From the NCBI GenBank assembly GCA_041483675.1, contig JBGPGE010000006.1, forward strand, positions 8,978 through 72,977: a stretch of 64,000 bases of DNA. The letters are read 5' to 3'. Below, piece by piece: positions 1 through 64,000 of the stretch. The notes beneath the pieces are model-generated. The model did not search any database. It had not been told where the DNA came from and saw only the letters and a list, made by a program, of their open reading frames with translations. Both the position numbers and the translations under genes were made by a program. The DNA comes from Candidatus Binatia bacterium. GTDB taxonomy: Bacteria > Desulfobacterota > Binatia > UBA9968. Position 1 is the first letter of the stretch, and each line of letters opens with the position of its first letter.

Positions 1-363
1 ATGGCCGTAGATGGTAAAGACAAACTTGTTGTTCATCGAGGCGAAAAACACCAGGTCGCGTTGCCCGCGTAGATACGCGTTCGGTCCGGCCGAGCCCCCC
101 CCGCCCAGGATATCGATCTCGCCGGCGAAAAAAGCCGACAGCGACAGCGGCGAGGAGCCAACGTGAACGAGCTCGACGTCAAGGCCGTTCTTGGCGAAGA
201 AGCCCGCGTCTTTGGCCACCCAAAGAGGGAGATACACGGTGACCGGCGCGGGATAAGAGATGCGCAGCGTCTTGCGCTGCGCGGACACCGTCGCGGGAAG
301 GGCGAGAAAAAAATAAAGCGCGCCCGTTAAAAAAATTAGTTTCTTCACCGCCTGAATTTTCAT
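1..363 (-). CDS. ABC transporter substrate-binding protein, NMT1/SsuA-like (N-terminal part only; gene runs off window edge)
   Basis: Reverse-strand translation from ATG at 361-363 gives MKIQAVKKLIFLTGALYFFLALPATVSAQRKTLRISYPAPVTVYLPLWVAKDAGFFAKNGLDVELVHVGSSPL... This is a signal peptide followed by clear similarity to the SBP paralogs at 6816..7823 and 7826..8794. A GAGG Shine-Dalgarno motif sits 6 nt upstream. The gene is absent from the ORF track because no stop codon lies inside the window. Confidence 0.6.
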   Translation of the reverse strand, partial: MKIQAVKKLIFLTGALYFFLALPATVSAQRKTLRISYPAPVTVYLPLWVAKDAGFFAKNGLDVELVHVGSSPLSLSAFFAGEIDILGGGGSAGPNAYLRGQRDLVFFASMNNKFVFTIYGH

Positions 364-370
364 CGTCGCC

Positions 371-1426
371 TCACTCATCGCTCGGCTCGCCCTGCTCGAC
401 GTGCATGAAGCCAAGGTTTTCCATCAGCGGCCGGTTGTGATGGACCAGCAGCCGTGCCGGCTCCTCACCGGTGTTGAAATGCTGGTGCCACGCAAATACC
501 GGTATGCAGAGAACGTCGCCCCTCCCCCAGTCGTATCGCCGATCTTCGATCATGCTGTAGCCGCAACCGGACAAAATATAATTCACCTCTTCGTACATGT
601 GCCGGTGCGCGCCGGAGCGTTTTCCCGAAGAGATCTCGGCCAACAGCGTCCCCAGAACCCGCATGAGAAAGCCGGTTCGCGGGTCGATCACATAGCGAAT
701 GCGGCCCATGGCCGTCTTTTCGAAAGCGATCTCTGCTCCTTTTACCAACACCCGGCTTTGGCGGCGTCGTTTCTCCTCGCCCCCCGAAAAAGACAACTGT
801 TGCCGGTAGTGCGCATCGGTCTGGTTGAGAGGCTCCGTCGACGATTCCGCGGCCGCGCGGACGCGCGTGCTGTCGTCCGCGCCCGGAATCAGCGACTTCA
901 TCGCGCTTTCGCTCTTGTGGCCGAAGACCCAATAGTCGGGATACCGCTCGTCCTCGTAGACCGCCAATCCCAGAGACAGAGAGAGCGGGCCGGTCGTCGC
1001 CGCGAGATAAATGAAATCCTTGTCGCCTGTGTTCACGTGCCGGTGCCAGGAAAACATCGGCACGCTGATGAAATCGCCCGGCTCCCAGTCGTAGCGCGTG
1101 CCGTCGACGATGCTGTGGCCGCTGCCTTGATGCACGTGGAGCACCGCCTCGACCGTGTGGCGGTGGCCGAGCGTCTTCCAGCCCATGCCCTCTTCCTCGC
1201 CTGCCGGGATGCGGTTGATCCAGAACCGAAACGTCCGGTGGTTGAATCCCAGGCGGGGATCGACGAGGTAGAGATGCGAGTTGTTCGCGAACTGCGCGCG
1301 AATTTCCTCGGCCTTGATCTGGACCGGCGCCTGCTGCCGCCGCTTCGCCTCTTCCTTGGCGAAGCGAACCGACTCCATCATCATCCGGTCGTGCTCTTCG
1401 GGGCGGAGGATTGCCATGGCTTTCAA
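371..1426 (-). CDS. bicupin dioxygenase, gentisate 1,2-dioxygenase-like
   Basis: 351-aa ORF with two cupin barrels carrying His-rich motifs (HRH, WHRH, AWHQH). Its start overlaps the upstream UbiD stop by 4 nt (ATGA). Confidence 0.6.
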   Translation of the reverse strand: MKAMAILRPEEHDRMMMESVRFAKEEAKRRQQAPVQIKAEEIRAQFANNSHLYLVDPRLGFNHRTFRFWINRIPAGEEEGMGWKTLGHRHTVEAVLHVHQGSGHSIVDGTRYDWEPGDFISVPMFSWHRHVNTGDKDFIYLAATTGPLSLSLGLAVYEDERYPDYWVFGHKSESAMKSLIPGADDSTRVRAAAESSTEPLNQTDAHYRQQLSFSGGEEKRRRQSRVLVKGAEIAFEKTAMGRIRYVIDPRTGFLMRVLGTLLAEISSGKRSGAHRHMYEEVNYILSGCGYSMIEDRRYDWGRGDVLCIPVFAWHQHFNTGEEPARLLVHHNRPLMENLGFMHVEQGEPSDE

Positions 1427-2859
1427 TGAAGTCTCGACAGCAGGTCATGCCATTTTTTCGAGACCGCGCTCTTCTTCCCGGCGCTGAGCGCGTTCGTCGC
1501 TGGAAAATCCTTGATCCAGCGGTACGGCCGGCAGGCGTCGATGATCATCTTGGATGAGACGAAGTGACCCTGCTCGCGGTCCTCCGGCGCGACGCGCGGG
1601 TTGATGCCGCTGGTTGGAAAGCCCTTCAAGACTTCGCTTTGCTCCGCGGGATCGCAGCGCGTTGTGATCGCCCAGAAGACGTCGCGCAGATCCGACGGGT
1701 CGATGTCCTCATCGACGAGGATGACGAATCTTCCGAGATGCACCGTGGCGCGGACCCCGAGCGCGATCGCCGCCGCCTGGCGCGCGTGGCCTTCGTAGCG
1801 CTGCTTGAGCGAGATCACCGTCGCGAAGGGTCCGTGCAGCCAGACACCGCGAACGTCTTGAATGCCGGCGGATTCCAACGCGGACCATACGCCCGCCGCC
1901 GGCAGCGGAATGCCGAAGTGATCCATCCCCGGAACCGGCTTGAGCGGCGGATCGCCCTGGATGATCGGCTCGTCGCGGTGCATAAGCGACAAGACGCGCA
2001 CGACCGGCTCGTTTCTCGTCCCGGTCGCGTAGTAGCCGGTGCGCTCGCCGAACGGCCCTTCGGGACGCGCCTCTTTTTCGCCCGGAGGAATCTCTCCCTC
2101 GACGACAATCTCTGCGTGCGCGGGAATCGGGAGCCCGGTTTTTTCGCCCTTCAAGACTTCCACCGGCTCGCCCCGAAGCCAGCCGGCGACGCTCAACTCG
2201 CCGACGCCCCAGGGCTCGCGCTGCGCCGCGGCCAGATAAAGCGCGGGCTCCTGCCCGAACGAGATAGCCACCGGGCAGCTCTTTCCCCGCGCCCAGTATT
2301 TCTCGACGATCAGCCGGCCGTGCTGGATGTGGTTGATGAAAATGCCGAGGGTGTTTTTATCGTGGACCACCACGCGATAGACGCCCATATTCACCCAGCC
2401 GTCGTCGGGGTCGCGCGTGAGCACGCAGCAGCCAGTGCCGATGTAGTAGCCGCCGTCTTTCTCGTGCCACCTCGGCGCGGGGAATTTGAGCAGATCGACT
2501 TTACCTCCCGAAAAAGCATTTTCCCGCACCGGACCGTCTGCGACTTCTCGCGGCTCGATCTTCTTGAATGTCCTAAGCTTTTCTTTCCACTCCTTGACGA
2601 GATCGACGTTGCCGAGCGACGGATCGAGGCCCAAGCCGAGCGCCATTCGGCGCACGCCGCCCATCGTGCCGGCCGAAACGCGGTATCCCACGGGGTAGCC
2701 CTTGATCTTGTCGAACAAAACCATCGGGTGCTTGGCCGTGCTCGCGACGATTTCAGCCAGCGCGCCGATCTCCTCTTCGCGGTCCGCGCCGTCGATCTTG
2801 AGCAGGTCGCCGTGCTCTTCGACTTTGTGGAGATAGTCTCTCAGGCTTTGGAACGGCAT
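1423..2859 (-). CDS. UbiD-family (prFMN-dependent) aromatic acid decarboxylase
   Basis: 478 aa. N-terminus MPFQSLRDYL...LLKIDGADRE and overall length are typical of the UbiD / 3-octaprenyl-4-hydroxybenzoate carboxy-lyase family. Its start is overlapped by 19 nt by the upstream XDH-family gene. Confidence 0.75.
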   Translation of the reverse strand: MPFQSLRDYLHKVEEHGDLLKIDGADREEEIGALAEIVASTAKHPMVLFDKIKGYPVGYRVSAGTMGGVRRMALGLGLDPSLGNVDLVKEWKEKLRTFKKIEPREVADGPVRENAFSGGKVDLLKFPAPRWHEKDGGYYIGTGCCVLTRDPDDGWVNMGVYRVVVHDKNTLGIFINHIQHGRLIVEKYWARGKSCPVAISFGQEPALYLAAAQREPWGVGELSVAGWLRGEPVEVLKGEKTGLPIPAHAEIVVEGEIPPGEKEARPEGPFGERTGYYATGTRNEPVVRVLSLMHRDEPIIQGDPPLKPVPGMDHFGIPLPAAGVWSALESAGIQDVRGVWLHGPFATVISLKQRYEGHARQAAAIALGVRATVHLGRFVILVDEDIDPSDLRDVFWAITTRCDPAEQSEVLKGFPTSGINPRVAPEDREQGHFVSSKMIIDACRPYRWIKDFPATNALSAGKKSAVSKKWHDLLSRLH

Positions 2860-5096
2860 GCCAAACCCTCGAGGATTTTTTCCGCGGTGACCGGCAGCTC
2901 GGTGATCCGCACCCCGGTCGCGGCGTAGACCGCGTTCGCCACCGCCGGCGCGACGACGCTGACGCCCGCTTCGGCCACCGACTTCGCGCCGAACGGGCCG
3001 GGACCGACCTTCGCTTTAACCAGCGAAGTCGTGAGCGGGACGTTGTCGGCGATGTTCCGAAGCTTGTAGTCGCCAAGCGTCAGCGTGGTCACCCGCCCAT
3101 CTTCGACTTTCAACTCCTCGGTGAGCGCGTAGCCCAGCCCCTGGACGATGCCGCCGTCGATCTGTCCCTGGTGAATCAGCGGATTGATGATCGTGCCCAC
3201 GTCGTAGACGAAGTAGAGCTGTTGCAGCTCGACCGCGCCGGTCTCCCGGTCAACCTCCACGTCGACGACAATCGCCTGAAAAGAGTAGACGTGCGGCTTA
3301 TGCCCCTTGTACTTGCCGAATCCTTTGACCGGCGCTTCCGAAAGGCCCGCCAACTCTTTCAAGCTCAGCTTTTTTCTTTTTCCGTTATTTTTGAAGAGAG
3401 CGGCTCCATCCGCCCAGGAAATCTTTTCGACCGGCGCGCCCCATCGCGACGCGGCGAGAGATCGCAGATTGTCGATCAACGAGGCCGTCGCCCGCGCAAC
3501 CGCCTGTCCCTCGACGTGCGTCCCCCTGGCGCCCTTGATCCCCTGGTCGTACGGAGCGTCGGAGGTATCCCTGACGTCGATCGCAATCGAATCCGGATCG
3601 ATGCCGAGCAGCTCGGCCGCGACCTGGCGGTGCATCGTGTAGGCGCCGACGCCCTGATCGCCGACGCCGCTCAAGAGCCGGAGCGTTCCGTCGCGCTCGA
3701 GCAGCAATTCGAAGCTCGATTCGCCGTGGCCCACGTGGCGGTCGCCGAGCGCCACGCCGCGTCCGATTAATTTATTTCCGGCGGAAGCTTTGGCCGGCTT
3801 CTTTTTCCATCCGGAAATTTTCTCCACGCGATCGAGAACTTCGAGGCAGTGCGGATCTTCCAGCGGTTCTCCCGTTGAGCGCGTGTCGCCCTCTTTCAAC
3901 GCGTTCCGGCGGCGGAATTCGATCGGATCCATGCTGAGCTTTTCAGCCATCAGATCCATCTGGCTTTCGACGGCGAACAGGGTCTGCGTTTCCCCCGGCG
4001 CGCGGAAATAGCCGCACGGCACTTGGTTGGTGTAAACGCAATACCCTTCGAGACGCGTGTTGGGGACATTGTAAGAGCCCGCGACCATATACGCGCCGCT
4101 CATCGAGCCTTCCGGATTCGGCTTGAACGCGCCGTAGGCGCCGCCGTTGTAGAAGGTCTTCCCGTCCCACGCCCACAGCCGGCCGTCCCTCTTGACACCG
4201 ACGCGAAGCTGAACGACCGCGGAATGGCGCGGCGTCGTGGCGCCCAACTCCTCGCTGTAGCTTTTTACGAAGCGCACCGGCCGTCCGGTTTTTTTCGAGA
4301 GGTAGTAAGCGGCCGGATTCAAGAACAGAAAATCTTTCGCGCCGAACGAGCCGCCCATATTGCTCGGGTAGATCGTGATGTCCTCCGGCGCAAGCTCCAG
4401 ATACTCCGCCAGGACGCGGCGCAGCTTGAAGTAGGCCTGGTTCGCCACCCAGATCGCGACGCGACCCTGCCCGTCGACTTCCACCGTGCAGGCGTACGGC
4501 TCGATGTAGCCCTGGTGCACGAGTTGGGTGCGATAGGTTTTCTCGAAGACGTAATCGGATTCGGCGAAGCCTTTTTCGATCTCGCCCTTTCTGCCGCGCA
4601 CCAGCGTCTGGACGTTTTTCAGCTCGAGCGCCATGGTTTTCGGCCCCTTGTAACTCGGGTAGTCCGGATGGAGCAGCGGCGCTTCGGGCTTCATCGCCTC
4701 CAACGGATCGAAGACCGCCGGGAGATCCTCGTAGTCCACGTCGATCAGGTGCACCGCCTCCTCGGCCGTCTCGACATCGACGGCGGCGACGGCCGCGATC
4801 TCCTCGCCGACAAAGCGCACGCGGTCGCGCGCCATGACCGGCATGTCTCGAAGCGTCGCGCCGACGAGCGTCGTTTTCATGTCGGCGGCGGTGACGATCG
4901 CCTTCACGCCGGGGAGGCTCAGCGCCCGGGTCGTGTCTATGTTAAGGATGCGCGCGTGGGGCAGCGGGCTGCGCAGCACCTTACCCCACAGAGAGCCGGG
5001 CCTGAGCACGTCGGCCGCGTAGCTTAATTTGCCGCTCACCTTCGCCGCGCCCTCGACGCGTGGAAAAGATTTACCGATGACTTTGGATGCTTTCAA
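2841..5096 (-). CDS. xanthine dehydrogenase / aldehyde oxidase family molybdopterin-binding large subunit (no adjacent FeS or FAD subunits)
   Basis: 751 aa, beginning directly with the Mo-binding a/b-hammerhead region (MKASKVIGKSFPRVEGAAKVSGKLSYAADV). It is a full-length CoxL/XdhB-like fold and a paralog of 30546..32798. Confidence 0.75.
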   Translation of the reverse strand: MKASKVIGKSFPRVEGAAKVSGKLSYAADVLRPGSLWGKVLRSPLPHARILNIDTTRALSLPGVKAIVTAADMKTTLVGATLRDMPVMARDRVRFVGEEIAAVAAVDVETAEEAVHLIDVDYEDLPAVFDPLEAMKPEAPLLHPDYPSYKGPKTMALELKNVQTLVRGRKGEIEKGFAESDYVFEKTYRTQLVHQGYIEPYACTVEVDGQGRVAIWVANQAYFKLRRVLAEYLELAPEDITIYPSNMGGSFGAKDFLFLNPAAYYLSKKTGRPVRFVKSYSEELGATTPRHSAVVQLRVGVKRDGRLWAWDGKTFYNGGAYGAFKPNPEGSMSGAYMVAGSYNVPNTRLEGYCVYTNQVPCGYFRAPGETQTLFAVESQMDLMAEKLSMDPIEFRRRNALKEGDTRSTGEPLEDPHCLEVLDRVEKISGWKKKPAKASAGNKLIGRGVALGDRHVGHGESSFELLLERDGTLRLLSGVGDQGVGAYTMHRQVAAELLGIDPDSIAIDVRDTSDAPYDQGIKGARGTHVEGQAVARATASLIDNLRSLAASRWGAPVEKISWADGAALFKNNGKRKKLSLKELAGLSEAPVKGFGKYKGHKPHVYSFQAIVVDVEVDRETGAVELQQLYFVYDVGTIINPLIHQGQIDGGIVQGLGYALTEELKVEDGRVTTLTLGDYKLRNIADNVPLTTSLVKAKVGPGPFGAKSVAEAGVSVVAPAVANAVYAATGVRITELPVTAEKILEGLACRSKA

Positions 5097-5156
5097 CGTT
5101 CACATCTCCGGTTAGCTCGTCTTCTTCGCGCCACCCTCGGTCTCGCCGTGGCAGCC

Positions 5157-5239
5157 GCTGCCTGGTCGGAGAGCCCGCGCATCCGATACTGCCGGTTGGA
5201 ATAAGCAGCAATCCATTGCGCGGGCTCGGAGAGCAGGCG
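5157..5239 (+). repeat. 83-bp palindromic intergenic element, family A copy 1 (ggtcg-agagcccgcgc ... gcgcgggctcggagagc-ggcggc)
   Basis: A 10-bp perfect inverted repeat gagcccgcgc/gcgcgggctc with extended imperfect arms. Near-identical copies occur at 9903..9985 and 18823..18905, all in the same orientation. Confidence 0.7.
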
Positions 5240-5279
5240 GCGGCTGCCGCTGCTGCTTTTTACTTTTACCTTTTTACTT

Positions 5280-6659
5280 TCATTCCAATCCCAACTCCCC
5301 CCACCGCCGCAGCACTTTTTGCGTCAGCTCGCGGCTCACCTCGTTCACTTCGGGAAATTCCACGCCTTTGAATTTCGAGGTCGCGTCGATGGCGATGCGT
5401 GACGTGAAGCCGTGCTTCACCAACGGCTGGTGGCCGCCGTGCTGGCGCGGCGGCGTGATCCAAACGTCGCGGTGCGGCTCGCTCCTCGAATAGATGCGCC
5501 ACCATATATTGTTCCAGTCGTCGAGGTCGGCGTCGGCGTCGACCACGATGATCCAGTTCGGCCCCATCGCGTTTACGCCCCAGACCGTCTCGACGATCTG
5601 CATCACCTGTCCCGGCTCCGTGATGTCGGCCGCCACGACGCAAATCTCCCGCCCGCAGCCCGGATCCGGGAAGCGCACGTCGACGACACCGGGCGTGCCG
5701 AGGCTTTTCAACTTGCCCCAGAGAACCGCCGAGCGCGTGATCCGCTTGCCGCCGTCTTCCATGTAATTGCAGATAAGTCCCTGGTGAATCGGATTTTTCC
5801 TGTGTGTGACGCATTTGACTTTGAAGACGAGCCCCTCTTTTTCGTCGCCGTAGAAGCCGTGCGACTCGCCGTGCGGGCCTTCCGTCACCCGCGTTTTCGG
5901 CAGGACTTCGCCTTCGAGAATAATTTCCGAGTGAGCGGGAACGAGCATGTCGATGGTCTCGCACTTCGTCACCTCCACGCCCTTTCCCCGGAGCCCGCCG
6001 ACAAAGGCAAGCTCGGCGTGGCGCGCCAGCCCGGAGCTGATCGGGTTCATCGACGCGATCGAGAGCAGCGGCTCCATGCCGATCGCCACCGCCATCGGCA
6101 TCGGCTCGTTGCGCGCTTCGTACTGGCGGTAGTGCGCCAACCCATCGCGGTGCATCGACATGTAAAGCGTGTTTTTGTCTTTGATGACCAGCCGATACAT
6201 GCCCATGTTCTGGTCGCCGGTGGCGCGGTCCCTGGTAATGCAGCCGTGAAACGTGCCGAGATAGGGTCCGACGTCCCTTTCATGCCAGACCGGCGTGGGA
6301 AACTTGTAGAGATCGACCTGTCCGTCTTTTTGAATTTCCTCCTTACAGGGGCCGCCTTTCACTTCGACCGGCTGCGTCGGGTTTTTGAAGCCGGAGAGAA
6401 ATTTCTCGAACATCGTCTTCATGTCGCCCTCGATGCCGAAGGCGATGGCCATTTTTTTATCCGTCGAGAGCACGTTCGTGACGAGCGGTGTCTTGTGGCC
6501 CTTGATGTTTTCGAACATGAGCGCCGGGCCTTTTTTGAGCAGCGAATGATACGCGATCGCGCCCAGCTCGTGGACCGGATCGACCTCCGCCTTGACACGC
6601 TTTAACTCGCCCACGTTTTCCAGCGCATTCAAAAACTCGCGCAACGAATCGAATGGCAT
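5280..6659 (-). CDS. UbiD-family decarboxylase (second paralog)
   Basis: ORF 5280..6722. The start is chosen at the internal ATG (MPFDSLREFLNALE...), which has an AAGGAG Shine-Dalgarno 7 nt upstream and aligns with the N-terminus of the paralog at 1423..2859. Confidence 0.7.
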   Translation of the reverse strand: MPFDSLREFLNALENVGELKRVKAEVDPVHELGAIAYHSLLKKGPALMFENIKGHKTPLVTNVLSTDKKMAIAFGIEGDMKTMFEKFLSGFKNPTQPVEVKGGPCKEEIQKDGQVDLYKFPTPVWHERDVGPYLGTFHGCITRDRATGDQNMGMYRLVIKDKNTLYMSMHRDGLAHYRQYEARNEPMPMAVAIGMEPLLSIASMNPISSGLARHAELAFVGGLRGKGVEVTKCETIDMLVPAHSEIILEGEVLPKTRVTEGPHGESHGFYGDEKEGLVFKVKCVTHRKNPIHQGLICNYMEDGGKRITRSAVLWGKLKSLGTPGVVDVRFPDPGCGREICVVAADITEPGQVMQIVETVWGVNAMGPNWIIVVDADADLDDWNNIWWRIYSRSEPHRDVWITPPRQHGGHQPLVKHGFTSRIAIDATSKFKGVEFPEVNEVSRELTQKVLRRWGELGLE

Positions 6660-6716
6660 GCTTGCTCCTTTCAGGAGACTGAAGGGGAAACGTTTCTTGG
6701 AGCGGTTTTCCCCTTC

Positions 6717-6792
6717 TGTCATTCCCGCGCAGGCGGGAATCCAGTCTTTTTTCTAATCCTGAACGCCTGGATGCCCGCTTTCGCGGGCATGA
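6717..6792. repeat. two REP-like hairpin units of the attcccgc/gcgggaat family (gtcattcccgcgcaggcgggaatccag; ctggatgcccgctttcgcgggcatgac)
   Basis: Inverted-repeat units seen by eye. The same family recurs at 32949..32980, 35750..35776, 40668..40726 and 59273..59335. Confidence 0.6.
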
Positions 6793-6815
6793 CGGATATT
6801 CGGTCATCCGCTCAT

Positions 6816-7823
6816 TTATCTATACAACTGCTCCGCAAATCCCGACTTCATGACTTCCTTCGCCGCCCTGTCGTCGATAAAGCTCGCCGCGTTGGCGCCC
6901 GCCGCCTTGGCATTGGTCAACGCGACCTCTTCCAACACCAGCTTTAGATCGTCGGGAAAGATCTCCGGCACTCTGGGGAAAAGCTTGATGTGGAGATCGT
7001 AAGCGGGCTTCAGAACGTCCGGCGCGTCCACGCGCGTGTACTTCTTGAAGATCTCCATGCCTTCTTTGGGCCGGGTTTTCAAATAATGGATCGCCTCGAC
7101 GAGCGTCTTCATAAAACGCACCATCGTCTCGTGCTTTTCGGAAAGAAAACTCCGCTTCGCCAGGAAAGCGGCCAGCGCGTATCTTGCGTCCATGTCGGAC
7201 AGGTCGGCCAACTCGCGCAGCCCCAGCTTTTTCGCCTGCAGGTTTTGGGGAACTCCGATCACTCCCGACTCTATCGCGCCCGTGACGACGGCCACCGCGA
7301 TGTCCGGCATCGCCCCGATCTGCACGAACGAGACATCCTTTGCCGGGTCCAAGCCCGCGCGCTTCAGATAGTAGCGGGCGGCAAAATCGAGCGTGCCGCC
7401 GAACCGCGTCACGCCCATCTTCTTGCCGCGCAGTTGAGATACGTTCGTTATCGACGGCTGGACCATGACCGAGAACAGAAATGTCTGAATGACGTTGCCG
7501 AACAGCGCCAGGTCCGAATAGCCCTGCAACTGGGCGGCGATTCCACTCGAGCCGCCGCCGGCCAGGACATCGAGATCGCCCGACACCATGGCCGCAATTC
7601 CCCGTGTCGAGGAGCCAACGGCTATAAGCTCGACCGGCAGCCCATGTTTCTTGAAAATCCCGGCGTCTTGCGCGGCCCACAGCGGCAGAAACGCGCCGGC
7701 CGGCGCGGGGTAGGCGACGCGCAGCGGGCGGTCCGCCGCATGTAGCCCCGCGGCGGCGAGCAGCGCCCCGACGATTAGCGGAAAAATGATTTTGATTTTC
7801 GGTTGTTTCTGCATGATTGCCAT
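6816..7823 (-). CDS. ABC transporter substrate-binding protein, NMT1/THI5 (SsuA/TauA-like) family
   Basis: 335 aa with an N-terminal signal peptide (IIFPLIVGALLAAAGLHA). Periplasmic-binding fold, paralogous to the flanking SBPs. Confidence 0.6.
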   Translation of the reverse strand: MAIMQKQPKIKIIFPLIVGALLAAAGLHAADRPLRVAYPAPAGAFLPLWAAQDAGIFKKHGLPVELIAVGSSTRGIAAMVSGDLDVLAGGGSSGIAAQLQGYSDLALFGNVIQTFLFSVMVQPSITNVSQLRGKKMGVTRFGGTLDFAARYYLKRAGLDPAKDVSFVQIGAMPDIAVAVVTGAIESGVIGVPQNLQAKKLGLRELADLSDMDARYALAAFLAKRSFLSEKHETMVRFMKTLVEAIHYLKTRPKEGMEIFKKYTRVDAPDVLKPAYDLHIKLFPRVPEIFPDDLKLVLEEVALTNAKAAGANAASFIDDRAAKEVMKSGFAEQLYR

Positions 7824-7825
7824 CC

Positions 7826-8794
7826 TTATTTGAGTTCGATCAAAGCTTCCGTGACGAACCTCGGCTCGACGAATCGTTTCAAATCCACCGCCCGCCCGCG
7901 CATCTCGGGAATGCTGTCCCAGGCGTTCTGCAGCCCCTCGATATCGGGCACCGGCTCGGAGCGCAAAAATTTATTCGTATCGACGTAGATGTTCTCGATG
8001 TCGGCCTCGGAGACTTTGTAGTATTTCCTGAGATACGGCTTCACCAGGTCCGGGCGCGCCTTCCAGCTCCGTATGCCGTCGAGGAATCCCAGCACGACCT
8101 GCTTCAATACCGCGGGCCGCTCTTTGACCAATGAATCGTGCGCGACCATGATCTGGCTCGCGAACTTGGTCTTGATGGTCGAGAGATCGAAAATCACCTG
8201 GAGGCCCGCGTTGCGGGCGAACGGCACGAAAGCCGGCGTGACGATCGCGCCGTCGACGCCACCGCTCGCCAGCGCCGCCGAGCGCGCGGCGGAGTTGCCG
8301 ATCTGCAAGATCTGCACGTCTTTGTCCGGATCCATGCCCCATTGACGGATGACGAAGCGGGTCTGGATATCGGAGAAGGCGCCGTAGCGGCTGACCGCGA
8401 TCTTCTTGCCTTTCATGTCCTTGGGGCCGGCGATTCCCGGCCGGGCGACGAACAGGTGCTGGAACTGGTCGATATTGACCATGATGATCTTCATCGGCGC
8501 GCCGGCGGCCATCGCCCTGAGCGCGTCGGTCGCCGTCGTCGTGGCTGTCGCGGCGCTGCCCGACGCCATGGTCTGCGACGTGATGACACCGCTGGTGACG
8601 TAGAGCATCGTCATGTCGAGGCCGTGTTTCTTAAAGAACCCCGCCTCGTAGGCGAACTTGAGCGCGTCGCTCTGCGAACCCGAGCCGGTATAGACGAAAT
8701 TCAGCGGAGTCAATTGGGCGCGGGCCGCCGGCGTCCAGGCAAGAAAAACGGAAGCGATCCAAAGCGTCTGCCAAAAACATTTGTTTTGCCTCAC
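7826..8794 (-). CDS. ABC transporter substrate-binding protein, NMT1/THI5 (SsuA/TauA-like) family
   Basis: 322 aa with a signal peptide. Paralog of 6816..7823, with 2-nt spacing to the downstream gene and a 4-nt overlap with the upstream dioxygenase. Confidence 0.6.
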   Translation of the reverse strand: MRQNKCFWQTLWIASVFLAWTPAARAQLTPLNFVYTGSGSQSDALKFAYEAGFFKKHGLDMTMLYVTSGVITSQTMASGSAATATTTATDALRAMAAGAPMKIIMVNIDQFQHLFVARPGIAGPKDMKGKKIAVSRYGAFSDIQTRFVIRQWGMDPDKDVQILQIGNSAARSAALASGGVDGAIVTPAFVPFARNAGLQVIFDLSTIKTKFASQIMVAHDSLVKERPAVLKQVVLGFLDGIRSWKARPDLVKPYLRKYYKVSEADIENIYVDTNKFLRSEPVPDIEGLQNAWDSIPEMRGRAVDLKRFVEPRFVTEALIELK

Positions 8795-9870
8795 TTCGCC
8801 TCCCGATTGTGTGCGTCAAAAGATTCGTCGCGGTGAATGCCGAGGGCTTTGAGCAGCGGCTCGTCCGTATAAGAAATCAAAATCGCGTCCTCGCCCGCGG
8901 AACCATTCGCGTGCTCGTGCCGGTGCCAGCCGGGAACGACGAAGATATCGCGCTCCGACCAATCGAATCTTCGGCCTTCGATGACGGAATAACCCGAACC
9001 GCGAAAAACATGGTAGATCGCGGCCGAGCTATGGCGATGGCTCTTGGTGCGCGCCCCGGCGCGCAGCTTCTGCGCGTAGCAGCCGATGGTCGGCATGACG
9101 GGCCCGCCGGTGTGCGGGTTGAAATACTCAAGCCTGAGATCGTCGTACGGGCTCGCGTCCGCGTCTTTCATGTCGTCCAGCGCCTGCACCATTTTTTTCC
9201 AGGAGTATTTGGTCAGCGGCGAATAACTCTTTTGCCAGTTGAAGCCGGCCGGCCGCATGCCGGGCGCGGAGAAACGGCTCATCGACGCCTCGTCAACCTG
9301 CGTGACGGGCTGCGTCCTTTTTCCCGGATAGAGCTCGAAGAAAACAGTGTCCATCGCCTGGATGAGCGGCACGTCGAGGCCGTCGAGCCAGATCATCGGA
9401 CCTTTCCCGTCGTTTTTGTGGTCGTGGTAGCTCCAGGCGGGCGTGAGAATGAGATCGCCCGGCTCCATCCAAAGGCGCTCGCCGTCCGTGCAGGTGTAGG
9501 CGCCCTCGCCCTCGATGATAATTCTTAGCGCCGCGGGCGTATGGTGGTGCGCCAGCGCGGTCTCCCCCGGCATGATCATTTGAACGGCCGCGACCAGATT
9601 AGGCGTGGTCGCGAAGCGGCCGCTGTTTTCGAGGCCCGGGTTCATCAAGCCGAGCACCCGCCGCTCGACGTTCTCCGTGCTCACGACCTCCGAGGCGCGC
9701 ATCATCTGTGCCCGCACCTCGGCCCATTTCCAGAGATAGGGCACGGCAAGCTTGTGCGGCGCGTGGGCCTCCTGCAACCAGAGAGGCCGCAAATGCAGGC
9801 GCTTGACCTCTTCGTAAAAGGTGGTTGGGTCAACAGGGACATCTGCAACGGAAATAGCTTTACTCATCAA
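8791..9870 (-). CDS. gentisate 1,2-dioxygenase-like bicupin dioxygenase
   Basis: 359 aa with two cupin domains (HHH / HDH / HRH motifs) and a GDO-like N-terminal region (FYEEVKRLHLRPLWL). Confidence 0.65.
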   Translation of the reverse strand: MMSKAISVADVPVDPTTFYEEVKRLHLRPLWLQEAHAPHKLAVPYLWKWAEVRAQMMRASEVVSTENVERRVLGLMNPGLENSGRFATTPNLVAAVQMIMPGETALAHHHTPAALRIIIEGEGAYTCTDGERLWMEPGDLILTPAWSYHDHKNDGKGPMIWLDGLDVPLIQAMDTVFFELYPGKRTQPVTQVDEASMSRFSAPGMRPAGFNWQKSYSPLTKYSWKKMVQALDDMKDADASPYDDLRLEYFNPHTGGPVMPTIGCYAQKLRAGARTKSHRHSSAAIYHVFRGSGYSVIEGRRFDWSERDIFVVPGWHRHEHANGSAGEDAILISYTDEPLLKALGIHRDESFDAHNREAK

Positions 9871-9902
9871 ACTACCTCTTCCTCGCAGGTGAGAGCCGCC
9901 GC

Positions 9903-9985
9903 CCGGTCGTAGAGCCCGCGCGTCCGATACCGCCGGTGGGAAAAAGCACCGACCCGTCGCGCGGGCTCGGAGAGCGGGTGGCGGC
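9903..9985 (+). repeat. 83-bp palindromic intergenic element, family A copy 2
   Basis: cggtcgtagagcccgcgcgtccgataccgccggtgggaaaaagcaccgacccgtcgcgcgggctcggagagcgggtggcggc. Same orientation as the copies at 5157 and 18823. Confidence 0.7.
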
Positions 9986-9993
9986 TTGACCCG

Positions 9994-11169
9994 TCACTTC
10001 GAGGCCCCTTGAAGCCCTACGGACGCCGAAGTCCCGGCGGAAAACTCGATTGACTCCTTGCTCAGGTTGGGCAGCACTTCCTTGGCCATCAGCTCCAGAC
10101 TCTTCTTCACCTGGCTAAGCCTCAGCCTGCCGAAAACCGGCCGCATCATGATCTTGTTCGTGCCGAGCGTCCTGCACTGATGAAGGATCTGTTCGGTGAC
10201 ATAGTCGGGATCGCCGACGATGGTGATCCCTTCGCGCTGCAACAACTCGAACGACCAGTTCTTGATTTCCATCACACCGACGTGCTCGCCTTTCTTGTAG
10301 TCCGTAGCGCGCTCGGAAAAATACTTATCGGCCACGTTGCGGCTGTATTTGGCCGGCGAGCCGCCGAACTCCTCGGCCGGGCCGACCAAGAGGTCTTTTT
10401 CCGCCTCCTCGCGCGCCTTGGCGTTGGTCTCCCCGACGTAGATGTCGCGCGAGACGATGCAGTGATCCGGGCCCGGCTGCCAGCCACAGTTATCCTTCGC
10501 GTACTTGCGATAGTATTCGAAGCTCTCGCGGATCTGATCCGTCGGCGACCACGAAGCCGCGAGATTGACGCGGTTTTTGGCCGCCCACTCGATGCTCTCG
10601 GCGCTGATCGACGGAATCCAGGTTTCGGGAATCGGTTGCTGCAGAGGGCGCGGCAGAAAAGCGACGTAATCGAGGTTCCAGTACTTGCCGTGGTGTTCGA
10701 ACGGCTCCTCGGCCTGCCAGCCTTTAGATATAATGTTCCAACCTTCTTCGAAGCGCTCGCGCGATTCGGCGGAAGGAATCTGAAAAGCCCAGAAATCCCC
10801 GCCGCGCGTCATACCGACAACCAGCCTGCCGTTCGTCAGGTTGTCCAACAAGGCAAGCTCTTCGCCCAGCCGCACCGGGTGATGCAGCGGCAGGCAGTTG
10901 CCCATGAGGCCGATCTTGATTTTTTTCGTCAGGACGGCGGCCATGGCGACGAAGAGATTCGGCGAAGGCGAAAGACCGTTGGCCGCGCGGCTGTGATGCT
11001 CCGGAAAAAAAATCCCGTCGAAGCCGTAGTCCTCGACGCCGCGCAGGAACTCGACGACCTCGTCGTAAATCTCCTTGCCCAAAAGCCGGTCGTAATCCTT
11101 TCCCGCGAGCAGGTAAGAACCGGCGATGCGCTTGGGATAACCCACGCGCATGAAAAGCCAAACCTTCAT
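9994..11169 (-). CDS. LLM-class (luciferase-like) flavin-dependent monooxygenase/oxidoreductase
   Basis: 391 aa. The FFPEHH motif and TIM-barrel LLM architecture are present. Confidence 0.65.
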   Translation of the reverse strand: MKVWLFMRVGYPKRIAGSYLLAGKDYDRLLGKEIYDEVVEFLRGVEDYGFDGIFFPEHHSRAANGLSPSPNLFVAMAAVLTKKIKIGLMGNCLPLHHPVRLGEELALLDNLTNGRLVVGMTRGGDFWAFQIPSAESRERFEEGWNIISKGWQAEEPFEHHGKYWNLDYVAFLPRPLQQPIPETWIPSISAESIEWAAKNRVNLAASWSPTDQIRESFEYYRKYAKDNCGWQPGPDHCIVSRDIYVGETNAKAREEAEKDLLVGPAEEFGGSPAKYSRNVADKYFSERATDYKKGEHVGVMEIKNWSFELLQREGITIVGDPDYVTEQILHQCRTLGTNKIMMRPVFGRLRLSQVKKSLELMAKEVLPNLSKESIEFSAGTSASVGLQGASK

Positions 11170-11200
11170 AGATTCTCCCTCCCCTTAATCCGTCACGTTG

Positions 11201-12202
11201 CTAGATTGGAAATATTTCCCGCGCCGTCACCCGGCGCGGCAGCAAACCGTCCGCTTCGAGAATATCGATGCATTTATCAACCGTTCTACTGTTGAGGTCG
11301 TTAAGGCCGCAGGCGTTGGGATCGACGTTTAAAAGTTCTTGTTCGCGCTCGTAGAGCTTGCGTTCATCGGCATTCATATAGCGCGGCGCTTCTTTTGCGG
11401 AGCGGTCGAACGCCTGAACCAGCGCGGCACCCATGCCTCGGCTGTTCTCGCCGAGGCTTTTTCGGACGGCGAGGCAGTGGTACGTGGGGTAAATTTTCGT
11501 TTTTTTAAACCACTGAACCTGCGCCACCGGCTCGCCGATGGGAAAACAGAGATTGGAATTGGCGGCCACCATCTGCTCCAGATCTCCATAGGGATCCGGC
11601 GTGCGGCTCGCGCCGCTCTCGACCAGCCAGTTAAACCAATGGCCGCCCGCTCCGCCGGGATAGATGACGGCGTCCAACTCGCCCGCGCCGAGCCGCTGGA
11701 TCATTTCGGATGCTTTGATCCCGCCGCGCGCGTGAAGATGCCGCCACTCCTGCCCCATCGCTCCGTCGCTCATCAGCGGCTCGGCGGCGAGCCAGCGGGC
11801 GTCGCGGCATCCGATGCCATATTCGTCTTCCAGAAGACCGCGCAGATAGACGCTGGTCGCGCCCAGCACGCGCCCCATACCGATGACGCGGCCTGTTAGG
11901 TCCTTGGGCGCGAGCGGCCCGCGGCGCATCACGAATTTTCTGTGCACCATTCCGCGAGTGACGAAAATCGGCAGAGCAACAAGCTCTTTCTCGACGCCCC
12001 GCGCGATGCGGACGATGTAATCGGTCAGGACCTGCTCGGCGCCGGCATATTTCTCTTCGACTTCGCCGCGCAGCCTTCTCGATGTCCGCTGATCGAAAGG
12101 CGCGGCTTCGAAGGCGACGTCGAACCCGTCTACTTTGACGGTTCCGTCGAACAACGCTTTAGTCCAAATGCAGTCGGGAATCTGGATCGAGAGCGGGGCC
12201 AT
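11201..12202 (-). CDS. SBP-fold cytoplasmic protein, putative 4,5-dihydroxyphthalate decarboxylase (PhtD)-like family
   Basis: 333 aa with no signal peptide. Paralog of 12616..13598 (shared N-terminal motif I-I-D-x-W-T-x-A-L-x-D-G-T-V-x-V-D-x-F). The family assignment rests on recalled similarity only. Confidence 0.35.
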   Translation of the reverse strand: MAPLSIQIPDCIWTKALFDGTVKVDGFDVAFEAAPFDQRTSRRLRGEVEEKYAGAEQVLTDYIVRIARGVEKELVALPIFVTRGMVHRKFVMRRGPLAPKDLTGRVIGMGRVLGATSVYLRGLLEDEYGIGCRDARWLAAEPLMSDGAMGQEWRHLHARGGIKASEMIQRLGAGELDAVIYPGGAGGHWFNWLVESGASRTPDPYGDLEQMVAANSNLCFPIGEPVAQVQWFKKTKIYPTYHCLAVRKSLGENSRGMGAALVQAFDRSAKEAPRYMNADERKLYEREQELLNVDPNACGLNDLNSRTVDKCIDILEADGLLPRRVTAREIFPI

Positions 12203-12619
12203 CTATTTGCTCCCCTCTTTGGCCTGGTAAATTTGCAAGACATTCCCCTCCAGGTCGCCGATAAACGCAATCCAGCCGTGCGAAACTTCCAGCACGTCAT
12301 TCACGATGGGCACGCCGCGCTTGCGGTAAGTTTCGACCAACTGATGAATCCCCGCCGCAACCTGAAAGCTCGGGACAAAGCCGACTCGTCCACGCGGCGA
12401 GGCCGACGCGCGGCCGTCCCGGTGCAGCACCAGGGGCGGGCCGGAGGTGGCGAACTCAAAGTTGGTCCCTTCGACTGCGCTCAGGACAGGCCCCGCGACT
12501 CCGCCGAGCGGCTTAAAGCCGAGCACGTCGCGGTAATAGGCGACGGCTTTGTCGAGATTCTCCACGTAGACGAGCAGGCGCCGGGCGTCGAACAGGAGCG
12601 GAGTCGTCTCTGCCGTCAT
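12203..12619 (-). CDS. VOC (glyoxalase / bleomycin-resistance / extradiol dioxygenase) family protein
   Basis: 138 aa and VOC-like. The stop abuts the start of 11201..12202, and the start overlaps the stop of 12616..13598 by 4 nt. Confidence 0.55.
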   Translation of the reverse strand: MTAETTPLLFDARRLLVYVENLDKAVAYYRDVLGFKPLGGVAGPVLSAVEGTNFEFATSGPPLVLHRDGRASASPRGRVGFVPSFQVAAGIHQLVETYRKRGVPIVNDVLEVSHGWIAFIGDLEGNVLQIYQAKEGSK

Positions 12620-13598
12620 AATTGCCCCGCGAACGGAAAAAGTTCCGCGATCGAAAAGCGCCGGCCGAGCAGACCGTCGGCCTGAAGATAGTCCATCAAC
12701 TTTTCAATCGTGCGCCGCTGGACGGCGCCCAGCTCGTAACGGTAAGGATCGAATCCCAACAGAGTTCTTTCCCGATCGATCAATTCCTGCTCCTTCTCAT
12801 CCAACCGCAACTCGCTCGCCATCCAGGCGCGCGTGAAAGCCGCGACGAGCGCTTCCGCAAGCCCCGGATGTTCTTCCAGGCAATCGCGCCGCACTTGCAG
12901 CGCATGGACCACCGGATAAATTCCCGCTCTTCTGAACCATGCGGCGATCTCACTCGCGTCGCCCAGCGGCTCGTAGAGATCGGGAAAGCGCTTCAACGTA
13001 CCGCCGATCATCGCATCGCCGCCGAACAGGGAATAAAAGCCATGGCCGCCGGGATGAATAAGCGCCGCGAACTCGCCGTGGCTTACCATTTCCGCGGCGG
13101 CAACCACCGCTTCGAAGCCCTCGGGCTTGCTCAGCCTTCCCTTGAGCCATCGCCATGCCGCGTCTTCTTCCGCGCCGTGGATCGTGTGCCAATCGATCGC
13201 TTCACGTGGAATACCGAATTCCTCGGCCAACAGACCGCGCACATAAACGCCCCCGGGCGTGAGAACCCGCGGCAACAGCACCTTCTTGCCGCTTAACTCT
13301 TTGACCGATATTCCGCCGCGCCGCATGAGCAACGTGCGCTGGCGAAAGCCGCCCAGCATGAAGATCGGCAAGGCGATCTTGGAAACGCCTGTCGCTTGAT
13401 CCTTTTCCAGCAGGTAATCGGTTAACGTCCCGTCCGAGCCGTCCCACTTTCCGTCGCGCACGCCGTGGAGCCGGTCCGGCAGGCTCACCTTGGCGTGAAA
13501 CTCGACGGCGAAGTTGTCGACGCGCACGGTTCCGTCTACCAGGGCGCGCGTCCAGAGATTGTCGCCGATCGCGATTCGAACGGAGCTTCCCGCTTGGC
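12616..13598 (-). CDS. SBP-fold cytoplasmic protein, putative PhtD-like decarboxylase family (paralog)
   Basis: ORF 12616..13734. The start is trimmed to the GTG at 13596-13598 (…SQAGSSVRIAIGDNLWTRALVDGTV…), which abuts the GntR stop at 13599 and matches the paralog's length. Confidence 0.35.
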
Positions 13599-14309
13599 TC
13601 ACGTTCTTTCCCCGCTCCGTTCCTGATCTTTGAGTCCCGCGTAAGGCTCGATGAAGTACCGGCGCAAAAGCTCGCGCCCGATTTCCATCACCTTGAATCT
13701 TAATTCCTCCGCCTGGCGGTCGTCTTTTTTGCAAAACGCCTCGTAGATGCCCTCGTAGCAGCGGGTGATCTCCTCCATATATCCGGGCACCGAGACGTGG
13801 AACACGCGGTAGCGGGCGCTGGGATAGGCCATCACCTCCAGAAGATGCGCGAGCCTGGGCGAGAAACTTCTCTCGCCCACAAACCGCTCCAGCTCGGCTC
13901 GCGTGTCGAGAAATCCGTTGCGGTCGTTCTTATCCGCCGCTTGTCGTAGCCTACGGACCAGCGCCTGCATGCTGCTCAAAGTCTCGCTCTTCATCCGCTG
14001 GCAGGCGAGCCGCACGGCCAACCCGATCAGATGGCCATGAATCAGATAGAGCTCGTCGGCCTCTTCCGGGGTCACGTCGGCGACGGCCACGCCGCGGCTC
14101 CCGCTCTGTTTGACCAGTCCGTCGCGCTCCAGGATGCGCAGCGCCTCGCGTACCGGAGAGCGGCTCATCCCGAGCTCGCGGCAAACCGCCAGCTCGCTGA
14201 TCCTTTGATTGGGCCGCAGCCTGTCAGACAGGATTTCGCGCGTCAGATGCTGCACGACCTTTTCTACCAGGCTGAGTTTTTGGTTGTTTGCGGGTCCGTT
14301 TTTTTTCAT
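13599..14309 (-). CDS. GntR-family transcriptional regulator (FadR/FCD subfamily)
   Basis: 236 aa with an N-terminal wHTH (ISELAVCRELGMSRSPVREALRILERDGLV) and a C-terminal FCD-like helical domain. Confidence 0.75.
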   Translation of the reverse strand: MKKNGPANNQKLSLVEKVVQHLTREILSDRLRPNQRISELAVCRELGMSRSPVREALRILERDGLVKQSGSRGVAVADVTPEEADELYLIHGHLIGLAVRLACQRMKSETLSSMQALVRRLRQAADKNDRNGFLDTRAELERFVGERSFSPRLAHLLEVMAYPSARYRVFHVSVPGYMEEITRCYEGIYEAFCKKDDRQAEELRFKVMEIGRELLRRYFIEPYAGLKDQERSGERT

Positions 14310-14325
14310 TTGCCTTTGCCCGATA

Positions 14326-14337
14326 ATTGTCTACAAT
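14326..14337. promoter_or_regulatory. candidate GntR-type operator palindrome ATTGTctACAAT in the divergent promoter region
   Basis: A perfect 5-2-5 inverted repeat matching the general GntR/FadR operator pattern (t.GT..AC.a). It lies 17 nt upstream of the gntR start and 65 nt upstream of the ABC operon. Confidence 0.4.
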
Positions 14338-14401
14338 GCCGCCGACAACCTAGTATACACTTACCGCGCTTGTCAAATAATTTGTGGGCTGAGGGTGGCC
14401 G

Positions 14402-15499
14402 ATGATCAAAGTTGCAGGGTTAAAGAAAACGTTTTCGGTCGATCGCGGCCAGGTAAGGGCCGTCGACCATATCAGCTTCGAGGTCGCCAAAGGCGCCTTT
14501 TTCACGCTGTTGGGACCGAGCGGCTGCGGCAAGAGCACCACGCTCCGCTGCGTCGCGGGGTTGGAGAAGCCCGAAGAGGGCGATATTTGGATCGACGACC
14601 AGCCGGTTTTTTCCTCGCGGGACGGCCTCTTCGTCCCGCCGAACAAGAGAAACATCGCCATGGTTTATCAGTCCTACGCGATCTGGCCGCACATGAACGT
14701 CTTCGATAACGTCGCCTTTCCACTGCAGATCCGAAGAAAGCGCTCCGCCCGCGAGATCCGGGAAAAGGTGGGAGAGGTCTTAAGTCTGGTCGGGCTCGAC
14801 GGCTTGCAGAATCGCCCCGCCACCCTGCTGAGCGGCGGGCAGCAACAACGCGTTGCATTGGCCAGGGCTCTCGTGCAGGAGCCCGGGGCCCTGTTGATGG
14901 ACGAGCCGCTCTCCAACCTCGACGCCAAGCTGCGCGAGCAGATGCGGATCGAGCTGGGCGAGCTGCTGCGCCGGTTGAACGTCACGACGCTCTACGTGAC
15001 GCACGACCAGCTCGAGGCCTTTTCCATGTCGCATACGATCGCGGTCATGCACGACGGCAACATTATCCAGACCGGCGCGCCCAGGGAGATTTACAATCAT
15101 CCCAAGACGAGCTTTGTGGCGAACTTCGTCGGCCTGGCCAATTTCCTGGAAGGAAAAGTCGTGGACGGCGCCGGTGGCGACGGTCTTGGACGGGTGGAGA
15201 CTCCTGTCGGCATCCTGTCCTCTCGCCTCCCGGGAGAGGCGAAGCCCGGCGACTCGGTCACCATTTCGGTTCGACCGGAAAACATCGAGGTATGTAGCCA
15301 ACATCAACGCGCGGAGGATAACGTCATCTCCGGTAAGGTCCAGAGCCTGATCTTCTTGGGCGAGCTGTGCGACGGCAAAGTTGCGGTGCAGAATCACGTC
15401 CTGAGAATCAGGATCCACCCCTCAACCGATTTGAACGAGGGTCAGCGGATAACGCTGCGGCTGCCGCCCAGGGCGTGCTCGGTCCTCGCGTTTCACTAG
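14402..15499 (+). CDS. ABC transporter ATP-binding protein with C-terminal TOBE domain (PotA/FbpC/MalK-like)
   Basis: Walker A GPSGCGKST, the LSGGQQQR signature, Walker B LLMDEP, and a C-terminal TOBE-like region. Confidence 0.8.
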   Translation: MIKVAGLKKTFSVDRGQVRAVDHISFEVAKGAFFTLLGPSGCGKSTTLRCVAGLEKPEEGDIWIDDQPVFSSRDGLFVPPNKRNIAMVYQSYAIWPHMNVFDNVAFPLQIRRKRSAREIREKVGEVLSLVGLDGLQNRPATLLSGGQQQRVALARALVQEPGALLMDEPLSNLDAKLREQMRIELGELLRRLNVTTLYVTHDQLEAFSMSHTIAVMHDGNIIQTGAPREIYNHPKTSFVANFVGLANFLEGKVVDGAGGDGLGRVETPVGILSSRLPGEAKPGDSVTISVRPENIEVCSQHQRAEDNVISGKVQSLIFLGELCDGKVAVQNHVLRIRIHPSTDLNEGQRITLRLPPRACSVLAFH

Positions 15500-15568
15500 C
15501 AACCGCAGGAAATGGCCCGTTTGACAACGGATTCGCCTGAAGCCTATATCTGGCCGCGAGGTGAGACC

Positions 15569-16099
15569 ATGGATCGCGATACGATCGCCACGATCATTGA
15601 CGCGCTCAAGAAGGAAAAGATCGATCTCGTCGTCACGCTCCCCGAGGAGCCGACCTCGCCGCTGACCGAAGAAATCCGGCGAGATCCTTATTTCACCAGC
15701 GTCACGGTCGCCGGCGAAGGACACGGAATCTCTTTGTGCGCCGGCGCCTCGCTATCGGGACGGGGCTGCGTTTTCATCACGGGGATCGCGGGGTTGCTCG
15801 TGGGGACCTGGTCGCTGGCGCAGATGGGCGTGCTCTACGGCATTCCGGTTTTCATTCTGGCTTCCTACCGCGGCGACATCGCCGACCGCAGCGGCATCTC
15901 GGGCGCGCAGCTTTTCATGTTCCAGCAAATCGGCGAGCCGTTGCTCAACGCGCTGCGCGTTCCCTACAAGGTCGTCGACAAGAAGAGCGATCTCGAGCGG
16001 CGGATTATCGACGGCCACTCGGCCTGCCAGGGATTCGGCACGCCGCTGGTGCTGCTCTTGACCGGAGACGTTCTATGGTCAAACGATTCGACTGCTTGA
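15569..16099 (+). CDS. sulfopyruvate/phosphonopyruvate decarboxylase family, alpha (ComD-like, TPP pyrimidine-binding) subunit
   Basis: ORF 15512..16099. The preferred start is the ATG at 15569, preceded by a GAGGTGAG Shine-Dalgarno. The domain resembles the TPP-enzyme N-terminal half (VTLPEEPTSPL..., GEGHGISLCAGASLSGRG). Confidence 0.5.
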   Translation: MDRDTIATIIDALKKEKIDLVVTLPEEPTSPLTEEIRRDPYFTSVTVAGEGHGISLCAGASLSGRGCVFITGIAGLLVGTWSLAQMGVLYGIPVFILASYRGDIADRSGISGAQLFMFQQIGEPLLNALRVPYKVVDKKSDLERRIIDGHSACQGFGTPLVLLLTGDVLWSNDSTA

Positions 16100-16677
16100 A
16101 ACTGCTGGCTTCCTGGATGGACGAGCACATGCTCACTGTCACGAGCCGCGGCGGCAACGCGCGGGAATGGGCGCATCTGCGGCCGGGGGGCGCCAACTTC
16201 CACAGCCTCAACCTCGGCACCTGCCTCGGCTTCGCTCTCGGAGTGAGCCTGGCTTTTCCACGGCGAAAAGTCGTGGCAATAGACTCGGACGGCAGCCTGC
16301 TGCTCGATACGAGCGCGCTGGTCACCGTGGCCGACGTGAACCCGCCCAACCTGCTCGTTTTGGTTTTCGACAACCAGGCGTATGCCGCCATGGGGGCGAC
16401 GGCCACGGCGCGCGCCGCCGATCTCCAACAAATGGCGCAAGGCGCGGGAATCAAAAAAACAGGGACCATCGCAACCCTCGAAGACTTCGCCGTAACCGTG
16501 AAAAAGGCGTTCGACGCCCAGGAGCTGGCTTTCTACGTCATCAAAGTCGCGCCGGGAAGAGAGCGCGTGAAGGTCGATTCCCGTTTCATCCACGGTCGCC
16601 CCATGCTGGAAAATTTCGTCACCGCAGTGCGAAACCATCCGGACTACCGCGGCGGCTTCACGCCGGCCAAGGACTGA
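16075..16677 (+). CDS. sulfopyruvate/phosphonopyruvate decarboxylase family, beta (ComE-like, TPP diphosphate-binding) subunit
   Basis: Internal ATG of ORF 15736..16677 (MVKRFDCLKLL...), with a DSDGSLLLD...N TPP-binding-type motif. It overlaps the alpha-subunit stop by 25 nt. Confidence 0.5.
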   Translation: MVKRFDCLKLLASWMDEHMLTVTSRGGNAREWAHLRPGGANFHSLNLGTCLGFALGVSLAFPRRKVVAIDSDGSLLLDTSALVTVADVNPPNLLVLVFDNQAYAAMGATATARAADLQQMAQGAGIKKTGTIATLEDFAVTVKKAFDAQELAFYVIKVAPGRERVKVDSRFIHGRPMLENFVTAVRNHPDYRGGFTPAKD

Positions 16678-16678
16678 T

Positions 16679-17668
16679 ATGTTCCGCGGCGGAAAAATTA
16701 AAATTCTCAGCAGCTCCATCTCCCACATGCCGTTGCACTTCGTGTTTCGCGACTCGGGGGTGGCCGGGAAGCACGGCTTCGACCTCGACGTCGATATTGC
16801 GAAAGTCCCGCAGCGGGGCAAGAAGACCCGAACGATCGCCGAGCGCGCGGCGCTGCTGCTTTCCGGCGAATATCAATTCCTGAGCGGCCTCCATCACGAG
16901 CCCTATCTCTACCGCGCCCGCGGCGACAACCGGCTCGTCTTCCTGGCGCAGACGCAAAACGACTGGGACGACCGCTTGATCGTCCGGCCCGATATCCGGG
17001 AAGCCCGGCAGCTCGAAGGGAAAAGAATCCTCACCGGTCCCGCACCCTGCGTTTACGGTAATCTGCGCCACGCTCTGGAGCGCGCCGGCGTGGATGTTTC
17101 ACGGGTCGAATTCGTGTTTTCCTCGCGCGAAGGCGAGGGAGAGGATTCACGCCTGGCGGTCGGCCCTGCCGGCATTGCGCGCGTTCGCAGAGGCGAGGTC
17201 GACGCCGCCAATGTCGATATTCCCTTCGATCTCCAGGCGAAAAAGCGCGGACTCAACGCCATCGAACTTCCCTCCCTGCCGGTGATCCACAATACGACGA
17301 TCTGCGCCAGCATGGACTTTATCCGCGACAACGAGGAAACGGTCATCCGGTTTCTAAAGGCGCTGATCGAGGCGGTCCATTTTTTCAAAACTGAAAAACA
17401 GAAGACCTGCGCGATTCTCGCGCGCGAATACGCCCCCCTGATCGGGCTGGAGGGGGACGACGAAATCGACTATCTGCACGAGCAGTGGAGCCGGCTGCTC
17501 TCGGGGAAGCCGTATCCGGACCCTTCGGCCGTGTCGAATCTCTACGAGCTCGACGTGGCCCACGATCCGAGAGCGAACAGCGTCGGTCCGTTGGAAACCT
17601 GGGACACCCACTACGTGCGCCTGATCGATGACAGCGGTTTCATCGACGCGCTCTACCGGTCTAACTAG
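16679..17668 (+). CDS. NMT1/THI5-like (SsuA/TauA-fold) protein without signal peptide
   Basis: 329 aa. It has a periplasmic-binding-fold appearance but a hydrophilic N-terminus. Function unknown. Confidence 0.4.
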   Translation: MFRGGKIKILSSSISHMPLHFVFRDSGVAGKHGFDLDVDIAKVPQRGKKTRTIAERAALLLSGEYQFLSGLHHEPYLYRARGDNRLVFLAQTQNDWDDRLIVRPDIREARQLEGKRILTGPAPCVYGNLRHALERAGVDVSRVEFVFSSREGEGEDSRLAVGPAGIARVRRGEVDAANVDIPFDLQAKKRGLNAIELPSLPVIHNTTICASMDFIRDNEETVIRFLKALIEAVHFFKTEKQKTCAILAREYAPLIGLEGDDEIDYLHEQWSRLLSGKPYPDPSAVSNLYELDVAHDPRANSVGPLETWDTHYVRLIDDSGFIDALYRSN

Positions 17669-17678
17669 GGAGGTCGTC

Positions 17679-18746
17679 GTGAATCTCAGTCTCTTGCTCG
17701 TCTTTATTATTCTGACACTCATCGCTGCTCCAACATTCGCCGCTGAGCCTCCCGGCGCGTCGAAGCAGGTCCTCGACGCGGCAAAAAAAGAAGGCGAAGT
17801 GAGCCTCTGGAGCAACTCCTTCGAGGAGCCCGAAAAGGTCTTGAAGCCATTTCACGCGATGTATCCTTATCTCAAGGTCAAGCTCTGGGACGGCCGGAGC
17901 GAAGAGATCATGAATCGCATCGTGAGCGAGGCCAAGGCGGGACGCCATTCCGTGGACGTGCTCCTTTTGAGCACGCGCGCCTTTCCCCTTCTCAAGAACG
18001 CGGGACTCCTCCAGGAATACGACTGGCCGGCGCACGTGAACAAGTGGCCGCACCAGCCCAAACACGCCCTCTGGCGCAATACCGCCGCCAGCATCAGAGT
18101 CCCGAGCTACAACGCAAAACTAGTTTCTCCCTCCGAAGTGCCGAAGTCCTGGGACGATCTCAAGAGTCCCAAATGGCTCGGCCGAGGCGCAATCAGCTCC
18201 TCGGGCGCCGACGCGCCCCTGCTCTTCGCCGACCTCTGGAAGAAAGAGAACGGTGAGATGAACTGGGACCGGGCGTTTCAATTCTGGCGCGACGTGATCC
18301 AAACCACGAAACCCAAGATCATCCGCGGCTTCACGGCCGGCTTCGAGTCACTCGCGTCGGGCGAGTTTTCCATTTTTCTTTTAAGCTCGGCCAACTCGGC
18401 CATCCAGTATGAGAACCTCGGCGCGCCGGTTAAAATGGCGCCGGTCGGTAAGACCGTGGGCAGCGCGTGGGGCATCGCCGTTCCCAAGACCATCCAACAT
18501 CCGAACGCGACCCGGCTGTTTGTCCAATGGATCCTCTCCACGGAAGGGCTGCTCCATTACGCCGACATTCAAGCGATCTCGATTCTCGACCCGGAGATCG
18601 GCAAGCGCGCAAGAGCCAACGTGCGGCTCAAGGAGCTGGGCATCGACTGGTACCCGATCGCGGACGAGTTTCGGACGGAAGAAGAGGTCAACAAAGCGAC
18701 GGTCTGGTGGTCGACGGAATTGGGATTGAGGCGGGGCGCTAAATGA
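17679..18746 (+). CDS. ABC transporter solute-binding protein, family 1 (PotD/AfuA-like)
   Basis: ORF 17628..18746. A GTG start at 17679 follows a GGAGG Shine-Dalgarno and gives a signal peptide (VNLSLLLVFIILTLIAAPTFAAEP). Confidence 0.6.
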   Translation: MNLSLLLVFIILTLIAAPTFAAEPPGASKQVLDAAKKEGEVSLWSNSFEEPEKVLKPFHAMYPYLKVKLWDGRSEEIMNRIVSEAKAGRHSVDVLLLSTRAFPLLKNAGLLQEYDWPAHVNKWPHQPKHALWRNTAASIRVPSYNAKLVSPSEVPKSWDDLKSPKWLGRGAISSSGADAPLLFADLWKKENGEMNWDRAFQFWRDVIQTTKPKIIRGFTAGFESLASGEFSIFLLSSANSAIQYENLGAPVKMAPVGKTVGSAWGIAVPKTIQHPNATRLFVQWILSTEGLLHYADIQAISILDPEIGKRARANVRLKELGIDWYPIADEFRTEEEVNKATVWWSTELGLRRGAK

Positions 18747-18822
18747 AGGAAAAACGAGGTCTCACGGCGCGAGTTTTCGGACCGCGGCCCTCTCCCTCGC
18801 GCCCTTCGGCCTCGCAAGAAAG

Positions 18823-18905
18823 CCGGCGCCCGGTCGAAGAGCCCGCGCATCCGATACTGCCGCTAGGATTAAGCAGCACCCTATTGCGCGGGCTCGGAGA
18901 GCGGG
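18823..18905 (+). repeat. 83-bp palindromic intergenic element, family A copy 3
   Basis: cggtcgaagagcccgcgcatccgatactgccgctaggattaagcagcaccctattgcgcgggctcggagagcgggtggcggc, located between the SBP and permease genes. Confidence 0.7.
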
Positions 18906-18959
18906 TGGCGGCTTTCGTTATCGAGGCGCACTAAACATTTTTTTTCGGCAACCGCCCAC

Positions 18960-20708
18960 GTGTCCATCACTATGACCAGCCGGCAGCGAATCGCTCGCAT
19001 CGATCATCCGACGGTCGTCCTTGTCCTGGTCACCGCTTTCGTGGGAGTGCTGGCGATCGTTCCGCTTTTTTATCTCGTCTGGAGCAGCTTCAAACCGATC
19101 GCCGTAGGCAATCTCGCCGATTTCAGCCTGGACAATTTCACGCTGGAAAACTTTTTGCGCGCCTATTCCGACCCGCTCATTCTCACCATGCTCGGCAATA
19201 GTTTTATCTTCGCCATCGGTTCCATGCTGGTCGCGATCTTTTTCGGCGGCGTCATCGCCTTTCTGGTGGAGCGAACCGACGCGCCCATGAGAAATTTCAC
19301 GTACGGATTCATGTTCATCCCGCTCATTATGCCCGGCCTACTCAAAGCGATCGGCTGGGTGTTGCTGTTGAGCCCCAACAACGGCCTCTTGAACAAGATC
19401 TGGCTTTCTTTGGGTTTCAAAGAGCCGCTCTTCGATCCTTCTTCCCTGCCCGCGATGTTCTGGGTCGAAGGGCTGTCGATGGCGCCGCTGACCTTCCTGA
19501 TGCTCGGCGCCGCTTTCCGTGGAATGGACCCGTCCCTCGAAGAGGCCGCGCTCACCTCGGGCGCGGGAAAATTCATGACGTTCTGGAGGGTCACGCTTCG
19601 ATTGATGAGCCCGGCGCTCGCCGGCATCGGGCTGCTCCAGTTGATCCGCGGGCTCGAATCCTTCGACGTCCCCATCGCCATGGGATCGGGCAAAGGCATT
19701 CAAGTCTTCAGCACCAACATCTATGTTTCCGTGAGAGAGATCTCGCCGCCCGACTACGGCACGGCTTTTACGCTCAGCCTGGTGCTTGTCGTCCTCGCGG
19801 TCCTCGGCGTCGCCGTCTACCACCGCGTGATGGGCAGATCGGAAAGATACGCGACGGTTACGGGAAAAGGTTTTCGCCCGAGACTGATCCCTTTGGGAAA
19901 GTGGCGCTGGGCCGCGACCGGATTCATCCTCTTTTTTCTCTTCGCATCGACGATCCTGCCGTTTTTGGTCCTGCTCTGGGTTTCCTTCCTGCCCTTTTAT
20001 CAGTTGCCTTCGTGGGAGGTCCTCGGCCGGCTCAACCTCGACAGCTACCGCGACCTGTTCGCGCGCGACCAATTTTATCTGAGCCTCAAGAATACCTTGA
20101 TCGTCAGCACGGTGGTGAGCATCGGCTCGATGCTCCTCGCCACGCTCATCTCGTGGATCGTGATCCGGCTGAAACCCAGAGGCGGCAAGCTTCTCGACAC
20201 GCTGTCCTTTATGCCCTACACGGTGCCGGGCATCGCCATGGGATTTGCATTCATGGTGGTCTTTTTGAGTTTCCCCAACCCGATCTACGGGACGCTCTGG
20301 ATCCTCATTCTCGCCTACCTCACGAATTTCCTGCCGATTGCCACCCGCTTCACGCACGCGGCGATCGCGCAGATCCGCGCCGAGCTCGAAGAGGCCGCCA
20401 CCACCGCGGGCGCCGGGCCGTTCACCGTCATACGCCGCATCGTCGTCCCGCTCATCCTTCCATCGCTCGTCGCCGGCTCGCTCTACATATTTTTGCTCTC
20501 GGCCAAGATCGTCTCCGCGGCGGCCATTCTGTGGCAGCCCGACTCGGTCATCATGCCGGTCTATCTCTTGCAGCTCTGGGTGGACGGCCGGCTGCCGCTG
20601 GTCGGCGCGCTGTCCGTCGTGATGATCGGCGGGCTTACGGTCCTGACGATCGTCGCCCGGACTCTGGCCCAGCGGCGCACTATCGTCGCGGAGGTATCGA
20701 CCCCATGA
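18960..20708 (+). CDS. ABC transporter permease, fused two-domain type (FbpB/ThiP-like, 2x BPD_transp_1)
   Basis: 582 aa, about 12 TM segments, two internal repeats of the ABC permease fold. Confidence 0.7.
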   Translation: MSITMTSRQRIARIDHPTVVLVLVTAFVGVLAIVPLFYLVWSSFKPIAVGNLADFSLDNFTLENFLRAYSDPLILTMLGNSFIFAIGSMLVAIFFGGVIAFLVERTDAPMRNFTYGFMFIPLIMPGLLKAIGWVLLLSPNNGLLNKIWLSLGFKEPLFDPSSLPAMFWVEGLSMAPLTFLMLGAAFRGMDPSLEEAALTSGAGKFMTFWRVTLRLMSPALAGIGLLQLIRGLESFDVPIAMGSGKGIQVFSTNIYVSVREISPPDYGTAFTLSLVLVVLAVLGVAVYHRVMGRSERYATVTGKGFRPRLIPLGKWRWAATGFILFFLFASTILPFLVLLWVSFLPFYQLPSWEVLGRLNLDSYRDLFARDQFYLSLKNTLIVSTVVSIGSMLLATLISWIVIRLKPRGGKLLDTLSFMPYTVPGIAMGFAFMVVFLSFPNPIYGTLWILILAYLTNFLPIATRFTHAAIAQIRAELEEAATTAGAGPFTVIRRIVVPLILPSLVAGSLYIFLLSAKIVSAAAILWQPDSVIMPVYLLQLWVDGRLPLVGALSVVMIGGLTVLTIVARTLAQRRTIVAEVSTP

Positions 20709-20803
20709 TCGTCGACTGTCACGCGCACGCCATTCCGCCGGAAGCGGTCGACCTGCTCGATCAAACCGGCGTCAGCGGCCTTTCCGCTCCCACCGCTTCA
20801 TGA
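20706..20803 (+). pseudogene. amidohydrolase-family gene remnant (N-terminal 32 codons only)
   Basis: MIVDCHAHAIPPEAVDLLDQTGVS... is a typical N-terminus of a metal-dependent TIM-barrel amidohydrolase (DxHxH). It is followed by a stop after 32 codons and then by a convergent aldolase gene. Confidence 0.45.
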
Positions 20804-21497
20804 TGCCGCCGTTTTCCAGCTCCCACCGCCAGGTGCGCCAGAGAAATCTGTACGAGTCGTCGGAGAGTGAGAGGTAAGTGGAGTCCGGCTGCCACAGAGC
20901 GAGATCTTTGCCGGCGAGAAGGTGCGCGTAGGCGGCCATTTCCAGGTAGTACATCATCACCACCGCCTGGGCGACATTTTTACCGACCGTCACCGCGCCG
21001 TGGTTTCTTAAAATCACCGCCTTCCCCTGGCCGAGAGTTTGCGCGACCTCCCGTCCGTCGCTTTCGCTATAGATCAGGTTGCTGCGAAAAGTCGGGACTC
21101 CGTCGCCAAAGGGGATGGACGGAGGATGGAAAGTATGGAGTTTTCTCCCGGTCGCGGACAGGGTAACGGCGTGAAACGGATGGGCGTGGACCACGCCGCC
21201 GACGTCCGGCCGCGCCTTATAGATCTCCGTGTGAATGAAAGTCTCGCCCGACACATGCTGCGTTCCCTTCACGCGCCGGCAGGAAAAATCCAACTCCATG
21301 ATTTCGTCGACGTCCAACGGCTCGGGCGCGATGCGCATGCGGACAAACAGCAGCCCTTCGCGCTTCGCCTCCGGCGGCAGCCGCCCGCTCACATGGCCGT
21401 AGATATCCTCAAGCTCCCGGAGCAGCACCCGCGCGCCGAACAGCACGTCGTCCGCCAGCCGGTCGATTGATCGGCTCTTGTTAGCTTTCTTGGCCAT
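20772..21497 (-). CDS. class II aldolase/adducin family protein
   Basis: 241 aa, with a metal-binding His cluster (HVSGETFIHTEIY...VVHAHP) typical of FucA/AraD-like aldolases. Confidence 0.65.
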   Translation of the reverse strand: MAKKANKSRSIDRLADDVLFGARVLLRELEDIYGHVSGRLPPEAKREGLLFVRMRIAPEPLDVDEIMELDFSCRRVKGTQHVSGETFIHTEIYKARPDVGGVVHAHPFHAVTLSATGRKLHTFHPPSIPFGDGVPTFRSNLIYSESDGREVAQTLGQGKAVILRNHGAVTVGKNVAQAVVMMYYLEMAAYAHLLAGKDLALWQPDSTYLSLSDDSYRFLWRTWRWELENGGIMKRWERKGR

Positions 21498-21516
21498 GGT
21501 CGGCTAATCCTATGGG

Positions 21517-21960
21517 CTATAGAATAGAGACGCTGCCGCCCCTGGTAACCTTTGCGATGAACGGCCCGGGACGGTTCTTCAGAAGGCGCTTCATTTTTGG
21601 GAGGGCTTTCACGTAGGCCTCCGCCATTTCGCTACCTCGAAGCTGAGCGGACGCCAAGACGAATGCTCGCACGCCCGCGTTCCGTAGGGCTTGCTGTTCG
21701 GTCGCTCGATACCGGATGCGGTCGTCTTTCGTCAGGACTATCCACCCTTTTCGCCCAACTTCGATGAGCCACTCCGCATCCTTGGCGTCCGGAAGAAAAT
21801 GATCGTCATGGATTTCGACTGTCTCGCCGGCATTTCGGAGGGCCTGGGCAACCACGTTCTTGCCCAGTGACCGGTCGAGGAAGAAGATGATTGGTTCAGG
21901 CGGCTTCGAGCCAGAGCTCGCAGCGGATGGCCTCCTCGATCTCGCCCCGGCCTCGCCCAT
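21517..21960 (-). CDS. DUF5615-like (PIN-like) putative toxin partner of the DUF433 protein
   Basis: 147-aa ORF with conserved core IIFFLDRSLGKNVV...IHDDHF. The start is uncertain: the listed ATG overlaps the upstream gene by 65 nt. Confidence 0.4.
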   Translation of the reverse strand: MGEAGARSRRPSAASSGSKPPEPIIFFLDRSLGKNVVAQALRNAGETVEIHDDHFLPDAKDAEWLIEVGRKGWIVLTKDDRIRYRATEQQALRNAGVRAFVLASAQLRGSEMAEAYVKALPKMKRLLKNRPGPFIAKVTRGGSVSIL

Positions 21961-22648
21961 AATCCCCCGCTAGTTCATCAATCGACTCCCCGGCTTTGTA
22001 GCGCTCCGCTATAACCGCCGTAGGAATGCCGGTTCCTACCAGCACAGGCCGGCCAAAGGAAATCTGCGGATCGATAACCACAACCCTCGGCTCCTGGGCA
22101 TCGCGTTTTCTGGTAAAGGGAAACAGCCTTACCGCGTGGCCGGCGGGATCGTGTTCGACGCGTTTGAGGTGAGCTTGAAGCAATTTTTTGATCGCGAGCT
22201 GACCCTCTCGGGAAACGTTGATCAGCTGGCCGTATTTCTCGATGAACAGATCGAGACCGTCGGTTTCGAACCGATGCTCCGCCAGAGGATGTTCCGAGCC
22301 AAACTCTGCTTTGATGTAGTTGAGAGCTGTCCTTACTTTGGCGAGGGGGATTTCGTGAATCCGCCGGAGAGCATCGAGCACATGGACTTCGACCAGATTA
22401 ACGAACGAAAGCAGACGATGGTCCGTATCGGGGAGATCGACGATCGGTTTAAAGAATCTTCGACCGGCCTCGGTCTGATAATAACGGCCGACCGCCCAGG
22501 ATCGAAGGGTCGCGCGAGGTATGAGGAGATAGTGCGAAGCTTCCGTAACGCTGAAGGCGGGTAATTCTCTTACGTCCTGATTTTTTTCGAACTTACAGCC
22601 TCGGTTCTGCACTGAAGGGACTATGCCCCAAGGGGTAGAGATAGTCAA
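21896..22648 (-). CDS. DUF433 domain protein with long N-terminal extension
   Basis: The C-terminal 60 aa (ISFGRPVLVGTGIPTAVIAERYKAGESIDELAGDYG...) match the DUF433 antitoxin-like domain. The N-terminal 170 aa are unassigned. Confidence 0.45.
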   Translation of the reverse strand: MTISTPWGIVPSVQNRGCKFEKNQDVRELPAFSVTEASHYLLIPRATLRSWAVGRYYQTEAGRRFFKPIVDLPDTDHRLLSFVNLVEVHVLDALRRIHEIPLAKVRTALNYIKAEFGSEHPLAEHRFETDGLDLFIEKYGQLINVSREGQLAIKKLLQAHLKRVEHDPAGHAVRLFPFTRKRDAQEPRVVVIDPQISFGRPVLVGTGIPTAVIAERYKAGESIDELAGDYGRGRGEIEEAIRCELWLEAA

Positions 22649-22782
22649 GTTTGGCGGAAATCTCGGCCGTCTCGAGAAGAATCAACAAAATCCGAAACCA
22701 GCCGAAAAAAACCAGTAATTCCAGGGATGGCCCTTTCGCTTTGTTGGAGAGGGTAGGCCCTGATCGATAGCGTGTCACGGAC

Positions 22783-22800
22783 AAAAGACGGACAGCCGTC
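22783..22800 (-). terminator. weak hairpin plus T-run downstream of the HerA-like gene
   Basis: Minus-strand sequence gacggctgtccgtcttttgt immediately after the stop. Confidence 0.25.
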
Positions 22801-22806
22801 AAAGTT

Positions 22807-24264
22807 CTAGTTCATTCTTCTTCTTCCGGTACGAATAATAGCGGGGGGTCCAAGATCGCCGTATATCAGAGCCTCATGCCGACGAAATGTCGCGGCTCTT
22901 GATATTAATTCTGCGGATACGTCCAGCGTGCTTTTCGATAGCGAGAGCAAATCATCTTGGTTCTGTAACTTGAGAACGAAAAAGTTTCTGCAATTATCCA
23001 AGGCATTAGGATGAATTTTAGCGGGTCGCTGTGACACGAGGATTAAATGGAGTCCGTATTTCCGTCCTTCGCCAGAAATGCGATTGACCCATTCCAGAGT
23101 TCTCTTCTGCCACGGTTCCTCTGGTATTGCGGGAGCAAGGTTGTGAGCCTCATCAATTATGACAAAGGTCGGATTTTTTGTCTTTTCATTACGTTCCCAT
23201 AACTTTCTTAGGACCCCCTCCGCTAAGATTGCCCTATGGGAAAACTGTAATCTTCCCAGGTTATATTCGATTAACCGAGATGGGTCAGATTTTTCCAGAA
23301 GGTCAAGCGAGTCGGTCTCCTCAGACGACCAAATCGGGGCATCTTTCATTCGTTTAAAAAAATCGCGCAAAATAGTCAGACCCTTGAGTTCTTCGTCTTG
23401 CAAGAGATACCTGTAACCAGCAGGAATTCCTTCATTACGCTGAATCGCATCTCGTGTTTTCTCTTCGCATGTTGCGGGAGAGATGGGCTTATCCTTCGGC
23501 AAATTTTTACAAAAATGGTCAAAAAGCGATTCGACCTTAAAGTGATACGGTATACTCTCCAGCTGCAATAGATCAGGAGAGGAAAATCTCTGCATTTTGA
23601 TTTGGGGCAAAGGGATCAGGTCCATTGAAATACTTTTGAGCGCTTTCTGCTGCTGTCTTAAAACCTCATCCGTGATGTTTTCGCATGCGTTATCCTTTGA
23701 ATTTACATCCGTTTCGAGCCTCGCTTGGTCGAAGGTCGCAAAATCTGAATTGAGATCTAGGATAACGATTTGTGTATCCGGACAGTTTAAAAGAATCTCC
23801 TCGAGTAACAAACCGAGTAATGTTGTCTTACCAGAACCTGAGCTGCCGAGCATGCATGAATGGGTTCCTAGAAGGTTCTCCCCATTGAGAACGACTGATA
23901 CGTGGCCATCTATCCCTGAAAGCTCCCCTACATTAAGGGAGACCTTTGATTGAGTACTGAACAGCTTAGCTAACGATGCACCGGGATCTGGAATGAATAC
24001 GGTCGCACCGACCAGTTCGTAAGCAACACCCGAACTAAGGATTTTGCAATGGTATTCGTACTGCGCGTAGCGTTGTACTCCAGAGGAAGGAGACAGCTCC
24101 TTGCCGGTAAATTCTTCTATTATTGCGGGGATACGGTGATCTGTCTTTTTCGGCACAACTTCAACGTAGTTCCCTGGAATCAGTGTATGCCCCGCTGACT
24201 TTATAAAAGTAAATCGCTCGGGGCTGATTTGTTTTACGACTCTGCCAACCGCGGGTAGTGCCAT
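22807..24264 (-). CDS. HerA-like / DUF87 (FtsK-HerA superfamily) ATPase
   Basis: 485 aa with an N-terminal HAS-barrel-like region, Walker A GSSGSGKTT, Walker B/DEAH-like VIIDEAHNLAP, and the LILVSQRP motif. It lies in a low-GC (about 45-50%) island. Confidence 0.7.
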   Translation of the reverse strand: MALPAVGRVVKQISPERFTFIKSAGHTLIPGNYVEVVPKKTDHRIPAIIEEFTGKELSPSSGVQRYAQYEYHCKILSSGVAYELVGATVFIPDPGASLAKLFSTQSKVSLNVGELSGIDGHVSVVLNGENLLGTHSCMLGSSGSGKTTLLGLLLEEILLNCPDTQIVILDLNSDFATFDQARLETDVNSKDNACENITDEVLRQQQKALKSISMDLIPLPQIKMQRFSSPDLLQLESIPYHFKVESLFDHFCKNLPKDKPISPATCEEKTRDAIQRNEGIPAGYRYLLQDEELKGLTILRDFFKRMKDAPIWSSEETDSLDLLEKSDPSRLIEYNLGRLQFSHRAILAEGVLRKLWERNEKTKNPTFVIIDEAHNLAPAIPEEPWQKRTLEWVNRISGEGRKYGLHLILVSQRPAKIHPNALDNCRNFFVLKLQNQDDLLSLSKSTLDVSAELISRAATFRRHEALIYGDLGPPAIIRTGRRRMN

Positions 24265-24661
24265 TTGTCTCCCTTAGCACAACGGCAAAAGAATAACACA
24301 GTAGTTGGCTTAACGGAAAAACTTCAGTCCCAATATTTGATTTGTAATCAAGAAGTCCCCTTGAATGCTACGAAACAAAAAAGCTTTTCCCCCTCTGTCC
24401 GTGAATTGTCCGTGGGAGTCCTTGAGGACGAACGGGAGCACCGGGACAGCGAGGGGGAGCGACCCGGCGAAGATGGGGGGGGGTTAGTCCGAGGTGAGGA
24501 TTCGGGTTGCCAGGGCACCCGCGAATCGGCCAGGCGACCAGAGCATAGCGGGGCATGATCTCGTGCGTGCGCTGTGATAAAAGTTGAATGGCCACGGGAA
24601 CCCAGTGACTAAGGGACCGTGGATGGTGGTATAGAAAACCTGTGCTGAAAGGAGACCTGTC

Positions 24662-25105
24662 ATGAACCTTGAACGAGGGTTTCGGCGCATCGTATTGACT
24701 ATCTCTTTCACGGCTGCTAGCGCGGGTCTTGTAGTCACGGCCTACGATATCTACAAGTACATTGAGTACGTGTCTGGAATAAAAAAATGGGTCGCGTGCG
24801 TCGAAGAAATTCACTCGCGGACCCCTACCGAGGAAGAGTTCTGGACTAAGTTCGGTCGTAAGGGCCCTTCCGACTGCGAGCACTTCTCGACAGATAGGCC
24901 AACGCCCTTCTTCCCCGTTATGACGCACTGGACCACGACCTTCTATAGTTATGATAGTGTAGCCGGCTTCTCGATTACACTACCATCATACACCCCCACC
25001 CTGGTCCTTTTCATATGGGGCGTCCTTGTGAGTACAGGGCTTGGCGCGATCCCCTGGGGAGTGTTTTACCTAGCGCGATGGATCGTCCACGGCTTCAAGG
25101 TTTGA
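24662..25105 (+). CDS. small membrane protein (about 3 TM), hypothetical
   Basis: 147 aa, with an AGGAGA Shine-Dalgarno 6 nt upstream. Hydrophobic segments at residues 9-28 and 108-140. Low-GC codon usage matches the island. Confidence 0.45.
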   Translation: MNLERGFRRIVLTISFTAASAGLVVTAYDIYKYIEYVSGIKKWVACVEEIHSRTPTEEEFWTKFGRKGPSDCEHFSTDRPTPFFPVMTHWTTTFYSYDSVAGFSITLPSYTPTLVLFIWGVLVSTGLGAIPWGVFYLARWIVHGFKV

Positions 25106-25120
25106 AAAAGGGTGAGAACC

Positions 25121-25309
25121 ATGAGGAAAGGGTGTTATCTGACGGTTTTGCTGGCATGGGTGCCAAAGCTGAGCCACGCCCTGCGCGGCGGCCTCAAGCC
25201 GATGGTTAGGCCTTACAGTCATCTCGATACGGAAAATCCCACGCAGCCAACGGAGCTGCTCAGGGGTACGGCGTACCGGTTTGCCACTTGGTCTCCAGGT
25301 CGGCAATGA
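25121..25309 (+). CDS. small hypothetical protein with hydrophobic N-terminus
   Basis: 62 codons directly downstream of the membrane protein (MRKGCYLTVLLAWVPKLSHA...). An alternative GTG start lies at 25112. The gene overlaps the 3' end of the convergent 25260..26006 gene. Confidence 0.25.
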   Translation: MRKGCYLTVLLAWVPKLSHALRGGLKPMVRPYSHLDTENPTQPTELLRGTAYRFATWSPGRQ

Positions 25310-26006
25310 TCGCCGCCTTGTCGACGATTTCAATGCAATTGAAGGGCTTCTTGCCTGCGTCCTTGAGCGAACCACCTACCAGCCAGCACCGATCGTTGAA
25401 GATTAGATGCCGATCATGAAGAGACGGAGCACGTCTGACTCGAAGCTGATGTCCCTCAGCGGTGAACGCGGCGATGGCACGGTCGAAGTCCGGCTCCACG
25501 GAATTCTGGTACGTTCCAGTTAGCAGCATGACAGGGATTGTGAGGCTGCGGAGGCAATCAAGGGTTCCCACTCCAACGTATGGATCGACGATGAAGACTG
25601 CTCCAGTGGCAGTCTCGAGGAGTTCTCGGACCTTCGATTTCGCCGAAAATACGTTGCCTGCGGCCACCGTGATATCACTAGGCGCGGCGGTTGTTTCAAA
25701 AAACTTCTGTGCCTCGCAAATGACAGCAGTCATTTTACAATGAAACTCTTGTCGCTCCCAGGACGTGTGCGCAATACCATCGGTGTTACGGCTTTCGGCG
25801 AGATCCAGCAGGCTGTCCAGCAGCCGCCGTGAGTTTCCGTGTTCGAGCTTGGTTGTCAGTTCTCGCGCTACGGACAACCACTTTGGCTCAGAGTCGTTAA
25901 TGGTTTCGAGGTCCACATCGAACAGAGTCACCAACTCGCGAAACTCGTCGATCGTGAAGTAACCTTCGAATATGGAAACGAGTTTGAGCGCCAGTTCTGG
26001 AAACAT
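25260..26006 (-). CDS. hypothetical protein with PLD-nuclease-like C-terminal domain carrying a non-canonical HxR...D...GS motif
   Basis: 248 aa. The C-terminal region (VFIVDPYVG...LTIPVMLLTGTY...SLHDRHLIFNDRCWLVGGSLK) resembles the PLD/Nuc family strand-motif pattern (HxKx4Dx6GSxN), but with K->R and N->K substitutions. The N-terminal 75 aa are helical. Confidence 0.35.
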   Translation of the reverse strand: MFPELALKLVSIFEGYFTIDEFRELVTLFDVDLETINDSEPKWLSVARELTTKLEHGNSRRLLDSLLDLAESRNTDGIAHTSWERQEFHCKMTAVICEAQKFFETTAAPSDITVAAGNVFSAKSKVRELLETATGAVFIVDPYVGVGTLDCLRSLTIPVMLLTGTYQNSVEPDFDRAIAAFTAEGHQLRVRRAPSLHDRHLIFNDRCWLVGGSLKDAGKKPFNCIEIVDKAAIIADLETKWQTGTPYP

Positions 26007-26102
26007 AGCGAGCGACCATCAGTATCCGTATAGATGAACTTGCAACATGTCGAAGGCCTTTCTCAGGTCTCTACAGTAGCCCTCCACTACGAAACGATAA
26101 TG

Positions 26103-26175
26103 ACCGTTCAAGTCGACCGCATGTACGCATTCTCCATTGCTCCAATGTCGAATGCTCTAATGCTCTCAAATTTCT
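26103..26175 (+). repeat. imperfect direct repeat (copy 1) related to the sequence flanking the 3' side of tRNA-Ala
   Basis: gaccgcatgtacgcattctccattgctccaatgtcgaatgctctaatgctctcaaatttctgcatggcaaa, about 75% identical with indels to 27590..27665. Confidence 0.4.
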
Positions 26176-26344
26176 GCATGGCAAATTACGATTGTGAAAA
26201 AGCTGGAGCATCAGCGCAGTAGAACATCTGACCGCATTGTCGCATCCGCCCAAGGTTCCGTTGTGACCATGTTCCGTCCTTTGATGACCCGGGACCGTTC
26301 ATGCCAGGGGGCTTCGAGGATTTTGCCGTCAACGGCTCGCCGCG

Positions 26345-27313
26345 CTACCCGAGCGCCCGCGAGTACTTCTCGCGGAGTTTTCCAAAGCGGCGGCCGCATT
26401 CTCGCGACGCCTCGGCGAAGTCGGGTGGCATGACGTTGTACGGCGGCCGGATGGGACCGGTCTTGCAGTAACCGGACGCGGTCATCAGGATCTTTTCCAT
26501 CTGAATGTTGTAGGACGCGAAAACTTCCTGCGAGCCGGTGATGATGTGATGCGGTTCGAGAGCCCATGCGATATCCTCGGCGACCGCCTTGGCCCGCTCA
26601 GCGTCCCGCGCCGCCAGCGCCTGCATGAGCGCGAGGCCGGGTTGCGGCCCCACCGCGGGAATCCAACATGTCGTAGCGGTCTCAGGGGATAGCTGAGCGA
26701 ATTCATAAGCGAGACCGACGGGAGGGACGAAGTTTACGCGCCCTTTGGTCGCAGCCACCGCTTCGCGCAGAATTCCCTTGCTGGCAAATTTGGCGGACAT
26801 GACCGTCGGCGCTCTCTCGACAACGATTTTCCAGAAGTCGAGATCGAACCCGTAACGAAAGGCGCGCGGGTTGGCATAGACCATAACGGGAAAATCCGGG
26901 AACGTTTCGGAAACGGAAGCGTAGAATTGCACCGCCATATCGCGCGTGGCCGGCTGCCACATTGGAATTCCCAAGAGGGTGCCGGTGGCGCCGCGCTCCT
27001 TTACAAACCGGATGCGGCGCGCAATCTCATGGCCCCCTAACGCCGTCGTTCCGATAAACGTGGGGATGCGGCCGCGGACCGTCTTGAGCAGACAATCCAC
27101 GTACGCCTCGTAGTCGCCGTGCGAAACGGTCGCGCATTCTCCCATGGTTCCGAGCGCCATGATGCCGGTCGCGCCGTCGCGGACGAGACTCTCGGCGAGA
27201 CGGGCGGTTTCATCCAGATCCACCGTATCGACCGCATCCAGTCGCTCGGCTCCGTCCCTGGCCGGCGTCGGCATGATCGCTAACGCACCGCGCAGATCGT
27301 TGGCGCTGATCAT
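26345..27313 (-). CDS. dihydrodipicolinate synthase / N-acetylneuraminate lyase (DapA) family protein
   Basis: 322 aa with the GTMGE motif (GxxGE of DHDPS-family class I aldolases). A strong GGGAGGAG Shine-Dalgarno is present. Confidence 0.65.
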   Translation of the reverse strand: MISANDLRGALAIMPTPARDGAERLDAVDTVDLDETARLAESLVRDGATGIMALGTMGECATVSHGDYEAYVDCLLKTVRGRIPTFIGTTALGGHEIARRIRFVKERGATGTLLGIPMWQPATRDMAVQFYASVSETFPDFPVMVYANPRAFRYGFDLDFWKIVVERAPTVMSAKFASKGILREAVAATKGRVNFVPPVGLAYEFAQLSPETATTCWIPAVGPQPGLALMQALAARDAERAKAVAEDIAWALEPHHIITGSQEVFASYNIQMEKILMTASGYCKTGPIRPPYNVMPPDFAEASRECGRRFGKLREKYSRALG

Positions 27314-27589
27314 ATTCTCCTCCCTTGAACCGAAGTCCGGACGAAACGACCGGGCAATTACGCGGTTTCCCTAACACGTCCCGCCGCGTGCGTCAATCAA
27401 CTTATATCGAACACGGGCTTTGAATCCCCGTGTTCGACCAAAGGGGAGAGATGCCGCTTCTCCCCTTTGGAAACCCCATCGGTTTTGTGCCCGCCTCAAG
27501 TGGCGGGGTTTACATTCAATAGAAAAAATTTCCCGCAAGCACGTTCGCCGTCAAATCGATTCGCTGAAAGGGGGAGAAAAACGGGAGCA

Positions 27590-27665
27590 TTGGAACAATA
27601 GAGCAGTAGACCGCATTCTCGCATCTGGCCAATGTTCCATTGTCCAATGCTCTAAATTTTTGCGA
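27590..27665 (+). repeat. imperfect direct repeat (copy 2), immediately 3' of tRNA-Ala
   Basis: gaccgcattctcgcatctggccaatgttccattgtccaatgctctaaatttttgcgaagcaaa. It partly overlaps the tRNA terminator hairpin. Confidence 0.4.
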
Positions 27666-27675
27666 AGCAAAAATT
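27653..27675 (-). terminator. perfect 10-bp hairpin (aaatttttgc-ttc-gcaaaaattt) directly after the tRNA-Ala 3' end
   Basis: Palindrome read from the sequence. It is U-rich by construction. Confidence 0.45.
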
Positions 27676-27751
<76 letters not shown>

Positions 27752-27814
27752 ACTTTGAAGGGATGAGGGATTAAGGATGAAATAAGAGTAAGGAACGAAG
27801 GCCTAAAAGTCAAA

Positions 27815-29509
27815 TCACTTTCCCTTCACCATCTCCTCCGCATGCCGGATCGCTTTGTCCGTGACTTTCACGCCGCCGAGCATGCGGGCGATCTCGGCGA
27901 CGCGCTCGCGCTCGCCGAGTTTCTTGACTTCGGTGAAGGTGCGTCCCTTCGCCACCGCTTTCTCAACCACGTAGTGGGAGTCGGCCAGCGCCGCGATCTG
28001 CGGCAGGTGCGTGACGCAGATGACCTGGTGAGAACCGGCGACTTTTTTGAGCTTCTTGCCGACGATCTCGGCGACGCGGCCGCCGATGCCGGCGTCCACT
28101 TCATCGAACAGCAGCGTGGAGATATCGCCCCGCGTCAACACCAGCGACTTGATCGCCAGCATGAGGCGCGACAGCTCGCCGCCGGAGGCGATCTTGGCGA
28201 GCGGCTTGACCGGCTCGCCGGGATTGGGCGAGAAATAGAACTCCACCTGATCCATCCCCTGCTCCGTCAGCCGTCTCCCCTTCTGCAAAAAGGGCGGCTC
28301 GTCGCCCGCTTCCGCGCTTTCGAGAAAACGCGCCTCGAACGCCGTGCCCGGCATTCCGAGGGCCTCGACCTCTCTCTCCATCTCCTTTTTGAATTTGCCG
28401 GCAGCTTTCTTCCGCTCGCGCGACAGCGCCTCAGCGACCTGCCATGCGGCAACGCGCGCCTGCTCGCAGGCCCGTTCCAACGCCGGAATCTCCTCTTCGC
28501 CGCGCACCAGCCCTTTCAACTCTTCCGCCACTTTTTCCCCGTGCTTGACGATCTCCTCGATCGAGCCCTGGTATTTCCGTTTGAGCCGGCCGATCTCGGC
28601 CAGCCGCTCCTCCAGCTCGTTCTGAGTCGTCGGATCGAACTGCACGCGATCGGTATGGCGGCGCAGCAGCGAAGCGGCCTCTTGCAGCTGGGCCACGGAC
28701 GCGTCGATCAGCTCGACGGCGCCGCTCAAGCCCCCGTCGATCTTCGCCAGCTCTCGCAGCCGCTGCGCATACTTTCCGAGGCGTCCGGCCAGCGCATCTT
28801 CGCCTTCGTAGAGCAGCTCTTCTCCTTCTTTGCAGCCCTGAAAGAGTTTTTCCGCGTGCATCAAAATATTTCTTTTCGCTTTCAACTCCTCTTCTTCGCC
28901 CGCCTGCAAGTTCGCGCGCGCGATCTCTTCCGCCTGCGAGCGGAGCCACTCCTCCTCGCGACGCCGTTTTTCAAGCAGCTCTCTCGCTTCGCGCAGGCTG
29001 CTCCACGACGCCGCCAGAGACGAGTACTTCCGCCTCATCTCATCCGTCCCGGCCTCAAGCGCGCCGTACGCGTCGAGCAATTGGACGTGGGTCTCGGCCC
29101 GGAGGAGCGCCGTGTGTTCGTGCTGGCCGTAGATGTGGATCAGGCTTGGACCGATATCGGAGAGGAGCGCCAGCGGGGAAAGGCCGCTGTTTAAGTAGAT
29201 GCGGTTTTTCCCCGCGCGGCTGGCAATTCTTTTGATGACCAGCTCGTCTTCAATCTCGTGGCCCGCCTCGCGGAGTTTTTCCGCGAGCGTCTTGGGAAAC
29301 GATTCAAACCGTGCCTCGACGCTCGCCTCCTCCTCGCCGTGTCGAATCGTATCCGCCGACACCCGGCCGCCGGAAATCAGCCCCAAGGCGTTGAGAACGA
29401 TCGTCTTGCCGGCGCCGGTCTCGCCGGTCAGAACGTTGAGCCCCGGACCCAACTCCAGGGCCACCTCGTCGATGATCGCGAAATTCTTGATCCTTAGCTC
29501 GCGCAGCAT
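27815..29509 (-). CDS. recN: DNA repair protein RecN
   Basis: 564 aa. N-terminus MLRELRIKNFAIIDEVALELGPGLNVLTGETGAGKT (Walker A), a long coiled coil, and a C-terminal SMC-like signature. Confidence 0.9.
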   Translation of the reverse strand: MLRELRIKNFAIIDEVALELGPGLNVLTGETGAGKTIVLNALGLISGGRVSADTIRHGEEEASVEARFESFPKTLAEKLREAGHEIEDELVIKRIASRAGKNRIYLNSGLSPLALLSDIGPSLIHIYGQHEHTALLRAETHVQLLDAYGALEAGTDEMRRKYSSLAASWSSLREARELLEKRRREEEWLRSQAEEIARANLQAGEEEELKAKRNILMHAEKLFQGCKEGEELLYEGEDALAGRLGKYAQRLRELAKIDGGLSGAVELIDASVAQLQEAASLLRRHTDRVQFDPTTQNELEERLAEIGRLKRKYQGSIEEIVKHGEKVAEELKGLVRGEEEIPALERACEQARVAAWQVAEALSRERKKAAGKFKKEMEREVEALGMPGTAFEARFLESAEAGDEPPFLQKGRRLTEQGMDQVEFYFSPNPGEPVKPLAKIASGGELSRLMLAIKSLVLTRGDISTLLFDEVDAGIGGRVAEIVGKKLKKVAGSHQVICVTHLPQIAALADSHYVVEKAVAKGRTFTEVKKLGERERVAEIARMLGGVKVTDKAIRHAEEMVKGK

Positions 29510-29579
29510 CCGCCAACCCGCTTACCCTTCGACCGGCCTGTCCTGAGTAGCAGGCCAAGCGGCCTGCGTATCGAAGGGA

Positions 29580-30440
29580 TCATCGCTCGCCCCACTTGAG
29601 CTTGGAGCGCAGGATCTCGAAGTAGCTCCGCGAAGGCGTTTTGACGAGCGAGATCGGCACGCCGTAGTCGCGCGCCGTCACCACGTCGCCGTTGTTGAGC
29701 GCCACCCCCTGTTGGCCGTCGGGGCTGAGGATCACCGTATCGCCGGAGGAGCGCAGCGTGACGCTGATCGTCGAGTGGCTCGACACCACGATCGGCCGGT
29801 TGGTGAGCATGTGGGGGCAGATGGGAGAGAGAACGATCGCCCCGAGGGTCGGATAGAGGATCGGGCCGCCTGCGGCGAGCGAGTAGGCCGTCGAGCCCGT
29901 GGGCGTGGAGATGATCAGCCCGTCGGCGCGATAGGTGCAGAGATATTCTTTGCCGACATAAGTTTCGAGCTCGACGATGCGGGCGCGCGCTCCTTTAGTG
30001 ATGACCGCGTCGTTCAAAACCCGGAACCGCTTGCGGCCGCCGCGCTTGCCCTTAACCTGGACCTCCAGCGTCATGCGCTTTTCGACGGCATATTTTCCGG
30101 CGAGCGTCTGCGCCAGCACGGTCTCGAGCTCGTCGATCCCGACCTCGGTGATGAAGCCGAGACCGCCGAGATTTACACCCAGGATGGGAACCTGCGGCCG
30201 CTCGACCAGCCGGGCGATGCTGAGCAGCGTGCCGTCGCCGCCCAGAACGACGATCAGGTCGGCCTTCCGCGCCATCTCCTGCTTCGTGCAGGCGCGCCCG
30301 CCCGCGCGGGAAACCCCCGGCTCGACCAGAACCTGTTTCCCCCGCTCCTTAAGCCACGGCACCAGCCAACTCGCCATCTCGGCGGCTTTAGGCTCTTCGT
30401 ATTTGGCAACCAGACCGACAACGCGAATCATTGGAAACAC
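29580..30440 (-). CDS. nadK: NAD(+) kinase
   Basis: 286 aa with GGDGT and the NDAVI...TPTGSTAYSLAAGGP motifs. Confidence 0.85.
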   Translation of the reverse strand: MFPMIRVVGLVAKYEEPKAAEMASWLVPWLKERGKQVLVEPGVSRAGGRACTKQEMARKADLIVVLGGDGTLLSIARLVERPQVPILGVNLGGLGFITEVGIDELETVLAQTLAGKYAVEKRMTLEVQVKGKRGGRKRFRVLNDAVITKGARARIVELETYVGKEYLCTYRADGLIISTPTGSTAYSLAAGGPILYPTLGAIVLSPICPHMLTNRPIVVSSHSTISVTLRSSGDTVILSPDGQQGVALNNGDVVTARDYGVPISLVKTPSRSYFEILRSKLKWGER

Positions 30441-30545
30441 CCCTTCTCAAACAGAGAGATTAACACATGAGCGAAAAGAAGTCCTTGCCAATAATCAGGA
30501 CGCGGACGTGGCTGGGCATGAGCATGATAACATCGCCGAAAACAA

Positions 30546-32798
30546 TCAGGCCGCCGATCGCGACGATTTCAACGCGAAGTAAATCTTCTCTGCCGCCAAC
30601 GGCAGATCGAAGATTCTCACGCCGACCGCGGCGTCGAGCGCGTTGGCGACGGCAGGCGCGGTGGCGATGATGCCGTTCTCGCCGATCTGCTTGGCGGCGA
30701 ACGGCCCGGGGCCGGTCGGGTCTTCGATCAGCACGGTGTCGAGGGCCGGGAGATCGCGCGTGCAGGGGATGCGGTAATCTCCCAGGTTGACGGTCATCAC
30801 CTTCCCGTTCTCCGTCACCACCTCTTCCATCGTCGCGTAGCCCAGTCCCTGAACCAGCCCGCCCTCGATCTGCCCCTGATGCCCGAGCGGATTGATGACC
30901 GCGCCCACGTCGTGGGCCGTCACGAATCGCTTCACCTTGAGGCGCCCCGTCTCCCTGTCCACTTCGACCTCGGCGATCTGGACAACGAAAGCGGCGACCG
31001 GCGAGCGACCTTTGACTTCATAGCTCTTGCGAAGGCGCAGCTCGCCGCCGTTTTCTTTTGCGGCCTGTCGCGCCACCTCGGCAAAGGCCAGCGACTTTTT
31101 GCCGCCGCGCGCCGCGCTGAAGCGTCCCCGGTTGAGCGTCACGTCGCCAGCGTCGCAACCTAGGAGGGCCGCTGCGACGGCGATCAGCCGCTCGCGCAGC
31201 TCCTGCGCGGCCTGCAGCACCGCGTGGCCGCTCATATTGGTGATCTTGCTGCCGCCCGGCGCGGCGTCGTTTTCGAACGTGTCTGTATCGCCGATCTCGG
31301 CGCGCACGTCCCCGGGCGGAATCGTGAGCACCTCCGCGGCGATCTGCTGGAGCAGCGTGTGCGTGCCCGTGCCGATGTCCGGAACCGCGGTGAGAATCTT
31401 GACTTTGCCGTCCGGCGCAGCCGAGATTTCGGCATTGGCCGTGCCCGAGCCGCCGACGTGGCGGAACGAGACGCCGATGCCCAGGCCGACGTTTGCCGCC
31501 CTTTTCTTCCCCCAGCCGGCCTTCTTCGCCGCCGCCTCGAGCGTCTCGCGCACGCGCACTTTGTCCATCGCGCGGCCACCGGGCAGCTTGTCGCCGCTCT
31601 GGAACAGATTTTTAAGCCGCAGTTTGAGCGGGTCCATCCGCAGCGCTTTGGCGATCAGGTCCATGTGCGATTCCGCGGCGAAGACCGCTTGCGGCTGGCC
31701 GGGCGCGCGATAGTAGCCACAGGGCACGGTGTTGGTGTAGACGCCGTAGGAGCGGATCGCATAGTTCGGAATCCGGTAGACGCCCATCGTATAGGTCGCG
31801 CCGCCGAGATTGGGCGGATCGCCGGGTTTGAACGACGCGTAGGCGCCGCTGTTGAAGATTACTTCGGCTTCGCGGGCCACCAGCGTGCCGTCTTTTTTGA
31901 CGCCGCTCTTGATTCGGATGACGGAGGAATGGCGCGGATCGCCGGCGATCAACTCCTCGGCATAGGTCATGATCATTTTGACCGGCCGCCGGGCCGCCTT
32001 GGCTAGATGATAGCAAATGGGAACGTCCATCAGCGCTCCCTTGCCGCCGAAGTCCCCGCCCACGGCCACCACGTGGACGCGGATCTGATTCTTGGGAATC
32101 TCCAACTGCCGCGACAGATGCGATTTGACGCGGAACGGCGCCTTGCACGAAGCCCAGATATCGACGCGATCCTGATCGTCGACTTTGACCACGACGGAAT
32201 GGGGTTCGAGATAGGCTTGATGGGCCCGTCCGGTCGTGAAGGTATGTTCGAGAATCAAGTCCGCTTCTTTGAAGCCGGCCGCAACGTCGCCGGCCGACCA
32301 ATTCTGCAACGCAAAGACGTTGGAAATGGTCTCCGCAGGCTGATGAAAGCCTTTGTAAGAGAGCAGCTCTTCGTGAATCACGGGCGCGCCGGGCGCCATC
32401 GCTTTTTTCGGGTCGAAGATCGCGGGCAGCTCTGCGTACTCGACTTCGATGAGAGCGAGAGCTTCCTCGGCGGCCTCGAGATCCGTCGCCGCGACGGCGG
32501 CGACCTTCTCTCCGATAAAGCGCACTCTGCCCTGCGCCAGAATCGGCGTGTCCTGGAGGCTTAAGCCCACGCGGAACGGCGGCAAATCCGCCCCCGTGAG
32601 CGCCGCCAGGACTCCTTTTACTTTCTTTGCTTTGTCCGTATTCGCCCGGACGATCCGCGCATGAGCATACGGGCTGCGCAGACATTTTCCCCAGAGCAGT
32701 CCCGCAAGCTTCACGTCAGCCGTATAGAGCGTCTTGCCGCCGACTTTGTCCGGCCCTTCGATCCGCGCCAGCGGGCGGCCCACAACCTTAAGTTTCAT
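30546..32798 (-). CDS. xanthine dehydrogenase family molybdopterin-binding large subunit (second orphan paralog)
   Basis: 750 aa. MKLKVVGRPLARIEGPDKVGGKTLYTADV is colinear with 2841..5096. No FeS or FAD subunit genes are adjacent. Confidence 0.75.
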   Translation of the reverse strand: MKLKVVGRPLARIEGPDKVGGKTLYTADVKLAGLLWGKCLRSPYAHARIVRANTDKAKKVKGVLAALTGADLPPFRVGLSLQDTPILAQGRVRFIGEKVAAVAATDLEAAEEALALIEVEYAELPAIFDPKKAMAPGAPVIHEELLSYKGFHQPAETISNVFALQNWSAGDVAAGFKEADLILEHTFTTGRAHQAYLEPHSVVVKVDDQDRVDIWASCKAPFRVKSHLSRQLEIPKNQIRVHVVAVGGDFGGKGALMDVPICYHLAKAARRPVKMIMTYAEELIAGDPRHSSVIRIKSGVKKDGTLVAREAEVIFNSGAYASFKPGDPPNLGGATYTMGVYRIPNYAIRSYGVYTNTVPCGYYRAPGQPQAVFAAESHMDLIAKALRMDPLKLRLKNLFQSGDKLPGGRAMDKVRVRETLEAAAKKAGWGKKRAANVGLGIGVSFRHVGGSGTANAEISAAPDGKVKILTAVPDIGTGTHTLLQQIAAEVLTIPPGDVRAEIGDTDTFENDAAPGGSKITNMSGHAVLQAAQELRERLIAVAAALLGCDAGDVTLNRGRFSAARGGKKSLAFAEVARQAAKENGGELRLRKSYEVKGRSPVAAFVVQIAEVEVDRETGRLKVKRFVTAHDVGAVINPLGHQGQIEGGLVQGLGYATMEEVVTENGKVMTVNLGDYRIPCTRDLPALDTVLIEDPTGPGPFAAKQIGENGIIATAPAVANALDAAVGVRIFDLPLAAEKIYFALKSSRSAA

Positions 32799-33056
32799 TT
32801 TGTTCCCCTTTCAAATTCGTGTAGGGGCGGTTCGCGAACCGCCCCTACTGAATGAATCACCGCGCAGCAAGCTGCGGGGTATCAAGAGGCCCTCAGATGA
32901 CTTTTCCCCGGTCGTCACCCCCGAATGTTTTAATCGGGGGTCCAGTCCGAAATTCGCCTGGATTCCCGCTAAAAACATGCGGGAATGACGGACTTCGTAA
33001 ACGAAATAAATTCTACGCAGCAAGCTGCGAGGAATTAACCCGCGGCGATTAAAAAC
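32799..33056. repeat. repeat-dense intergenic region with three kinds of palindromic unit
   Basis: By coordinate: 32821..32848 is the palindrome gtaggggcggttcgcgaaccgcccctac; 32866..32880 and 33009..33023 are hairpin cgcagcaagctgcg (two copies); 32949..32980 is an attcccgc/gcgggaat-family unit. Confidence 0.65.
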
Positions 33057-33995
33057 TTACACGACCAGTTTTCTTAAGCGCGAGCTCGCATAGTCCACAC
33101 CGACAACCAGCACGACGAGCACGAGCACGATCGCCGCCGCCTCCTGATATTGGAACGTGCGAAAGCTGGTGTTCATTAGATAGCCGATCCCGCCGGCGCC
33201 GATCAACCCCAAAACCGACGCGGAGCGGATATTGGTTTCGAGGCGATAAAGCGTGAAGGAGATCAAGTCGGGCAGAATCTGCGGCAGCACGGCGAACGCC
33301 AGGATCTGGGAGTAGCCGGCGCCGGTGGCGCGGATCGCCTCAACCACCCCTTCGTCGATATTTTCCACCGCTTCGGAGAGCAGTTTCCCCAGCACCGTCG
33401 CCGTGTGGACGAAAAGCGCGAGCGTCCCGGCGAACGCGCCGAGCCCGACCGCAGCGACAAAGAGCAGTCCCAGCGCCAGATCGGGAATGGTGCGGAGAAA
33501 ATTCAACACCGCACGCACGCCCTGATAGACCCAGGGATGGGGCGTGGTGTTGCGCGCCGCGAGGAAGCCCACCGGGAACGCGACCAGAAACGCCAGGACG
33601 GTCCCGGCCAGCGCCATCTGAATGGTTTCGATCGTCGCCCCGACGATCGTCTGCGGGAACGTGTTGTCCCACCAGCGCTGTTTGGCGCGCCGCTGCTCCT
33701 CGGTCAGAGGCGCGGGCAAAAGCAGTTGAGCGGGTGAAATCTCCGTCGGGAAGAAATAACTTTTCGCGTGGGTGATCTTGGAGAAATCGGGCGGCAGCAT
33801 GCGCCCGAGCGTAACCAGAATATCGGGAATTCCCTTGACCAGCTCCCCCGGCCTGATCTTCGCGCCCTGAAAAGACCAGATAAGAACGAACACCAGCAGC
33901 GCCAGCCAGAGAATCAGCCGCGCGCCCCTCTTCGGCGCCGGCGGCGCCTCCGAAAAAATATCCACGTCGCTTTTTGCAGCCGATTGTTCCGCCAT
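33057..33995 (-). CDS. phnE: phosphonate ABC transporter permease PhnE
   Basis: 312 aa, about 6 TM, PhnE-like motifs (EAIRATGAGYSQILAFAVLPQILP; GAGGIG). Confidence 0.7.
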   Translation of the reverse strand: MAEQSAAKSDVDIFSEAPPAPKRGARLILWLALLVFVLIWSFQGAKIRPGELVKGIPDILVTLGRMLPPDFSKITHAKSYFFPTEISPAQLLLPAPLTEEQRRAKQRWWDNTFPQTIVGATIETIQMALAGTVLAFLVAFPVGFLAARNTTPHPWVYQGVRAVLNFLRTIPDLALGLLFVAAVGLGAFAGTLALFVHTATVLGKLLSEAVENIDEGVVEAIRATGAGYSQILAFAVLPQILPDLISFTLYRLETNIRSASVLGLIGAGGIGYLMNTSFRTFQYQEAAAIVLVLVVLVVGVDYASSRLRKLVV

Positions 33996-34095
33996 GGCTA
34001 TCCCTCCTCTCGCGTCACGCGCTTAACTTGGGCGCGATGAATCGCGCCCCTACTGGGCAGACATGCGGGTCTGCCCCTACTGCCCTCCGCATTTT

Positions 34096-35646
34096 TCATT
34101 TTGCGTTTTTACTTTTGCCTTCTGCCTCTTTTATCCGCCCCTCCTCCTGCGCCGAGAGCGGCCTGGTCTTGAGCGCCGCGATGAGCAGATCGCGCAGCGG
34201 AAGCTGGTGATCGACCCGCTCCCTCCCCTGGAGAAAAACCGAATAGCCGTCGCCGCCACCCGCAACAAAACCATAAACCGCTACACTGTACTCCCGATCG
34301 TCCTGCAACGGGGCGCCCTGGACGGCGATTTGCTTCACTCTGGCGCCGGAAGGGGCCGAGGGATCAAAGGAAAAGCTCAAGCCCGACACCTGGAGAAATC
34401 GCCCGGCCGCCCTTGGCAGCTCGCTGACGCTGTTTTCCATCGCGCTGCGCAACTGCCGGCCGCTCAGCTTCATCGCCACAAGCGGGTCGTCGTAGGGCAG
34501 AACTTCCATGACGCGCTTGAGCGTCACCGGCCCCAGGGGGATGCCCCCTCTAACGGCGCCGCCGTTGAGCAGCGCGATCTCCGTGCCAGCATGAACGCGC
34601 GCGAGGTCGGCGAGAATATCGCCGAAGTTGGTTTCGCGGGTGCGCACCGCCGCGCCATCGCCCTGCAGATCGACCTCGGCCCGGCCCAGCGTTTGATTGG
34701 CCGCCGCGTCCAGCCGGCGCGCGTAACTCTGAACCAGGCCGCGCAACTTTCTTTCTTCGGGCGCGCTCTCATCGACCGGGAGGTTCCGGGCCTGGGCGGC
34801 GCGCAATCCTTTGTCAAAGACAAGATCCAACCGTCCCAGCGTCCGTCCCAGTTGATGGGTTCTAACCAGGATCGGGCCGCCCGCGACTGGATCGACCCGG
34901 CCATGCAGCACGAGCCCGGCGGCGGGCAGCATCAGTCCGTCGAAGCCCAGGATGTGGCCGCCGACGATCACCTGAATTTCCGGCGCCGCGACGGCAAGCG
35001 CGGCATCTTCCTCCGGCTCCTGATGCGTGACAGCGACCAGAAGATCGACCTGCTTGCGCAGGTCGCGGGCGGCCTTTTTTGCCGCCGCGATCGGGTCGGA
35101 GAATTCCAGCTCTTTGACGGCGCTGCGGCTGATCAGGTCCGGATAGCTTCTCCGGCCGATCAGCCCTATCAGTCCGACGCGCAGCGGGCCAAATGATTTA
35201 ACCGCGAACGGCTGGCAGACGCCCGCCATTTTCGGCCGGAGGTTCGTGCAGAGGAAGGGAAAGCCGGCCTGTTTTCTGAGCGCGCCCAGGTGGGCGACGC
35301 CGAAATCGAAGTCGTGGTTACCAAGCGCGAGAGCGTCGTAGCGCATTAATTTCATCGCGGCGATATCCGGCTCGCCGCGAAAGACCGAAGACATGGCCGT
35401 GCCGATCATCAGATCGCCGCTGTCGAGCAGCAGGACATGCCTGGTTTCCCGCCGGATGCGGTCAATCAGTCCGCCACGGCGGACCACGCCGCCCAGTCCT
35501 TTGAACGCGCCGTTCTCGATCGGCTGGAGCGTTCCATGATGCTCGCTCGTGTGTAGAATAGTCAGCGCGGTCTGGCCCAGGGCGGGAGATCCCCACGCAA
35601 CGAAGAGACCAACTATGATGAGCAGGTGGGTGATCACGGCCGGCAC
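34096..35646 (-). CDS. bifunctional metallophosphatase / 5'-nucleotidase (UshA-like)
   Basis: 516 aa with a signal peptide, a calcineurin-like N-domain (GNHDFDFG), and a C-terminal 5'-nucleotidase domain. Confidence 0.75.
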   Translation of the reverse strand: MPAVITHLLIIVGLFVAWGSPALGQTALTILHTSEHHGTLQPIENGAFKGLGGVVRRGGLIDRIRRETRHVLLLDSGDLMIGTAMSSVFRGEPDIAAMKLMRYDALALGNHDFDFGVAHLGALRKQAGFPFLCTNLRPKMAGVCQPFAVKSFGPLRVGLIGLIGRRSYPDLISRSAVKELEFSDPIAAAKKAARDLRKQVDLLVAVTHQEPEEDAALAVAAPEIQVIVGGHILGFDGLMLPAAGLVLHGRVDPVAGGPILVRTHQLGRTLGRLDLVFDKGLRAAQARNLPVDESAPEERKLRGLVQSYARRLDAAANQTLGRAEVDLQGDGAAVRTRETNFGDILADLARVHAGTEIALLNGGAVRGGIPLGPVTLKRVMEVLPYDDPLVAMKLSGRQLRSAMENSVSELPRAAGRFLQVSGLSFSFDPSAPSGARVKQIAVQGAPLQDDREYSVAVYGFVAGGGDGYSVFLQGRERVDHQLPLRDLLIAALKTRPLSAQEEGRIKEAEGKSKNAK

Positions 35647-35696
35647 AATGCATTTATCCCAGTTTGCAAGTTATGTCCATCGTCCAAGCCGTCATT

Positions 35697-35776
35697 CCGG
35701 CCGAGTCAGCCTGAGGCTGACGAGAGCCGGAATCCAGGAGGGGTGAGGGAGCTGGATTCCCGCTTTCGCGGGAATG
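35697..35776. repeat. compound REP cluster: 49-bp palindromic unit (gtcattccggccgagtcagcctgaggctgacgagagccggaatccagga) plus an attcccgc/gcgggaat unit
   Basis: A near-identical compound arrangement is present at 59203..59335. Confidence 0.65.
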
Positions 35777-35943
35777 ACAATAAGCGGCGCGCCGATTTTG
35801 TCATGGTTCGACCTTCCTCACTATGACCCTGAGCTTAGTCGAATGGGTCAGCGAATCTCTAACTCTGGACACAGGTTAACGATTGACAGAAAAGCGCCTC
35901 ATGCGCTACGCTCTAGAGTGATCCGATCCGCACGGAGCGCAGC

Positions 35944-36930
35944 ATGGGAAGACGACTCAACGCAGGGCTCGCAGCGACCATCCTATTGACCTGCGCCGCG
36001 ACGGCGGGCGCGGCGGCAAAGGCGGCGCCAAAGCTCAAAATCGGCGTGCTCATCGCGCAGTCCGGCTCTTCGGAGACGCAGACTATCCGCGGCCTTCGCG
36101 ACGGGCTTAAAGAGCTGGGGTACAAAGAGCGCGACAACATTGTCATCGAAGTGAAAGATCTGAAAGGCGAACGGGCCGCGCTCCAACCCGCCGCCGCGGA
36201 GATGGTCAACAAAAAGGTCGATCTCATCTTCACCATTGGGACGCGCGCCACGCAGGCCGCGATGGCGGCGACGCGGGAGATCCCGATCGTGTTTCGCCAT
36301 ACCGCCGATCCCCTCGCGATCGGCCTTGTAAAAAACTTGAAGCAGCCCGGCGGCAACGTCACTGGCGTCGCCGCGTTTTCGCCGGAGATGACGGGCAAGC
36401 GGCTGGAGATTCTCAAAGAGATCGTGCCCAACCTGAAGCGCGTGCACATCTTATACGACTCGAACAATCCCTTTTCCAAGACAAGCTTCGCCGCCGCCAA
36501 AAAAGATGCGACGCGCCTCAGCCTCGAGGTCGTCGAGCACGCGGTGAAGACGGTTGACGAGCTGAAAAGCGCCGTGGGCGGGTTGCAAAGGATGGACGGC
36601 GACGCGATCTTCCAGGTTTCCGACGACCTGGTCGAAAGCCAGGCGGATACTATTTTCGAAGCGGCGCGGCAGTTGAGCCTGCCCACGATGTTCGACGGGG
36701 CCGACTGGGCACCCAAAGGGAGCATGGCGAGCTATGGCGCCAACTTTTACAGGATGGGGCGGCAGGCCGCGGCGATGATCCACAAAATTCTTAAAGGCGC
36801 CTCGCCGAAAAATCTGCCGGTTGAGCGCGCCGAGAAGTACGATCTACTGATCAATCTGCGCATGGCCAACGCCATCGGACTGGCCATCCCTCCGGCCGCG
36901 CTCAAAAAAGCCGATAAGGTGGTCCGATAA
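35944..36930 (+). CDS. ABC-transporter-type substrate-binding protein (ABC_sub_bind, PF04392-like)
   Basis: 328 aa with a signal peptide and the KIGVLIAQSG...IFTIGTRATQAA pattern typical of this SBP family. Confidence 0.55.
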   Translation: MGRRLNAGLAATILLTCAATAGAAAKAAPKLKIGVLIAQSGSSETQTIRGLRDGLKELGYKERDNIVIEVKDLKGERAALQPAAAEMVNKKVDLIFTIGTRATQAAMAATREIPIVFRHTADPLAIGLVKNLKQPGGNVTGVAAFSPEMTGKRLEILKEIVPNLKRVHILYDSNNPFSKTSFAAAKKDATRLSLEVVEHAVKTVDELKSAVGGLQRMDGDAIFQVSDDLVESQADTIFEAARQLSLPTMFDGADWAPKGSMASYGANFYRMGRQAAAMIHKILKGASPKNLPVERAEKYDLLINLRMANAIGLAIPPAALKKADKVVR

Positions 36931-36942
36931 TCCCGAAGGACG

Positions 36943-39612
36943 ATGGCTGAACTCGCCGACGCCATAAGAAACATTCCCCTCTTTTCCGGCCTCTCGCGCG
37001 AAGACGTGGCGAAGGTCCTGGGCAAACTCGAGGAGAAGAGCTTCGCGGCGGGAACGACGATCTTTTCCCAGGGCGACAAGGGCGACGCCTTCTACATGGT
37101 GCATACCGGGGCGGTGGAAGTCGTGCTGCAAGGGGGCGGCGGCCGGTCGGAAATCATCGCCGTGCTGGGACCGCAGGACTGGTTCGGCGAGATGGCATTG
37201 CTCTCAGGCGAGCCGCGCTCCGCGACGATCGTTACGGTCAAAGACACGACGCTGTGGCGGCTCAGCCGCGAAGCCTGGGACGATCTCATCGAGAAGCATC
37301 CCACCTGGCTGCTTCACTTTTGCGCCACGCTGAGCAAGCGGCTCGCCCGCGTCGAGCAGCAGTACTCCAAAGGCCGGGACGCCTTCAACTCCCTGGCGGA
37401 GGACTTCTACGCCGCGGCCACGCCCGAAGAGCGGCGATTCTTTCGCCGCGCGGCTTTGCTCGTCTCCATCGAGCCTGGAAGCGCCGACTATCTGGTGGAA
37501 ACGCAAGGGGCGAAACAATATCTCTCCGCCTTGGAAAAGAGCCGCTCGCCGCTGCTTCGCTCGCTCGAAGAGGGAAGGTACGAGCTGCACGGCTTCTTCC
37601 GCGACTTTCTGACGGAAAGACTTATCGCCGAAGAGGGCAAAGATGCCAGGCAGCGCCTTCACGCGGAGATCGCGGCGCGCCACGAAGCGCTCGGGATCTG
37701 GGCCTCCGCGATCCACCATCGAGTGGAGGCCAAGGATTGGTCCGGTGTCGCTCGTCTGGTGGCGACTCACGCGGCGGAGTTGCTTGACGGCTCGGCCCCC
37801 GCGGTAAAAGATGCCGTAGAAAAAATTCCGCCGGATCATTTTTTCACCGATCCCGGTCTGGTCCACATCAAGTCGAGGACGCTGGCTCACCTGGGGGATT
37901 TCGCGGGAGCGGTGAGAGTCTATACAGAGGTGCTGTCTCAAAGAGGCGCCGCCGCGCTGGAAAGCGAGGCCGTGGCGCGCTACCAGAGCATGGCCGACCG
38001 CTTTGTCGAGGAAAAAAAATACGCTCAGGCGCTCAACTGTCTCCGCAGCGCGCTCAACCTGTTGGACCAGGAGACGGCGGCGCTCTCCACCGGAGCCACC
38101 GGCGCCGTTTGGAGCAGGGAAAAGGTGGCCCGTGCGCCGAAGTCGGCGGCGCCGGCGACCGGGCAACGATTTAGCTGGCGCAGCGCCGTCGCATTTCTGG
38201 GCGGCCTCTATGCGCAGGGGTCGTTGGGAAAATGGTTCGGCGCGATTTCCGGTCTCGTCGTCTGGGCCTGGCTGTGGTTCTGGACGCCCGACATCGGCCT
38301 TGAGCCTGAGGCGACCAAACAACTCGGCCTGCTGAGCTTAACGTTGATCTACTGGGTGTTCTGGGTTCTGCCCGACTACGGCGTCGCGCTCATTTTCGCT
38401 CTCGGTTTGATACTGACGAAATTAGCGACGCCGGAAATGGTGCTCGGCGGCTTCGCCAGCACCACATGGTTCATGACCCTGGGAGTTTTGGGCTTAGGGG
38501 CGGCGATTACCAGCTCGGGGCTGTTTTACCGTCTTTCGCTGCAGCTCGTCCGCCTTTTTCCTCTGAGTTACTATTGGCAGGTCTTCGCGCTGGGCATCAT
38601 GGGAATCGTCGTGATGGCGCTGATCCCGCAGCAAAGCGCGCGCACCGCGATCATCAGCCAGATGCTCGTCAACCTCTCCGAGAGCCTGGGGTACAAAAAC
38701 CCTTCCAAGGCGTCGACCGGCCTTTTTGCTGCCAGCTTCCTCGGCCTGGGGCAGTTGGGTTTTCTTTTTCTCACCGGCTCGACCACCAGCCTTATCGCCT
38801 GGGGACTCCTGCCCGTGGACGTCCGCGCCCAGTTTACCTGGGGCTATTGGTTTATCGCCGCCCTGCCGCCCACACTGGTCGTCGTCGCGGTGCTGTTGCT
38901 GAGCATCGTCTTTCTTTTTCGGCCCGAAGCTCAACCCGCCGTTTCTTATAGAATGGTCCAGACCCAGCTCGACGTTCTGGGGCCGCTGTCGCAGAAGGAG
39001 TGGATCACTTTGATCGTGCTGTTGTTCACGATGACCGGCTGGCTCACGATCTCCTACCACAAGATCGACGGCGCCTGGGTCGCGCTGATCGCGCTCTGCG
39101 TCCTGATCAACACGGGGGTGCTCGGCTGGGGAATGATCAAGAAGAGCATTGACTGGGAGCTGCTCATCTACATGGGCGCGACGCTGACCATCCCCGCCTT
39201 GCTCACTCGCGCGAAGATCGATCAGTGGTTGGTGGAATATATCTCCCCTCTGCTGCTGCCCTTTATAGACAGCCCGGCGATCTCGTTCATCATCATCGCG
39301 CTCTTGAGCTACGCGCTGAAGCTGATCTTTACGAGCTTTCTCACGGTCGTCACGCTGTGCGTGGCGCTGATTCCGCTCTCGGTTGAAATGGAGATCAGCC
39401 CCTGGGTGATGGCGATGATCATCCTCATCGCGTCGGAGGTGTGGTTCTTCAAATTCCAGGTGGACTGGCACACGCTGGCCTACTCGACCAGCGAAGGAAA
39501 GGGCTTCGACTATTCGCTCATGTCGCGCGTCAACCCGTTCTACGCGCTGGCTTACATCCTGGGCCTCATGGCCGCCATCCCCTACTGGAGATATCTGGGG
39601 CTGATAGGATAG
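36943..39612 (+). CDS. cyclic-nucleotide-binding domain protein fused to an IT-superfamily (DASS/ArsB-like) anion permease domain
   Basis: 889 aa. Residues 1-130 form a cNMP-binding domain (FSGLSREDV...GDKGDAFYMVHTG...FGEMALLSGEPRSATIV). A helical linker of about 280 aa follows, then a C-terminal region of about 480 aa with around 12 TM helices resembling di/tricarboxylate or anion permeases. Confidence 0.6.
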   Translation: MAELADAIRNIPLFSGLSREDVAKVLGKLEEKSFAAGTTIFSQGDKGDAFYMVHTGAVEVVLQGGGGRSEIIAVLGPQDWFGEMALLSGEPRSATIVTVKDTTLWRLSREAWDDLIEKHPTWLLHFCATLSKRLARVEQQYSKGRDAFNSLAEDFYAAATPEERRFFRRAALLVSIEPGSADYLVETQGAKQYLSALEKSRSPLLRSLEEGRYELHGFFRDFLTERLIAEEGKDARQRLHAEIAARHEALGIWASAIHHRVEAKDWSGVARLVATHAAELLDGSAPAVKDAVEKIPPDHFFTDPGLVHIKSRTLAHLGDFAGAVRVYTEVLSQRGAAALESEAVARYQSMADRFVEEKKYAQALNCLRSALNLLDQETAALSTGATGAVWSREKVARAPKSAAPATGQRFSWRSAVAFLGGLYAQGSLGKWFGAISGLVVWAWLWFWTPDIGLEPEATKQLGLLSLTLIYWVFWVLPDYGVALIFALGLILTKLATPEMVLGGFASTTWFMTLGVLGLGAAITSSGLFYRLSLQLVRLFPLSYYWQVFALGIMGIVVMALIPQQSARTAIISQMLVNLSESLGYKNPSKASTGLFAASFLGLGQLGFLFLTGSTTSLIAWGLLPVDVRAQFTWGYWFIAALPPTLVVVAVLLLSIVFLFRPEAQPAVSYRMVQTQLDVLGPLSQKEWITLIVLLFTMTGWLTISYHKIDGAWVALIALCVLINTGVLGWGMIKKSIDWELLIYMGATLTIPALLTRAKIDQWLVEYISPLLLPFIDSPAISFIIIALLSYALKLIFTSFLTVVTLCVALIPLSVEMEISPWVMAMIILIASEVWFFKFQVDWHTLAYSTSEGKGFDYSLMSRVNPFYALAYILGLMAAIPYWRYLGLIG

Positions 39613-39615
39613 CGA

Positions 39616-39689
39616 GGACTGAGTGCTGAGTGCTGAGCTATGAGTACTCCTCCCCAACTCAGTCCTCAGCACTCGTTACTCAGCACTGG
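39616..39689. terminator. bidirectional hairpin between convergent genes (arms carry 2x gtgctgag / 2x ctcagcac)
   Basis: Long imperfect inverted repeat gaggactgagtgctgagtgctgagc ... ctcagtcctcagcactcgttactcagcac, filling the whole convergent intergenic gap. Confidence 0.45.
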
Positions 39690-40643
39690 TTACGGTTTTT
39701 TCTTCAGCAGGAACTCCGACTCGCTATACTCCTCGGACGCCAAGTCTTTCAATCCGGTCTTTTCGTAAACCTCCGCCAGCAGAAAATGCAGCGTGGGCTC
39801 GTCGGGATCTTCGTTGACCGCATCGGTCAAAACCTCTCTCGCGTCGTAGTAAAGCTCGTTGGAAGAGAGCAATCCTGCCTTGAGGATTGCCTGGGTTGTT
39901 TTCGGCAGGCCGGCGGCATCCTGAAGCGCGGCCAGCTTTTGCTGCACCGCCTTGGCGTCGTCGGCAGGCAGGATTTTAAACGGAACTTTGTCGACGGGAA
40001 AGCCCTTCTTTTCGATCACCCACGCATACTCCACGCCGGGCTTTAAGCGCGGCGCCGAGGCGGGATATTTGAGCTGCGTCAGAGAAATGTTCTCCGCCGA
40101 CCAGACCACGCCTTGCGGGCCGAAAACCCGGACAGTACCCGGCTGGCGTTCCATCCCCATCCACTGGAGCGTGGGCGAATCCGTCAGCACCTTGGTGTTA
40201 CGGGGGCTGACCAGCACCGGCGGGCGCTTGCCGCCGCGCACCGCGAGCGCAACGTACGATGGGGCTTTCTTCTTCCCCAGCAGCGCGCTGGCCGCGTCTT
40301 TTACGCCGCTCCCCAGCCCGCCCTTGGCATCGCCCGCCTTAATTTCAAACGGAGAGTTTTTCTCGTTGATCGTGACCGTTTTCCCCCCATCGGTGAAAAG
40401 CACGACCGCGGCGGCGTCTTTGGATGCCTGGATCTGCGTCCCCACGTAGAGGGATTGCAGCATCCCCGGCTTCTCCCAGGTTTTCTTGCCCGGAAGTTGG
40501 ATCTGTAGGTCGCCGCGATTGAGCTTGACCTCCGTAATCACCGCCACGGCGTCCTGCGCCGCAGCGCGGGCGCCGAAGAGGATCACGGTTCCAAAGATAA
40601 AAATGAGGCAGAGTAGGTACGTGAAAAAATTCTTCATCTTCAT
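39690..40643 (-). CDS. secreted FecR-domain-like protein
   Basis: 317 aa with a signal peptide. The central region (VGTQIQASKDAAAVVLFTDGGKTVTINEKN) resembles the FecR domain fold. Confidence 0.4.
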   Translation of the reverse strand: MKMKNFFTYLLCLIFIFGTVILFGARAAAQDAVAVITEVKLNRGDLQIQLPGKKTWEKPGMLQSLYVGTQIQASKDAAAVVLFTDGGKTVTINEKNSPFEIKAGDAKGGLGSGVKDAASALLGKKKAPSYVALAVRGGKRPPVLVSPRNTKVLTDSPTLQWMGMERQPGTVRVFGPQGVVWSAENISLTQLKYPASAPRLKPGVEYAWVIEKKGFPVDKVPFKILPADDAKAVQQKLAALQDAAGLPKTTQAILKAGLLSSNELYYDAREVLTDAVNEDPDEPTLHFLLAEVYEKTGLKDLASEEYSESEFLLKKKP

Positions 40644-40667
40644 GCTGACCTCCTTGCTTGCCCTTTC

Positions 40668-40726
40668 GTCATTCCCGTGAAAACGGGAATCCAGAGTCCT
40701 TCGAATCCCTGGACTCCCGCTGGAGC
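40668..40726. repeat. REP-like units of the attcccgc/gcgggaat family (gtcattcccgtgaaaacgggaatccag plus a partial second unit)
   Basis: Palindromes read from the sequence. Confidence 0.55.
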
Positions 40727-40809
40727 CTGCCCTCGACTACGATCGGGGGCGGGAGTGACAATTCTCTCTTTCCATTAAGAGTTCGGCTTCGATCATCTTC
40801 AAAAGGATA

Positions 40810-42693
40810 CTAGGCCGCTTTCTCCGTTCCCAATACCTCAAACACTTCGACCGCTTTCTCTCTTCCTTTAACCTTCACCTCTCCCTTGCTTTCCACTTTG
40901 AACTTCCCGTTCAGCCGCTCCACGGTTTCGCGCGTGATGAGGATCGAGGTGGAAAATTCTTTGTTGAGCCCTTCGACTCTGGAGCCTGTGTTGACCGTGT
41001 CGCCGGTCACGCCGAATTTCTTTCGCGCCCCCGAGCCGACGATCCCTGCGATGACTTCGCCGGAATGGACGCCGACACCGATCTCCAGGCGTGGAATACC
41101 CCTTTTCTGCCAAGTTACATTGAGCCTGTCAAGCTCGGCCTGCGCCTCCAGCGCCGTCGCCACCGCGTTTGCCGCGTGGTCGGGATCGTCCTTGTGCGCG
41201 CCGAAAGCGGCCAGCACCGCGTCGCCGATAAAGTCCACGATGCATCCCTGATGGCTCTTGATGACTTTGCTCATCATGGCAAACAGCTCGTTCAAGATAG
41301 CGACGACGGTCTCGGGCGTCCTGCCCTCGCAGAGCGTCGTGTAGTTTCTGACATCGGTGAAAAAGACCGTCGCTTGCCGCGTCTGCCCGCTGAGCGTCTC
41401 CTCCTGATCGACGATTTGATTCGCCACCTCGTAGTCCACGTATTGGCCGAGGGAACGCCGGACATGGCGGGCCTCCAGATAGTCGGCGATCGTGGCGCCC
41501 CAGCGAATGGCGAGCAGCGGAGTCACGAAGTCCACCCAGATACCGAGTCGCGCGAACGCCAGATAGCTTAGGGGAATCAGCAGCAGCGGGATGGCGGTGA
41601 GAGAGACAACGGTCGCCACCATCGGGCGGAACAACGTGAGCAGCAGGCTCATCGTCAGGGCAAAGACGAGCGAGAGCGACAGCCCGACCCAGCGTTGCGC
41701 CGTCTGGATCTGCGAGCGCGAGAGAATCGTGTGGATGATGTTGGCGTGGATCTCCACGCCGCTCATCAGCCCTCTGGGCGTTGGAAAAAAGTCGCGGCTG
41801 TCGCCGAAGCTCGCGCCGATGAGCACGATCTTGCCGCGAAACGGATTGTCCCCCGCCAGCGGGACCTTGAGCTTGGAGAGCTGGAAGACCGGATCGCTGG
41901 GGATCGCCGTGAAACTCCCCTGAGCGCCGGCGAAATTGATCTTCCAATGCTCGTCGACCTGAAACGAAAGCGGCGTCGGCTGGGGGAGGAGCTTGCCCTG
42001 GAACTTATCCCACTCGGGCAGAGGCAGCGTGACCCGCTCCGCCCGGTTCATTATGACCTCCAGCCGCGCGGCGTCGTATCCCGCGTAGCGGGCGAGGACG
42101 GCGAGCGCGAGCGAAGGCAGGATCTTTCCGTCGCTCCCCCTCACGGCCAGAGGCAACCGGCGGGCCAGTCCGTCCGAGTCGATCGCCGCGTTGGCAAAGC
42201 CGGAAACTACCGAGAGCTTGGGACTGAAAAACGGCGAGTGCGTGTAGAGCATATCACCGCTCACCTCTTTGTCCGGCCTGATGAGATAGACCGGCACGAC
42301 TTTGCTGAGGCCGTTTTCCGAGGCGTTCTGGATGGCCTTGATTAGCGCTTCGTCCTCGCGCGGGTCGGTCTTCACTTTGAACTCGATGTCGACGCCGATG
42401 ACTTTGGCCCCGCTTTTGTTAAGCGTGTCGATCAGCCCGGCGATGTAGGCGCGCGGCAGAGGCTGTTTTTCCCTCAGGTTATAAAAGGCCCGATCGTCGA
42501 TGTTCACTAAAACGATTTCCGGCGAGCGGACTCTCCCGCGCAGCCACAGCAGCGCGTCCAGCGCCTTGGCCTCGAACCCTTCGAGGAAGCCCATGTAGGA
42601 GACGAGCGAAGTGACGAGGCAGACGGAAAATCCGAGCACCAGGGATTTGTAGAACCGCCGCTTTCTTCGCTTGAGGATTTCGACGATGAGCAT
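40810..42693 (-). CDS. adenylate/guanylate cyclase with CHASE2 sensor domain
   Basis: ORF 40810..43017. The start is set at the internal ATG (MLIVEILKRRKRRFYKSLVLGF...), just before the first TM helix. The architecture is a CHASE2 periplasmic domain, TM helices, then a class III cyclase catalytic domain (FFTDVRNYT...DFIGDAVLAAFG...GVHSGEVIAGIVG). Confidence 0.7.
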   Translation of the reverse strand: MLIVEILKRRKRRFYKSLVLGFSVCLVTSLVSYMGFLEGFEAKALDALLWLRGRVRSPEIVLVNIDDRAFYNLREKQPLPRAYIAGLIDTLNKSGAKVIGVDIEFKVKTDPREDEALIKAIQNASENGLSKVVPVYLIRPDKEVSGDMLYTHSPFFSPKLSVVSGFANAAIDSDGLARRLPLAVRGSDGKILPSLALAVLARYAGYDAARLEVIMNRAERVTLPLPEWDKFQGKLLPQPTPLSFQVDEHWKINFAGAQGSFTAIPSDPVFQLSKLKVPLAGDNPFRGKIVLIGASFGDSRDFFPTPRGLMSGVEIHANIIHTILSRSQIQTAQRWVGLSLSLVFALTMSLLLTLFRPMVATVVSLTAIPLLLIPLSYLAFARLGIWVDFVTPLLAIRWGATIADYLEARHVRRSLGQYVDYEVANQIVDQEETLSGQTRQATVFFTDVRNYTTLCEGRTPETVVAILNELFAMMSKVIKSHQGCIVDFIGDAVLAAFGAHKDDPDHAANAVATALEAQAELDRLNVTWQKRGIPRLEIGVGVHSGEVIAGIVGSGARKKFGVTGDTVNTGSRVEGLNKEFSTSILITRETVERLNGKFKVESKGEVKVKGREKAVEVFEVLGTEKAA

Positions 42694-42835
42694 GATGATC
42701 GTACGGCCCCCGCGTGAGGGTATAGACAGACGCTCCAAGGTAGAGATATCATATTCGAGTGACGCTGGCTTGAGCAAACGGTTCAGTATGTGGCAAGAAG
42801 GTGAGCAACTGTAGGGGCTGTGCGAGAGCGCCACC

Positions 42836-45800
42836 ATGACAAACCGACGGAGATTTGCTATGCCTCCGGCTTCCGCCTTTTGGACCGCGATTGTAGCAAT
42901 TGTACTGTCCTTCGGAACGGCCTTTCCTGCCGAAAGTCCGCAAGCTTCGAAGTTGCGAGCGGTTCTCGATGCCCCGCCGCCGGACCCTAATGCCACGCCG
43001 AAGGCGGAATTGCTCAAGATTTATCTGGAACGCGCTCGGGCCGCCGGTGCCCTCGGCGACGCCGACCGGCAGATCCGAGAGCTCAACGATGGCATTCGTG
43101 TGGTTGGCCCTAAAGATCCCCTGTCGTATCTACTTTACGACTTGGCGGGACGGACGCTTGTTGAAACCGGTGATTTCCCGGCGGGGAGAAGCATGCGTGA
43201 AAATGCCCTCCAAGTCACCAACGACCGCGGCAATAAATTTTATCAAGCAAACTTCCTGGCGGGAGTCGCGGTGCGCTTGTTTGACAAAGAAGCGGCGAAA
43301 AAATATCTCGCCACGGCGGAAGAATTATTCGCCGCGGTCAGAGCGAACAACCGCGACTGGCCGCAGTTTCGCGACCTCTGGGACGCTGTCCTCAGCGATG
43401 CCAAAGGTAACGTGAACAGCATGCTTGGCCACCTCAAAGAGGCCGAAGCGGACTACCGTACCTGCGTCACGTCGATCCGTTCTTATCTCGAAAAGGTTCG
43501 CAAGGGCGCCGATGGTATATGGTACCCCTATCTGCCTCGATGTCTGAGCCGGGCGATGGCGCACGCCGCCATGGTCGGCAAAGTCCGCGAAGCGGCGGCC
43601 TATATCAACGACGCGCGCGACGCAGCGCGCCTTCTCGCCCAGACCCAACAGCGCGATAATTTCGAAGCGGCCACGGTCGCGTTTCCGATCGCCCGCGTCT
43701 ATTTGGAACAAGGACTGATTCGCGAAGCGACGGGCCTGCTCGAAAGTGCGATCGCCCAGCTGCAGAAAGCGCCCGGCGGCGAAGCCGGCATTGGGGTCTC
43801 CGACATGCGCTATCTGTTGGCGGAAAGCGAGATGGCCCAGGGCAATTGGCTCAAGGCGGACGAGATATTCAAGGCCTGGCGCGATGGCCTCCGCTTGAAC
43901 AAGCAACAGGTCGCTCTGACCGGAACCATCTCCCCCGAGTGGGGCTACGTCATGCTGCGGCTGGGTCGTGTTCAAGAAGGTCTCAAAATGATCGCCGCAG
44001 TTGTCAAATTCCGAGAAAGCTACGTTGACGAAGGATCGGTCCGGCTCTGGGAAGGCCGGGCATTTCACGCCCTCGGCCTCGGCGCGGCCGGGCAAAGAGA
44101 CGCGGCGGTTAAGACGCTTGCGGCGGCGATACCGAAAATCTTAGTGCTGCGCACGGACAAGAACACCTCCGCCGAGCACGGCTATTTATCGACGGCGCGG
44201 CTCAATTGGTTCTTGGACGGTTACATCGCGCTCTTGGCGGACATGCATCAGAAAGGATCGCGTCTCGAAGGCATCGATCCCGCCAACGAAGCTTTTCAGA
44301 TGGCGGATGCGGCGCGCGGCAGTAAAGTTCAGAAGGCGCTCTCGGCGGCGATTATCCGCGCCAACAGCAGCGACCCGGAGTCCGCGGCGGTAATGCGCCG
44401 CGCGCAGGACTTGGAACATGCCGTTAGGGTCGCCTCCGAATCGCTCACCATACTTCAAAGCGCGGCGAACAGTCCGGAAAAAGCGCCGTCAGTCGCCCAG
44501 GCGCAAGCCGAGCTGGTCCGTTTGCGCCAAGAAAATGAAAAGGCCCAAGCGGAACTGCGGCTTAAGATGCCCAACTACACCGAGCTTATGGAGCCCAAAG
44601 CGCTGACGATTGCCGATGCGCAGAAGCTATTGCGTGCGGATGAAGCGCTGATTTCTTTTTATACGACGCAAGACAAGACGCTGGTCTGGGCGATGACGGC
44701 AAAGGGACAGCCTGCATTTAGCGTTGTCGATTTGCCGCAGGCATCGCTGGTTGAGATCGTCGCCAAGCTGCGAAAATCCCTCGATCCCAGCGACGTCGAT
44801 ATCAACAACCTGCCGAGCTTCGATTACGACACCGCTTACGATCTCTATCGAAAACTACTGGCGCCCGTGGAACCTGGCTGGAAAGGCGCCAGGGAGTTGA
44901 TCATCGTTTCGCACGGAGCTTTGAGCGAGCTGCCGCTTTCGGTGCTCGTCACAACTCCTTTCAAGCCGAAGAAGGCCAGCCAGAGCGCCATACCATTCGC
45001 GGAACACGCCGATGCGCCGTGGCTGCTCAAGCAGGCGGCGATTTCCTATCTGCCGTCCCTTAGCGCCTTGTCCAGTCTCAGAACCACGCCGTCGCAACCG
45101 GCGGCGAAAAGTTTTATCGGTTTCGGCGATCCGCTGTTCAAAGAGATTCGGCAATCGGGCGGATCGTCTGCGAAAGTAGCATCGCGCGGAATCGTTCGGC
45201 GCAATGCGACGGCGCCGGGAGCGCTGGCTAATGCAGCCCAACTCCAGCGGCGGTCGAGCAACCTCGAACTGCTCGAACCCTTACCCGACACCTCGGAAGA
45301 AGTGCGCGAGATCGCCAGGATTCTCCGCGCCGACGAAGAGAAAGACGTCAATCTTGGGCAGCGTGCATCGGAGAAACTGGTAAAAAGCACGGATCTTTCC
45401 CAGTACCGCGTCGTGATGTTTGCAACTCATGGACTCGTTGCCGGTGAACTACCCGAGCTGACCCAACCGGCGTTGGCGCTCAGCAATCCCAACTTTACTA
45501 ATGAAAAGGACGACGGGCTGCTGACCCTCGCGGAAATACTCGACCTGAAACTGCGCGCAGATTGGGTCGTGCTATCGGCGTGTAATACCGCGTCGGCGGA
45601 TGGGCAAGCATCGGAAGCCGTCTCCGGTCTTGGCCGCGCTTTCTTCTTCGCCGGAGCGAAGGCATTATTGGTATCGCATTGGCCCGTGGAAACGGTTTCG
45701 GCGAAGCTACTGACGACGGAATTATTCAAGCGCCAGTCGGCGAACGCCAAGCTCGGCAGGGCCCAAGCGGTGCGCGAAGCCTCGCTCGCGGTCATGCAGC

Positions 45801-45889
45801 AATCGGCGAAACCCGACCGCGGCCAGCCCTACAGCTACGCCCATCCCATGTTCTGGGCGCCTTTCGTGATCGTCGGCGACGGCGGCTGA
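42836..45889 (+). CDS. CHAT-domain protein with N-terminal signal peptide and TPR-like repeats
   Basis: 1017 aa. The C-terminal CHAT (caspase-like) domain carries the catalytic-dyad context ...VMFATHG... and ...VLSACNTA... Confidence 0.65.
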   Translation: MTNRRRFAMPPASAFWTAIVAIVLSFGTAFPAESPQASKLRAVLDAPPPDPNATPKAELLKIYLERARAAGALGDADRQIRELNDGIRVVGPKDPLSYLLYDLAGRTLVETGDFPAGRSMRENALQVTNDRGNKFYQANFLAGVAVRLFDKEAAKKYLATAEELFAAVRANNRDWPQFRDLWDAVLSDAKGNVNSMLGHLKEAEADYRTCVTSIRSYLEKVRKGADGIWYPYLPRCLSRAMAHAAMVGKVREAAAYINDARDAARLLAQTQQRDNFEAATVAFPIARVYLEQGLIREATGLLESAIAQLQKAPGGEAGIGVSDMRYLLAESEMAQGNWLKADEIFKAWRDGLRLNKQQVALTGTISPEWGYVMLRLGRVQEGLKMIAAVVKFRESYVDEGSVRLWEGRAFHALGLGAAGQRDAAVKTLAAAIPKILVLRTDKNTSAEHGYLSTARLNWFLDGYIALLADMHQKGSRLEGIDPANEAFQMADAARGSKVQKALSAAIIRANSSDPESAAVMRRAQDLEHAVRVASESLTILQSAANSPEKAPSVAQAQAELVRLRQENEKAQAELRLKMPNYTELMEPKALTIADAQKLLRADEALISFYTTQDKTLVWAMTAKGQPAFSVVDLPQASLVEIVAKLRKSLDPSDVDINNLPSFDYDTAYDLYRKLLAPVEPGWKGARELIIVSHGALSELPLSVLVTTPFKPKKASQSAIPFAEHADAPWLLKQAAISYLPSLSALSSLRTTPSQPAAKSFIGFGDPLFKEIRQSGGSSAKVASRGIVRRNATAPGALANAAQLQRRSSNLELLEPLPDTSEEVREIARILRADEEKDVNLGQRASEKLVKSTDLSQYRVVMFATHGLVAGELPELTQPALALSNPNFTNEKDDGLLTLAEILDLKLRADWVVLSACNTASADGQASEAVSGLGRAFFFAGAKALLVSHWPVETVSAKLLTTELFKRQSANAKLGRAQAVREASLAVMQQSAKPDRGQPYSYAHPMFWAPFVIVGDGG

Positions 45890-45959
45890 GCGTGAAGCCG
45901 ATCGGAGAATCGACACGTCGGCTCTGCGGTCGCTCCGTGTGTTGGCAGGCGCCCCGTCT

Positions 45960-46859
45960 CTACTCCAAAGGGTACGTCATAAGAAACTCCGGAACGATCA
46001 CTTTGATCCGATCGTCCGCCGCTATGATATCTCGCTGAAACCGTTCCGCTCTTTTCCTGTTTGACGCGGGAAGCCCTTGCGAGAACGGCGCGCGCCATTC
46101 ATCGAAATGGTGGACGATGACGACCTTGGGGTTGACAGTCATTAGCGCGTTTTTTAAGTCGTACCCCTGGTGGCCCTCTGCGAGGAGAACGACGTCCGGG
46201 TGCAAGCCCGCGAGTTTTTCTTCGAGAAAGTTGGCCGTGCTTTGATTCAAAACTCGATGCTTCCCAAAAGTGAAGTAGTAGAGATAACTCCCGCCCTCGA
46301 CGAAATTCTTTCCCAGGATGGGCCCGGCCAATGGCGCTGTGATCTCTTCCAGCGGGGCCGGCTCCGTGCGACCGCTTCGCTGCAATATGCCGTGCCGGCT
46401 TTCCATGACCTCGACCGTGAAGTCTTTGAAGTCCAATTTTTCTCCGCCCTTTATAGTTGTCAATTGCGATCTGTCCACCCCCGCCGTCAGCATGAGATTC
46501 GCCGTCGTCCTGGAGCCGATGATCTTGGAGCCGAAGCGCTTGGCGATAAACGGCACATCGCCGATGTGATCGTGGTGGCTGTGGCCGGCAAAGATATAAT
46601 CGGCGCCCTTAATCACTTTCAGCACGGCCTCTTCGTCCGTTTTCCATTCGACGTCCATGGATCGATCTTTGCGGGTCAGAAAAGGGTCAATGAGGATAGT
46701 GGTCTTGCCGAGCTGAATCTCCCACCCGGCGTTGCCGAGCCACTTCAAGACCACCTTTTCCTGAGATTCGGCGGCGATCTGCGGCTCGGCCGCGCCCGCC
46801 GACAAAGAAAAGGACAGCAGCAAGAGAGTGGCAACAAAGAATTTTCGTTTAGCCTTCAT
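45960..46859 (-). CDS. MBL-fold metallo-hydrolase, secreted
   Basis: ORF 45960..46913 with the HSHHDH metal-binding motif. The start is placed at the MKAKRKFF signal peptide. Confidence 0.6.
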   Translation of the reverse strand: MKAKRKFFVATLLLLSFSLSAGAAEPQIAAESQEKVVLKWLGNAGWEIQLGKTTILIDPFLTRKDRSMDVEWKTDEEAVLKVIKGADYIFAGHSHHDHIGDVPFIAKRFGSKIIGSRTTANLMLTAGVDRSQLTTIKGGEKLDFKDFTVEVMESRHGILQRSGRTEPAPLEEITAPLAGPILGKNFVEGGSYLYYFTFGKHRVLNQSTANFLEEKLAGLHPDVVLLAEGHQGYDLKNALMTVNPKVVIVHHFDEWRAPFSQGLPASNRKRAERFQRDIIAADDRIKVIVPEFLMTYPLE

Positions 46860-47026
46860 CATAAAGATGGCGTTATTGAGCAGAGAGTAGCCGACAAGGC
46901 AGTCTTGCGTCAACTTGAAGACCGGTTTTGGGGCAAGGGGGAATTTCCTCCGACTTGAGTGCTGAAGCGATTGCGTCGATTCGTGGGTTGGCTTTTCTGA
47001 ACGGACGCTGCTAAAATTACATTGCT

Positions 47027-47266
47027 ATGAAACCCGTTACGATAGATCTTCCGCCTGAATTCCTGGAAGTCCTCGGATCAGAGGAAGAGGCTAAGCGAGA
47101 AGCCAAAGTCGCAGTGATCCTAGATCTCGTCCGCCGAGGAAAAATCTCTAGGGCAAAGGCGGCGGAGCTCTTGCAGGTATCGTTGTGGGACTTGCCGGCT
47201 CTACTGGCTCAATACCGCATCCCTTGGTTTGACTACTCCCCGGAGGACGTCAAGCAACACTCTTAG
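47027..47266 (+). CDS. UPF0175-family antitoxin
   Basis: 79 aa (LPPEFLEVLGSEEEAKREAKVAVILDLVRRGKISRAKAAELLQVS...). The GC content (about 52%) is lower than the flanks. Confidence 0.55.
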   Translation: MKPVTIDLPPEFLEVLGSEEEAKREAKVAVILDLVRRGKISRAKAAELLQVSLWDLPALLAQYRIPWFDYSPEDVKQHS

Positions 47267-47485
47267 TCTAGATTGTCTTCGATGGAACGTAGTGCAACTG
47301 TAAGAAAAGAAGCTCTCCACGCTCCACCAGCTTTGCTAGGTGACGAGCAAAGGCTTAGGCGCGCGTTGAAGCGGACGCGGGGGCTGTGGCGTGGGAGACG
47401 TCTCCATGCCGTAGCATACCAGCGGCGGATGCGACGGGAATATAGCACCCCTCCATCGCACCTGTGATAGCGGGCTGGTGATTGG

Positions 47486-47857
47486 GTGTACACCATCGAT
47501 TCGAACATCCTCATCTACCACCTTCAGGGAGATAAAAACGTTGGCGACCAATTGGAGTTGTGGCTACTGGGAGGAGAGCGACTTTTCATCTCCTCAGTCA
47601 CACGTTTGGAGCTCCTTGCCGCGCCGGCGCTAAGGACCGATGAAGAACAAAGAATCAAGGAGTTGCTGTCTTTCTTCGTTCTGATGCCGGTGGATTTACA
47701 GATCGCGGATGCCGCTGCAAAGTTTAAGCGGACCTACCGACTACCCATCGGAGACAGTATTATTGCGGCAACGGCTTTTTTAACTGCTTCCCCGCTCGTC
47801 ACAAGGAACCTTCGTGATTTTCGCCGAATCAAAGAGATACGAGTGCAGCCACTGTGA
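47486..47857 (+). CDS. vapC: PIN-domain toxin VapC
   Basis: 123 aa with a GTG start. The acidic PIN motifs are present (IDSNILIY...D...E...D...N). Confidence 0.6.
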   Translation: MYTIDSNILIYHLQGDKNVGDQLELWLLGGERLFISSVTRLELLAAPALRTDEEQRIKELLSFFVLMPVDLQIADAAAKFKRTYRLPIGDSIIAATAFLTASPLVTRNLRDFRRIKEIRVQPL

Positions 47858-47891
47858 ATAGCGGGCCATAGAAGCCATTTCCTTCTTCGTC

Positions 47892-50255
47892 TTACGGCTC
47901 TCCCGTCAGTTGATACGCTGCCCAGTAAAACGGCTCAGGAAACTCTTTCATCGTCGTGAGCTGCGCCTGCCTGAGCGCCTCGGATTTCTTGCTTGATTTT
48001 AAGTGCTGATAGAATTCCCGCATCAACTCGTAACTCGCCCGGTCGTTCACCTTCCACAAAGTCGTCACGATCGACGGCGTGCCGGCATAGATAAACGCGC
48101 GCGTGAGGCCGACCATCTCATCCCCATTGCTGAGCTTCCCCAACCCCGTCTCGCACGCGGATAACACCACCATCCCCGCTTTGAGATTGAGCGAGAATAT
48201 CTCTCCCACCTTCAGCCGGCCATCGTCCTTCCCCTCGCCCGCCAGCAGAAGCGCTGAACTGAGCGGATCCTCCTCGCTAAGCTCCGCGTGGACGGCGAAG
48301 TGCAGCATCTCAAAGCCGGGGCTCAGCGAGATCGCCCTGGGCTTGCTGGCCTGCTCTCTTAGATAGACTTCGCTCTTCGGATATACCCCGGCCACTTCCT
48401 TTGCTTCCCTTTCCGCAAAGCGCAGGTTGTACGCCGCGTCCCCCAGACTCGGATTGCCCATGACCAGGGCCTTCTCTCCGCCCGCTCGCTTCTTCTCATG
48501 CGTGAACTGCATCAAGCTCGCGCTGGAGAGATAGTAGATGGGATAGTCCTGAATCAGATATTTGTCCTGAGCGGAAAGCAAAGCCTGAAAGGGTACGTAG
48601 TGCAGCACGTCGTGCGGGATGATCAGCAGCTCTTTGCCTCGCACATGCGGCAGCGCAGGCTCGATGAGCAGCTTGTAAAGCTCCTGGGACGAAGCCCTGA
48701 ATTTCTCCTTCTCCCCGATTTGGAAGACGCTGTCGCGCAGCGCGCTCACCTTGGAGACCAGGTCGCCTCGGCTGATTGGAATATTGACAACGCGGAGTCC
48801 GTCTTTATCCACCACCCAAAGCAACACCGTCTGCCCGACCACAAAATACTCAAGGAGCGTCACCTCCGGTTCCAACAGCTCCCGAACCTGCTTCAAGGTC
48901 AGCGGCTCGACGTTCATCAACGACGCCTGCTCTTTGTTCTCCCGCCTCACCTTGACGAGAAAGTCATTGTAAGCCTTCTGTCCCGCCGCCAGCTCCTGCC
49001 GCAATTCTGCCGCGTCCGCCGCGTCGGGCTCCTGCGCCGCCGTCCTGGCCTGCAGCGCGCCGATCCTCGCCTGCAAGGCCCTCTCCTCCTCTATGAGACT
49101 CCCGCTCCTGCCCAGTTGCACCTTGCTCCCAAGAATATCCAGAAAGGCGCGCGAGCGGGCCCGTTCGTTGTAGTTGAAAGCCTCCTCCGCATTGTTTCCC
49201 TGTAAATGTGCCAGGATCATCCCGGCGTAAGTCTGGCGCTTGTCGTCAAAAAAAGAGCTGCGAAATTCTTCGGATTCCAGCAGCGAACGGGTGGACTCGA
49301 CACTCTCGATCGCCTTCCGGTAGTGAGAGATCGCCTCGGCAAACTTTCCGGTCTGACGAAACAGGTCTCCCAGTTCGCTGCCGGCCTGCTGAATCACGGA
49401 GGCATACTGGCGCTTCTCGGCCACTTCCAGGGCCTTCTGGAGATTTTCCAGCGCGCGGGGGAATTCTTTGCGCTCGAGATAGAGATGCCCCAACCCGTGA
49501 TAGAGACTACCCTCCCCTTCGGTTACGAAGCCGGTCTGTTTGATAAACGCGATCCCTCTCTCGTAGGCCTTTATCGCCTCTTCAATGTTGCCCGCGCGGT
49601 CATGGGCGAGACCGAGCCGGTGAAAAGTTGAAACGAGCTGGCTCTGTGAATTTGGAATGGCTCGCGGCGGCGTGCGACTACGGTACTTTATCAGATAAGC
49701 CAACCGCGACTCCTGGCCTTGAAGGGAATACGAGATATACTCAACCGCCTTCCTGGCTTCTCCTTGAATCAGATAATTTACTCCCAAGCCCACATACAAG
49801 TTGGCCTCGATGCCTTCTTTGGCCGCTCCGGGAGGCTCTTGTTTGATGACTTCAATCCCCTTTTCCAACCACTCCCTGGCTTTTAGCTGCTGCCCCAACG
49901 TTCCATAGGCGTTGGCGAGGGCCAGGGCGGCCCACCCTTGAAGACCGGGCGCCCTGGCTTTCGGGCCCATTTCCCAGGCTTTGTTTGCCGAAGCAATCGC
50001 CTTTTCAAACTGACCTCCGGCCCTGCTCGCGGTGGAGGCTTGAAGGTAGGCATACAAGGCGTCTTCCCATTTGCCGTTTTTCTCCGCCTCCGCTCCTTTG
50101 GCATCGAGCGCGCTTACCGTCTGTTTTCCCTCTCCTTGCGGGCCGACTCCGGGAGGCGAGCCGCCTGATGGTTGGGCCGCCCGCCCGACGGGATAGCGGG
50201 CAAAAAAGAGCGCGAGGAGAAAAATGGGCAGATATATCTTGACGCCGTTTTTCAT
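47892..50255 (-). CDS. CHAT-domain protein with TPR repeats, secreted (tandem paralog 1)
   Basis: 787 aa with a signal peptide. TPR-like repeats are followed by a C-terminal CHAT domain (...IPHDVLHYVPFQAL... LSACETGLG...). Confidence 0.65.
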   Translation of the reverse strand: MKNGVKIYLPIFLLALFFARYPVGRAAQPSGGSPPGVGPQGEGKQTVSALDAKGAEAEKNGKWEDALYAYLQASTASRAGGQFEKAIASANKAWEMGPKARAPGLQGWAALALANAYGTLGQQLKAREWLEKGIEVIKQEPPGAAKEGIEANLYVGLGVNYLIQGEARKAVEYISYSLQGQESRLAYLIKYRSRTPPRAIPNSQSQLVSTFHRLGLAHDRAGNIEEAIKAYERGIAFIKQTGFVTEGEGSLYHGLGHLYLERKEFPRALENLQKALEVAEKRQYASVIQQAGSELGDLFRQTGKFAEAISHYRKAIESVESTRSLLESEEFRSSFFDDKRQTYAGMILAHLQGNNAEEAFNYNERARSRAFLDILGSKVQLGRSGSLIEEERALQARIGALQARTAAQEPDAADAAELRQELAAGQKAYNDFLVKVRRENKEQASLMNVEPLTLKQVRELLEPEVTLLEYFVVGQTVLLWVVDKDGLRVVNIPISRGDLVSKVSALRDSVFQIGEKEKFRASSQELYKLLIEPALPHVRGKELLIIPHDVLHYVPFQALLSAQDKYLIQDYPIYYLSSASLMQFTHEKKRAGGEKALVMGNPSLGDAAYNLRFAEREAKEVAGVYPKSEVYLREQASKPRAISLSPGFEMLHFAVHAELSEEDPLSSALLLAGEGKDDGRLKVGEIFSLNLKAGMVVLSACETGLGKLSNGDEMVGLTRAFIYAGTPSIVTTLWKVNDRASYELMREFYQHLKSSKKSEALRQAQLTTMKEFPEPFYWAAYQLTGEP

Positions 50256-52610
50256 CTACGGCTCCCCCGTCAGCTGATACGCCGCCCAGTAAAACGGCTC
50301 GGGAAATTCCTGCACCGTCTTAAGCTGCGCCTGCCGGAGCGCCTCGGATTTCTTGCCGGTTTTTAAGTGCTGGTAAAACTCTCGCATCAACTCATAACTC
50401 GACCGGTCGTTGACCTTCCATAAAGTCGTCACGATAGAAGGAGTGCCTGCGTAGATGAAGGCGCGCGTGAGGCCGATCATTTCGTCGCCGTTGCTGAGCT
50501 TTCCCAAACTGGTCTCGCAGGCGGAAAGAACCACCATGTTGGCTCGGAGATTCAATGAGAAAATTTCGCCTACCTTCAGCCGCCCATCCTCCTTCCCCGG
50601 CCCCGCCAGCAACAGCGCCGAGCCCATAGGATCCTCCTCGTTCAATTCCGCGTGGACGGCGAAGTGCAGCATGTCGTATTTGGGACCGAGTGACATCGCT
50701 CTGGGCTTGCTCGCCTCGGCTTTCAAATAGACGGCGCTCGTAGGATAAACGTTTGCCACCTCCTTTGCCTCCCGTTCCGCAAAACGAAGGTTGTACGCGT
50801 CGTCCCCCAGACTCGGATTCCCCAGGACCAGCGCCCTCTCTCCGCCCGCTCGTCTTTTCTCGCGGGTAAACTGCATCAAGCTGGCGCTGGAGAGATAGTA
50901 GATCGGATAGTCCTGTACCAGATAGCTACCCTGCGCGGACAACAGCGCCTGAAACGGCACGTAATGAAGCACATCGTGCGGGATCAGAAGCAGCTCCTTG
51001 CCACGCACGTGTTGCAGCGCGGGCTGGATCAGGAGACGATAAAGCTCTTGAGCACCGGCTTTGAATTTTTCCTTCTCGGCGACTTGATAGATGGTCTCTC
51101 TAAACGCAGTCACCTTGGCCACGAGATCAGCTTTTGCGATTGGGATGTTGACGTACCGGAGCCGATCCTTCTCCACCACCCAGAGGAGCACCGCCTGCCC
51201 CGTCACAAAATATTCCAGCACCGTCACGCCCGGGTCCAACAGCTCCTGCGTCTGCTTGAGCGTCAGCGGCTCCACGCTCATCAACGACGCCTGTTCCTTG
51301 CTCTCCTTCCTCACCCTGGCCAAAAAATTGTTATACGCCTTCTGCGCCTCATCCAGGTCGCGCCTAAGCTGTCCCCTGACCTCGCCCTCGGATTCCTGCC
51401 CCGCCATTCTAGTCTGGAGCGCGCCGATGCGCGCCTGCAAAGCGCGTTCTTCCTCCAACAGGCTCCCGCTGCGCGCGAGTTGCACCCGGCTTCCTAGAAT
51501 ATCGAGAAAGGCGCGCGAGCGCGCTCGCTCGGCGTAGTTAAACGCTTCCTCGGCGTTTTTTGTTCGCAGGTAGGCGATGATCAGTCCGGCGTAGATTCCC
51601 CGCTTGTCCTCGAAGAACGCGCTACGCGACTCCTCGGACTCAAACAGGGAGCGGGTCGACTCGATGCTGTCGATCGCTTTCTTGTAGTAGGGAATCGCTT
51701 CCGCGGGCTTCTGGGCCTGAAGGTGGAGATCCGCGATCCGGCTGCTGGTTTGGTAAATGGAGTTTTCGAGCCGTTGCTGCTCAGCCATCTCCAGCGTCCT
51801 GCTCAGATTCTCCAGAGCGCGCGGATAGTCTTTTTGATTGAGATAGAGATCGCCCAAGCCGTAATAGAGATTGACCTCCGTCGGAGTCTTCAATCCTGTC
51901 TCCTTGATAATAGCGATACCTCTCTCGTAGGCTTGAGTCGCCTCCCTAACGTCTTCCGCCCGCTGATAAGCAGTGCCGAGGTTATAGAGAGTCGCAACTC
52001 TTAGATTCTCTGAGTTGCGGATGGCTTCAGCATTAGTTGATGGAAGACGCTTGAAAAAGCTCAAGCGCGATTCCTGGACTTGGAGAGAATAGGAGATATA
52101 CTCAATGGCCTTCCGCCACTCTCTCTGACGGAAGAAATCCAGTCCCAACAGTCTATACAGATCGGCCTCAACCCCCTGACGAAACGGTGAGTGGTCTAAT
52201 TTCTTTACAATCTCAAGTCCCCTGTCTATCCATTCCCGTGCCTTGGCAAACTGTCCCGCATTTCTATAGGCCCTGACCAGATATAAAGTGGCCTGCGCTT
52301 CTAGGCCGGGAGCTTTCCCCCGTTCTGCCAATTCTAAGGCTTTGTTTCCGTAGGTGATCGCTTTTTGTAATTGGCCGCCTTGCCTAGCCGTATCTGAAGC
52401 CAGGCTGTAGGCATTTGCGGCCTGAGCCCAATCTTTCTTCCCCTCCGCCTCTGCGGCCTGAGCCTCGACCGCGCTCAATGCCTCCCGACCTTCTCCTCTC
52501 GCGATGGCCTCGCGAAAGGCGTCCCCGGTGGCGCGAAACCTGGGCTGCTCTGTAGCGCAGCCGACGATGATAGAAGCTGCGATGAGAAATACCGGGAGGG
52601 ATGGTTTCAT
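50256..52610 (-). CDS. CHAT-domain lipoprotein with TPR repeats (tandem paralog 2)
   Basis: 784 aa with a lipobox (IIVGCATEQ). It is about 75% identical to 47892..50255 over the C-terminal 450 aa, with zero intergenic spacing. Confidence 0.65.
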   Translation of the reverse strand: MKPSLPVFLIAASIIVGCATEQPRFRATGDAFREAIARGEGREALSAVEAQAAEAEGKKDWAQAANAYSLASDTARQGGQLQKAITYGNKALELAERGKAPGLEAQATLYLVRAYRNAGQFAKAREWIDRGLEIVKKLDHSPFRQGVEADLYRLLGLDFFRQREWRKAIEYISYSLQVQESRLSFFKRLPSTNAEAIRNSENLRVATLYNLGTAYQRAEDVREATQAYERGIAIIKETGLKTPTEVNLYYGLGDLYLNQKDYPRALENLSRTLEMAEQQRLENSIYQTSSRIADLHLQAQKPAEAIPYYKKAIDSIESTRSLFESEESRSAFFEDKRGIYAGLIIAYLRTKNAEEAFNYAERARSRAFLDILGSRVQLARSGSLLEEERALQARIGALQTRMAGQESEGEVRGQLRRDLDEAQKAYNNFLARVRKESKEQASLMSVEPLTLKQTQELLDPGVTVLEYFVTGQAVLLWVVEKDRLRYVNIPIAKADLVAKVTAFRETIYQVAEKEKFKAGAQELYRLLIQPALQHVRGKELLLIPHDVLHYVPFQALLSAQGSYLVQDYPIYYLSSASLMQFTREKRRAGGERALVLGNPSLGDDAYNLRFAEREAKEVANVYPTSAVYLKAEASKPRAMSLGPKYDMLHFAVHAELNEEDPMGSALLLAGPGKEDGRLKVGEIFSLNLRANMVVLSACETSLGKLSNGDEMIGLTRAFIYAGTPSIVTTLWKVNDRSSYELMREFYQHLKTGKKSEALRQAQLKTVQEFPEPFYWAAYQLTGEP

Positions 52611-52770
52611 AGCGACACCTCCTGAGAGACGAGAGGAAACCGCCGTGATGGTGTCCGTGTTTCCACAACCTCATCACCCTAAGCAAAGTCGAAGGGCGGC
52701 TCGTGTTCCTAACCCGGCGCGGGCACGAATCACGATCACGCGATTTTGATCTTTTCTTCTACGGCCGGGG

Positions 52771-53559
52771 TCACGATTTTGCCTTTACGTCGTGATAAAC
52801 CTTCTCCACCACCGCCTCCGTGAGATCCTTGACCGGGCCGTCGAAGAAGACCTCGCCGTAGGCCAGTCCCACGACGCGGTCGGCGTATTCGCGCGTGAGT
52901 TCGAGCGTGTGAAGACTGACCAGCGCCGTGATTCCGTCCTCCTTGCAGACACGTTTCAGAATATCCAACACGACGCGCGAGAGCTTGGGATCGAGACTGG
53001 AGACCGGCTCGTCGGCGAGGATAATGGCGGGATTTTGCATGAGCGTGCGCGCGATCGCCACGCGCTGCTGCTCCCCGCCGGAGAGCGCGTCCGCGCGCTT
53101 GTAGGCGTGATCGAGCAGCCCGACACGCTTGAGATTCACCAGCGCTCGCCGCTTGTCCTCGCGCGAGAAGAGCTTGAGGCAGCTTTTGAGACTTGTTTGG
53201 TAGCCGAGGGCGCCGGACAGGACATTCTCGATCACCGACAGCCGCTTGACGATGTTGAACTGCTGGAAGATCATGCCGACCTTGCGCCTGAGCAGGCGCA
53301 GCTCGCGCCGGTTGAGCTTGAGGACGTCGATCCGCGCGCCGTCGGCCTGCGGATCGAACACGGAGCGGGGAAGATAAATCTCGCCCGAGGTGGGGTCGAT
53401 GAGACGGTTGATGCAGCGGAGCAGCGTCGACTTGCCGGCGCCGCTCAAGCCGATTACGCCGACAAACTCGCCCTGTTCAACTTGCAGGTTGACGCCGCGA
53501 AGCACGTGGGTCGAAGGGCCGAAACTTTTGCGCAGGCCCCGGATTTCGAGAATCGTCAT
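52771..53559 (-). CDS. phnC: phosphonate ABC transporter ATP-binding protein PhnC
   Basis: 262 aa. Walker A GLSGAGKST, LSGGEQQR signature, and the PhnC-like N-terminus MTILEIRGLRKSF. Confidence 0.7.
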   Translation of the reverse strand: MTILEIRGLRKSFGPSTHVLRGVNLQVEQGEFVGVIGLSGAGKSTLLRCINRLIDPTSGEIYLPRSVFDPQADGARIDVLKLNRRELRLLRRKVGMIFQQFNIVKRLSVIENVLSGALGYQTSLKSCLKLFSREDKRRALVNLKRVGLLDHAYKRADALSGGEQQRVAIARTLMQNPAIILADEPVSSLDPKLSRVVLDILKRVCKEDGITALVSLHTLELTREYADRVVGLAYGEVFFDGPVKDLTEAVVEKVYHDVKAKS

Positions 53560-53570
53560 GGCCTGATGAG

Positions 53571-53642
53571 TGGAGTGATGGAGTATTGGAGTACTGGATT
53601 GCCGGGTCTTAAATCCATTGCTCCATTACTCCAATACTCCAA
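53571..53642 (-). repeat. intra-operon hairpin between phnD and phnC (14-bp perfect stem ggagtattggagta / tactccaatactcc with extended arms)
   Basis: tggagtgatggagtattggagtactgga ...loop... tccattgctccattactccaatactccaat. It begins 1 nt after the phnD stop. Confidence 0.5.
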
Positions 53643-54563
53643 TTATTTCTTTTTTAGCGCCTCTCGTAGATTGATACCCGCGATCTTAAAGGCCTCGCGG
53701 ACCGATTCATAGTCCTGATCCGTCGCCGGCACGAAACCGTCGATCTGGTAGAGATCGCGCAGCATCTTTTGTCCCGCGGGATCGCGGCTCAGCTCCAGAA
53801 ATATCTCCTGAATCTTCTTGCCGAGCGCGGGATCGAGGCCGGCGCGGAAGACCAGGTTATCGGCGGGGATCGCCTCCGAATAGGCGATGGCGCGAATCTG
53901 TTTCCGCTCTTCCGGGTTTTTGAGATATTGCACCCAGGCCGCGTCCTTGCCGTCGGTGAAGTTGGCAAACGTCGCGCCGGCATCGACCTTGCGGTTCAAC
54001 ACCGCCAGCACCGTCGCGTCGTGGCCGCCCGAGAAGAGGACATGCTTGAAATCCTTGGCCGGATCGATGCCGGCTTCCAAAAACATCTTTTTTGGAATGA
54101 TGTGGCCGGTGGTGGAAAGCGGATCGCCGAAGGCAAAGGTCCTGTTGCGCAGGTCCTTGATCGAGTTGATCCCGCTGTCCGTCCGCGTGATGATCGCCGC
54201 GTAGTAGGACGCCAGCCCTTTGCGGTGGGATTTCAAAACCACCTGGATGTCCGCCTCATTTTTCGCCAGGACGTAAGAAGCCGGAGTGAGAAAAGCAATG
54301 TCGAGCTTCTTGGCGCGCAGCGCCTCGATGACGCCGGTGTAGTCGACGGCGACGAAAGGCTCGACCTCCATGCCGAGTTTCTGATGCAGGATTTCGACGA
54401 TCGGCTGCGCGTTTTGCGCGACCTGCTGAACATTCTCCGACGGAACGAAGCCGACCCGCAGCGCCGGCCCCGCGCCGCCCGGCTTGCCGCAGGCCGCGAC
54501 GCTCAACAGACTCAACACAACCACAATCAAACGTCTCAAGCCATTCATATCAGCCCAATACAT
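53643..54563 (-). CDS. phnD: phosphonate ABC transporter substrate-binding protein PhnD
   Basis: 306 aa, lipoprotein-type signal (LSVAACG). PhnD-like motifs are present (YYAAIITRTDSGINSIKDL...DPLSTTGHIIP). A GAGGGAGG Shine-Dalgarno lies upstream of the first ATG. Confidence 0.7.
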   Translation of the reverse strand: MYWADMNGLRRLIVVVLSLLSVAACGKPGGAGPALRVGFVPSENVQQVAQNAQPIVEILHQKLGMEVEPFVAVDYTGVIEALRAKKLDIAFLTPASYVLAKNEADIQVVLKSHRKGLASYYAAIITRTDSGINSIKDLRNRTFAFGDPLSTTGHIIPKKMFLEAGIDPAKDFKHVLFSGGHDATVLAVLNRKVDAGATFANFTDGKDAAWVQYLKNPEERKQIRAIAYSEAIPADNLVFRAGLDPALGKKIQEIFLELSRDPAGQKMLRDLYQIDGFVPATDQDYESVREAFKIAGINLREALKKK

Positions 54564-54633
54564 ACTTTAACCCTCCCTCACTCGCAACCCACCGACTGTT
54601 TATTTCCCCTCGGAGATAAGATAAAAAACTGGC

Positions 54634-55494
54634 ATGCGAAAGGCTGTTTGGATTCTCCTGGCAGTCTGGCTGTGGGCCGGCTGCAGCACCGGCCCCGCCT
54701 TCGTTCTGCAAGAGTTTCAGGATCTGCCGGCGGGACCGGCGGTGCAGTTTTTTTACCCCACCAGAGGCGGCACGGTGGAGGCCTATCTGGTCAGGCCGCG
54801 CGGCCAGGGGCCGTTTCCGCTGCTGGTCCTGCTTCACGGCGTCAGTTGGGTCGGGGTCGGCGCCAGCCGGATGGCGCCGATCGCCGAGCAGTTCGCCGTC
54901 GATCTTTGCTATGCCGGGCTGGCGATCTCGTTGCCGGGGTACGGCAGCACCGCGGTCGACGGACACGGCGACCGGGATGCTTTTAGGGCGTTGATCTTGG
55001 ACGGCGTGGCCAAGGCCACGGAGCTATCGTGGGTCGATTCGAAACGGATTTTACTCTACGGCTATTCGCTCGGGGCGGTGTTCGGCGCGGCTTCCGTGAG
55101 CAAGATGCCGCATTTGCGGGCGGCGGCGCTCCACTCCGGGGCCTACGATCTCCCGCTGCTCTATCAGGAGACGCAGACCGAGTGGGTCAAGCGATTTCTC
55201 AATCGATCTCTAAAACCCGACGGGGGGGAGCAGCCCAGGCTCTTCTCCATCCTGCCGGAGGTCGCCAATTGGACGGCGCCGACGCTGATCCTGCACGGCA
55301 CGGACGACACCGTCATTCCCGTCAATCAGGCCGAACTGTTGAACGAGCGCCTGGAGGCCGTGAAGCTGCCCCACCGTTTCGTAGTTTTTCCCGGCGTCGG
55401 CCATCGCCTGCCGGTCGACGGAGTGAGAGACGAGATCCTCTCCTTTTTCCGCCAACACGTCGGCTCGGCCTGCGCAAAATCTAGCGGCTCTTGA
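54634..55494 (+). CDS. alpha/beta hydrolase (dienelactone hydrolase / S9 peptidase-like), lipoprotein
   Basis: 286 aa with the nucleophile elbow GYSLGA and a lipobox (LWAGCS). Confidence 0.55.
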   Translation: MRKAVWILLAVWLWAGCSTGPAFVLQEFQDLPAGPAVQFFYPTRGGTVEAYLVRPRGQGPFPLLVLLHGVSWVGVGASRMAPIAEQFAVDLCYAGLAISLPGYGSTAVDGHGDRDAFRALILDGVAKATELSWVDSKRILLYGYSLGAVFGAASVSKMPHLRAAALHSGAYDLPLLYQETQTEWVKRFLNRSLKPDGGEQPRLFSILPEVANWTAPTLILHGTDDTVIPVNQAELLNERLEAVKLPHRFVVFPGVGHRLPVDGVRDEILSFFRQHVGSACAKSSGS

Positions 55495-56329
55495 TCTCTT
55501 CGAGTAGCTGCTGGGCTTCTTTTTTATGGTTCGGGTCGTCGGAAAACTGGACGGGAAGTTCCAGAGCGCTCTTCAAGGCATCGCGGGCGACCTGCCACTT
55601 GCTCAGGCCGATGTAGCTCTTGGCGATTTCGAGACGGTGGCCAACGACGGTCGGGTTTAAGGCGATGGCCTTTTGAAAATAGTCCACGGATTGCTCGAGC
55701 GTCCCTTTGGGGATCGAGCGCCACAGAAAAGTCGAGGCGAGGACGCGACTCATGCCGCCGACCTCCGCCATGCGCCGGTGCCAGATGCCGTAGACGTGGT
55801 AAGCGAAGCCGTTTTGCGGGTCGAGAGCGATCGTCTGCTCCACCTCCGCGCGTATCTCTTCGGCGAGGTCGATCTGCGTAGCGGCCGAAGATTGGCCCGC
55901 GATTTTTCCCAACGAGGCTGCGACGTAAAAGTGGCCCCAGGTTCCGTTGGGATCGGCCCTCACCGCCTTGCGCGCGTACTCTTCCGCTATCTGGTACTGC
56001 TTGAGTCTCTTCTCCTGCCAGTTGGAATCGGTCTCCGGGATCATATCCCCGAATTCGAGATAGACACGAGCCGTCTTGGACAGCGCCTCATGATGCTGCG
56101 GGTCCAACTCGAGCACTCTGGACAGGACCTGAAGCGCCTCCTTGGGCTTGAACGCGGCATAGAGCGCGTCGGCCCGCTGCAACAGGTTGGAGATTTCGGA
56201 GCCGTCGTTCTTGCACTTGGGGCAGCCGACTCTCCCCATCTCGCGCTGAGCCGCCTCCGGCGCGCTCGGGCAAAGCCCGACGCCGAATGAAACGAGAACC
56301 GCGGTTAAAATCCAGGCTCGTGTCGTCAT
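55481..56329 (-). CDS. TPR-repeat protein, secreted
   Basis: 282 aa with a signal peptide and TPR-like helical repeats. Confidence 0.45.
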   Translation of the reverse strand: MTTRAWILTAVLVSFGVGLCPSAPEAAQREMGRVGCPKCKNDGSEISNLLQRADALYAAFKPKEALQVLSRVLELDPQHHEALSKTARVYLEFGDMIPETDSNWQEKRLKQYQIAEEYARKAVRADPNGTWGHFYVAASLGKIAGQSSAATQIDLAEEIRAEVEQTIALDPQNGFAYHVYGIWHRRMAEVGGMSRVLASTFLWRSIPKGTLEQSVDYFQKAIALNPTVVGHRLEIAKSYIGLSKWQVARDALKSALELPVQFSDDPNHKKEAQQLLEEIKSR

Positions 56330-56332
56330 AAT

Positions 56333-56773
56333 CTACCGCACAGAGGTGGCTTTGCCGTTTTCTCCGATCGCGACATATACCACTTCCGCTTCCGTCACGC
56401 GAACTCGATTCCCCGGCGCGCTAAAACGCTCGGCCTCGACTTCGACCCGGATTGTAATAGAAGTCTTCCCCTCGCGGATCACCGTCGCGTAAAAGCTCAC
56501 CACGTCGCCGACGTAGACCGGCGCGATGAACGCAACTTCGTGCATCGCCTTGGTGACGAAGTCGCGCGGCGCGTGCGCTCTGGCAGCCACCGAGCCGGCC
56601 AGGTCGATGTGGCTCAGAATGATGCCGCCGAAGATCGTCCCGCGCGCATTGGTGTCTTTCGGAAGCATCGTCACTTTGAGCGCGGGCTCTCGCATCGTCA
56701 TGGGTTCCAGGTCTCGGCTGATAGATTTTTGCGGCGCCTCAGAGATAGGCGAGCCAGCGGGCGTACTTTGCAT
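56333..56773 (-). CDS. acyl-CoA thioesterase (hotdog fold, YciA-like)
   Basis: The core LPKDTNARGTIFGGIILSHIDLAG...VGDVVSFYATV aligns to YciA-type thioesterases. An alternative start at 56701 (MTMREP...) would remove the 35-nt overlap with ilvE. Confidence 0.6.
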   Translation of the reverse strand: MQSTPAGSPISEAPQKSISRDLEPMTMREPALKVTMLPKDTNARGTIFGGIILSHIDLAGSVAARAHAPRDFVTKAMHEVAFIAPVYVGDVVSFYATVIREGKTSITIRVEVEAERFSAPGNRVRVTEAEVVYVAIGENGKATSVR

Positions 56774-57656
56774 CTTTCCCCTTGATGATGTTGAAAAATG
56801 TCTGCTGCAGATCCAAAGTCACCGGCCCCGGGCAGCGTTCGCCGATCTTGCGGTTGTCCACTTCGCGGATCGGCGTCACCTCAGCCGCGGTGCCGGTGAA
56901 AAACGCCTCGTCGGCGGTGTAAAGCTCGTCGCGGGTGAAGCGCTCTTCGGTTACCTGATAGCCCTTGTCACGCGCCACCGTCAGCAGCGAGTCGCGGGTG
57001 ATGCCGGGCAAAATGGAGGTGAACGGCGTGGTCTTCACGCGCCGGTCGCGGACCATGAAGATATTTTCGCCGCTCGCCTCGGCCACGTAGCCTTCCGTAT
57101 CCAGCATGATCGCTTCGTCGTAACCCGCCTTTTTCACTTCGGTTTTGGCCAGCACGGAGTTGATGTAATTCCCCGAGACTTTGCTCTTGGTCATCATCAC
57201 GTTCACATGGTGGCGCGTGTAGGACGAGACCTTGGCTCGAATGCCGTTTTTGATTCCTTCGTCGCCCAGATAGGCGCCCCACGACCACGCCGCGATCGCA
57301 AGGTGGACCGGATTATCGGGCGCGTAGAGTCCCATCTCTCCGAGTCCGAGGAAGGCGAGCGGCCGGATATAACATTCCTTCAGGCCGTTGGCCCTGACCA
57401 CATCCATGATGGCGCTCTTGACGCGGTCGAAAGGGTAAGGAAGCGGAAAGCCTAATATCTTCCCGGAATCGAACAGCCGCCGGACGTGCTCATCCAAACG
57501 AAAAACGGCGGACCGCCCGTCGTCGAGAGCATAACAGCGGATCCCTTCGAAATAGCCGGTGCCGTAATGGAGCGCGTGGGTTAAGACATGCACCTGGGCC
57601 TTGTCCCAATCCACCATCTCGCCGTCCAACCAGATCTTTTTTCCTTGTAGTGCCAT
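56739..57656 (-). CDS. ilvE: branched-chain amino acid aminotransferase
   Basis: 305 aa. The N-terminus MALQGKKIWLDGEMVDWDKAQVHVLTHALHYGTGYFEGIRCY is classic IlvE (fold type IV PLP). Confidence 0.85.
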   Translation of the reverse strand: MALQGKKIWLDGEMVDWDKAQVHVLTHALHYGTGYFEGIRCYALDDGRSAVFRLDEHVRRLFDSGKILGFPLPYPFDRVKSAIMDVVRANGLKECYIRPLAFLGLGEMGLYAPDNPVHLAIAAWSWGAYLGDEGIKNGIRAKVSSYTRHHVNVMMTKSKVSGNYINSVLAKTEVKKAGYDEAIMLDTEGYVAEASGENIFMVRDRRVKTTPFTSILPGITRDSLLTVARDKGYQVTEERFTRDELYTADEAFFTGTAAEVTPIREVDNRKIGERCPGPVTLDLQQTFFNIIKGKDAKYARWLAYL

Positions 57657-57735
57657 CGTCTATCCCAATAAAATCGGCAGTTTTTAGAATTGAAGTATTG
57701 TATGTTTCTTGCAAGCCTCTATCAAGGGCCGGGCC

Positions 57736-57767
57736 AAAAAAAGGCCACCACGCTCTCCGTGGTGGCC
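57736..57767 (-). terminator. rho-independent terminator downstream of the HU gene
   Basis: Minus strand: ggccaccacggagagcgtggtggcc (10-bp perfect stem) followed by ttttttt. Confidence 0.75.
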
Positions 57768-57788
57768 CTGGCCGAATAATCGCGCAAC

Positions 57789-58058
57789 TTATAGTGATTT
57801 TTTCAGATCGGGAGCGGGCCGGAAACCCACGGTCCGGCTCGCTTTGATCGCGATCTCCGCGCCGGTCTGGGGATCTCGCCCCTTTCTCGCCTTGCGCGAG
57901 CGCACCGTAAAGGTGCCGAAGCCCGGCACCTGGAAGCGCTTGTCTTTTCTGATCGCCCGCGCGAGATGGTCAAAGGTCGCGTCCACCACATCCCCCGCCG
58001 CCGTCTTGTTCAATTTTAGTGTTTTGGCCACCGCCTCGATAAGTTCCGCCTTGGTCAT
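57789..58058 (-). CDS. HU family DNA-binding protein
   Basis: ORF 57789..58124. The start is set at MTKAELIEAVAKTL..., with a strong GGAGGGGG Shine-Dalgarno. The HU/IHF fold signature is present (GFGTF...R.ARKGRDPQTG). Confidence 0.8.
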   Translation of the reverse strand: MTKAELIEAVAKTLKLNKTAAGDVVDATFDHLARAIRKDKRFQVPGFGTFTVRSRKARKGRDPQTGAEIAIKASRTVGFRPAPDLKKSL

Positions 58059-58216
58059 AACCCTTCCCCCTCCGTCCAGTGATCGATTGCTAGTCGCTTG
58101 CTGTCGTTGCAGCTCCGCTTTCACACGTTGATTGGAAGCAGGACTGCATAATTCCGAATTAACAAGAAAATGTCAACAAAAAAAATAAAAAACTTTTTGC
58201 GTTCGACTTTCAGCTC

Positions 58217-59149
58217 TCAGATGCCGGCGATTTTCTCGTAAAGCAGGCCGTAACGGATTCCCTGGTCGCTCACGGTCACGCTCTCCATGCCGAAGAGTGT
58301 CATGATTCGTTGAATGAGCAGCGCGCCCGCTAAAATTACGTCCGCCCGCTTCGGCTCGAGGCCGGCGATCTGTTTGCGCTCGGCAATCGTTTTCGTTCGA
58401 TAGATCTCGACTTGCCGCTCGACTTCCGAAAGAGGGAGTAGGCTGCCGTGAACTTCGCTGTGCGAATAGGTTTTCAATCCTTTCATGACGGCGGCGAGCG
58501 TGGTGAACGTTCCGGCGATGCCGACCATGACGTCGAAAGGGCCGGTGCGTCCCCACTCACGAAGCAAGGCGCGAATTTCCGGATCGATCGCCGCCGCCAT
58601 CCGGTCGCACTCCCCGGGTCGAACCGGATCGGAGTGGAAAAAGCGCTCCGTCAATCTGACCGAGCCCAGGTTAAGACTCGCCGAGCGGTGGAGAGCGCCC
58701 GCCTTGGCCCAGATGAACTCCGTGCTCCCTCCGCCCACGTCCGCCACGAGCACGTCCGCGGCGTTCAGCCGCAGTCCGCGAGCCACCGCAAGATACGAGT
58801 AGCGCGCCTCATCTTCGCCGGACAACACGCGCAGATCCAAACCCAACTCGCGCTTGAGCCGCTGGATAAACGCCGGGCCGTTCCGCGCGTCGCGCAGCGC
58901 GCTGGTGCCGGCGGCGACGACTTCATCGACGCCCAAATCCTTACACTCACGGAGATAATCCTTCAGCGTGGCGAAGCTCCGCTCTTCGCCGGCCAGAGAA
59001 ATCGCGCGGGTTTTATCCACGCCCTCGCCGAGGCGCGCGATCTCCGCCCGGTCGGTAAGAACGCTGAACGAGCCGTCTTCGTTCAGTTCGGCGACGAGCA
59101 GAAGGATCGTGTTGGTGCCGAGATCGATGGCAGCGAAGCGGGTGCTCAT
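58217..59149 (-). CDS. Ppx/GppA family exopolyphosphatase / pppGpp phosphohydrolase
   Basis: 310 aa with an ASKHA-fold N-terminus (AAIDLGTNTILLLVAE) and conserved E residues. Confidence 0.7.
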   Translation of the reverse strand: MSTRFAAIDLGTNTILLLVAELNEDGSFSVLTDRAEIARLGEGVDKTRAISLAGEERSFATLKDYLRECKDLGVDEVVAAGTSALRDARNGPAFIQRLKRELGLDLRVLSGEDEARYSYLAVARGLRLNAADVLVADVGGGSTEFIWAKAGALHRSASLNLGSVRLTERFFHSDPVRPGECDRMAAAIDPEIRALLREWGRTGPFDVMVGIAGTFTTLAAVMKGLKTYSHSEVHGSLLPLSEVERQVEIYRTKTIAERKQIAGLEPKRADVILAGALLIQRIMTLFGMESVTVSDQGIRYGLLYEKIAGI

Positions 59150-59202
59150 TGTGAAAGCTGGTGAGTTTCTGGTTTCAGGTTTCTGGAGTCGTCATTCCGG
59201 CC

Positions 59203-59335
59203 AAGTCAGCCCGAGGCTGACGCGAGCCGGAATCCAGGAATTGAGGTAGGGCCGGTTCGCGAACCGCCCCTACTGGATTCCCGCTTTCGCGGGAATGACG
59301 GAAAGGATATGACTTCCCGCTTCCGCGGGAATGAC
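59203..59335. repeat. compound REP cluster: 49-bp palindromic unit, gtagggccggttcgcgaaccgcccctac palindrome, and two attcccgc/gcgggaat units
   Basis: It matches the units at 35697..35776 and 32821..32848. The last units are read through by the trmFO ORF (…[22 protein letters not shown]). Confidence 0.7.
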
Positions 59336-60658
59336 GGATAAGACGCCTGGCCGTTCGCCAAGCGTTTTGATCCATTCGTCCATGTCCCGGAGCGCGCGCT
59401 CCACCATCAACTGTTTTTTCTCCTTCTTGGGAACCGCAGGGTCGAGCGGCGGCAGGAGGCCGAAGTTGACGTTCATCGGCTGAAAATCCTTGCGCGCGGG
59501 GTCGCAAATGTGGGCCAGCAGCGAGCCCAGAGCCGTGGTCGGCGGTGGGGTGACCGGCGTGCGCCCTTGCAGCAGTCTGGACGCGTTGATCCCGGCGAGC
59601 AAGCCTGAGGCCGCGGATTCGATGTAACCCTCGACGCCGGTAATCTGCCCGGCGAAAAAGAGATCGGCGCGGCCGCGCCACTGAAGCGTCGGCAAGAGAT
59701 GGCGCGGCGCGTTGATGAAAGTATTGCGGTGGAGGCTGCCGAAGCGGGCGAACTCGGCGCGTTCCAGTCCCGGAATCGTCGAGAAGACCCGCTTTTGTTC
59801 GGGATAGGTCATCTTGGTCTGGAAGCCGACTATGTTGTAGAGCGTCCGCTCCCGATTTTCCTGGCGGAGCTGCATCACCGCATGGGGCCTTTTGCCCGTG
59901 CGCGGATCGGTCAAGCCGGTCGGGCGCATCGGACCGAACGCCAGGGTGTCCCGCCCGCGCCGCGCCAGCTCTTCGACCGGCATGCAGCCTTCGAAATAGA
60001 CAAACTGCTCGAAACTCTTCGCCGGAACTTTCTCGGCGGCACAGATGGCGGCGACCAGGCTCTCATACTGCTCGCGCGTGAGCGGCAGGTTGAGATAGTC
60101 GTCGCCGCCGTGTTGATAGCGCGAGGCGCGAAAGGCAATGCTCATGTCGATCGAGTCGGCGGTCACGATCGGAGAAATGGCGTCGTAGTAGTAGAGATGC
60201 TCGGCGCCCAGTAGCGAAGCCAGAGCGCGGGAGAGCGGCGCCGAGGTCAAAGGGCCGGAGGCGACGATCGCCGTGCCGCTGGGAATCTCTTCGGCTTCTT
60301 TGCGGTTCACCCGCACGGAGGGAAGCGCATGAACGGCGCGCGTCACCTCCTCGGCGAAGCGCTCGCGATCCACCGCCAGGGCGCTCCCCGCCGGCACCGA
60401 ACAGGCGTCGGCCACGCGGATGATGAGCGAGTTTAAGCGGCGCATCTCCTCTTTGAGAAGGCCGGCCGCATTGGCGAGAGAGTTGGAGCGCAGAGAGTTG
60501 CTGCAGACGAGTTCGGCCAGGTGAGAAGTGGTGTGCGCCTCGGTCGGCCGGCTAGGGCGCATCTCGTAGAGCTCGACCTCCACGCCACGCTGCGCCAGTT
60601 GCCAGGCCGCCTCGGCGCCGGCAAGTCCGCCACCGATGATGCGAACGATGGGGATCAT
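59270..60658 (-). CDS. trmFO: methylenetetrahydrofolate--tRNA-(uracil54-C5)-methyltransferase TrmFO, with repeat-derived C-terminal extension
   Basis: 462-aa ORF with an FAD-binding N-terminus ([20 protein letters not shown]) and the TrmFO/MnmG-family body. The last roughly 25 codons are encoded by REP elements. Confidence 0.75.
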
Positions 60659-60740
60659 GGGAAAACGAATTCAGAATACAGAAGTCAGAATTCAGAATAG
60701 AGAATCAAAGCGGGGAGGAAAGGCTTCTGACTTCCGGCTT

Positions 60741-63059
<2,319 letters not shown>

Positions 63060-63074
63060 AATTTCAATCTCAGC

Positions 63075-64000
63075 TTAAAGCGCGGCGCGGAATCTTTTTC
63101 CTGGAAGCTGCTTGAGCACTCCCCTGATCTCCAGGTCGAGCAGCACCTCCGATACCTTGGCCGGCGAAAGCCCGCTGCTTTCGATGACCTCGTCGATCTG
63201 CACCGGCCCGGAGAGAACCATCTCAAAAACTTTCCGCGCCTCCGCGCTCACGTTCGCCGGCAAAACAGGCTGGAGCGGCTCCTGCCGGACGGTCGCGCGG
63301 CCCGCGAGCTGCGGCGCGATCTCTTCGATGATGTCTTCCACCCGCTCCACCAGCTTGGCGCCCTGGCGGATGAGCCGATGCGTGCCGCGGCTGCGGCTCG
63401 CGCCCGCCTCCCCTGGAACCGCGAAGACCTCGCGTCCCTGCTCCAACGCCAGCGCCGCCGTGATAAGCGAGCCGCTTTTTTCCGTCGCTTCGACCACTAC
63501 CACGCCGAGCGCGAGCCCGCTGATCAGCCGGTTGCGCGCGGGAAAGTTAAACGAAATCGGCGGCGTCCCCATCGGCAGTTCCGAAACGACGGCGCCCTGC
63601 TCGCGGATTCGGTGATATAGCCTCTCGTGCTCCGGCGGATAGACCACATCGACCGCCGAGCCCAAGACCGCAATCGTTCTCCCGCCTGCACCCAGCGCGG
63701 CCTCATGGGCCGCTCCATCGATGCCGCGCGCCATGCCGCTCACTACCGTGAAGCCCAACGAGGCCAGGCCGCTACAAAGTTCCTGCGTGATCCGCAAGCC
63801 GTACTCGCTGGCGCTGCGCGATCCGACCACGGCGATAATTTTTTCATCCTCGCCGTCAACCTCTCCGCGCGCGTACAAAAACGGCGGCGGATCGGTAATC
63901 GCCCTGAGCCGCGCCGGATAACTCGGCGAGGCGTAGGGAACGATCGACGCGCCCGCCGCTGCGATCTTGCCCAATTCCTCTCGCACATCGTCCCAGCCTG
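63075..64000 (-). CDS. dprA: DNA-processing protein DprA (Smf), probably 5'-truncated by window edge
   Basis: Rossmann-like core (IIAVVGSRSASEYGL...GMARGIDGAAHEAAL...) and a C-terminal wH domain. Only about 22 aa precede the YPxxL motif within the window, so the true start probably lies beyond 64000. Confidence 0.7.
   Translation of the reverse strand, partial: GWDDVREELGKIAAAGASIVPYASPSYPARLRAITDPPPFLYARGEVDGEDEKIIAVVGSRSASEYGLRITQELCSGLASLGFTVVSGMARGIDGAAHEAALGAGGRTIAVLGSAVDVVYPPEHERLYHRIREQGAVVSELPMGTPPISFNFPARNRLISGLALGVVVVEATEKSGSLITAALALEQGREVFAVPGEAGASRSRGTHRLIRQGAKLVERVEDIIEEIAPQLAGRATVRQEPLQPVLPANVSAEARKVFEMVLSGPVQIDEVIESSGLSPAKVSEVLLDLEIRGVLKQLPGKRFRAAL

Follow-up and report, generated by a model that had tools for sequence, protein, structure and literature searches.

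The window, by which we mean the whole stretch of 64 kb analysed, carries two UbiD-family genes (UbiD1 and UbiD2) flanking a gene for a xanthine-oxidase-family molybdopterin subunit (XDH-L). On balance, this trio is probably the centre of an O2-dependent catabolic operon under GntR/FCD control, conserved in uncultured Binatia soil bacteria, that would funnel carboxylated aromatics into ring cleavage, with the partners of XDH-L provided in trans. The unusual point of the operon is a Mo enzyme subunit that never has the usual electron-transfer partner genes nearby. The genes of the trio were found as originally predicted (UbiD paralogs of 478 and 459 aa on either side of a 751-aa XDH/CoxL-type subunit); they are intact, co-oriented on the minus strand and tightly linked. 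The features are the following.

13599..14309, minus strand: GntR/FCD transcription regulator heading the operon (Pfam GntR 52.9 bits, FCD 53.8 bits)
12616..13602, minus strand: 4,5-dihydroxyphthalate-decarboxylase-like protein 1 (328 aa from GTG 13602; PDB 9JP7, E = 2e-22)
12203..12619, minus strand: Glyoxalase/VOC-fold protein (Pfam Glyoxalase, E = 2.4e-5; synteny conserved)
11201..12202, minus strand: 4,5-dihydroxyphthalate-decarboxylase-like protein 2 (333 aa; PDB 9JP7, E = 4.9e-14)
9994..11169, minus strand: luciferase-like (flavin-dependent) monooxygenase, LLM (Pfam Bac_luciferase, 153 bits)
8791..9870, minus strand: bicupin A, gentisate/5-aminosalicylate 1,2-dioxygenase-like (TIGR02272, NF049978)
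7826-8794 and 6816-7823, minus strand: two NMT1/THI5-type solute-binding proteins (Pfam NMT1, NMT1_2)
5280..6659, minus strand: UbiD1, UbiD-family (prFMN) decarboxylase (459 aa; UbiD_N, UbiD and UbiD_C domains)
5145..5253, minus strand: long imperfect hairpin between UbiD1 and XDH-L, within their 183-nt spacer (37-nt arms, 81% complementary)
2841..5096, minus strand: XDH-L, xanthine-oxidase-family molybdopterin (large) subunit without FeS/FAD domains (751 aa; three Pfam domains)
1423..2859, minus strand: UbiD2, PhdA-like UbiD-family decarboxylase (478 aa; PDB 7PDA, 414 bits)
371..1426, minus strand: bicupin B, distant gentisate-dioxygenase-like (Cupin_2 in two stretches, 94 bits; PDB 3BU7, E = 7e-26)
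14402-15499, plus strand: ABC ATPase of the divergent unit (ABC_tran, TOBE_2)
15512-16099 (alpha) and 16075-16677 (beta), plus strand: two-subunit TPP-dependent decarboxylase of the divergent unit (TIGR03845, TIGR03846)

The longest open reading frame of UbiD1 (6722..5280) encodes 480 aa; the ATG at 6659 has an AAGGAG Shine-Dalgarno sequence 6 nt upstream and gives the length of the 459-aa orthologs. XDH-L starts at a TTG, its sole in-frame start, with GGAG 9 nt upstream, and UbiD2 at an ATG with GAGGG ahead of it. Two overlaps had been claimed. The one of 19 nt between the XDH-L stop and the UbiD2 start is real, and a similar overlap is present in locus L013. The 4-nt overlap between UbiD2 and bicupin B hangs on the TTG at 1426 (351 aa) and is doubtful, because on the identical contig the JGI gene caller chose ATG 1417 (348 aa, leaving a 5-nt gap), and alignments of orthologs start at residues 2-4; the two genes are tightly packed even if this overlap falls away. 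The spacer hairpin (RNA fold -71.9 kcal/mol, z = -5.8) matched no Rfam family, was seen among the related loci compared in the window and L007 only, and is probably a lineage-specific insertion outside the mechanism.

The trio is only part of a larger unit than had been described: headed by the GntR/FCD gene, the operon extends over ~14 kb and includes more decarboxylases and O2-dependent enzymes. The stop codon of the regulator overlaps the GTG of the next gene by 4 nt, and the clusters of L001 and L002 likewise begin with this gene. The two dihydroxyphthalate-decarboxylase-like proteins match neither Pfam nor NCBIfam families; the first is kept in related loci, where its orthologs have 328 aa, and the second shows conserved synteny. 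Together with the ComD/E-like TPP pair (TIGR03845 73 bits, cut-off 148; TIGR03846 94 bits, cut-off 221), whose homologue adjoins GntR in L002 and lies within the locus in L007, these 9JP7-like proteins represent further decarboxylases beyond the UbiDs. The neighbours of O2-dependent type (LLM and the two bicupins), and the VOC protein too, lie in a single co-oriented, tightly spaced block. LLM orthologs in related loci are 72-94% identical. Bicupin A scored below the cut-offs of its families (TIGR02272 322.7 bits, cut-off 442; NF049978 290 bits, cut-off 650) and its translation contains HxH...H metal motifs. Bicupin B, whose PDB match 3BU7 is a gentisate 1,2-dioxygenase, has HRH...WH(R/Q)H motifs in each half and directly follows UbiD2 in L001, L009 and L018. 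The NMT1-type binding proteins occur in the 74-91% loci but not in these three. No hydrolases, isomerases or other downstream enzymes able to complete a known pathway can be recognised in the operon.

The arrangement was found in 15 distinct related loci, mostly from Binatia MAGs, with XDH-L identities of 68-91%, and this recurrence indicates that it is more than chance. The order unk328 - VOC - unk333 - LLM - bicupinA - (SBPs) - UbiD1 - XDH-L - ... - UbiD2 - bicupinB is wholly or largely retained in L001, L002, L004, L006-L009, L013 and L018. A UbiD-less form with two XDH-L genes each occurs in L010, L011 and L016. A UbiD gene lies within 10 kb of 17 of the 26 XDH-L-clade genes, and paralogous UbiD2-like/XDH-L pairs are found in L007, L014, L015 and L019.

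XDH-L consists of Ald_Xan_dh_C, MoCoBD_1 and MoCoBD_2 domains and, in agreement with the original prediction, has no fused 2Fe-2S (Fer2) domain. Searches of the window for partner genes were likewise empty, as had been claimed for CoxS, CoxM and UbiX. No CoxS-, CoxM- or UbiX-type domain was found by Pfam scan of its ~60 ORFs, tblastn of the 64 kb with E. coli XdhB, XdhC, PaoA, PaoB, PaoD and UbiX gave noise only (E at least 0.29), and neither tblastn with Binatia CoxS/CoxM nor a CoxS HMM run over all six frames gave anything better than E = 1. As a positive control, the same queries recovered CoxS and CoxM in L012, L021 and L023, and CoxS in L020. FeS/FAD genes of their own were found for none of the 26 genes of the XDH-L clade (>15 loci plus the 64-kb window): the lone Mo large subunit is a trait of the whole Binatia clade and is not peculiar to the window locus. 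Such a complete lack of adjoining S/M genes (26/26) is unusual for the family, and a different electron route is possible.

Beyond the window, a canonical coxM-coxS-coxL operon is present in L012, which belongs to the same MAG as L009. Such operons were also found in Binatia contigs L028 and L032 (L030 and L031 are alike but cut short), and one Binatia coxMSL operon lies 3.3 kb from a lone XDH-L paralog. An FeS/FAD pair without its own L subunit was not found, nor was UbiX in the genome fragments searched. Because of the canonical coxMSL operons elsewhere in Binatia, provision of the XDH-L partners in trans appears likeliest. It is unlikely that the clade has dropped FeS/FAD altogether, with Mo re-oxidised directly by O2 or a small acceptor, or with XDH-L docking onto another protein; the adjoining UbiD would be one candidate, giving a channelled decarboxylate-then-hydroxylate module. 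The 26 genes without partners would fit such a loss, as would the low identity (just 33-34%) of the nearest relatives with adjoining CoxS (L020, L021, L023), the recurrent UbiD/XDH-L adjacency with gaps of 10-250 nt, paralogous pairs included, and the clade-specific invariant residues H194-Q195, H642-Q643 and M488-H489, which are different in E. coli XdhA and PaoC. However, no xanthine-oxidase-family enzyme is known to function without FeS centres, Binatia do have canonical coxMSL operons, and three loci contain XDH-L but no UbiD. Moreover, the operon has neither UbiX nor a flavin reductase for LLM close by, so trans-encoded partners are normal for it.

Both UbiD proteins exceeded the TIGR00148 cut-off of 245 bits (UbiD1 295, UbiD2 271) and retain the prFMN/Mn and catalytic motifs, whose loss would have spoken against the predicted function. 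The UbiD1 motifs QNMGMYR, HR, AELAF and EGPHGESHGFY line up with E. coli UbiD; those of UbiD2 are VNMGVYR, QH, GELSV and EGPFGERTGYY. The best PDB matches of UbiD1 are E. coli UbiD (198 bits) and HmfF (187 bits), whereas UbiD2 has PhdA (PDB 7PDA; 414 bits, 45% identical over an alignment of 465 residues) as its closest solved relative. The two had been thought to assemble into a heteromeric (de)carboxylase of phenylphosphate carboxylase alpha/beta type cooperating with the Mo hydroxylase. Their joint presence in most loci, the coupling of UbiD2 to XDH-L through the 19-nt overlap and sub-threshold PpcA/PpcB matches from both (264 bits to PpcB and 181 bits to PpcA for UbiD2, NCBIfam) are compatible with this, but we regard it as quite improbable. 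The paralogs are 35% identical and fall into separate clades, UbiD1 being nearest to E. coli UbiD/HmfF and UbiD2 to PhdA; they score far under the PpcA (565), PpcB (469) and VdcC family cut-offs; and no gene for Ppc gamma/delta or Vdc B/D subunits was detected by Pfam scan of window ORFs of at least about 100 aa. Their genes are never adjacent: 2.6-5 kb of varying gene content lies between them in L002, L004, L006 and L008, where UbiD2 and XDH-L are also split by other genes, and both UbiDs are absent from L010, L011 and L016. PhdA, finally, is described as hexameric with no mention of a second subunit type. What stands of the predicted function is catabolism of an aromatic or heteroaromatic acid, which fits the surrounding genes and the PhdA relative of UbiD2.

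The closest solved relative of XDH-L is HcrA of Thauera aromatica HcrABC (PDB 1RM6; chain A, 316 bits), which is also its best NCBIfam match (483 bits), and Ppc of the same organism (PpcABCD) has two UbiD-like subunits. An anaerobic phenol/4-hydroxybenzoate-type route, with a UbiD-type carboxylase and a 4-hydroxybenzoyl-CoA-reductase-like dehydroxylase, is nevertheless most improbable: the HcrA score is half of the cut-off of 995 and the PpcA/PpcB matches are weak, the searches turned up no gene for HcrB/HcrC, a CoA ligase, phenylphosphate synthase or Ppc gamma/delta, and the operon is rich in O2-dependent enzymes. Equally hard to credit, in spite of the locally absent partners, is that XDH-L has degenerated into a non-catalytic remnant and the UbiDs alone matter, since the domain architecture is full-length, 156 of its 751 residues never vary across 118 homologs (58-100% identity), the cofactor motif GGSFGAK, R365 and E199 among them, the catalytic position 709 holds Glu as in 105 of the 118, GC3 (~0.80) is similar to that of neighbouring genes, and the gene has been duplicated and retained across Binatia. 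With these residues in place, the one doubtful point among the gene models is the start codon of bicupin B.

For the O2-dependent operon favoured here, we infer the substrate class, the order of steps and the sharing of FeS/FAD subunits in trans. The most likely substrates would be N-heteroaromatic carboxylates, an assignment that rests on one 45%-identity relative (PhdA) and family habits. They would be imported by the NMT1-type binding proteins and the ABC transporter. UbiD1 and UbiD2, as separate homo-oligomeric prFMN decarboxylases, would remove ring carboxylates from different intermediates, the two dihydroxyphthalate-decarboxylase-like proteins and the TPP decarboxylase working alongside. 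XDH-L, a putatively competent Mo-hydroxylase subunit, would place a water-derived hydroxyl on an electron-poor ring carbon, typically beside N, and with a decarboxylase thus exchange -COOH for -OH. LLM would add a further hydroxyl, and both bicupin dioxygenases would open the ring. XDH-L would hand its electrons to [2Fe-2S] and FAD subunits whose genes lie elsewhere, probably common to the many lone paralogs, and prFMN would come from a UbiX also encoded elsewhere.

Among known systems, the nearest solved relatives of four accessory proteins are 4,5-dihydroxyphthalate decarboxylase (9JP7) and gentisate 1,2-dioxygenase (3BU7, 2D40); since these relationships are remote (E 1e-14 to 1e-26) or the scores fall under family cut-offs, the operon proteins probably act on other substrates. 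In the HMF/furoate pathway of Cupriavidus basilensis HMF14, furoyl-CoA dehydrogenase (HmfABC) acts with HmfF/HmfG, which brings an XDH-family enzyme together with a UbiD decarboxylase in one pathway. UbiD1 is, however, no more similar to HmfF (structures 6H6V/6H6X) than to E. coli UbiD, and HmfB/C-type subunits, CoA ligase, hydratase and the UbiX (HmfG) were not found in the window.

PhdA of Mycolicibacterium fortuitum is a phenazine-1-carboxylate decarboxylase acting on N-heteroaromatic carboxylates, including a quinoxaline carboxylate, and PhdB is its UbiX (PMC10850782). UbiD2 aligns with it end to end, and the two have the N...R, His, Glu and EGPFGExTGY motifs in common; UbiD2 differs in having no adjoining UbiX/PhdB and in being embedded with a Mo subunit and bicupins, and 45% identity leaves the substrate unfixed. 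Lumazine/pterin cluster I of Cupriavidus sp. LA-1 encodes a Mo dehydrogenase with UbiX/UbiD, and its authors noted Streptomyces clusters with the MPT-binding subunit only (PMC12391406). That cluster has three dehydrogenase subunits, UbiX and an amidohydrolase-type isomerase, none of which was found in the window, where bicupins, LLM and dihydroxyphthalate-decarboxylase-like proteins occur instead; the two have in common a xanthine-oxidase-family Mo dehydrogenase and a prFMN UbiD decarboxylase in one N-heterocycle catabolic cluster. In lumichrome (riboflavin) catabolism by Nocardioides simplex, a two-subunit TPP heterocycle decarboxylase (LumK/LumL) is followed by the xanthine-oxidase-like hydroxylase LumJ, which carries its FeS, FAD and Mo domains on one polypeptide of 140 kDa, and the ring is opened by Rieske and extradiol dioxygenases, with no UbiD mentioned in the paper (PMC12746152). 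The window operon differs in these respects but resembles it in encoding alongside the same rare type of two-subunit TPP decarboxylase, likened by type and not by sequence, and in the logic of decarboxylation followed by Mo-dependent hydroxylation, there on a quinoxaline carboxylate.

The original prediction placed two UbiD paralogs on either side of a 751-aa xanthine-oxidase/CoxL-type Mo large subunit (XDH-L), and coordinates, Pfam domains and NCBIfam scores all agreed with this arrangement. The genes concerned lie on the minus strand:

6722..5280, minus strand: longest ORF of UbiD1; start at ATG 6659 with the Shine-Dalgarno sequence AAGGAG 6 nt upstream, 459 aa
5096..2841, minus strand: XDH-L, 751 aa; TTG is the sole in-frame start, with GGAG 9 nt upstream
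2859..1423, minus strand: UbiD2, 478 aa; GAGGG precedes the ATG

The ATG 6659 start of UbiD1 matches the length of every UbiD1 ortholog (459 aa). UbiD1 and XDH-L are separated by a 183-nt spacer, and UbiD2 opens with its ATG 19 nt before XDH-L terminates. Of the two gene overlaps predicted, this 19-nt overlap is real on the window, and a similar one occurs in the related locus L013 (76% identical). The other, a 4-nt overlap between UbiD2 and the gentisate-dioxygenase-like bicupin B, exists only if bicupin B starts at TTG 1426. The alternative start ATG 1417 (348 aa, 5-nt gap to UbiD2) is at least as likely: it was selected by the JGI gene caller on an identical contig (metagenome 3300053057), and alignments of bicupin B orthologs start at residues 2-4.

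The spacer between UbiD1 and XDH-L contains an imperfect hairpin (5145-5253, 37-nt arms, -71.9 kcal/mol, z = -5.8), without a U-tail on the coding strand. Among the orthologous spacers it is common only to the window and L007 (89% identical). The hairpin is a lineage-specific insertion, perhaps a small repeat or insertion element, perhaps a structure that stabilises the mRNA. A riboswitch or other known RNA in the spacer was rejected, the sole Rfam match being a tRNA elsewhere in the window, and terminator and promoter scans inside the trio gave nothing above background. Two GC-rich hairpins with 8-bp stems, REP-like in appearance, are located between the binding-protein gene and UbiD1 (6721-6740, ATTCCCGC...GCGGGAAT; 6771-6790, ATGCCCGC...GCGGGCAT).

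XDH-L consists of a/b hammerhead, MoCoBD_1 and MoCoBD_2 domains, and no ferredoxin-type domain was detected in it by Pfam. When the protein was aligned with 118 database homologs (58-100% identity), E. coli XdhA and PaoC, 156 of the 751 positions were invariant, including GGSFGAK, R365 (RAPGE) and E199. Glutamate at the catalytic position (E709) was present in XDH-L and in 105 of the 118 homologs; it aligned to the Glu of XdhA, PaoC and 4-hydroxybenzoyl-CoA reductase (4-HBCR), the latter in a separate pairwise HMMER alignment in which the same motifs were seen. Twelve database homologs, a separate set that includes P0071 and P0074, have Gln at this position. In domain architecture, and with the GGxFGxK motif, the Arg of the active site and the catalytic Glu near the C-terminus in place, XDH-L is a large subunit of the xanthine oxidase/CoxL type. 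Second XDH-L paralogs (53-61% identity), either tandem copies or separated by a few genes, were found in L004, L006, L007, L008, L010, L011 and L016, and the catalytic Glu was retained in all such paralogs of the orthologous clusters. The window itself encodes a further copy:

30546-32798, minus strand: second lone XDH large subunit, 750 aa, 42% identical to XDH-L

This copy, which lies between NAD kinase/RecN and an ABC permease with no UbiD gene nearby, has retained GGDFGGK together with the Arg of the active site and the catalytic Glu.

Both UbiD proteins scored above the TIGR00148 cut-off of 245 bits (UbiD1 295, UbiD2 271) and contain the three Pfam domains UbiD_N, UbiD and UbiD_C. Residue roles in this family are known from Fdc1/UbiD structures. 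Alignment with E. coli UbiD revealed QNMGMYR (Asn/Arg segment), HR (His), AELAF (Glu) and EGPHGESHGFY (catalytic E...E) in UbiD1. The corresponding segments of UbiD2, aligned with PhdA, are VNMGVYR, QH (His), GELSV and EGPFGERTGYY; this equivalence was taken at the motif level, the numbering of the PhdA paper and that of the PDB chain showing inconsistent offsets. Both proteins retain the metal/prFMN-phosphate ligands (Asn, His, Glu), the catalytic Arg and the Glu...Glu/Asp motif, with roles drawn also from PMC10850782. The original prediction had named degenerate cofactor sites and misassigned starts as grounds on which it would fail; the prFMN/metal residues and the Mo motifs were all found, and one start codon, that of bicupin B, is doubtful.

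The closest named homologs are in Candidatus Binatia MAGs. Fifteen distinct related loci (68-91% XDH-L identity) carry the trio as the core of a larger operon of co-oriented genes, which spans 14309..371 in the window. The order is GntR/FCD regulator, 328-aa protein, glyoxalase-fold protein, 333-aa protein, luciferase-like monooxygenase (LLM), bicupin A, zero to four NMT1-type solute-binding proteins, UbiD1, XDH-L, variable inserts (a binding protein, TenA, a cupin or the second XDH-L), UbiD2 and bicupin B. The exact trio order was found in L001, L009, L013 and L018; in L002, L004, L006 and L008 XDH-L and UbiD2 are separated by 2.6-5 kb of other genes, and L010, L011 and L016 have kept the operon with two XDH-L genes and no UbiD. 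The 328-aa and 333-aa proteins matched no Pfam or NCBIfam family; both are distantly related to 4,5-dihydroxyphthalate decarboxylase 9JP7 (E 2e-22 and 5e-14, respectively). Both bicupins have HxH...H motifs. Against TIGR02272 (cut-off 442 bits) bicupin A scored 323 bits and bicupin B 62 bits; the former is gentisate/5-aminosalicylate-dioxygenase-like, below the family cut-offs, and the latter more distant. The bicupins are members of the superfamily, probably with a substrate other than gentisate. At 13599-14405 gene picks based on the longest ORF and on GC3 were misleading: a 124-aa ORF on the plus strand (14031-14405) runs antisense to the true GntR gene (14309..13599), and the 372-aa ORF following GntR is 44 codons too long, the true start being GTG 13602.

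Divergent from GntR are an ABC ATPase, further transporter genes and a decarboxylase:

15512-16677, plus strand: two-subunit TPP decarboxylase, ComD/ComE-like, below NCBIfam cut-offs; alpha and beta genes overlap by 25 nt

A TPP homologue adjoins GntR in L002 and lies within the cluster in L007, and similar TPP subunit genes adjoin canonical coxMSL operons in L012, L030 and L031. A class II aldolase/adducin-family protein encoded at 20772-21497 (minus strand), a weak match to the 3,4-dihydroxyphthalate decarboxylase PhtC (64 bits, cut-off 200), is possibly a further decarboxylase in the neighbourhood of the operon.

Other features were noted further along the window. A low-GC segment (21500-26100; 0.49-0.54 versus about 0.61 for the window) encodes PIN_10, DUF433/HTH_66, a HerA-like ATPase (22807-24264; PADLOC HerA, 123 bits), a PDC-S05-like protein (25260-26006) and ORFs that match no family. 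The segment lies beside tRNA-Ala(GGC) (27676-27751, minus strand) and is probably an island of the defence or mobile type. TPR + CHAT (caspase-like) proteins are encoded by two tandem paralogous genes at 47892-52610 (minus strand; 787 and 784 aa), adjoined by a PIN-domain gene (47486-47857). At 36943-43017 a cyclic-nucleotide-binding domain is fused to a Na+/sulfate-type symporter (889 aa), with a CHASE2-adenylate/guanylate cyclase (735 aa) encoded about 1.2 kb and one gene away; the two might work as a cNMP-gated transporter and its dedicated cyclase.

The two UbiD proteins had been predicted to form a heteromeric, PpcA/B-like enzyme, and this part of the prediction was not borne out. UbiD1 and UbiD2 are 35% identical and differ in their nearest solved relatives: E. 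coli UbiD (198 bits) and HmfF (187 bits) for UbiD1, and PhdA (414 bits, 45% identity; next match 177 bits) for UbiD2. PhdA is a phenazine-1-carboxylate decarboxylase that also turns over dimethylquinoxaline carboxylate. Scores of the two proteins for phenylphosphate carboxylase PpcABCD were far below the cut-offs (PpcB 264 and 185 bits, cut-off 469; PpcA 181 and 175 bits, cut-off 565), and a Pfam scan of the window ORFs found no further small UbiD-like or HAD-type genes for the Ppc accessory subunits. The non-oxidative hydroxyarylic acid decarboxylase VdcBCD fared no better (VdcC 276 and 238 bits, cut-off 650), its accessory subunit genes, including UbiX-like VdcB, not being found. In view of these differences, of the separation of XDH-L and UbiD2 in four loci and of the UbiD-less loci, UbiD1 and UbiD2 look like separate enzymes catalysing separate steps rather than an obligate complex. 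4-HBCR (HcrABC) was likewise rejected (TIGR03194 483 bits, cut-off 995; genes for the FAD/[4Fe-4S] subunit HcrB and the [2Fe-2S] subunit HcrC not found); these three systems and the HMF pathway all fail on missing subunits or sub-threshold scores. An anaerobic phenol or 4-hydroxybenzoyl-CoA route was ruled out because the operon holds O2-dependent enzymes: the LLM and the two bicupins, which are of dioxygenase type and have their His motifs intact.

The absence of a fused 2Fe-2S domain and of genes for CoxS ([2Fe-2S] subunit), CoxM (FAD subunit) and UbiX, noted in the original prediction for the 64 kb, was upheld by every search. Among the approximately 60 ORFs of the window Pfam detected no Fer2/Fer2_2, FAD_binding_5/CO_deh_flav_C or UbiX-type flavoprotein domain. 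Queries for tblastn were XdhB, XdhC, PaoA, PaoB, PaoD and UbiX from the annotated E. coli K-12 genome, and Binatia CoxS and CoxM from L012 and L028. All gave only noise in the six frames of the window (E >= 0.29), and the best match of a 120-sequence CoxS HMM was no better than E = 1; CoxS, CoxM, UbiX or XdhC genes hidden in other frames or short ORFs were thus rejected (tblastn E <= 10; CoxS HMM in six frames). The same queries detected partner genes beside distant XDH-L homologs, namely CoxS and CoxM in L021 and L023 and CoxS alone in L020, as well as a coxM-coxS-coxL operon in L012, therefore the CoxS/CoxM negatives are meaningful. For UbiX, tblastn gave no match in the window or in 23 related loci, a search in which no locus served as positive control.

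An FeS or FAD subunit for XDH-L was found neither fused to it, nor in the six frames of the window, nor in any orthologous locus. The XDH-L clade recovered comprised 26 genes (42-100% identity), including the copy at 30546-32798 and, in Binatia MAGs, paralogs that are tandem or dispersed. None of the 26 has adjacent S and M genes of its own, and 17 have a UbiD gene within 10 kb; paralogous UbiD2-like/XDH-L pairs occur in L007 (21-nt gap), L014, L015 and L019. The nearest homologs with adjacent CoxS (L020, L021, L023) are 33-34% identical to XDH-L. That FeS/FAD genes are lacking beside the Mo subunit throughout the clade, and that UbiD genes recur close by, is the most interesting aspect of the operon.

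Complete enzymes of this type are encoded elsewhere in Binatia. In L012 a canonical coxM-coxS-coxL operon lies 3.3 kb from a lone XDH-L paralog, and L012 and the ortholog-bearing L009 belong to one MAG. Further canonical M-S-L operons are present in L028 and L032, and L030 and L031 look alike but break off just after CoxS. When FeS/FAD operons without L were searched for with L012 CoxS, the best 120 matches were dominated by near-identical CoxS, and no FeS/FAD pair lacking its own L was found in the contexts inspected, two canonical (L028, L032) and two cut off (L030, L031). On grounds of parsimony we infer that the FeS/FAD subunits are supplied in trans. The operon depends on outside supply in other respects, prFMN (UbiX) and reduced flavin for the LLM likewise having to come from elsewhere. 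That the Binatia clade works without the [2Fe-2S] and FAD electron-transfer subunits obligatory in the family, whether as a Mo oxidase acting alone or in a complex with the adjacent prFMN decarboxylase, swapping a ring carboxylate for a hydroxyl, is improbable. If it were true, the Mo subunit and UbiD would make up a two-protein module for this exchange; if the partners are merely encoded elsewhere, this is an ordinary, though uncharacterised, catabolic cluster. Whether the subunits of this clade share FeS/FAD partners encoded elsewhere or work without them is the enzymological question posed by the operon. Literature searches for Binatia with xanthine dehydrogenase turned up no papers, and those for lone coxL genes nothing relevant.

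Joint action of a Mo hydroxylase and UbiD decarboxylases on a (hetero)aromatic acid, as the original prediction had it, is supported by the motifs, the operon context and the likeness of UbiD2 to PhdA. The combination of a PhdA-like UbiD, a Mo hydroxylase and a two-subunit TPP decarboxylase points to carboxylated N-heteroaromatics as substrates. The typical target of the Mo hydroxylase family is the carbon adjacent to a ring nitrogen. In the order of steps that we infer, the substrate would be taken up and successively decarboxylated, Mo-dependent hydroxylation would be followed by a second, flavin-dependent hydroxylation, and gentisate-type ring cleavage would come last.

Binatia, uncultured bacteria that abound in soil and sediment, have an under-described catabolism. 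Five or six putative decarboxylases of three unrelated cofactor classes (prFMN, TPP and cofactor-free PBP-fold) are packed here with a Mo hydroxylase and ring-cleaving dioxygenases, which points to an undescribed route mineralising carboxylated (hetero)aromatics, e.g. phenazine, quinoxaline, pteridine or pyridine acids. The enzymes are candidate biocatalysts for decarboxylation and hydroxylation.

The logic proposed for this operon is the same as that of two pathways solved recently. Lumazine degradation combines a Mo dehydrogenase with UbiX/UbiD, and the authors mention clusters in Streptomyces that have the MPT subunit alone (PMC12391406). In lumichrome degradation a two-subunit TPP quinoxaline decarboxylase is followed by a xanthine oxidase-like hydroxylase (PMC12746152), and the TPP pair at 15512-16677 is reminiscent of the LumK/LumL heterocycle decarboxylase. 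The operon is an uncharacterised, lineage-specific form of an already known type of catabolic cluster.

Follow-up and report, generated by a model that had tools for sequence, protein, structure and literature searches.

The described systems closest to the ATPase gene considered here are SIR2-HerA (Nezha), DUF4297-HerA and NurA-HerA, whose ATPases belong to the same family and share its fold, with an N-terminal beta-barrel, a RecA-like core, Walker A and B motifs and an SQRP motif. The HerA scaffold normally requires an effector partner. A second gene of the same locus encodes a 248-aa protein comparable with RhuM and PADLOC PDC-S05 on the one hand, and with the eukaryotic MITD1 (MIT plus the PLD-like MIT_C) on the other. 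Both genes lie in a low-GC stretch of the window, by which we mean the whole 64,000-nucleotide stretch of DNA that was analysed, and a preliminary description had taken them for a novel HerA-associated nuclease system. Comparison with relatives points elsewhere: we consider it likely that small, independent cassettes, acquired horizontally, make up the region from ~21.5 to 26.3 kb as a mosaic of the defence-island type, and that it is not one multi-gene system.

The ATPase gene (22807..24264, minus strand) encodes 485 aa and was placed in an uncharacterised HerA clade by family models, clade invariants, an AF2 model and Foldseek. Pfam DUF87 (PF01935) recognizes the ORF at 49.6 bits, where the cut-off is 23.2, and HerA models from PADLOC and NCBIfam match it as well. 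Walker A (GSSGSGKT), Walker B (IIDEAH) and SQRP are all invariant within the clade alignment, the clade-invariant residues being G140, S142, G143, G145 and K146; D371, E372, A373 and H374; and S411, Q412, R413 and P414. In the AF2 model (pLDDT 88.6, pTM 0.89) the N-terminal barrel is all-beta, with residues 5-90 entirely in beta-strand, and all 50 of the top 50 Foldseek matches in the PDB are HerA proteins, at query TM-scores of 0.59-0.72. The HAS-barrel family is absent from the Pfam matches of the ORF; the HAS-barrel proposed in the preliminary description is borne out by the all-beta residues of the model and by the HerA fold. By sequence as well as by structure, the best PDB matches are anti-phage HerA and NurA-HerA proteins. 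Judged by motifs, family model and predicted fold, the ORF is a true HerA, as had been claimed, with ATP-driven translocation a prediction, and it does stand at the short end of the size range, since every solved HerA chain matched by sequence is longer (500-696 aa).

This gene appears as a unit in its own right. A GGGAG ribosome-binding site stands immediately 5' of its ATG, and a terminator-like hairpin with a T-run (22787-22800) follows directly 3' of its stop codon. HerA is also bracketed by inverted copies of a bipartite motif, TGTCCG-N5-TGTCCG, of which these are the only two exact copies in the 64 kb. Copy 1 (22778..22794, minus strand) lies 13 nt past the stop codon and overlaps the terminator-like hairpin, and copy 2 (24396..24412, plus strand) lies ~130 nt 5' of the start codon, where a 19-nt string, CTGTCCGTGAATTGTCCGT, recurs unchanged at the locus of a relative (L026) whose HerA is 59% identical.

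What distinguishes the window HerA from the anti-phage HerA and NurA-HerA proteins, apart from its shorter length, is that it has no Sir2, DUF4297, NurA or any conserved partner; the statement that the partners are none of these three holds, as the neighbouring ORFs contain no such domains. Membership of SIR2-HerA or DUF4297-HerA was rejected, with NCBIfam HerA_antiphage scores of 95.2 bits (cut-off 800) and 79.9 bits (cut-off 850) and no effector gene. The preliminary description had named two results that would count against it, a grouping with VirB4/TraC ATPases and a conserved core locus. Neither was obtained. The HerA does not fall with VirB4/TraC (19 bits where the cut-offs are ~590-640), membership of which was likewise rejected at 17-19 bits against cut-offs of 325-643 and with no T4SS genes, nor is the locus a conserved core one. 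The gene for RecN lies 3.5 kb from HerA, and solved structures of NurA-HerA and archaeal HerA are matched no less well than those of anti-phage HerA, as might be expected if HerA were a housekeeping NurA-HerA-type end-resection helicase and the island a core repair locus. We regard this as extremely improbable, given that no NurA or NurA-like gene is present and that the repair-HerA equivalogs of NCBIfam score 61 bits (cut-off 970) and 56 bits (cut-off 800). Moreover, the GC content is strongly atypical, a tRNA gene and an unrelated aldolase-family gene intervene between HerA and recN, and the HerA relatives occur in mobile or defence contexts rather than in repair operons.

Instead of the known partners, the relatives in this clade carry GNAT acetyltransferase and AAA_17 genes. 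AAA_17 lies downstream of HerA in four of nine distinct places, in three of which GNAT is found between the two, and both are absent at the window locus. The neighbours of the relatives otherwise include BrxL and integrases, or SIR2-TIR with nSTAND1, and BLASTP clustering gave no recurrent neighbour around them. If its partners had been lost on transfer, HerA would be what is left of a HerA-GNAT-AAA_17 module, stranded and without function, and the other genes would likewise be decaying cargo. The partners missing here would fit such a history, as would a truncated gene upstream of the 248-aa ORF (see below) and the L026 relative, called as 352 aa with HerA-like N-terminal codons upstream of the call, which suggests a frameshift. 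However, the HerA ORF is full length and keeps all clade-invariant residues, the 248-aa ORF retains all 42 of its family-invariant residues, and both genes have ribosome-binding sites, so that we find this explanation unlikely.

On the 3' side of HerA, and on the same strand, lie two genes that the preliminary description had recognized as a toxin-antitoxin-like pair at one boundary, an identification that Pfam upholds. The toxin-like gene (21517..21960, minus strand; 147 aa) encodes a PIN_10, DUF5615-type PIN-like protein (Pfam E 1.9e-22), and the antitoxin-like gene (21896..22648, minus strand; 250 aa from a TTG start, 238 aa in the JGI call) combines HTH_66 (1.9e-9) with DUF433 (2.3e-11). 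The described DUF433/PIN-like modules consist of these two domains as well, arranged in this order in overlapping or adjacent genes, and the pair is kept on unrelated replicons, although the DUF433 protein of the window is a long form with an N-terminal HTH_66. The HTH_66-DUF433 gene is 47-52% identical to plasmid genes that a PIN-like gene follows and that have no HerA nearby, and the PIN_10 gene is 39-50% identical to the gene after DUF433 on two cyanobacterial plasmids; the pair is found on Geminocystis and Leptolyngbya plasmids, again without HerA. Both domains are thus present, adjacent and paired elsewhere, and by these sequence comparisons the pair is an autonomous, self-contained toxin-antitoxin-type module.

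The genes 3' of HerA vary within the clade (GNAT, AAA_17 or KaiC-like), which raises the idea that HerA and the DUF433-PIN_10 pair form a three-gene module in which HerA is the conserved core and the PIN-like RNase a locus-specific effector. The pattern would be that of swappable effectors, the three genes share a strand with a gap of 158 nt between HerA and DUF433, and the motif copies in this spacer and upstream of HerA could conceivably be a shared operator for the HTH-bearing DUF433 protein. Against this, the terminator-like hairpin directly follows HerA, the GC content is 45.7% in HerA and 56-60% in the pair, neither DUF433 nor PIN_10 occurs in any of 90 loci with HerA relatives, and the pair recurs without HerA as a two-gene unit on the two cyanobacterial plasmids. 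We therefore hold the three-gene module to be quite unlikely.

The 248-aa protein (25260..26006, minus strand) consists of an N-terminal helical domain (residues 1-106), with six helices at residues 3-106 in the structure model, and a C-terminal domain with a single PLD fold. Its ~140-residue C-terminal domain is homologous to that of RhuM and PDC-S05, with the motif HDR-x-L-I...G-x-SLKD-x-GKK common to both, as seen in PADLOC matches at residues 92-234 (PDLC04869, 2.8e-19; PDLC04879, 9.6e-17) and in a BLASTP match to a Bacteroides RhuM (6e-12, 29% identity). RhuM/PDC-S05 and the 248-aa gene are, in addition, both single-gene units in defence or mobile contexts. The similarity does not extend to the N-terminal half, where the 248-aa protein has an unrelated helical domain in place of the RhuM domain (PF13310): a genuine RhuM protein carries PF13310 at residues 62-143, and most PDC-S05 models match this half, whereas PF13310 has no match in the 248-aa protein or in 25 members of its family. 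RhuM also has Asp where the 248-aa family has the invariant Asn204.

In layout, a helical N-terminal domain followed by a single PLD-fold domain, the 248-aa protein agrees with MITD1. Full-length MITD1 is its top Foldseek match (E 1.8e-6), MITD1 reaches the highest sequence identity (21-23%) among the first 30 structural matches, and the two have HDR-x3-FN-x2-W in common. However, the N-terminal domain has six helices and not the three-helix bundle of MIT, and MITD1 binds membranes and ESCRT-III, of which there is no hint for the 248-aa protein. Pfam MIT and MIT_C gave no significant match to it; weak MIT_C matches occurred in six of the 25 family members (best E 0.015) and not in the window protein.

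The preliminary description had spoken of a PLD-nuclease-like, degenerate C-terminal motif, and both the fold and an invariant variant of the motif were found. Single-domain PLD nucleases (Nuc, NucT, BfiI, Zucchini and the N-domain of SauUSI) have HxK-x4-D-x6-GSxN. This canonical motif is absent from the 248-aa protein, which has HxR-x4-N-x6-GxSxKD instead, as H197-x-R199-x4-N204-x6-G211-x-S213-x-K215-D216, invariant in 25 sequences. Because the canonical motif is replaced, catalysis by the 248-aa protein is no more than putative. By analogy with MITD1, FAM83 and TrmB, the changes from Lys to Arg and from Asp to Asn may mean ligand binding rather than catalysis.

The 248-aa gene sits in a cassette of 0.95 kb whose boundaries are its own. 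Over ~0.9 kb the DNA is 86-87% identical to that of MAGs with the labels Pyrinomonadaceae and Binatia, and the homology ends sharply, at 25209 on one side and at 26105/26117 on the other. Just upstream of the gene, at the homology end (26019..26117, minus strand), a 3' remnant of ~30 codons (...GHYRFVVEGYCRDLRKAFDMLQVHLYGY*) is left from a gene that in two related loci (L006 and L009) encodes 160-188 aa and stands ahead of the 248-aa homologue; its translation aligns to the C-termini of the ORFs there, and the upstream gene is demonstrably truncated. Relatives of the 248-aa gene have Lit (E 1.4e-113), TIR/PDC-S35, SRA-HNH, patatin, AriA/OLD-like ATPase and transposases as neighbours, and no recurrent neighbour emerged from BLASTP clustering around them. 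With BrxL, SIR2-TIR with nSTAND1 and integrases beside the HerA relatives, the defence-island flavour that had been noted for this locus is supported.

Between HerA and the 248-aa gene, and convergent with the latter, is a gene for a small protein of 147 aa (24662..25105, plus strand) with two predicted transmembrane helices (residues ~9-28 and ~112-134). The gene carries a GGAG ribosome-binding site, and JGI and Logan both call it; a search of 1.84 billion representative proteins gave it 55 relatives, a family whose termini are conserved. A pair of small membrane ORFs had been described here; the second candidate (25112-25309), with no transmembrane segment and no gene call, is not supported.

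The question of whether these genes form one system can be addressed by their linkage elsewhere. Of 119 fetched loci, HerA relatives occur in 90 and 248-aa relatives in 20, and no locus has both, the window's own contigs aside, a count that may miss partners beyond a few kb as many of the comparison contigs are short. The membrane gene has relatives in none of the loci that carry HerA or 248-aa relatives, nor was any linkage of the toxin-antitoxin pair to these relatives found in the fetched loci. One could argue that HerA, the 248-aa PLD-like protein and the small membrane protein constitute a single HerA-nuclease defence system, in which HerA loads or activates a PLD-fold effector as it does for Sir2 and DUF4297. 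The genes do lie within 3.7 kb in a single low-GC stretch, HerA is known to serve defence effectors as an activating scaffold, with SIR2-HerA and DUF4297-HerA complexes among the best structural matches, and PLD-fold nucleases such as SauUSI, BfiI and NgoAVII serve restriction. Nevertheless, the lack of co-occurrence, together with the gene content between them, makes this reading, and with it the novel nuclease system of the preliminary description, very unlikely: HerA and the 248-aa gene lie ~1 kb from each other, on either side of a convergent gene, and hence share no operon, their GC contents differ (45.7% and 54.2%), each has independent cassette-like boundaries, and in its closest relatives the 248-aa cassette has a different upstream partner, now truncated. 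That HerA and the 248-aa gene are never together elsewhere argues for a patchwork of separately acquired single genes.

Base composition is consistent with such a patchwork. From ~22.4 to 26.2 kb, GC falls to 45-55%, with a minimum (1-kb windows) of 0.449 at 23001-24000; windows outside average 60.5% (sd 2.6%) and all are at least 0.531, and the segment 22649-26340 has 50.3%. The drop to 45-52% reported earlier is therefore real, although the flanks stand at ~60-63% and not at the 65% given then. The stretch shows the compositional deviation from host looked for in a tRNA-associated island. HerA is the lowest-GC gene of the segment, and third-position GC is 0.46 in HerA, 0.62 in the 248-aa gene, 0.63 in the membrane gene and 0.75-0.81 in flanking host genes; these per-gene differences in overall and third-position GC argue for separate origins. 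Among the segment ORFs scanned against Pfam no integrase-like domain was detected, and the segment showed no transposase and no island-flanking direct repeat.

A tRNA-proximal repeat had been put forward as the other boundary. There is indeed a repeat near tRNA-Ala (GGC) (27676..27751, minus strand; ARAGORN; Rfam 67 bits): copy B (27577..27643) lies 33 nt from the 3' end of the tRNA and forms a long hairpin (fold z-score -4.0, minus strand), and the degenerate copy A (26198..26264), between the island and a DHDPS-family gene, has no stable fold (z = -0.1). These two copies, the only ones in the window and 76% identical, bracket the neighbouring DHDPS-family gene and not the low-GC island. Homologues of the DHDPS gene, 81-85% identical, have non-syntenic contexts, and no empty site was recovered among them.

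The mosaic that we favor would have four components: the self-contained DUF433-PIN_10 pair; a solitary HerA gene that has a ribosome-binding site and a terminator-like hairpin to itself, the inverted motif on either side and neither GNAT nor AAA_17; the opposite-strand gene for the two-helix membrane protein; and the 0.95-kb cassette with the 248-aa gene and its truncated upstream neighbour. HerA would be a hexameric, ATP-driven, DNA-translocating scaffold, and without a partner it could be either a stranded remnant or dependent on a partner encoded elsewhere. Given the variable genes 3' of its relatives, it might be a constant core with swappable effectors, and the adjacent PIN_10 pair might be one such effector.

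The 248-aa protein may act alone, as was reported for a RhuM/PDC-S05 protein. Two single PLD-fold domains in a dimer would then contribute their invariant His-Arg-Asn-Ser-Lys residues to a single phosphate-binding or phosphodiesterase site, in the manner of Nuc, BfiI and Zucchini, and the N-terminal helical domain might gate this site or target it. In E. coli, a PDC-S05 representative that had been described by its RhuM domain conferred protection against T7, T5 and T4 (bioRxiv 10.1101/2024.09.26.614923). A defence role of the 248-aa protein would be an extrapolation from PDC-S05, with which it has the C-terminal domain alone in common. The locus thus brings together families that are uncharacterised, yet it would not represent a new multi-gene system.

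The stretch at 21.5–26.3 kb is best explained as a mosaic build-up of independent, horizontally acquired cassettes of the defence-island type, a reading that draws on the break in base composition, on the domains and folds assigned, on the absence of co-occurrence among relatives, and on cassette boundaries, a truncation and defence-type contexts. The composition break is real, and the ORFs lie where the preliminary description had placed them: 22649–26340 has a GC content of 50.3%, against a mean of 60.5% (sd 2.6%) and a minimum of 0.531 elsewhere in the 64-kb window, and the lowest 1-kb value in the window, 0.449, falls at 23001–24000. Third-position GC is 0.46 in the HerA ORF, 0.62 in the 248-aa ORF, 0.63 in the membrane ORF, 0.61–0.68 in the toxin-antitoxin (TA)-like pair and 0.75–0.81 in the flanking aldolase, DHDPS-family and recN genes. 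The low-GC patch is compositionally heterogeneous and, given the values of the TA-like pair, extends to that pair (~21.5–26.3 kb). Gene calls by JGI and Logan on identical contigs, which are independent of our ORFs, agree on DHDPS, 248 aa, 147 aa (opposite strand), 485 aa, HTH_66-DUF433 and PIN_10. Neither an integrase nor a repeat flanking the island turned up at the patch, and a tRNA was the sole Rfam match between 21 and 28 kb at a permissive threshold. Elsewhere, a milder GC dip (0.53 at 46.75–47.75 kb) holds a 79-aa ORF (47027–47266, plus strand) followed by a 123-aa ORF (47486–47857, plus strand) that by eye resembles a VapC-type PIN protein, so that 47027–47857 is another possible toxin-antitoxin pair.

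The 485-aa ORF (22807–24264, minus strand) is a genuine HerA, as had been proposed. It passes Pfam DUF87, its best models are those of HerA (PADLOC, 3.8e-36; NCBIfam HerA_antiphage, 95 bits), and its sequence also matches HerA chains of solved structure, both anti-phage and archaeal. Across 16 aligned clade members (33–69% identical), the Walker A, Walker B and SQRP motifs do not vary. In the AlphaFold2 model of the protein (pLDDT 88.6, pTM 0.89) the N-terminal part is an all-beta barrel, and the best 50 Foldseek matches in the PDB are all HerA (DUF4297-HerA, NurA-HerA, Sulfolobus, Deinococcus and SIR2-HerA). Since VirB4-type models give only 17–19 bits, the protein does not group with the VirB4/TraC-type ATPases; such a grouping was what the preliminary description had said would overturn its view. 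That this is a repair-type NurA-HerA locus seems to us extremely unlikely. The ORF scores far under all NCBIfam HerA equivalog cut-offs, which places it in a separate, uncharacterised clade of at least 482 proteins. Matches in plasmid and phage collections are distant only (26–30% identical) and lie on plasmids.

Some relatives in this clade have recurrent neighbours. An AAA_17 P-loop protein lies 3' of HerA in four of nine distinct places, with a GNAT acetyltransferase between the two in three of these. The order HerA, GNAT (~290–370 aa) and kinase-like AAA_17 (~190–240 aa) is represented by L021:7001–10107, L027:7001–9897, L114:2209–5508 and L115:6001–8009; in L115, AAA_17 directly follows HerA, beside SIR2-TIR and nSTAND1. 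The HerA relative in L021 adjoins BrxL and integrases, and that in L027 adjoins an integrase. No PADLOC v2 model matched the GNAT and AAA_17 proteins of these loci. The recurrent order may be an undescribed HerA-based module, and the clade could represent a new system combining an acetyltransferase and a kinase-like protein with HerA, of which the window would hold a partner-less, motif-marked copy. Neither the GNAT nor the AAA_17 gene was found in the window, where HerA is preceded by a GGGAG ribosome-binding site of its own and followed by a terminator-like hairpin that begins 7 nt past its stop; we consider it unlikely that the gene is a decaying remnant. A partner-less HerA would be either stranded or working with something encoded elsewhere. 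The 97-aa ORF upstream of the 69%-identical HerA (L023–25) was set aside, having no counterpart in the window.

The mark is the bipartite motif TGTCCG-N5-TGTCCG, two exact inverted copies of which bracket HerA (22778–22794, minus strand; 24396–24412, plus strand). In ~0.97 Mb of sequence (window plus fetched loci), where chance alone would give ~0.1 exact hits, further exact copies occur only in L026, which carries a 59%-identical HerA called at just 352 aa; HerA-like N-terminal codons precede that call. The L026 copies lie at 8085, 9935 and 10115, one of them 26 nt past the HerA stop and the others in downstream intergenic spacers. The copies of the window and L026 include one identical 19-nt string, and in L026 the motif heads a ~90-nt repeat (8083–8170, 9933–10020). 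The motif could serve as an operator or mark the end of a cassette. An integron attC reading was not adopted because 1.6 kb separates the two copies and the region shows no other attC-like feature.

The 248-aa ORF (25260–26006, minus strand) had been described as PLD-like, which holds. It has no Pfam hit and belongs to a family of at least 272 members. In an alignment of 25 of these (47–86% identical to the window protein), 42 columns are invariant, including H197, D198, R199, H200, N204, G211, S213, K215, D216, G218 and K220, and the motif HxR-x4-N-x6-GxSxKD stands where the PLD canon has HxK-x4-D-x6-GSxN. The predicted structure (pLDDT 90.6) comprises a helical domain (residues 3–106) and an alpha/beta domain, and its top-ranking Foldseek match is full-length MITD1, a eukaryotic MIT plus MIT_C protein. 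The 248-aa product has two domains and a PLD fold of variant type. By itself, the C-terminal domain matches two PADLOC models of PDC-S05, a candidate defence family of RhuM type (2.8e-19, residues 92–234), Bacteroides RhuM in its C-terminal half (29% identity, 6e-12) and VPA1262-type proteins. Most PDC-S05 models cover the N-terminal RhuM region of the Bacteroides protein, a domain that the 248-aa protein lacks. In plasmid and phage collections, matches are likewise confined to the C-terminal domain (RhuM, ORF6N, VPA1262 proteins and a few haloviruses). RhuM-like proteins were earlier proposed to be toxin domains in restriction-modification neighbourhoods (PMC3710099), and a PDC-S05 representative, assigned a RhuM domain by the authors, cut plating in E. 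coli ~1000-fold for T7 and T5 and ~10-fold for T4 (bioRxiv 10.1101/2024.09.26.614923). We speculate that the 248-aa family, with its MITD1-like layout and invariant HxR...N variant of the PLD motif, could be a new anti-phage effector that works by itself, and that its members could be prokaryotic kin of MIT_C, a eukaryotic domain. The protein would act alone, and in its dimer two PLD-fold domains would together build a single site for phosphate binding or phosphodiesterase activity, on the model of Nuc, BfiI and Zucchini.

The DNA around this gene also points to a cassette. From 25209 to 26105/26117, where homology ends sharply, it is 86–87% identical to L006, from a MAG labelled Pyrinomonadaceae, and L009, from one labelled Binatia; L006 additionally matches 25162–25212. 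Similarity this high between MAGs that carry different lineage labels points to a ~0.95-kb unit transferred recently. In both loci a 160–188-aa ORF, which matches nothing in Pfam or PADLOC, sits 8–13 nt upstream of the homologue; it is not present beside more distant relatives. Only its last ~30 codons are kept in the window (26019–26117, minus strand), which argues that the cassette was truncated on arrival or later. The relatives occur in defence-type contexts. In L009:6196–8397, a Lit protease (Peptidase_U49; PADLOC Lit, 1.4e-113) and the 160-aa ORF stand immediately upstream of the 86%-identical homologue, and the three genes share a strand. On a Nitrospira contig (L003:8001–13249), a 56%-identical homologue is followed by TIR (PDC-S35, 1.8e-56), SRA-HNH and patatin genes in what looks like a compact defence island. 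Others adjoin an AriA/OLD-like ATPase (L011) or transposases (L010, L012).

It would be tempting to join HerA and the PLD-like protein into one new HerA-nuclease system, as the preliminary description did. Against this, ~1 kb and a convergent gene separate the two in the window. We fetched 16 distinct places with 248-aa relatives (40–86% identical; up to 10 kb on each side), nine with HerA-clade relatives (33–69% identical) and 79 further metagenomic loci with remoter HerA relatives (~25–43% identity). By tblastn, the window's own contigs aside, a HerA relative was present in 90 of 119 loci and a 248-aa relative in 20, but the two occurred together in none of the 119, many of whose contigs are short. 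BLASTP clustering of the neighbours in 16 248-aa loci and 67 HerA loci turned up no recurring partner for either family, and recovered only near-identical contigs and the GNAT/AAA_17 pairs. We therefore regard a HerA-PLD system as very improbable; the domain calls and the defence-type flavour survive, and the single system does not. The TA-like pair (HTH_66-DUF433, 21896–22648; PIN_10, 21517–21960; both minus strand) invites the thought that HerA and PIN_10 form one module, which we doubt strongly: the pair was found in none of the 90 HerA loci, and recurs as a two-gene unit without HerA on Geminocystis and Leptolyngbya plasmids (39–51% identity). HerA, the 248-aa gene and DUF433-PIN_10 each behave as a cassette of their own.

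One of the two small membrane ORFs proposed for the region stands. The 147-aa ORF (24662–25105, plus strand) follows a GGAG ribosome-binding site, encodes two hydrophobic helices and is a real gene: 55 relatives were found among 1.84 billion representative proteins, which keep the N- and C-terminal helices and the two ends of the chain (MNLERGFRR... and ...PWGVFYLVRWIVQGF) but vary in the middle. It had no match in Pfam, NCBIfam or PADLOC and was found in none of the fetched HerA or 248-aa loci. The second candidate is without support, and a 186-aa ORF overlapping the membrane gene (24368–24928, minus strand) was dropped in its favour because it lacks relatives in other fetched loci, was not called as a gene and has a less marked pattern of GC by codon position.

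The repeat said to bound the island does exist near tRNA-Ala and is a direct one. However, its two copies (26198–26264 and 27577–27643; ~70–130 nt, 76% identical, the only two in 64 kb) bracket the DHDPS-family gene (26345–27313, minus strand), which has host-like GC, and not the island. The copy near tRNA-Ala forms an extended hairpin (z = -4.0); the other is degenerate. The repeat may be an att-like duplication, or a terminator element present twice. Homologues of the DHDPS-family gene are very numerous (78–95% identity), and JGI names some of them trans-o-hydroxybenzylidenepyruvate hydratase-aldolase. In the junction comparison, those at 81–85% identity sit in unrelated aromatic-catabolism neighbourhoods; this flank is itself non-syntenic among relatives, and no uninterrupted junction could therefore be demonstrated in related genomes with such homologues.

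Closeness within a low-GC patch is thus not evidence for a system. A plain co-occurrence test takes away the HerA-nuclease link and corrects an attractive but unsupported call. On the boldest reading, which is rather unlikely, two uncharacterised defence-type families have come together here by chance and each could amount to new biology. What the mosaic offers is two leads: a widespread family of stand-alone PLD-variant genes, kin at the level of domains to RhuM/PDC-S05 and eukaryotic MITD1, and a HerA clade whose GNAT and AAA_17 partners fall outside all PADLOC models.

Follow-up and report, generated by a model that had tools for sequence, protein, structure and literature searches.

The window analyzed here, a stretch of 64,000 nucleotides from Candidatus Binatia bacterium, carries on its minus strand a gene for a 248-aa protein whose C-terminal half is a genuine PLD-fold domain of the MIT_C-like 'HDR' class. 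This fold is shared with a large set of homologues that keep the same polar site; no partner gene is conserved beside them, and their surroundings vary from locus to locus and, in several of those examined, include defence genes. We put at roughly 0.55 the probability that the gene is a horizontally acquired, self-contained, single-gene effector of the defence type, in which the N-terminal domain would gate an HDR-PLD phosphodiesterase. The novelty lies in the architecture, which joins an unannotated N-terminal domain to an HDR-PLD module; the HDR class itself and its link to defence were already present in the literature and in PADLOC.

Gene and family

The ORF list and the sequence agree on a frame of 248 codons plus a stop codon at 25260..26006, with ATG as its start codon, and public assemblies containing the same contig also annotate this ORF as a gene. 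The sequence-only reading had placed a PLD-like motif in this frame and cited three strings from it, all of which are present as quoted in the minus-strand translation: VFIVDPYVG (residues 136-144), LTIPVMLLTGTY (155-166) and LHDRHLIFNDRCWLVGGSLKD (196-216). The features referred to below are the following.

25260..26006, minus strand: whole ORF, encoding a two-domain HDR-type PLD protein (ORF list, sequence, public gene calls and homologues)
25689..26006, minus strand: family-specific N-terminal five-helix domain, aa 1-106, a putative sensor or regulatory module (AF2, Foldseek, profile and Pfam)
25263..25688, minus strand: C-terminal domain, aa 107-248, which has the MIT_C-like 'DPY...HDR' type of PLD fold (Foldseek, profile, PADLOC and NCBIfam)
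25578..25586, minus strand: D141-P142-Y143, with the acidic residue right after beta2 (conservation, alignment with the DPY of MITD1, and PMC12065111)
25347..25418, minus strand: H197-K220, HDRHLIFNDRCWLVGGSLKDAGKK, the HKD-equivalent H-x-R-x4-N-x6-G-x-S-x-K-D-x-G-x-K (conservation and the beta5-beta6 hairpin of the model)

A Pfam scan of the 248-aa protein returned zero matches at E<=1. In a database clustered at 90% identity, 272 homologues were recovered at E<=1e-3, and an exhaustive search of representatives at 50% identity identified 1109 clusters sharing at least the C-terminal domain, most of them aligning over residues ~100-248 only. Homologues with a named source derive from metagenome-assembled genomes of Nitrospira, Acidobacteriota, Binatia and Rokubacteria, and proteins of the family are mostly ~250 aa long.

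The C-terminal half adopts a PLD fold

An AlphaFold2 model computed from an alignment of 31 homologues reached a mean pLDDT of 91.4 and divides the protein into a helical region (residues 1-106) and an alpha/beta region (residues 107-248). A Foldseek search of the PDB with this model placed human MITD1 at the top (2YMB, E 1.2e-6; 4A5Z, 23% identity; probability 1.00), and the other matches at probability 1.00 comprised TrmBL2, the PLD nuclease domain of SauUSI (TMq 0.45, rmsd 3.3), PPK1, bacterial and human PLDs including PLD2, Zucchini (E 6e-4), PssA and BJ-TSA-9, a PLD-like human protein (PDB 4URJ). The PLD-like resemblance proposed from the letters thus recurs in the predicted structure, where the search returned a PLD fold and not the non-PLD fold that had been named as counter-evidence; the resemblance of the C-terminal half to PLD proteins is not fortuitous.

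Profile comparison gave the same closest relative. A profile built from 24 diverse C-terminal domains, down to 28% identity, matched MITD1 in the PDB at E 8.4e-5, with an alignment pairing IVDPYV with IEDPYI, LLT with LLT and HDR with HDR; the match of the single sequence to MITD1 was weak (E 0.54) and paired SLHDRHLIFND with SIHDREIRFNN. Among Pfam models, PLDc_2 matched only 3 of 31 relatives, weakly (best E 0.0054), and failed to match this protein at E<=1, and MIT_C left this protein unmatched and hit 9 of the 31 relatives at E>=0.015.

Li et al. (PMC12065111) described a PLD class, most similar to MIT_C, with a conserved Asp/Glu after beta2 together with an HDR before beta5. Both features are found here when the model is read with the alignment: D141 follows the strand at 137-140, and H197-D198-R199 start the strand at 199-203. 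In the layout of the model, VFIVDPYVG comprises beta2 followed by D141, LTIPVMLLTGTY forms beta3, and the HDR opens beta5.

Conservation of the HDR motif

Residue conservation was counted on 275 fetched sequences, the most distant of them about 28% identical. Of the sequences covering its column, 259/260 retain D141; H197 is kept in 250/256 and D198 in 253/257 (the codons of H197-D198-R199 lie at 25410-25418), and further along the hairpin G211 is kept in 240/250, S213 in 245/250, K215 in 240/250, G218 in 244/250 and K220 in 224/250. D141, H197, D198, R199, S213, K215 and G218 are thus 96-99% conserved across relatives.

The canonical HxK(x)4D(x)6GSxN pattern is not present as such: the His is kept, the Lys is replaced by Arg199 and the Asp by Asn204, and GSxN is altered. 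The replacement of the catalytic Lys by Arg noted in the sequence-only reading is not a peculiarity of this protein, as R199 is retained in 255/257 relatives. GSxN corresponds to G211-x-S213-x-K215, with K215 one residue past the canonical Asn. The register proposed for the Asp, by contrast, has to be corrected. The residue reached after one extra position, D205, varies among D, G, E, N and Q, whereas the canonical HxK(x)4D position is occupied by N204, in a column where 242/254 sequences have N or D and distant relatives have Asp (HDRYLIVD, HDRFLIID). With N204 at canonical spacing and D205 variable, the extra residue lies after the N/D, within the hairpin, and the family motif reads H-x-R-x4-(N/D)-x6-G-x-S-x-K-D-x-G-x-K.

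The motif is the signature of a class rather than a randomly degenerate HKD motif, and polar residues that are nearly invariant speak against an inactive domain. The domain may be a diverged nuclease, as had been suggested from the letters.

Relatives of the C-terminal domain

Two named families were recovered with the C-terminal domain. The PADLOC model PDC-S05 matched residues 92-234 at E 2.8e-19, over positions 153-297 of 306, that is, over its C-terminal 47% only, and the NCBIfam model VPA1262_N_dom (NF040700) matched residues 99-235 at E 6.3e-8, over positions 311-470 of 478, with 31.8 bits against a cutoff of 80. A tblastn search of plasmids with the C-terminal domain recovered proteins that carry the annotations RhuM family (Bacteroidales), ORF6N domain-containing and VPA1262 family. 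The motif elements can be followed in these proteins: the RhuM protein WP_117974805 reads LIDNYVD...SHDRFLIVD...GASLKDLGKK, and WP_040137397, a VPA1262-family protein of 536 aa from Azospirillum, reads IIVDPYF...VLTS...VHDRFLVID...GNSLNEIGKR.

PDCs were defined by their embedding in RM, BREX, DISARM or Hma loci (bioRxiv 10.1101/2024.01.29.577857); one PDC-S05 representative reduced the plating of T7 and T5 about 1000-fold and protects against T4 as well, and VPA1262, also called 'Juno', gave >100-fold protection against four coliphages. The literature examined holds no published mechanism for either PDC-S05 or VPA1262/Juno. The protein described here shares with the PDC-S05/RhuM proteins a C-terminal half consisting of the same HDR-PLD domain and a single-gene organization, but lacks both their RhuM/ORF6N-type N-terminal domain and their embedding in RM, BREX or DISARM loci. 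With VPA1262/Juno, likewise a single-gene anti-phage system, it shares an HDR-PLD domain near the C-terminal end of the model, whereas the Azospirillum member carries a large additional N-terminal region and the score obtained falls far under the family cutoff. As the proteins shown to protect differ from the present family in their N-terminal parts, it may not share their phenotype.

The closest solved structure, the MIT_C domain of MITD1 (PF16565; 2YMB, 4A5Z), has the same DPY after beta2, LLT on beta3 and HDR before beta5. It differs in following an N-terminal MIT domain that binds ESCRT-III, whereas the present protein is prokaryotic and carries an unrelated five-helix N-terminal domain, and in reading RGLDYFKK where this protein reads SLKDAGKK. 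In MITD1, the one homologue studied structurally, the PLD-like domain is described as mediating membrane association, and the antiviral activity of MITD1 did not require that domain (PMC11962514). This last result weakened the idea, which we had considered, of an antiviral module running from bacteria to humans through MITD1. A membrane role for MITD1 combined with an antiviral effect that dispenses with the domain means that a non-catalytic function, in membrane or ligand binding, may apply here as well.

Among more distant comparisons, PB-PLD1 of Menshen NsnC, a proposed nuclease effector listed among predicted nuclease domains (PMC12065111), resembles the present domain, by description only, in its Asp/Glu after beta2 and HDR before beta5, but it sits at the C-terminus of a ParB-like protein belonging to a system of three genes, and the gene described here stands alone. 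Nuc, Zucchini and SauUSI share the fold, a His that opens the hairpin and the spacing from H to (D/N), and differ from the present protein in its substitutions of Lys by Arg, Asp by Asn and GSxN by G-x-S-x-K and in its additional invariant Asp141. The C-terminal domain of TrmBL2/TrmB gives high structural and profile matches over the whole C-terminal domain; these proteins are regulators that bind DNA or sugar and begin with a wHTH, and their alignment shows no HDR, which makes TrmBL2 the degenerate member.

A variable N-terminal domain

Modelled alone, the N-terminal domain reached a pLDDT of 91.6 with AF2, with helices at residues 3-16, 19-28, 43-52, 57-80 and 83-105. Foldseek found no significant structural relative for it in the PDB (best E 1.9), and neither its profile against the PDB nor Pfam gave a match. 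One identity, an effector-associated or death-like adaptor, was considered and is an unsupported lead: EAD7 gave a match for just 2 of 31 members, at E 0.1, and pyrin and bacterial death-like domains came up in Foldseek only at E>5, with a probability of <=0.15. Neither domain has a second copy in the window or in the homologue loci.

The N-terminal domain is not a constant companion of the C-terminal one. In a set of 274 proteins with the C-terminal domain, 93 do without it and carry other, unrelated N-terminal parts instead, typically extensions of 80-130 aa; the fusions among these 93 include TIR_2 (P0239), a DUF2321 zinc ribbon (P0242), an integrase SAM-like domain (P0233) and a RhuM-type domain (P0260). 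A constant C-terminal module combined with a variable N-terminus is the pattern that would be expected of an effector coupled to a sensor.

Genomic context and the neighboring HerA-like ATPase

In the window, the PLD gene is flanked on one side by a DHDPS-family gene (26345-27313), and ~1 kb downstream of it, on the same strand, lies a gene for a HerA-like ATPase (485 aa, 22807-24264), which PADLOC HerA models match at up to 3.8e-36 and which is followed by a DUF433/HTH_66 and PIN_10 pair. The sequence-only reading had suggested, as an alternative to a nuclease, that the protein may be an inactive, DNA-binding PLD-fold adaptor for this ATPase, which would make the pair a two-gene system. The shared strand and the distance of about 1 kb favor such a pairing, as does the existence of defence systems that combine HerA ATPases with effector proteins. 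In those systems (SIR2-HerA, DUF4297-HerA), however, the adjacency of effector and HerA is conserved, and for the PLD gene it is not; no SIR2 or DUF4297 effector domain was matched in the 248-aa protein by Pfam or PADLOC.

Evidence against the pairing comes from both genes. From the side of the PLD gene, tblastn searches with the HerA, 147-aa ORF, DUF433 and PIN proteins of the window gave no matches in 20 PLD-homologue loci, among them those of genes 86% and 83% identical to the one in the window, and all-against-all clustering of neighboring ORFs revealed no family conserved across 19 PLD loci. From the side of the ATPase, no PLD gene was found in seven loci of five HerA homologues (L021-L023, L028-L030 and L031), as determined by direct search in L021-L023 and two L028 neighbors and from the listed gene calls in the remainder. 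Where HerA homologues have 34-46% identity, the genes behind them encode GNAT plus AAA_17 proteins or a KaiC-like ATPase and in no case a PLD protein; unrelated genes stand beside others, and none of the listed neighbors of a partial, 59%-identical homologue (L031) has a match to the PLD family. At the closest HerA locus, that of a 69%-identical homologue, nucleotide similarity to the window is confined to 22795-24264, the HerA ORF itself, and the two neighboring proteins compared there (246 aa and 97 aa) show no relationship to the PLD protein. Close relatives of HerA were also sought in metagenomes, and none came up. Within the window, a convergent 147-aa ORF intervenes between the two genes, and their GC contents differ (HerA lies at 0.43-0.47 and the PLD gene at 0.53-0.55, against 0.60-0.65 in the flanks), which suggests separate acquisitions. 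With no HerA gene in the PLD loci and no PLD gene in the HerA loci, the adaptor proposal is left unsupported; comparative genomics largely refutes the partnership, which we regard as very improbable. Gene order alone would here have falsely implied a HerA-PLD two-gene system, a lesson for annotation.

The surroundings of the homologues are heterogeneous. A scan of about 20 neighboring genes identified recognized defence genes in about 5 of 19 loci, in addition to the window: CAP12/PCTIR-type TIR proteins, an SRA/HNH protein and a patatin in L001, a TIR protein, a GHKL ATPase and an integrase in L005, a Lit protease (PADLOC, 1.4e-113) in L009, an AriA/OLD-like ABC ATPase in L011 and DUF5677 in L006. 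Anecdotally, then, the surroundings are often defence- or mobility-related where examined. A conserved small ORF upstream of the gene was considered and rejected: same-strand ORFs in L004, L006, L007, L009, L010 and L011 are mutually unrelated except in the two closest relatives, those of L007, L009, L010 and L011 have no Pfam or PADLOC match (Pfam only for L011), and the window has no such ORF. A phage origin was likewise discarded, with no PHROG match and just five weak matches to virus records, three of them in haloviruses.

Proposed mechanism and alternative explanations

In the reading that we favor, the C-terminal domain would pair with a second copy of itself to form a phosphodiesterase site, as in PLD enzymes with a single HKD motif. 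His197 would act as the nucleophile; Arg199, standing in for the Lys, would bind the phosphate along with Ser213 and Lys215, residues that Asp141 and Asn204 would keep in position. The variable N-terminal domain may keep the enzyme off until a cue of infection is sensed, upon which cleavage of a phosphodiester substrate, with nucleic acid as the leading guess, would stop the phage or the infected cell. In favor of this reading, two families with the same domain, PDC-S05 and VPA1262, were anti-phage when tested. Against it, the matches to both families cover the shared C-terminal domain only, neither the Lys of the canonical HKD nor the Asn of GSxN is kept, and the literature reports no enzymatic activity for any HDR-type PLD domain. 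Dimerization, catalysis, the nature of the substrate, sensing by the N-terminal domain and an anti-phage role of this particular family are accordingly put forward here as a model.

A different use of the same fold would be non-catalytic. The protein could be a membrane- or lipid-binding PLD fold in the manner of MITD1, with R199, K215, K219 and K220 binding phospholipid head groups and the domain localizing to membranes or perturbing them. MITD1, the closest solved relative by both profile and fold, is described as associating with membranes through its PLD-like domain, in keeping with the title of Hadders et al. (2012); the conserved motif is, moreover, rich in Lys and Arg. The near-invariant His-Asp-Arg, Asp141 and Ser213 look instead like a catalytic or ligand site, being retained at ~28% identity, no transmembrane or amphipathic anchor was noticed in the protein, and the equivalent domain of Menshen NsnC, PB-PLD1, is classed among predicted nuclease domains (PMC12065111), so that we consider a purely membrane-binding role unlikely. 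Lower still is the probability that the fold serves as a non-catalytic ligand- or DNA-binding sensor or regulator, comparable to the C-terminal domain of TrmBL2, an archaeal chromatin protein, or to the part of TrmB that binds sugar, with the helical N-terminal domain as the output. Both proteins rank high in the structural and profile searches, and in the TIR fusion (P0239) the TIR domain could itself be the effector, but TrmBL2 aligns to the profile without the HDR, and an N-terminal domain with neither an enzymatic signature nor detectable relatives, in a gene with no conserved partner effector, offers no evident output.

Equally small is the chance we give to a toxin or addiction gene of a mobile element, or to another non-defence role benefiting the element over its host. 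RhuM-like proteins were earlier proposed as toxin domains (PMC3710099), and integrases, plasmids and a few virus genomes occur among the contexts, with lower-GC surroundings in the window; yet no antitoxin-like gene is conserved next to the gene, and two families with the same domain gave protection against phages in tests. The gated, self-contained phosphodiesterase effector is the explanation that we consider most likely.

Implications

A wider proposal, which we offer tentatively and with considerable doubt, is that HDR-type PLD domains constitute a distinct enzyme class, with a His nucleophile, an Arg in place of the Lys and an extra invariant Asp, and that many anti-phage proteins encoded by a single gene kill or restrict by means of this module, on a substrate that need not be DNA. 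The 248-aa family would then be a minimal, tractable member of that class with an N-terminal sensor of its own. HDR-PLD domains are widespread, spanning the 1109 clusters reported above, two phage-blocking families and human MITD1. With one of the smallest HDR-PLD architectures, a confidently predicted structure and no partner genes, the family offers a convenient entry point for biochemistry, on the substrate and on what H197, R199, D141 and K215 do, and it also suits the question of how a variable N-terminal domain gates an HDR-PLD module. Li et al. (2025) speculated on a cryptic enzymatic role for the MIT_C domain of MITD1; if the proposal holds, the 248-aa family could show, by homology, whether the human domain is such a cryptic enzyme.

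Genomic context of the HerA-like ATPase

The PLD gene, which encodes a 248 aa protein with a C-terminal HDR-type PLD-fold domain, lies about 1 kb upstream of an orphan HerA-like ATPase gene, and the surrounding region of the window comprises the following features:

21517-21960, minus strand, PIN_10 protein, sharing 65 nt with the DUF433/HTH_66 gene
21896-22648, minus strand, DUF433/HTH_66 protein, directly downstream of the HerA-like gene
22807-24264, minus strand, HerA-like ATPase (485 aa; DUF87; PADLOC HerA matches up to 3.8e-36)
24662-25105, plus strand, 147 aa ORF, convergent to the PLD gene within the 1-kb gap
27676-27751, minus strand, tRNA-Ala(GGC), between a DHDPS-family gene and recN

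The GC content over the HerA-like gene is 0.43-0.47, versus 0.60-0.65 in the flanks. The lower-GC islet spans about 22.2-26.3 kb and is not immediately beside tRNA-Ala(GGC), and no integrase was found among the listed ORFs of the region examined. The HerA-like ATPase lacks a SIR2 or DUF4297 partner. Its closest homolog (69% at the amino acid level) shows DNA similarity confined to the ORF, and in two of three more distant homologs HerA is followed by genes for a GNAT acetyltransferase and an AAA_17 kinase-like protein, which together with HerA possibly constitute an uncharacterized three-gene module. The DUF433/HTH_66 and PIN_10 genes (21517-22648) look like a toxin-antitoxin pair. The 147 aa ORF is annotated as a gene in public assemblies and its product carries hydrophobic stretches at both ends, with no family match in Pfam, PADLOC, NCBIfam or PHROGs.

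Neighbors and relatives of the PLD protein

Among loci encoding PLD homologs, L009 harbors a full-length Lit protease homolog (6196-7089; PADLOC 1.4e-113) located 0.6 kb upstream of an 86%-identical PLD gene, and in L011 (6181-7940) the PLD homolog is immediately preceded by a small ORF and a gene for an AriA/OLD-like ABC ATPase. The HDR-PLD domain is also present in an annotated VPA1262-family protein, which is encoded on Azospirillum plasmid NZ_CP007796 (locus L026):

1-3879, protein annotated as 'ATP-binding protein', >1290 aa
3912-5522, VPA1262-family protein

The two genes lie on the same strand, the former preceding the latter with a 32-bp gap, and a downstream gene for a 160 aa hypothetical protein overlaps the VPA1262-family gene by 4 bp. 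This arrangement suggests that some VPA1262-family members may not be single-gene systems.

Weak similarity to the HDR-PLD domain (26-28% identity, E 4e-5 to 2e-4) was detected in hypothetical proteins of three haloarchaeal tailed viruses (HRTV-16, MZ334506; HRTV-9, MZ334505; HJTV-3, MZ334515), and a Haloarcula plasmid also encodes a weakly similar protein. In distant relatives, the domain is combined with an integrase SAM-like domain (P0233, 383 aa), a DUF2321 zinc ribbon (P0242, 351 aa) or a TIR_2 domain (P0239, 534 aa). In the TIR fusion, the sensor and effector roles could fall to either domain.
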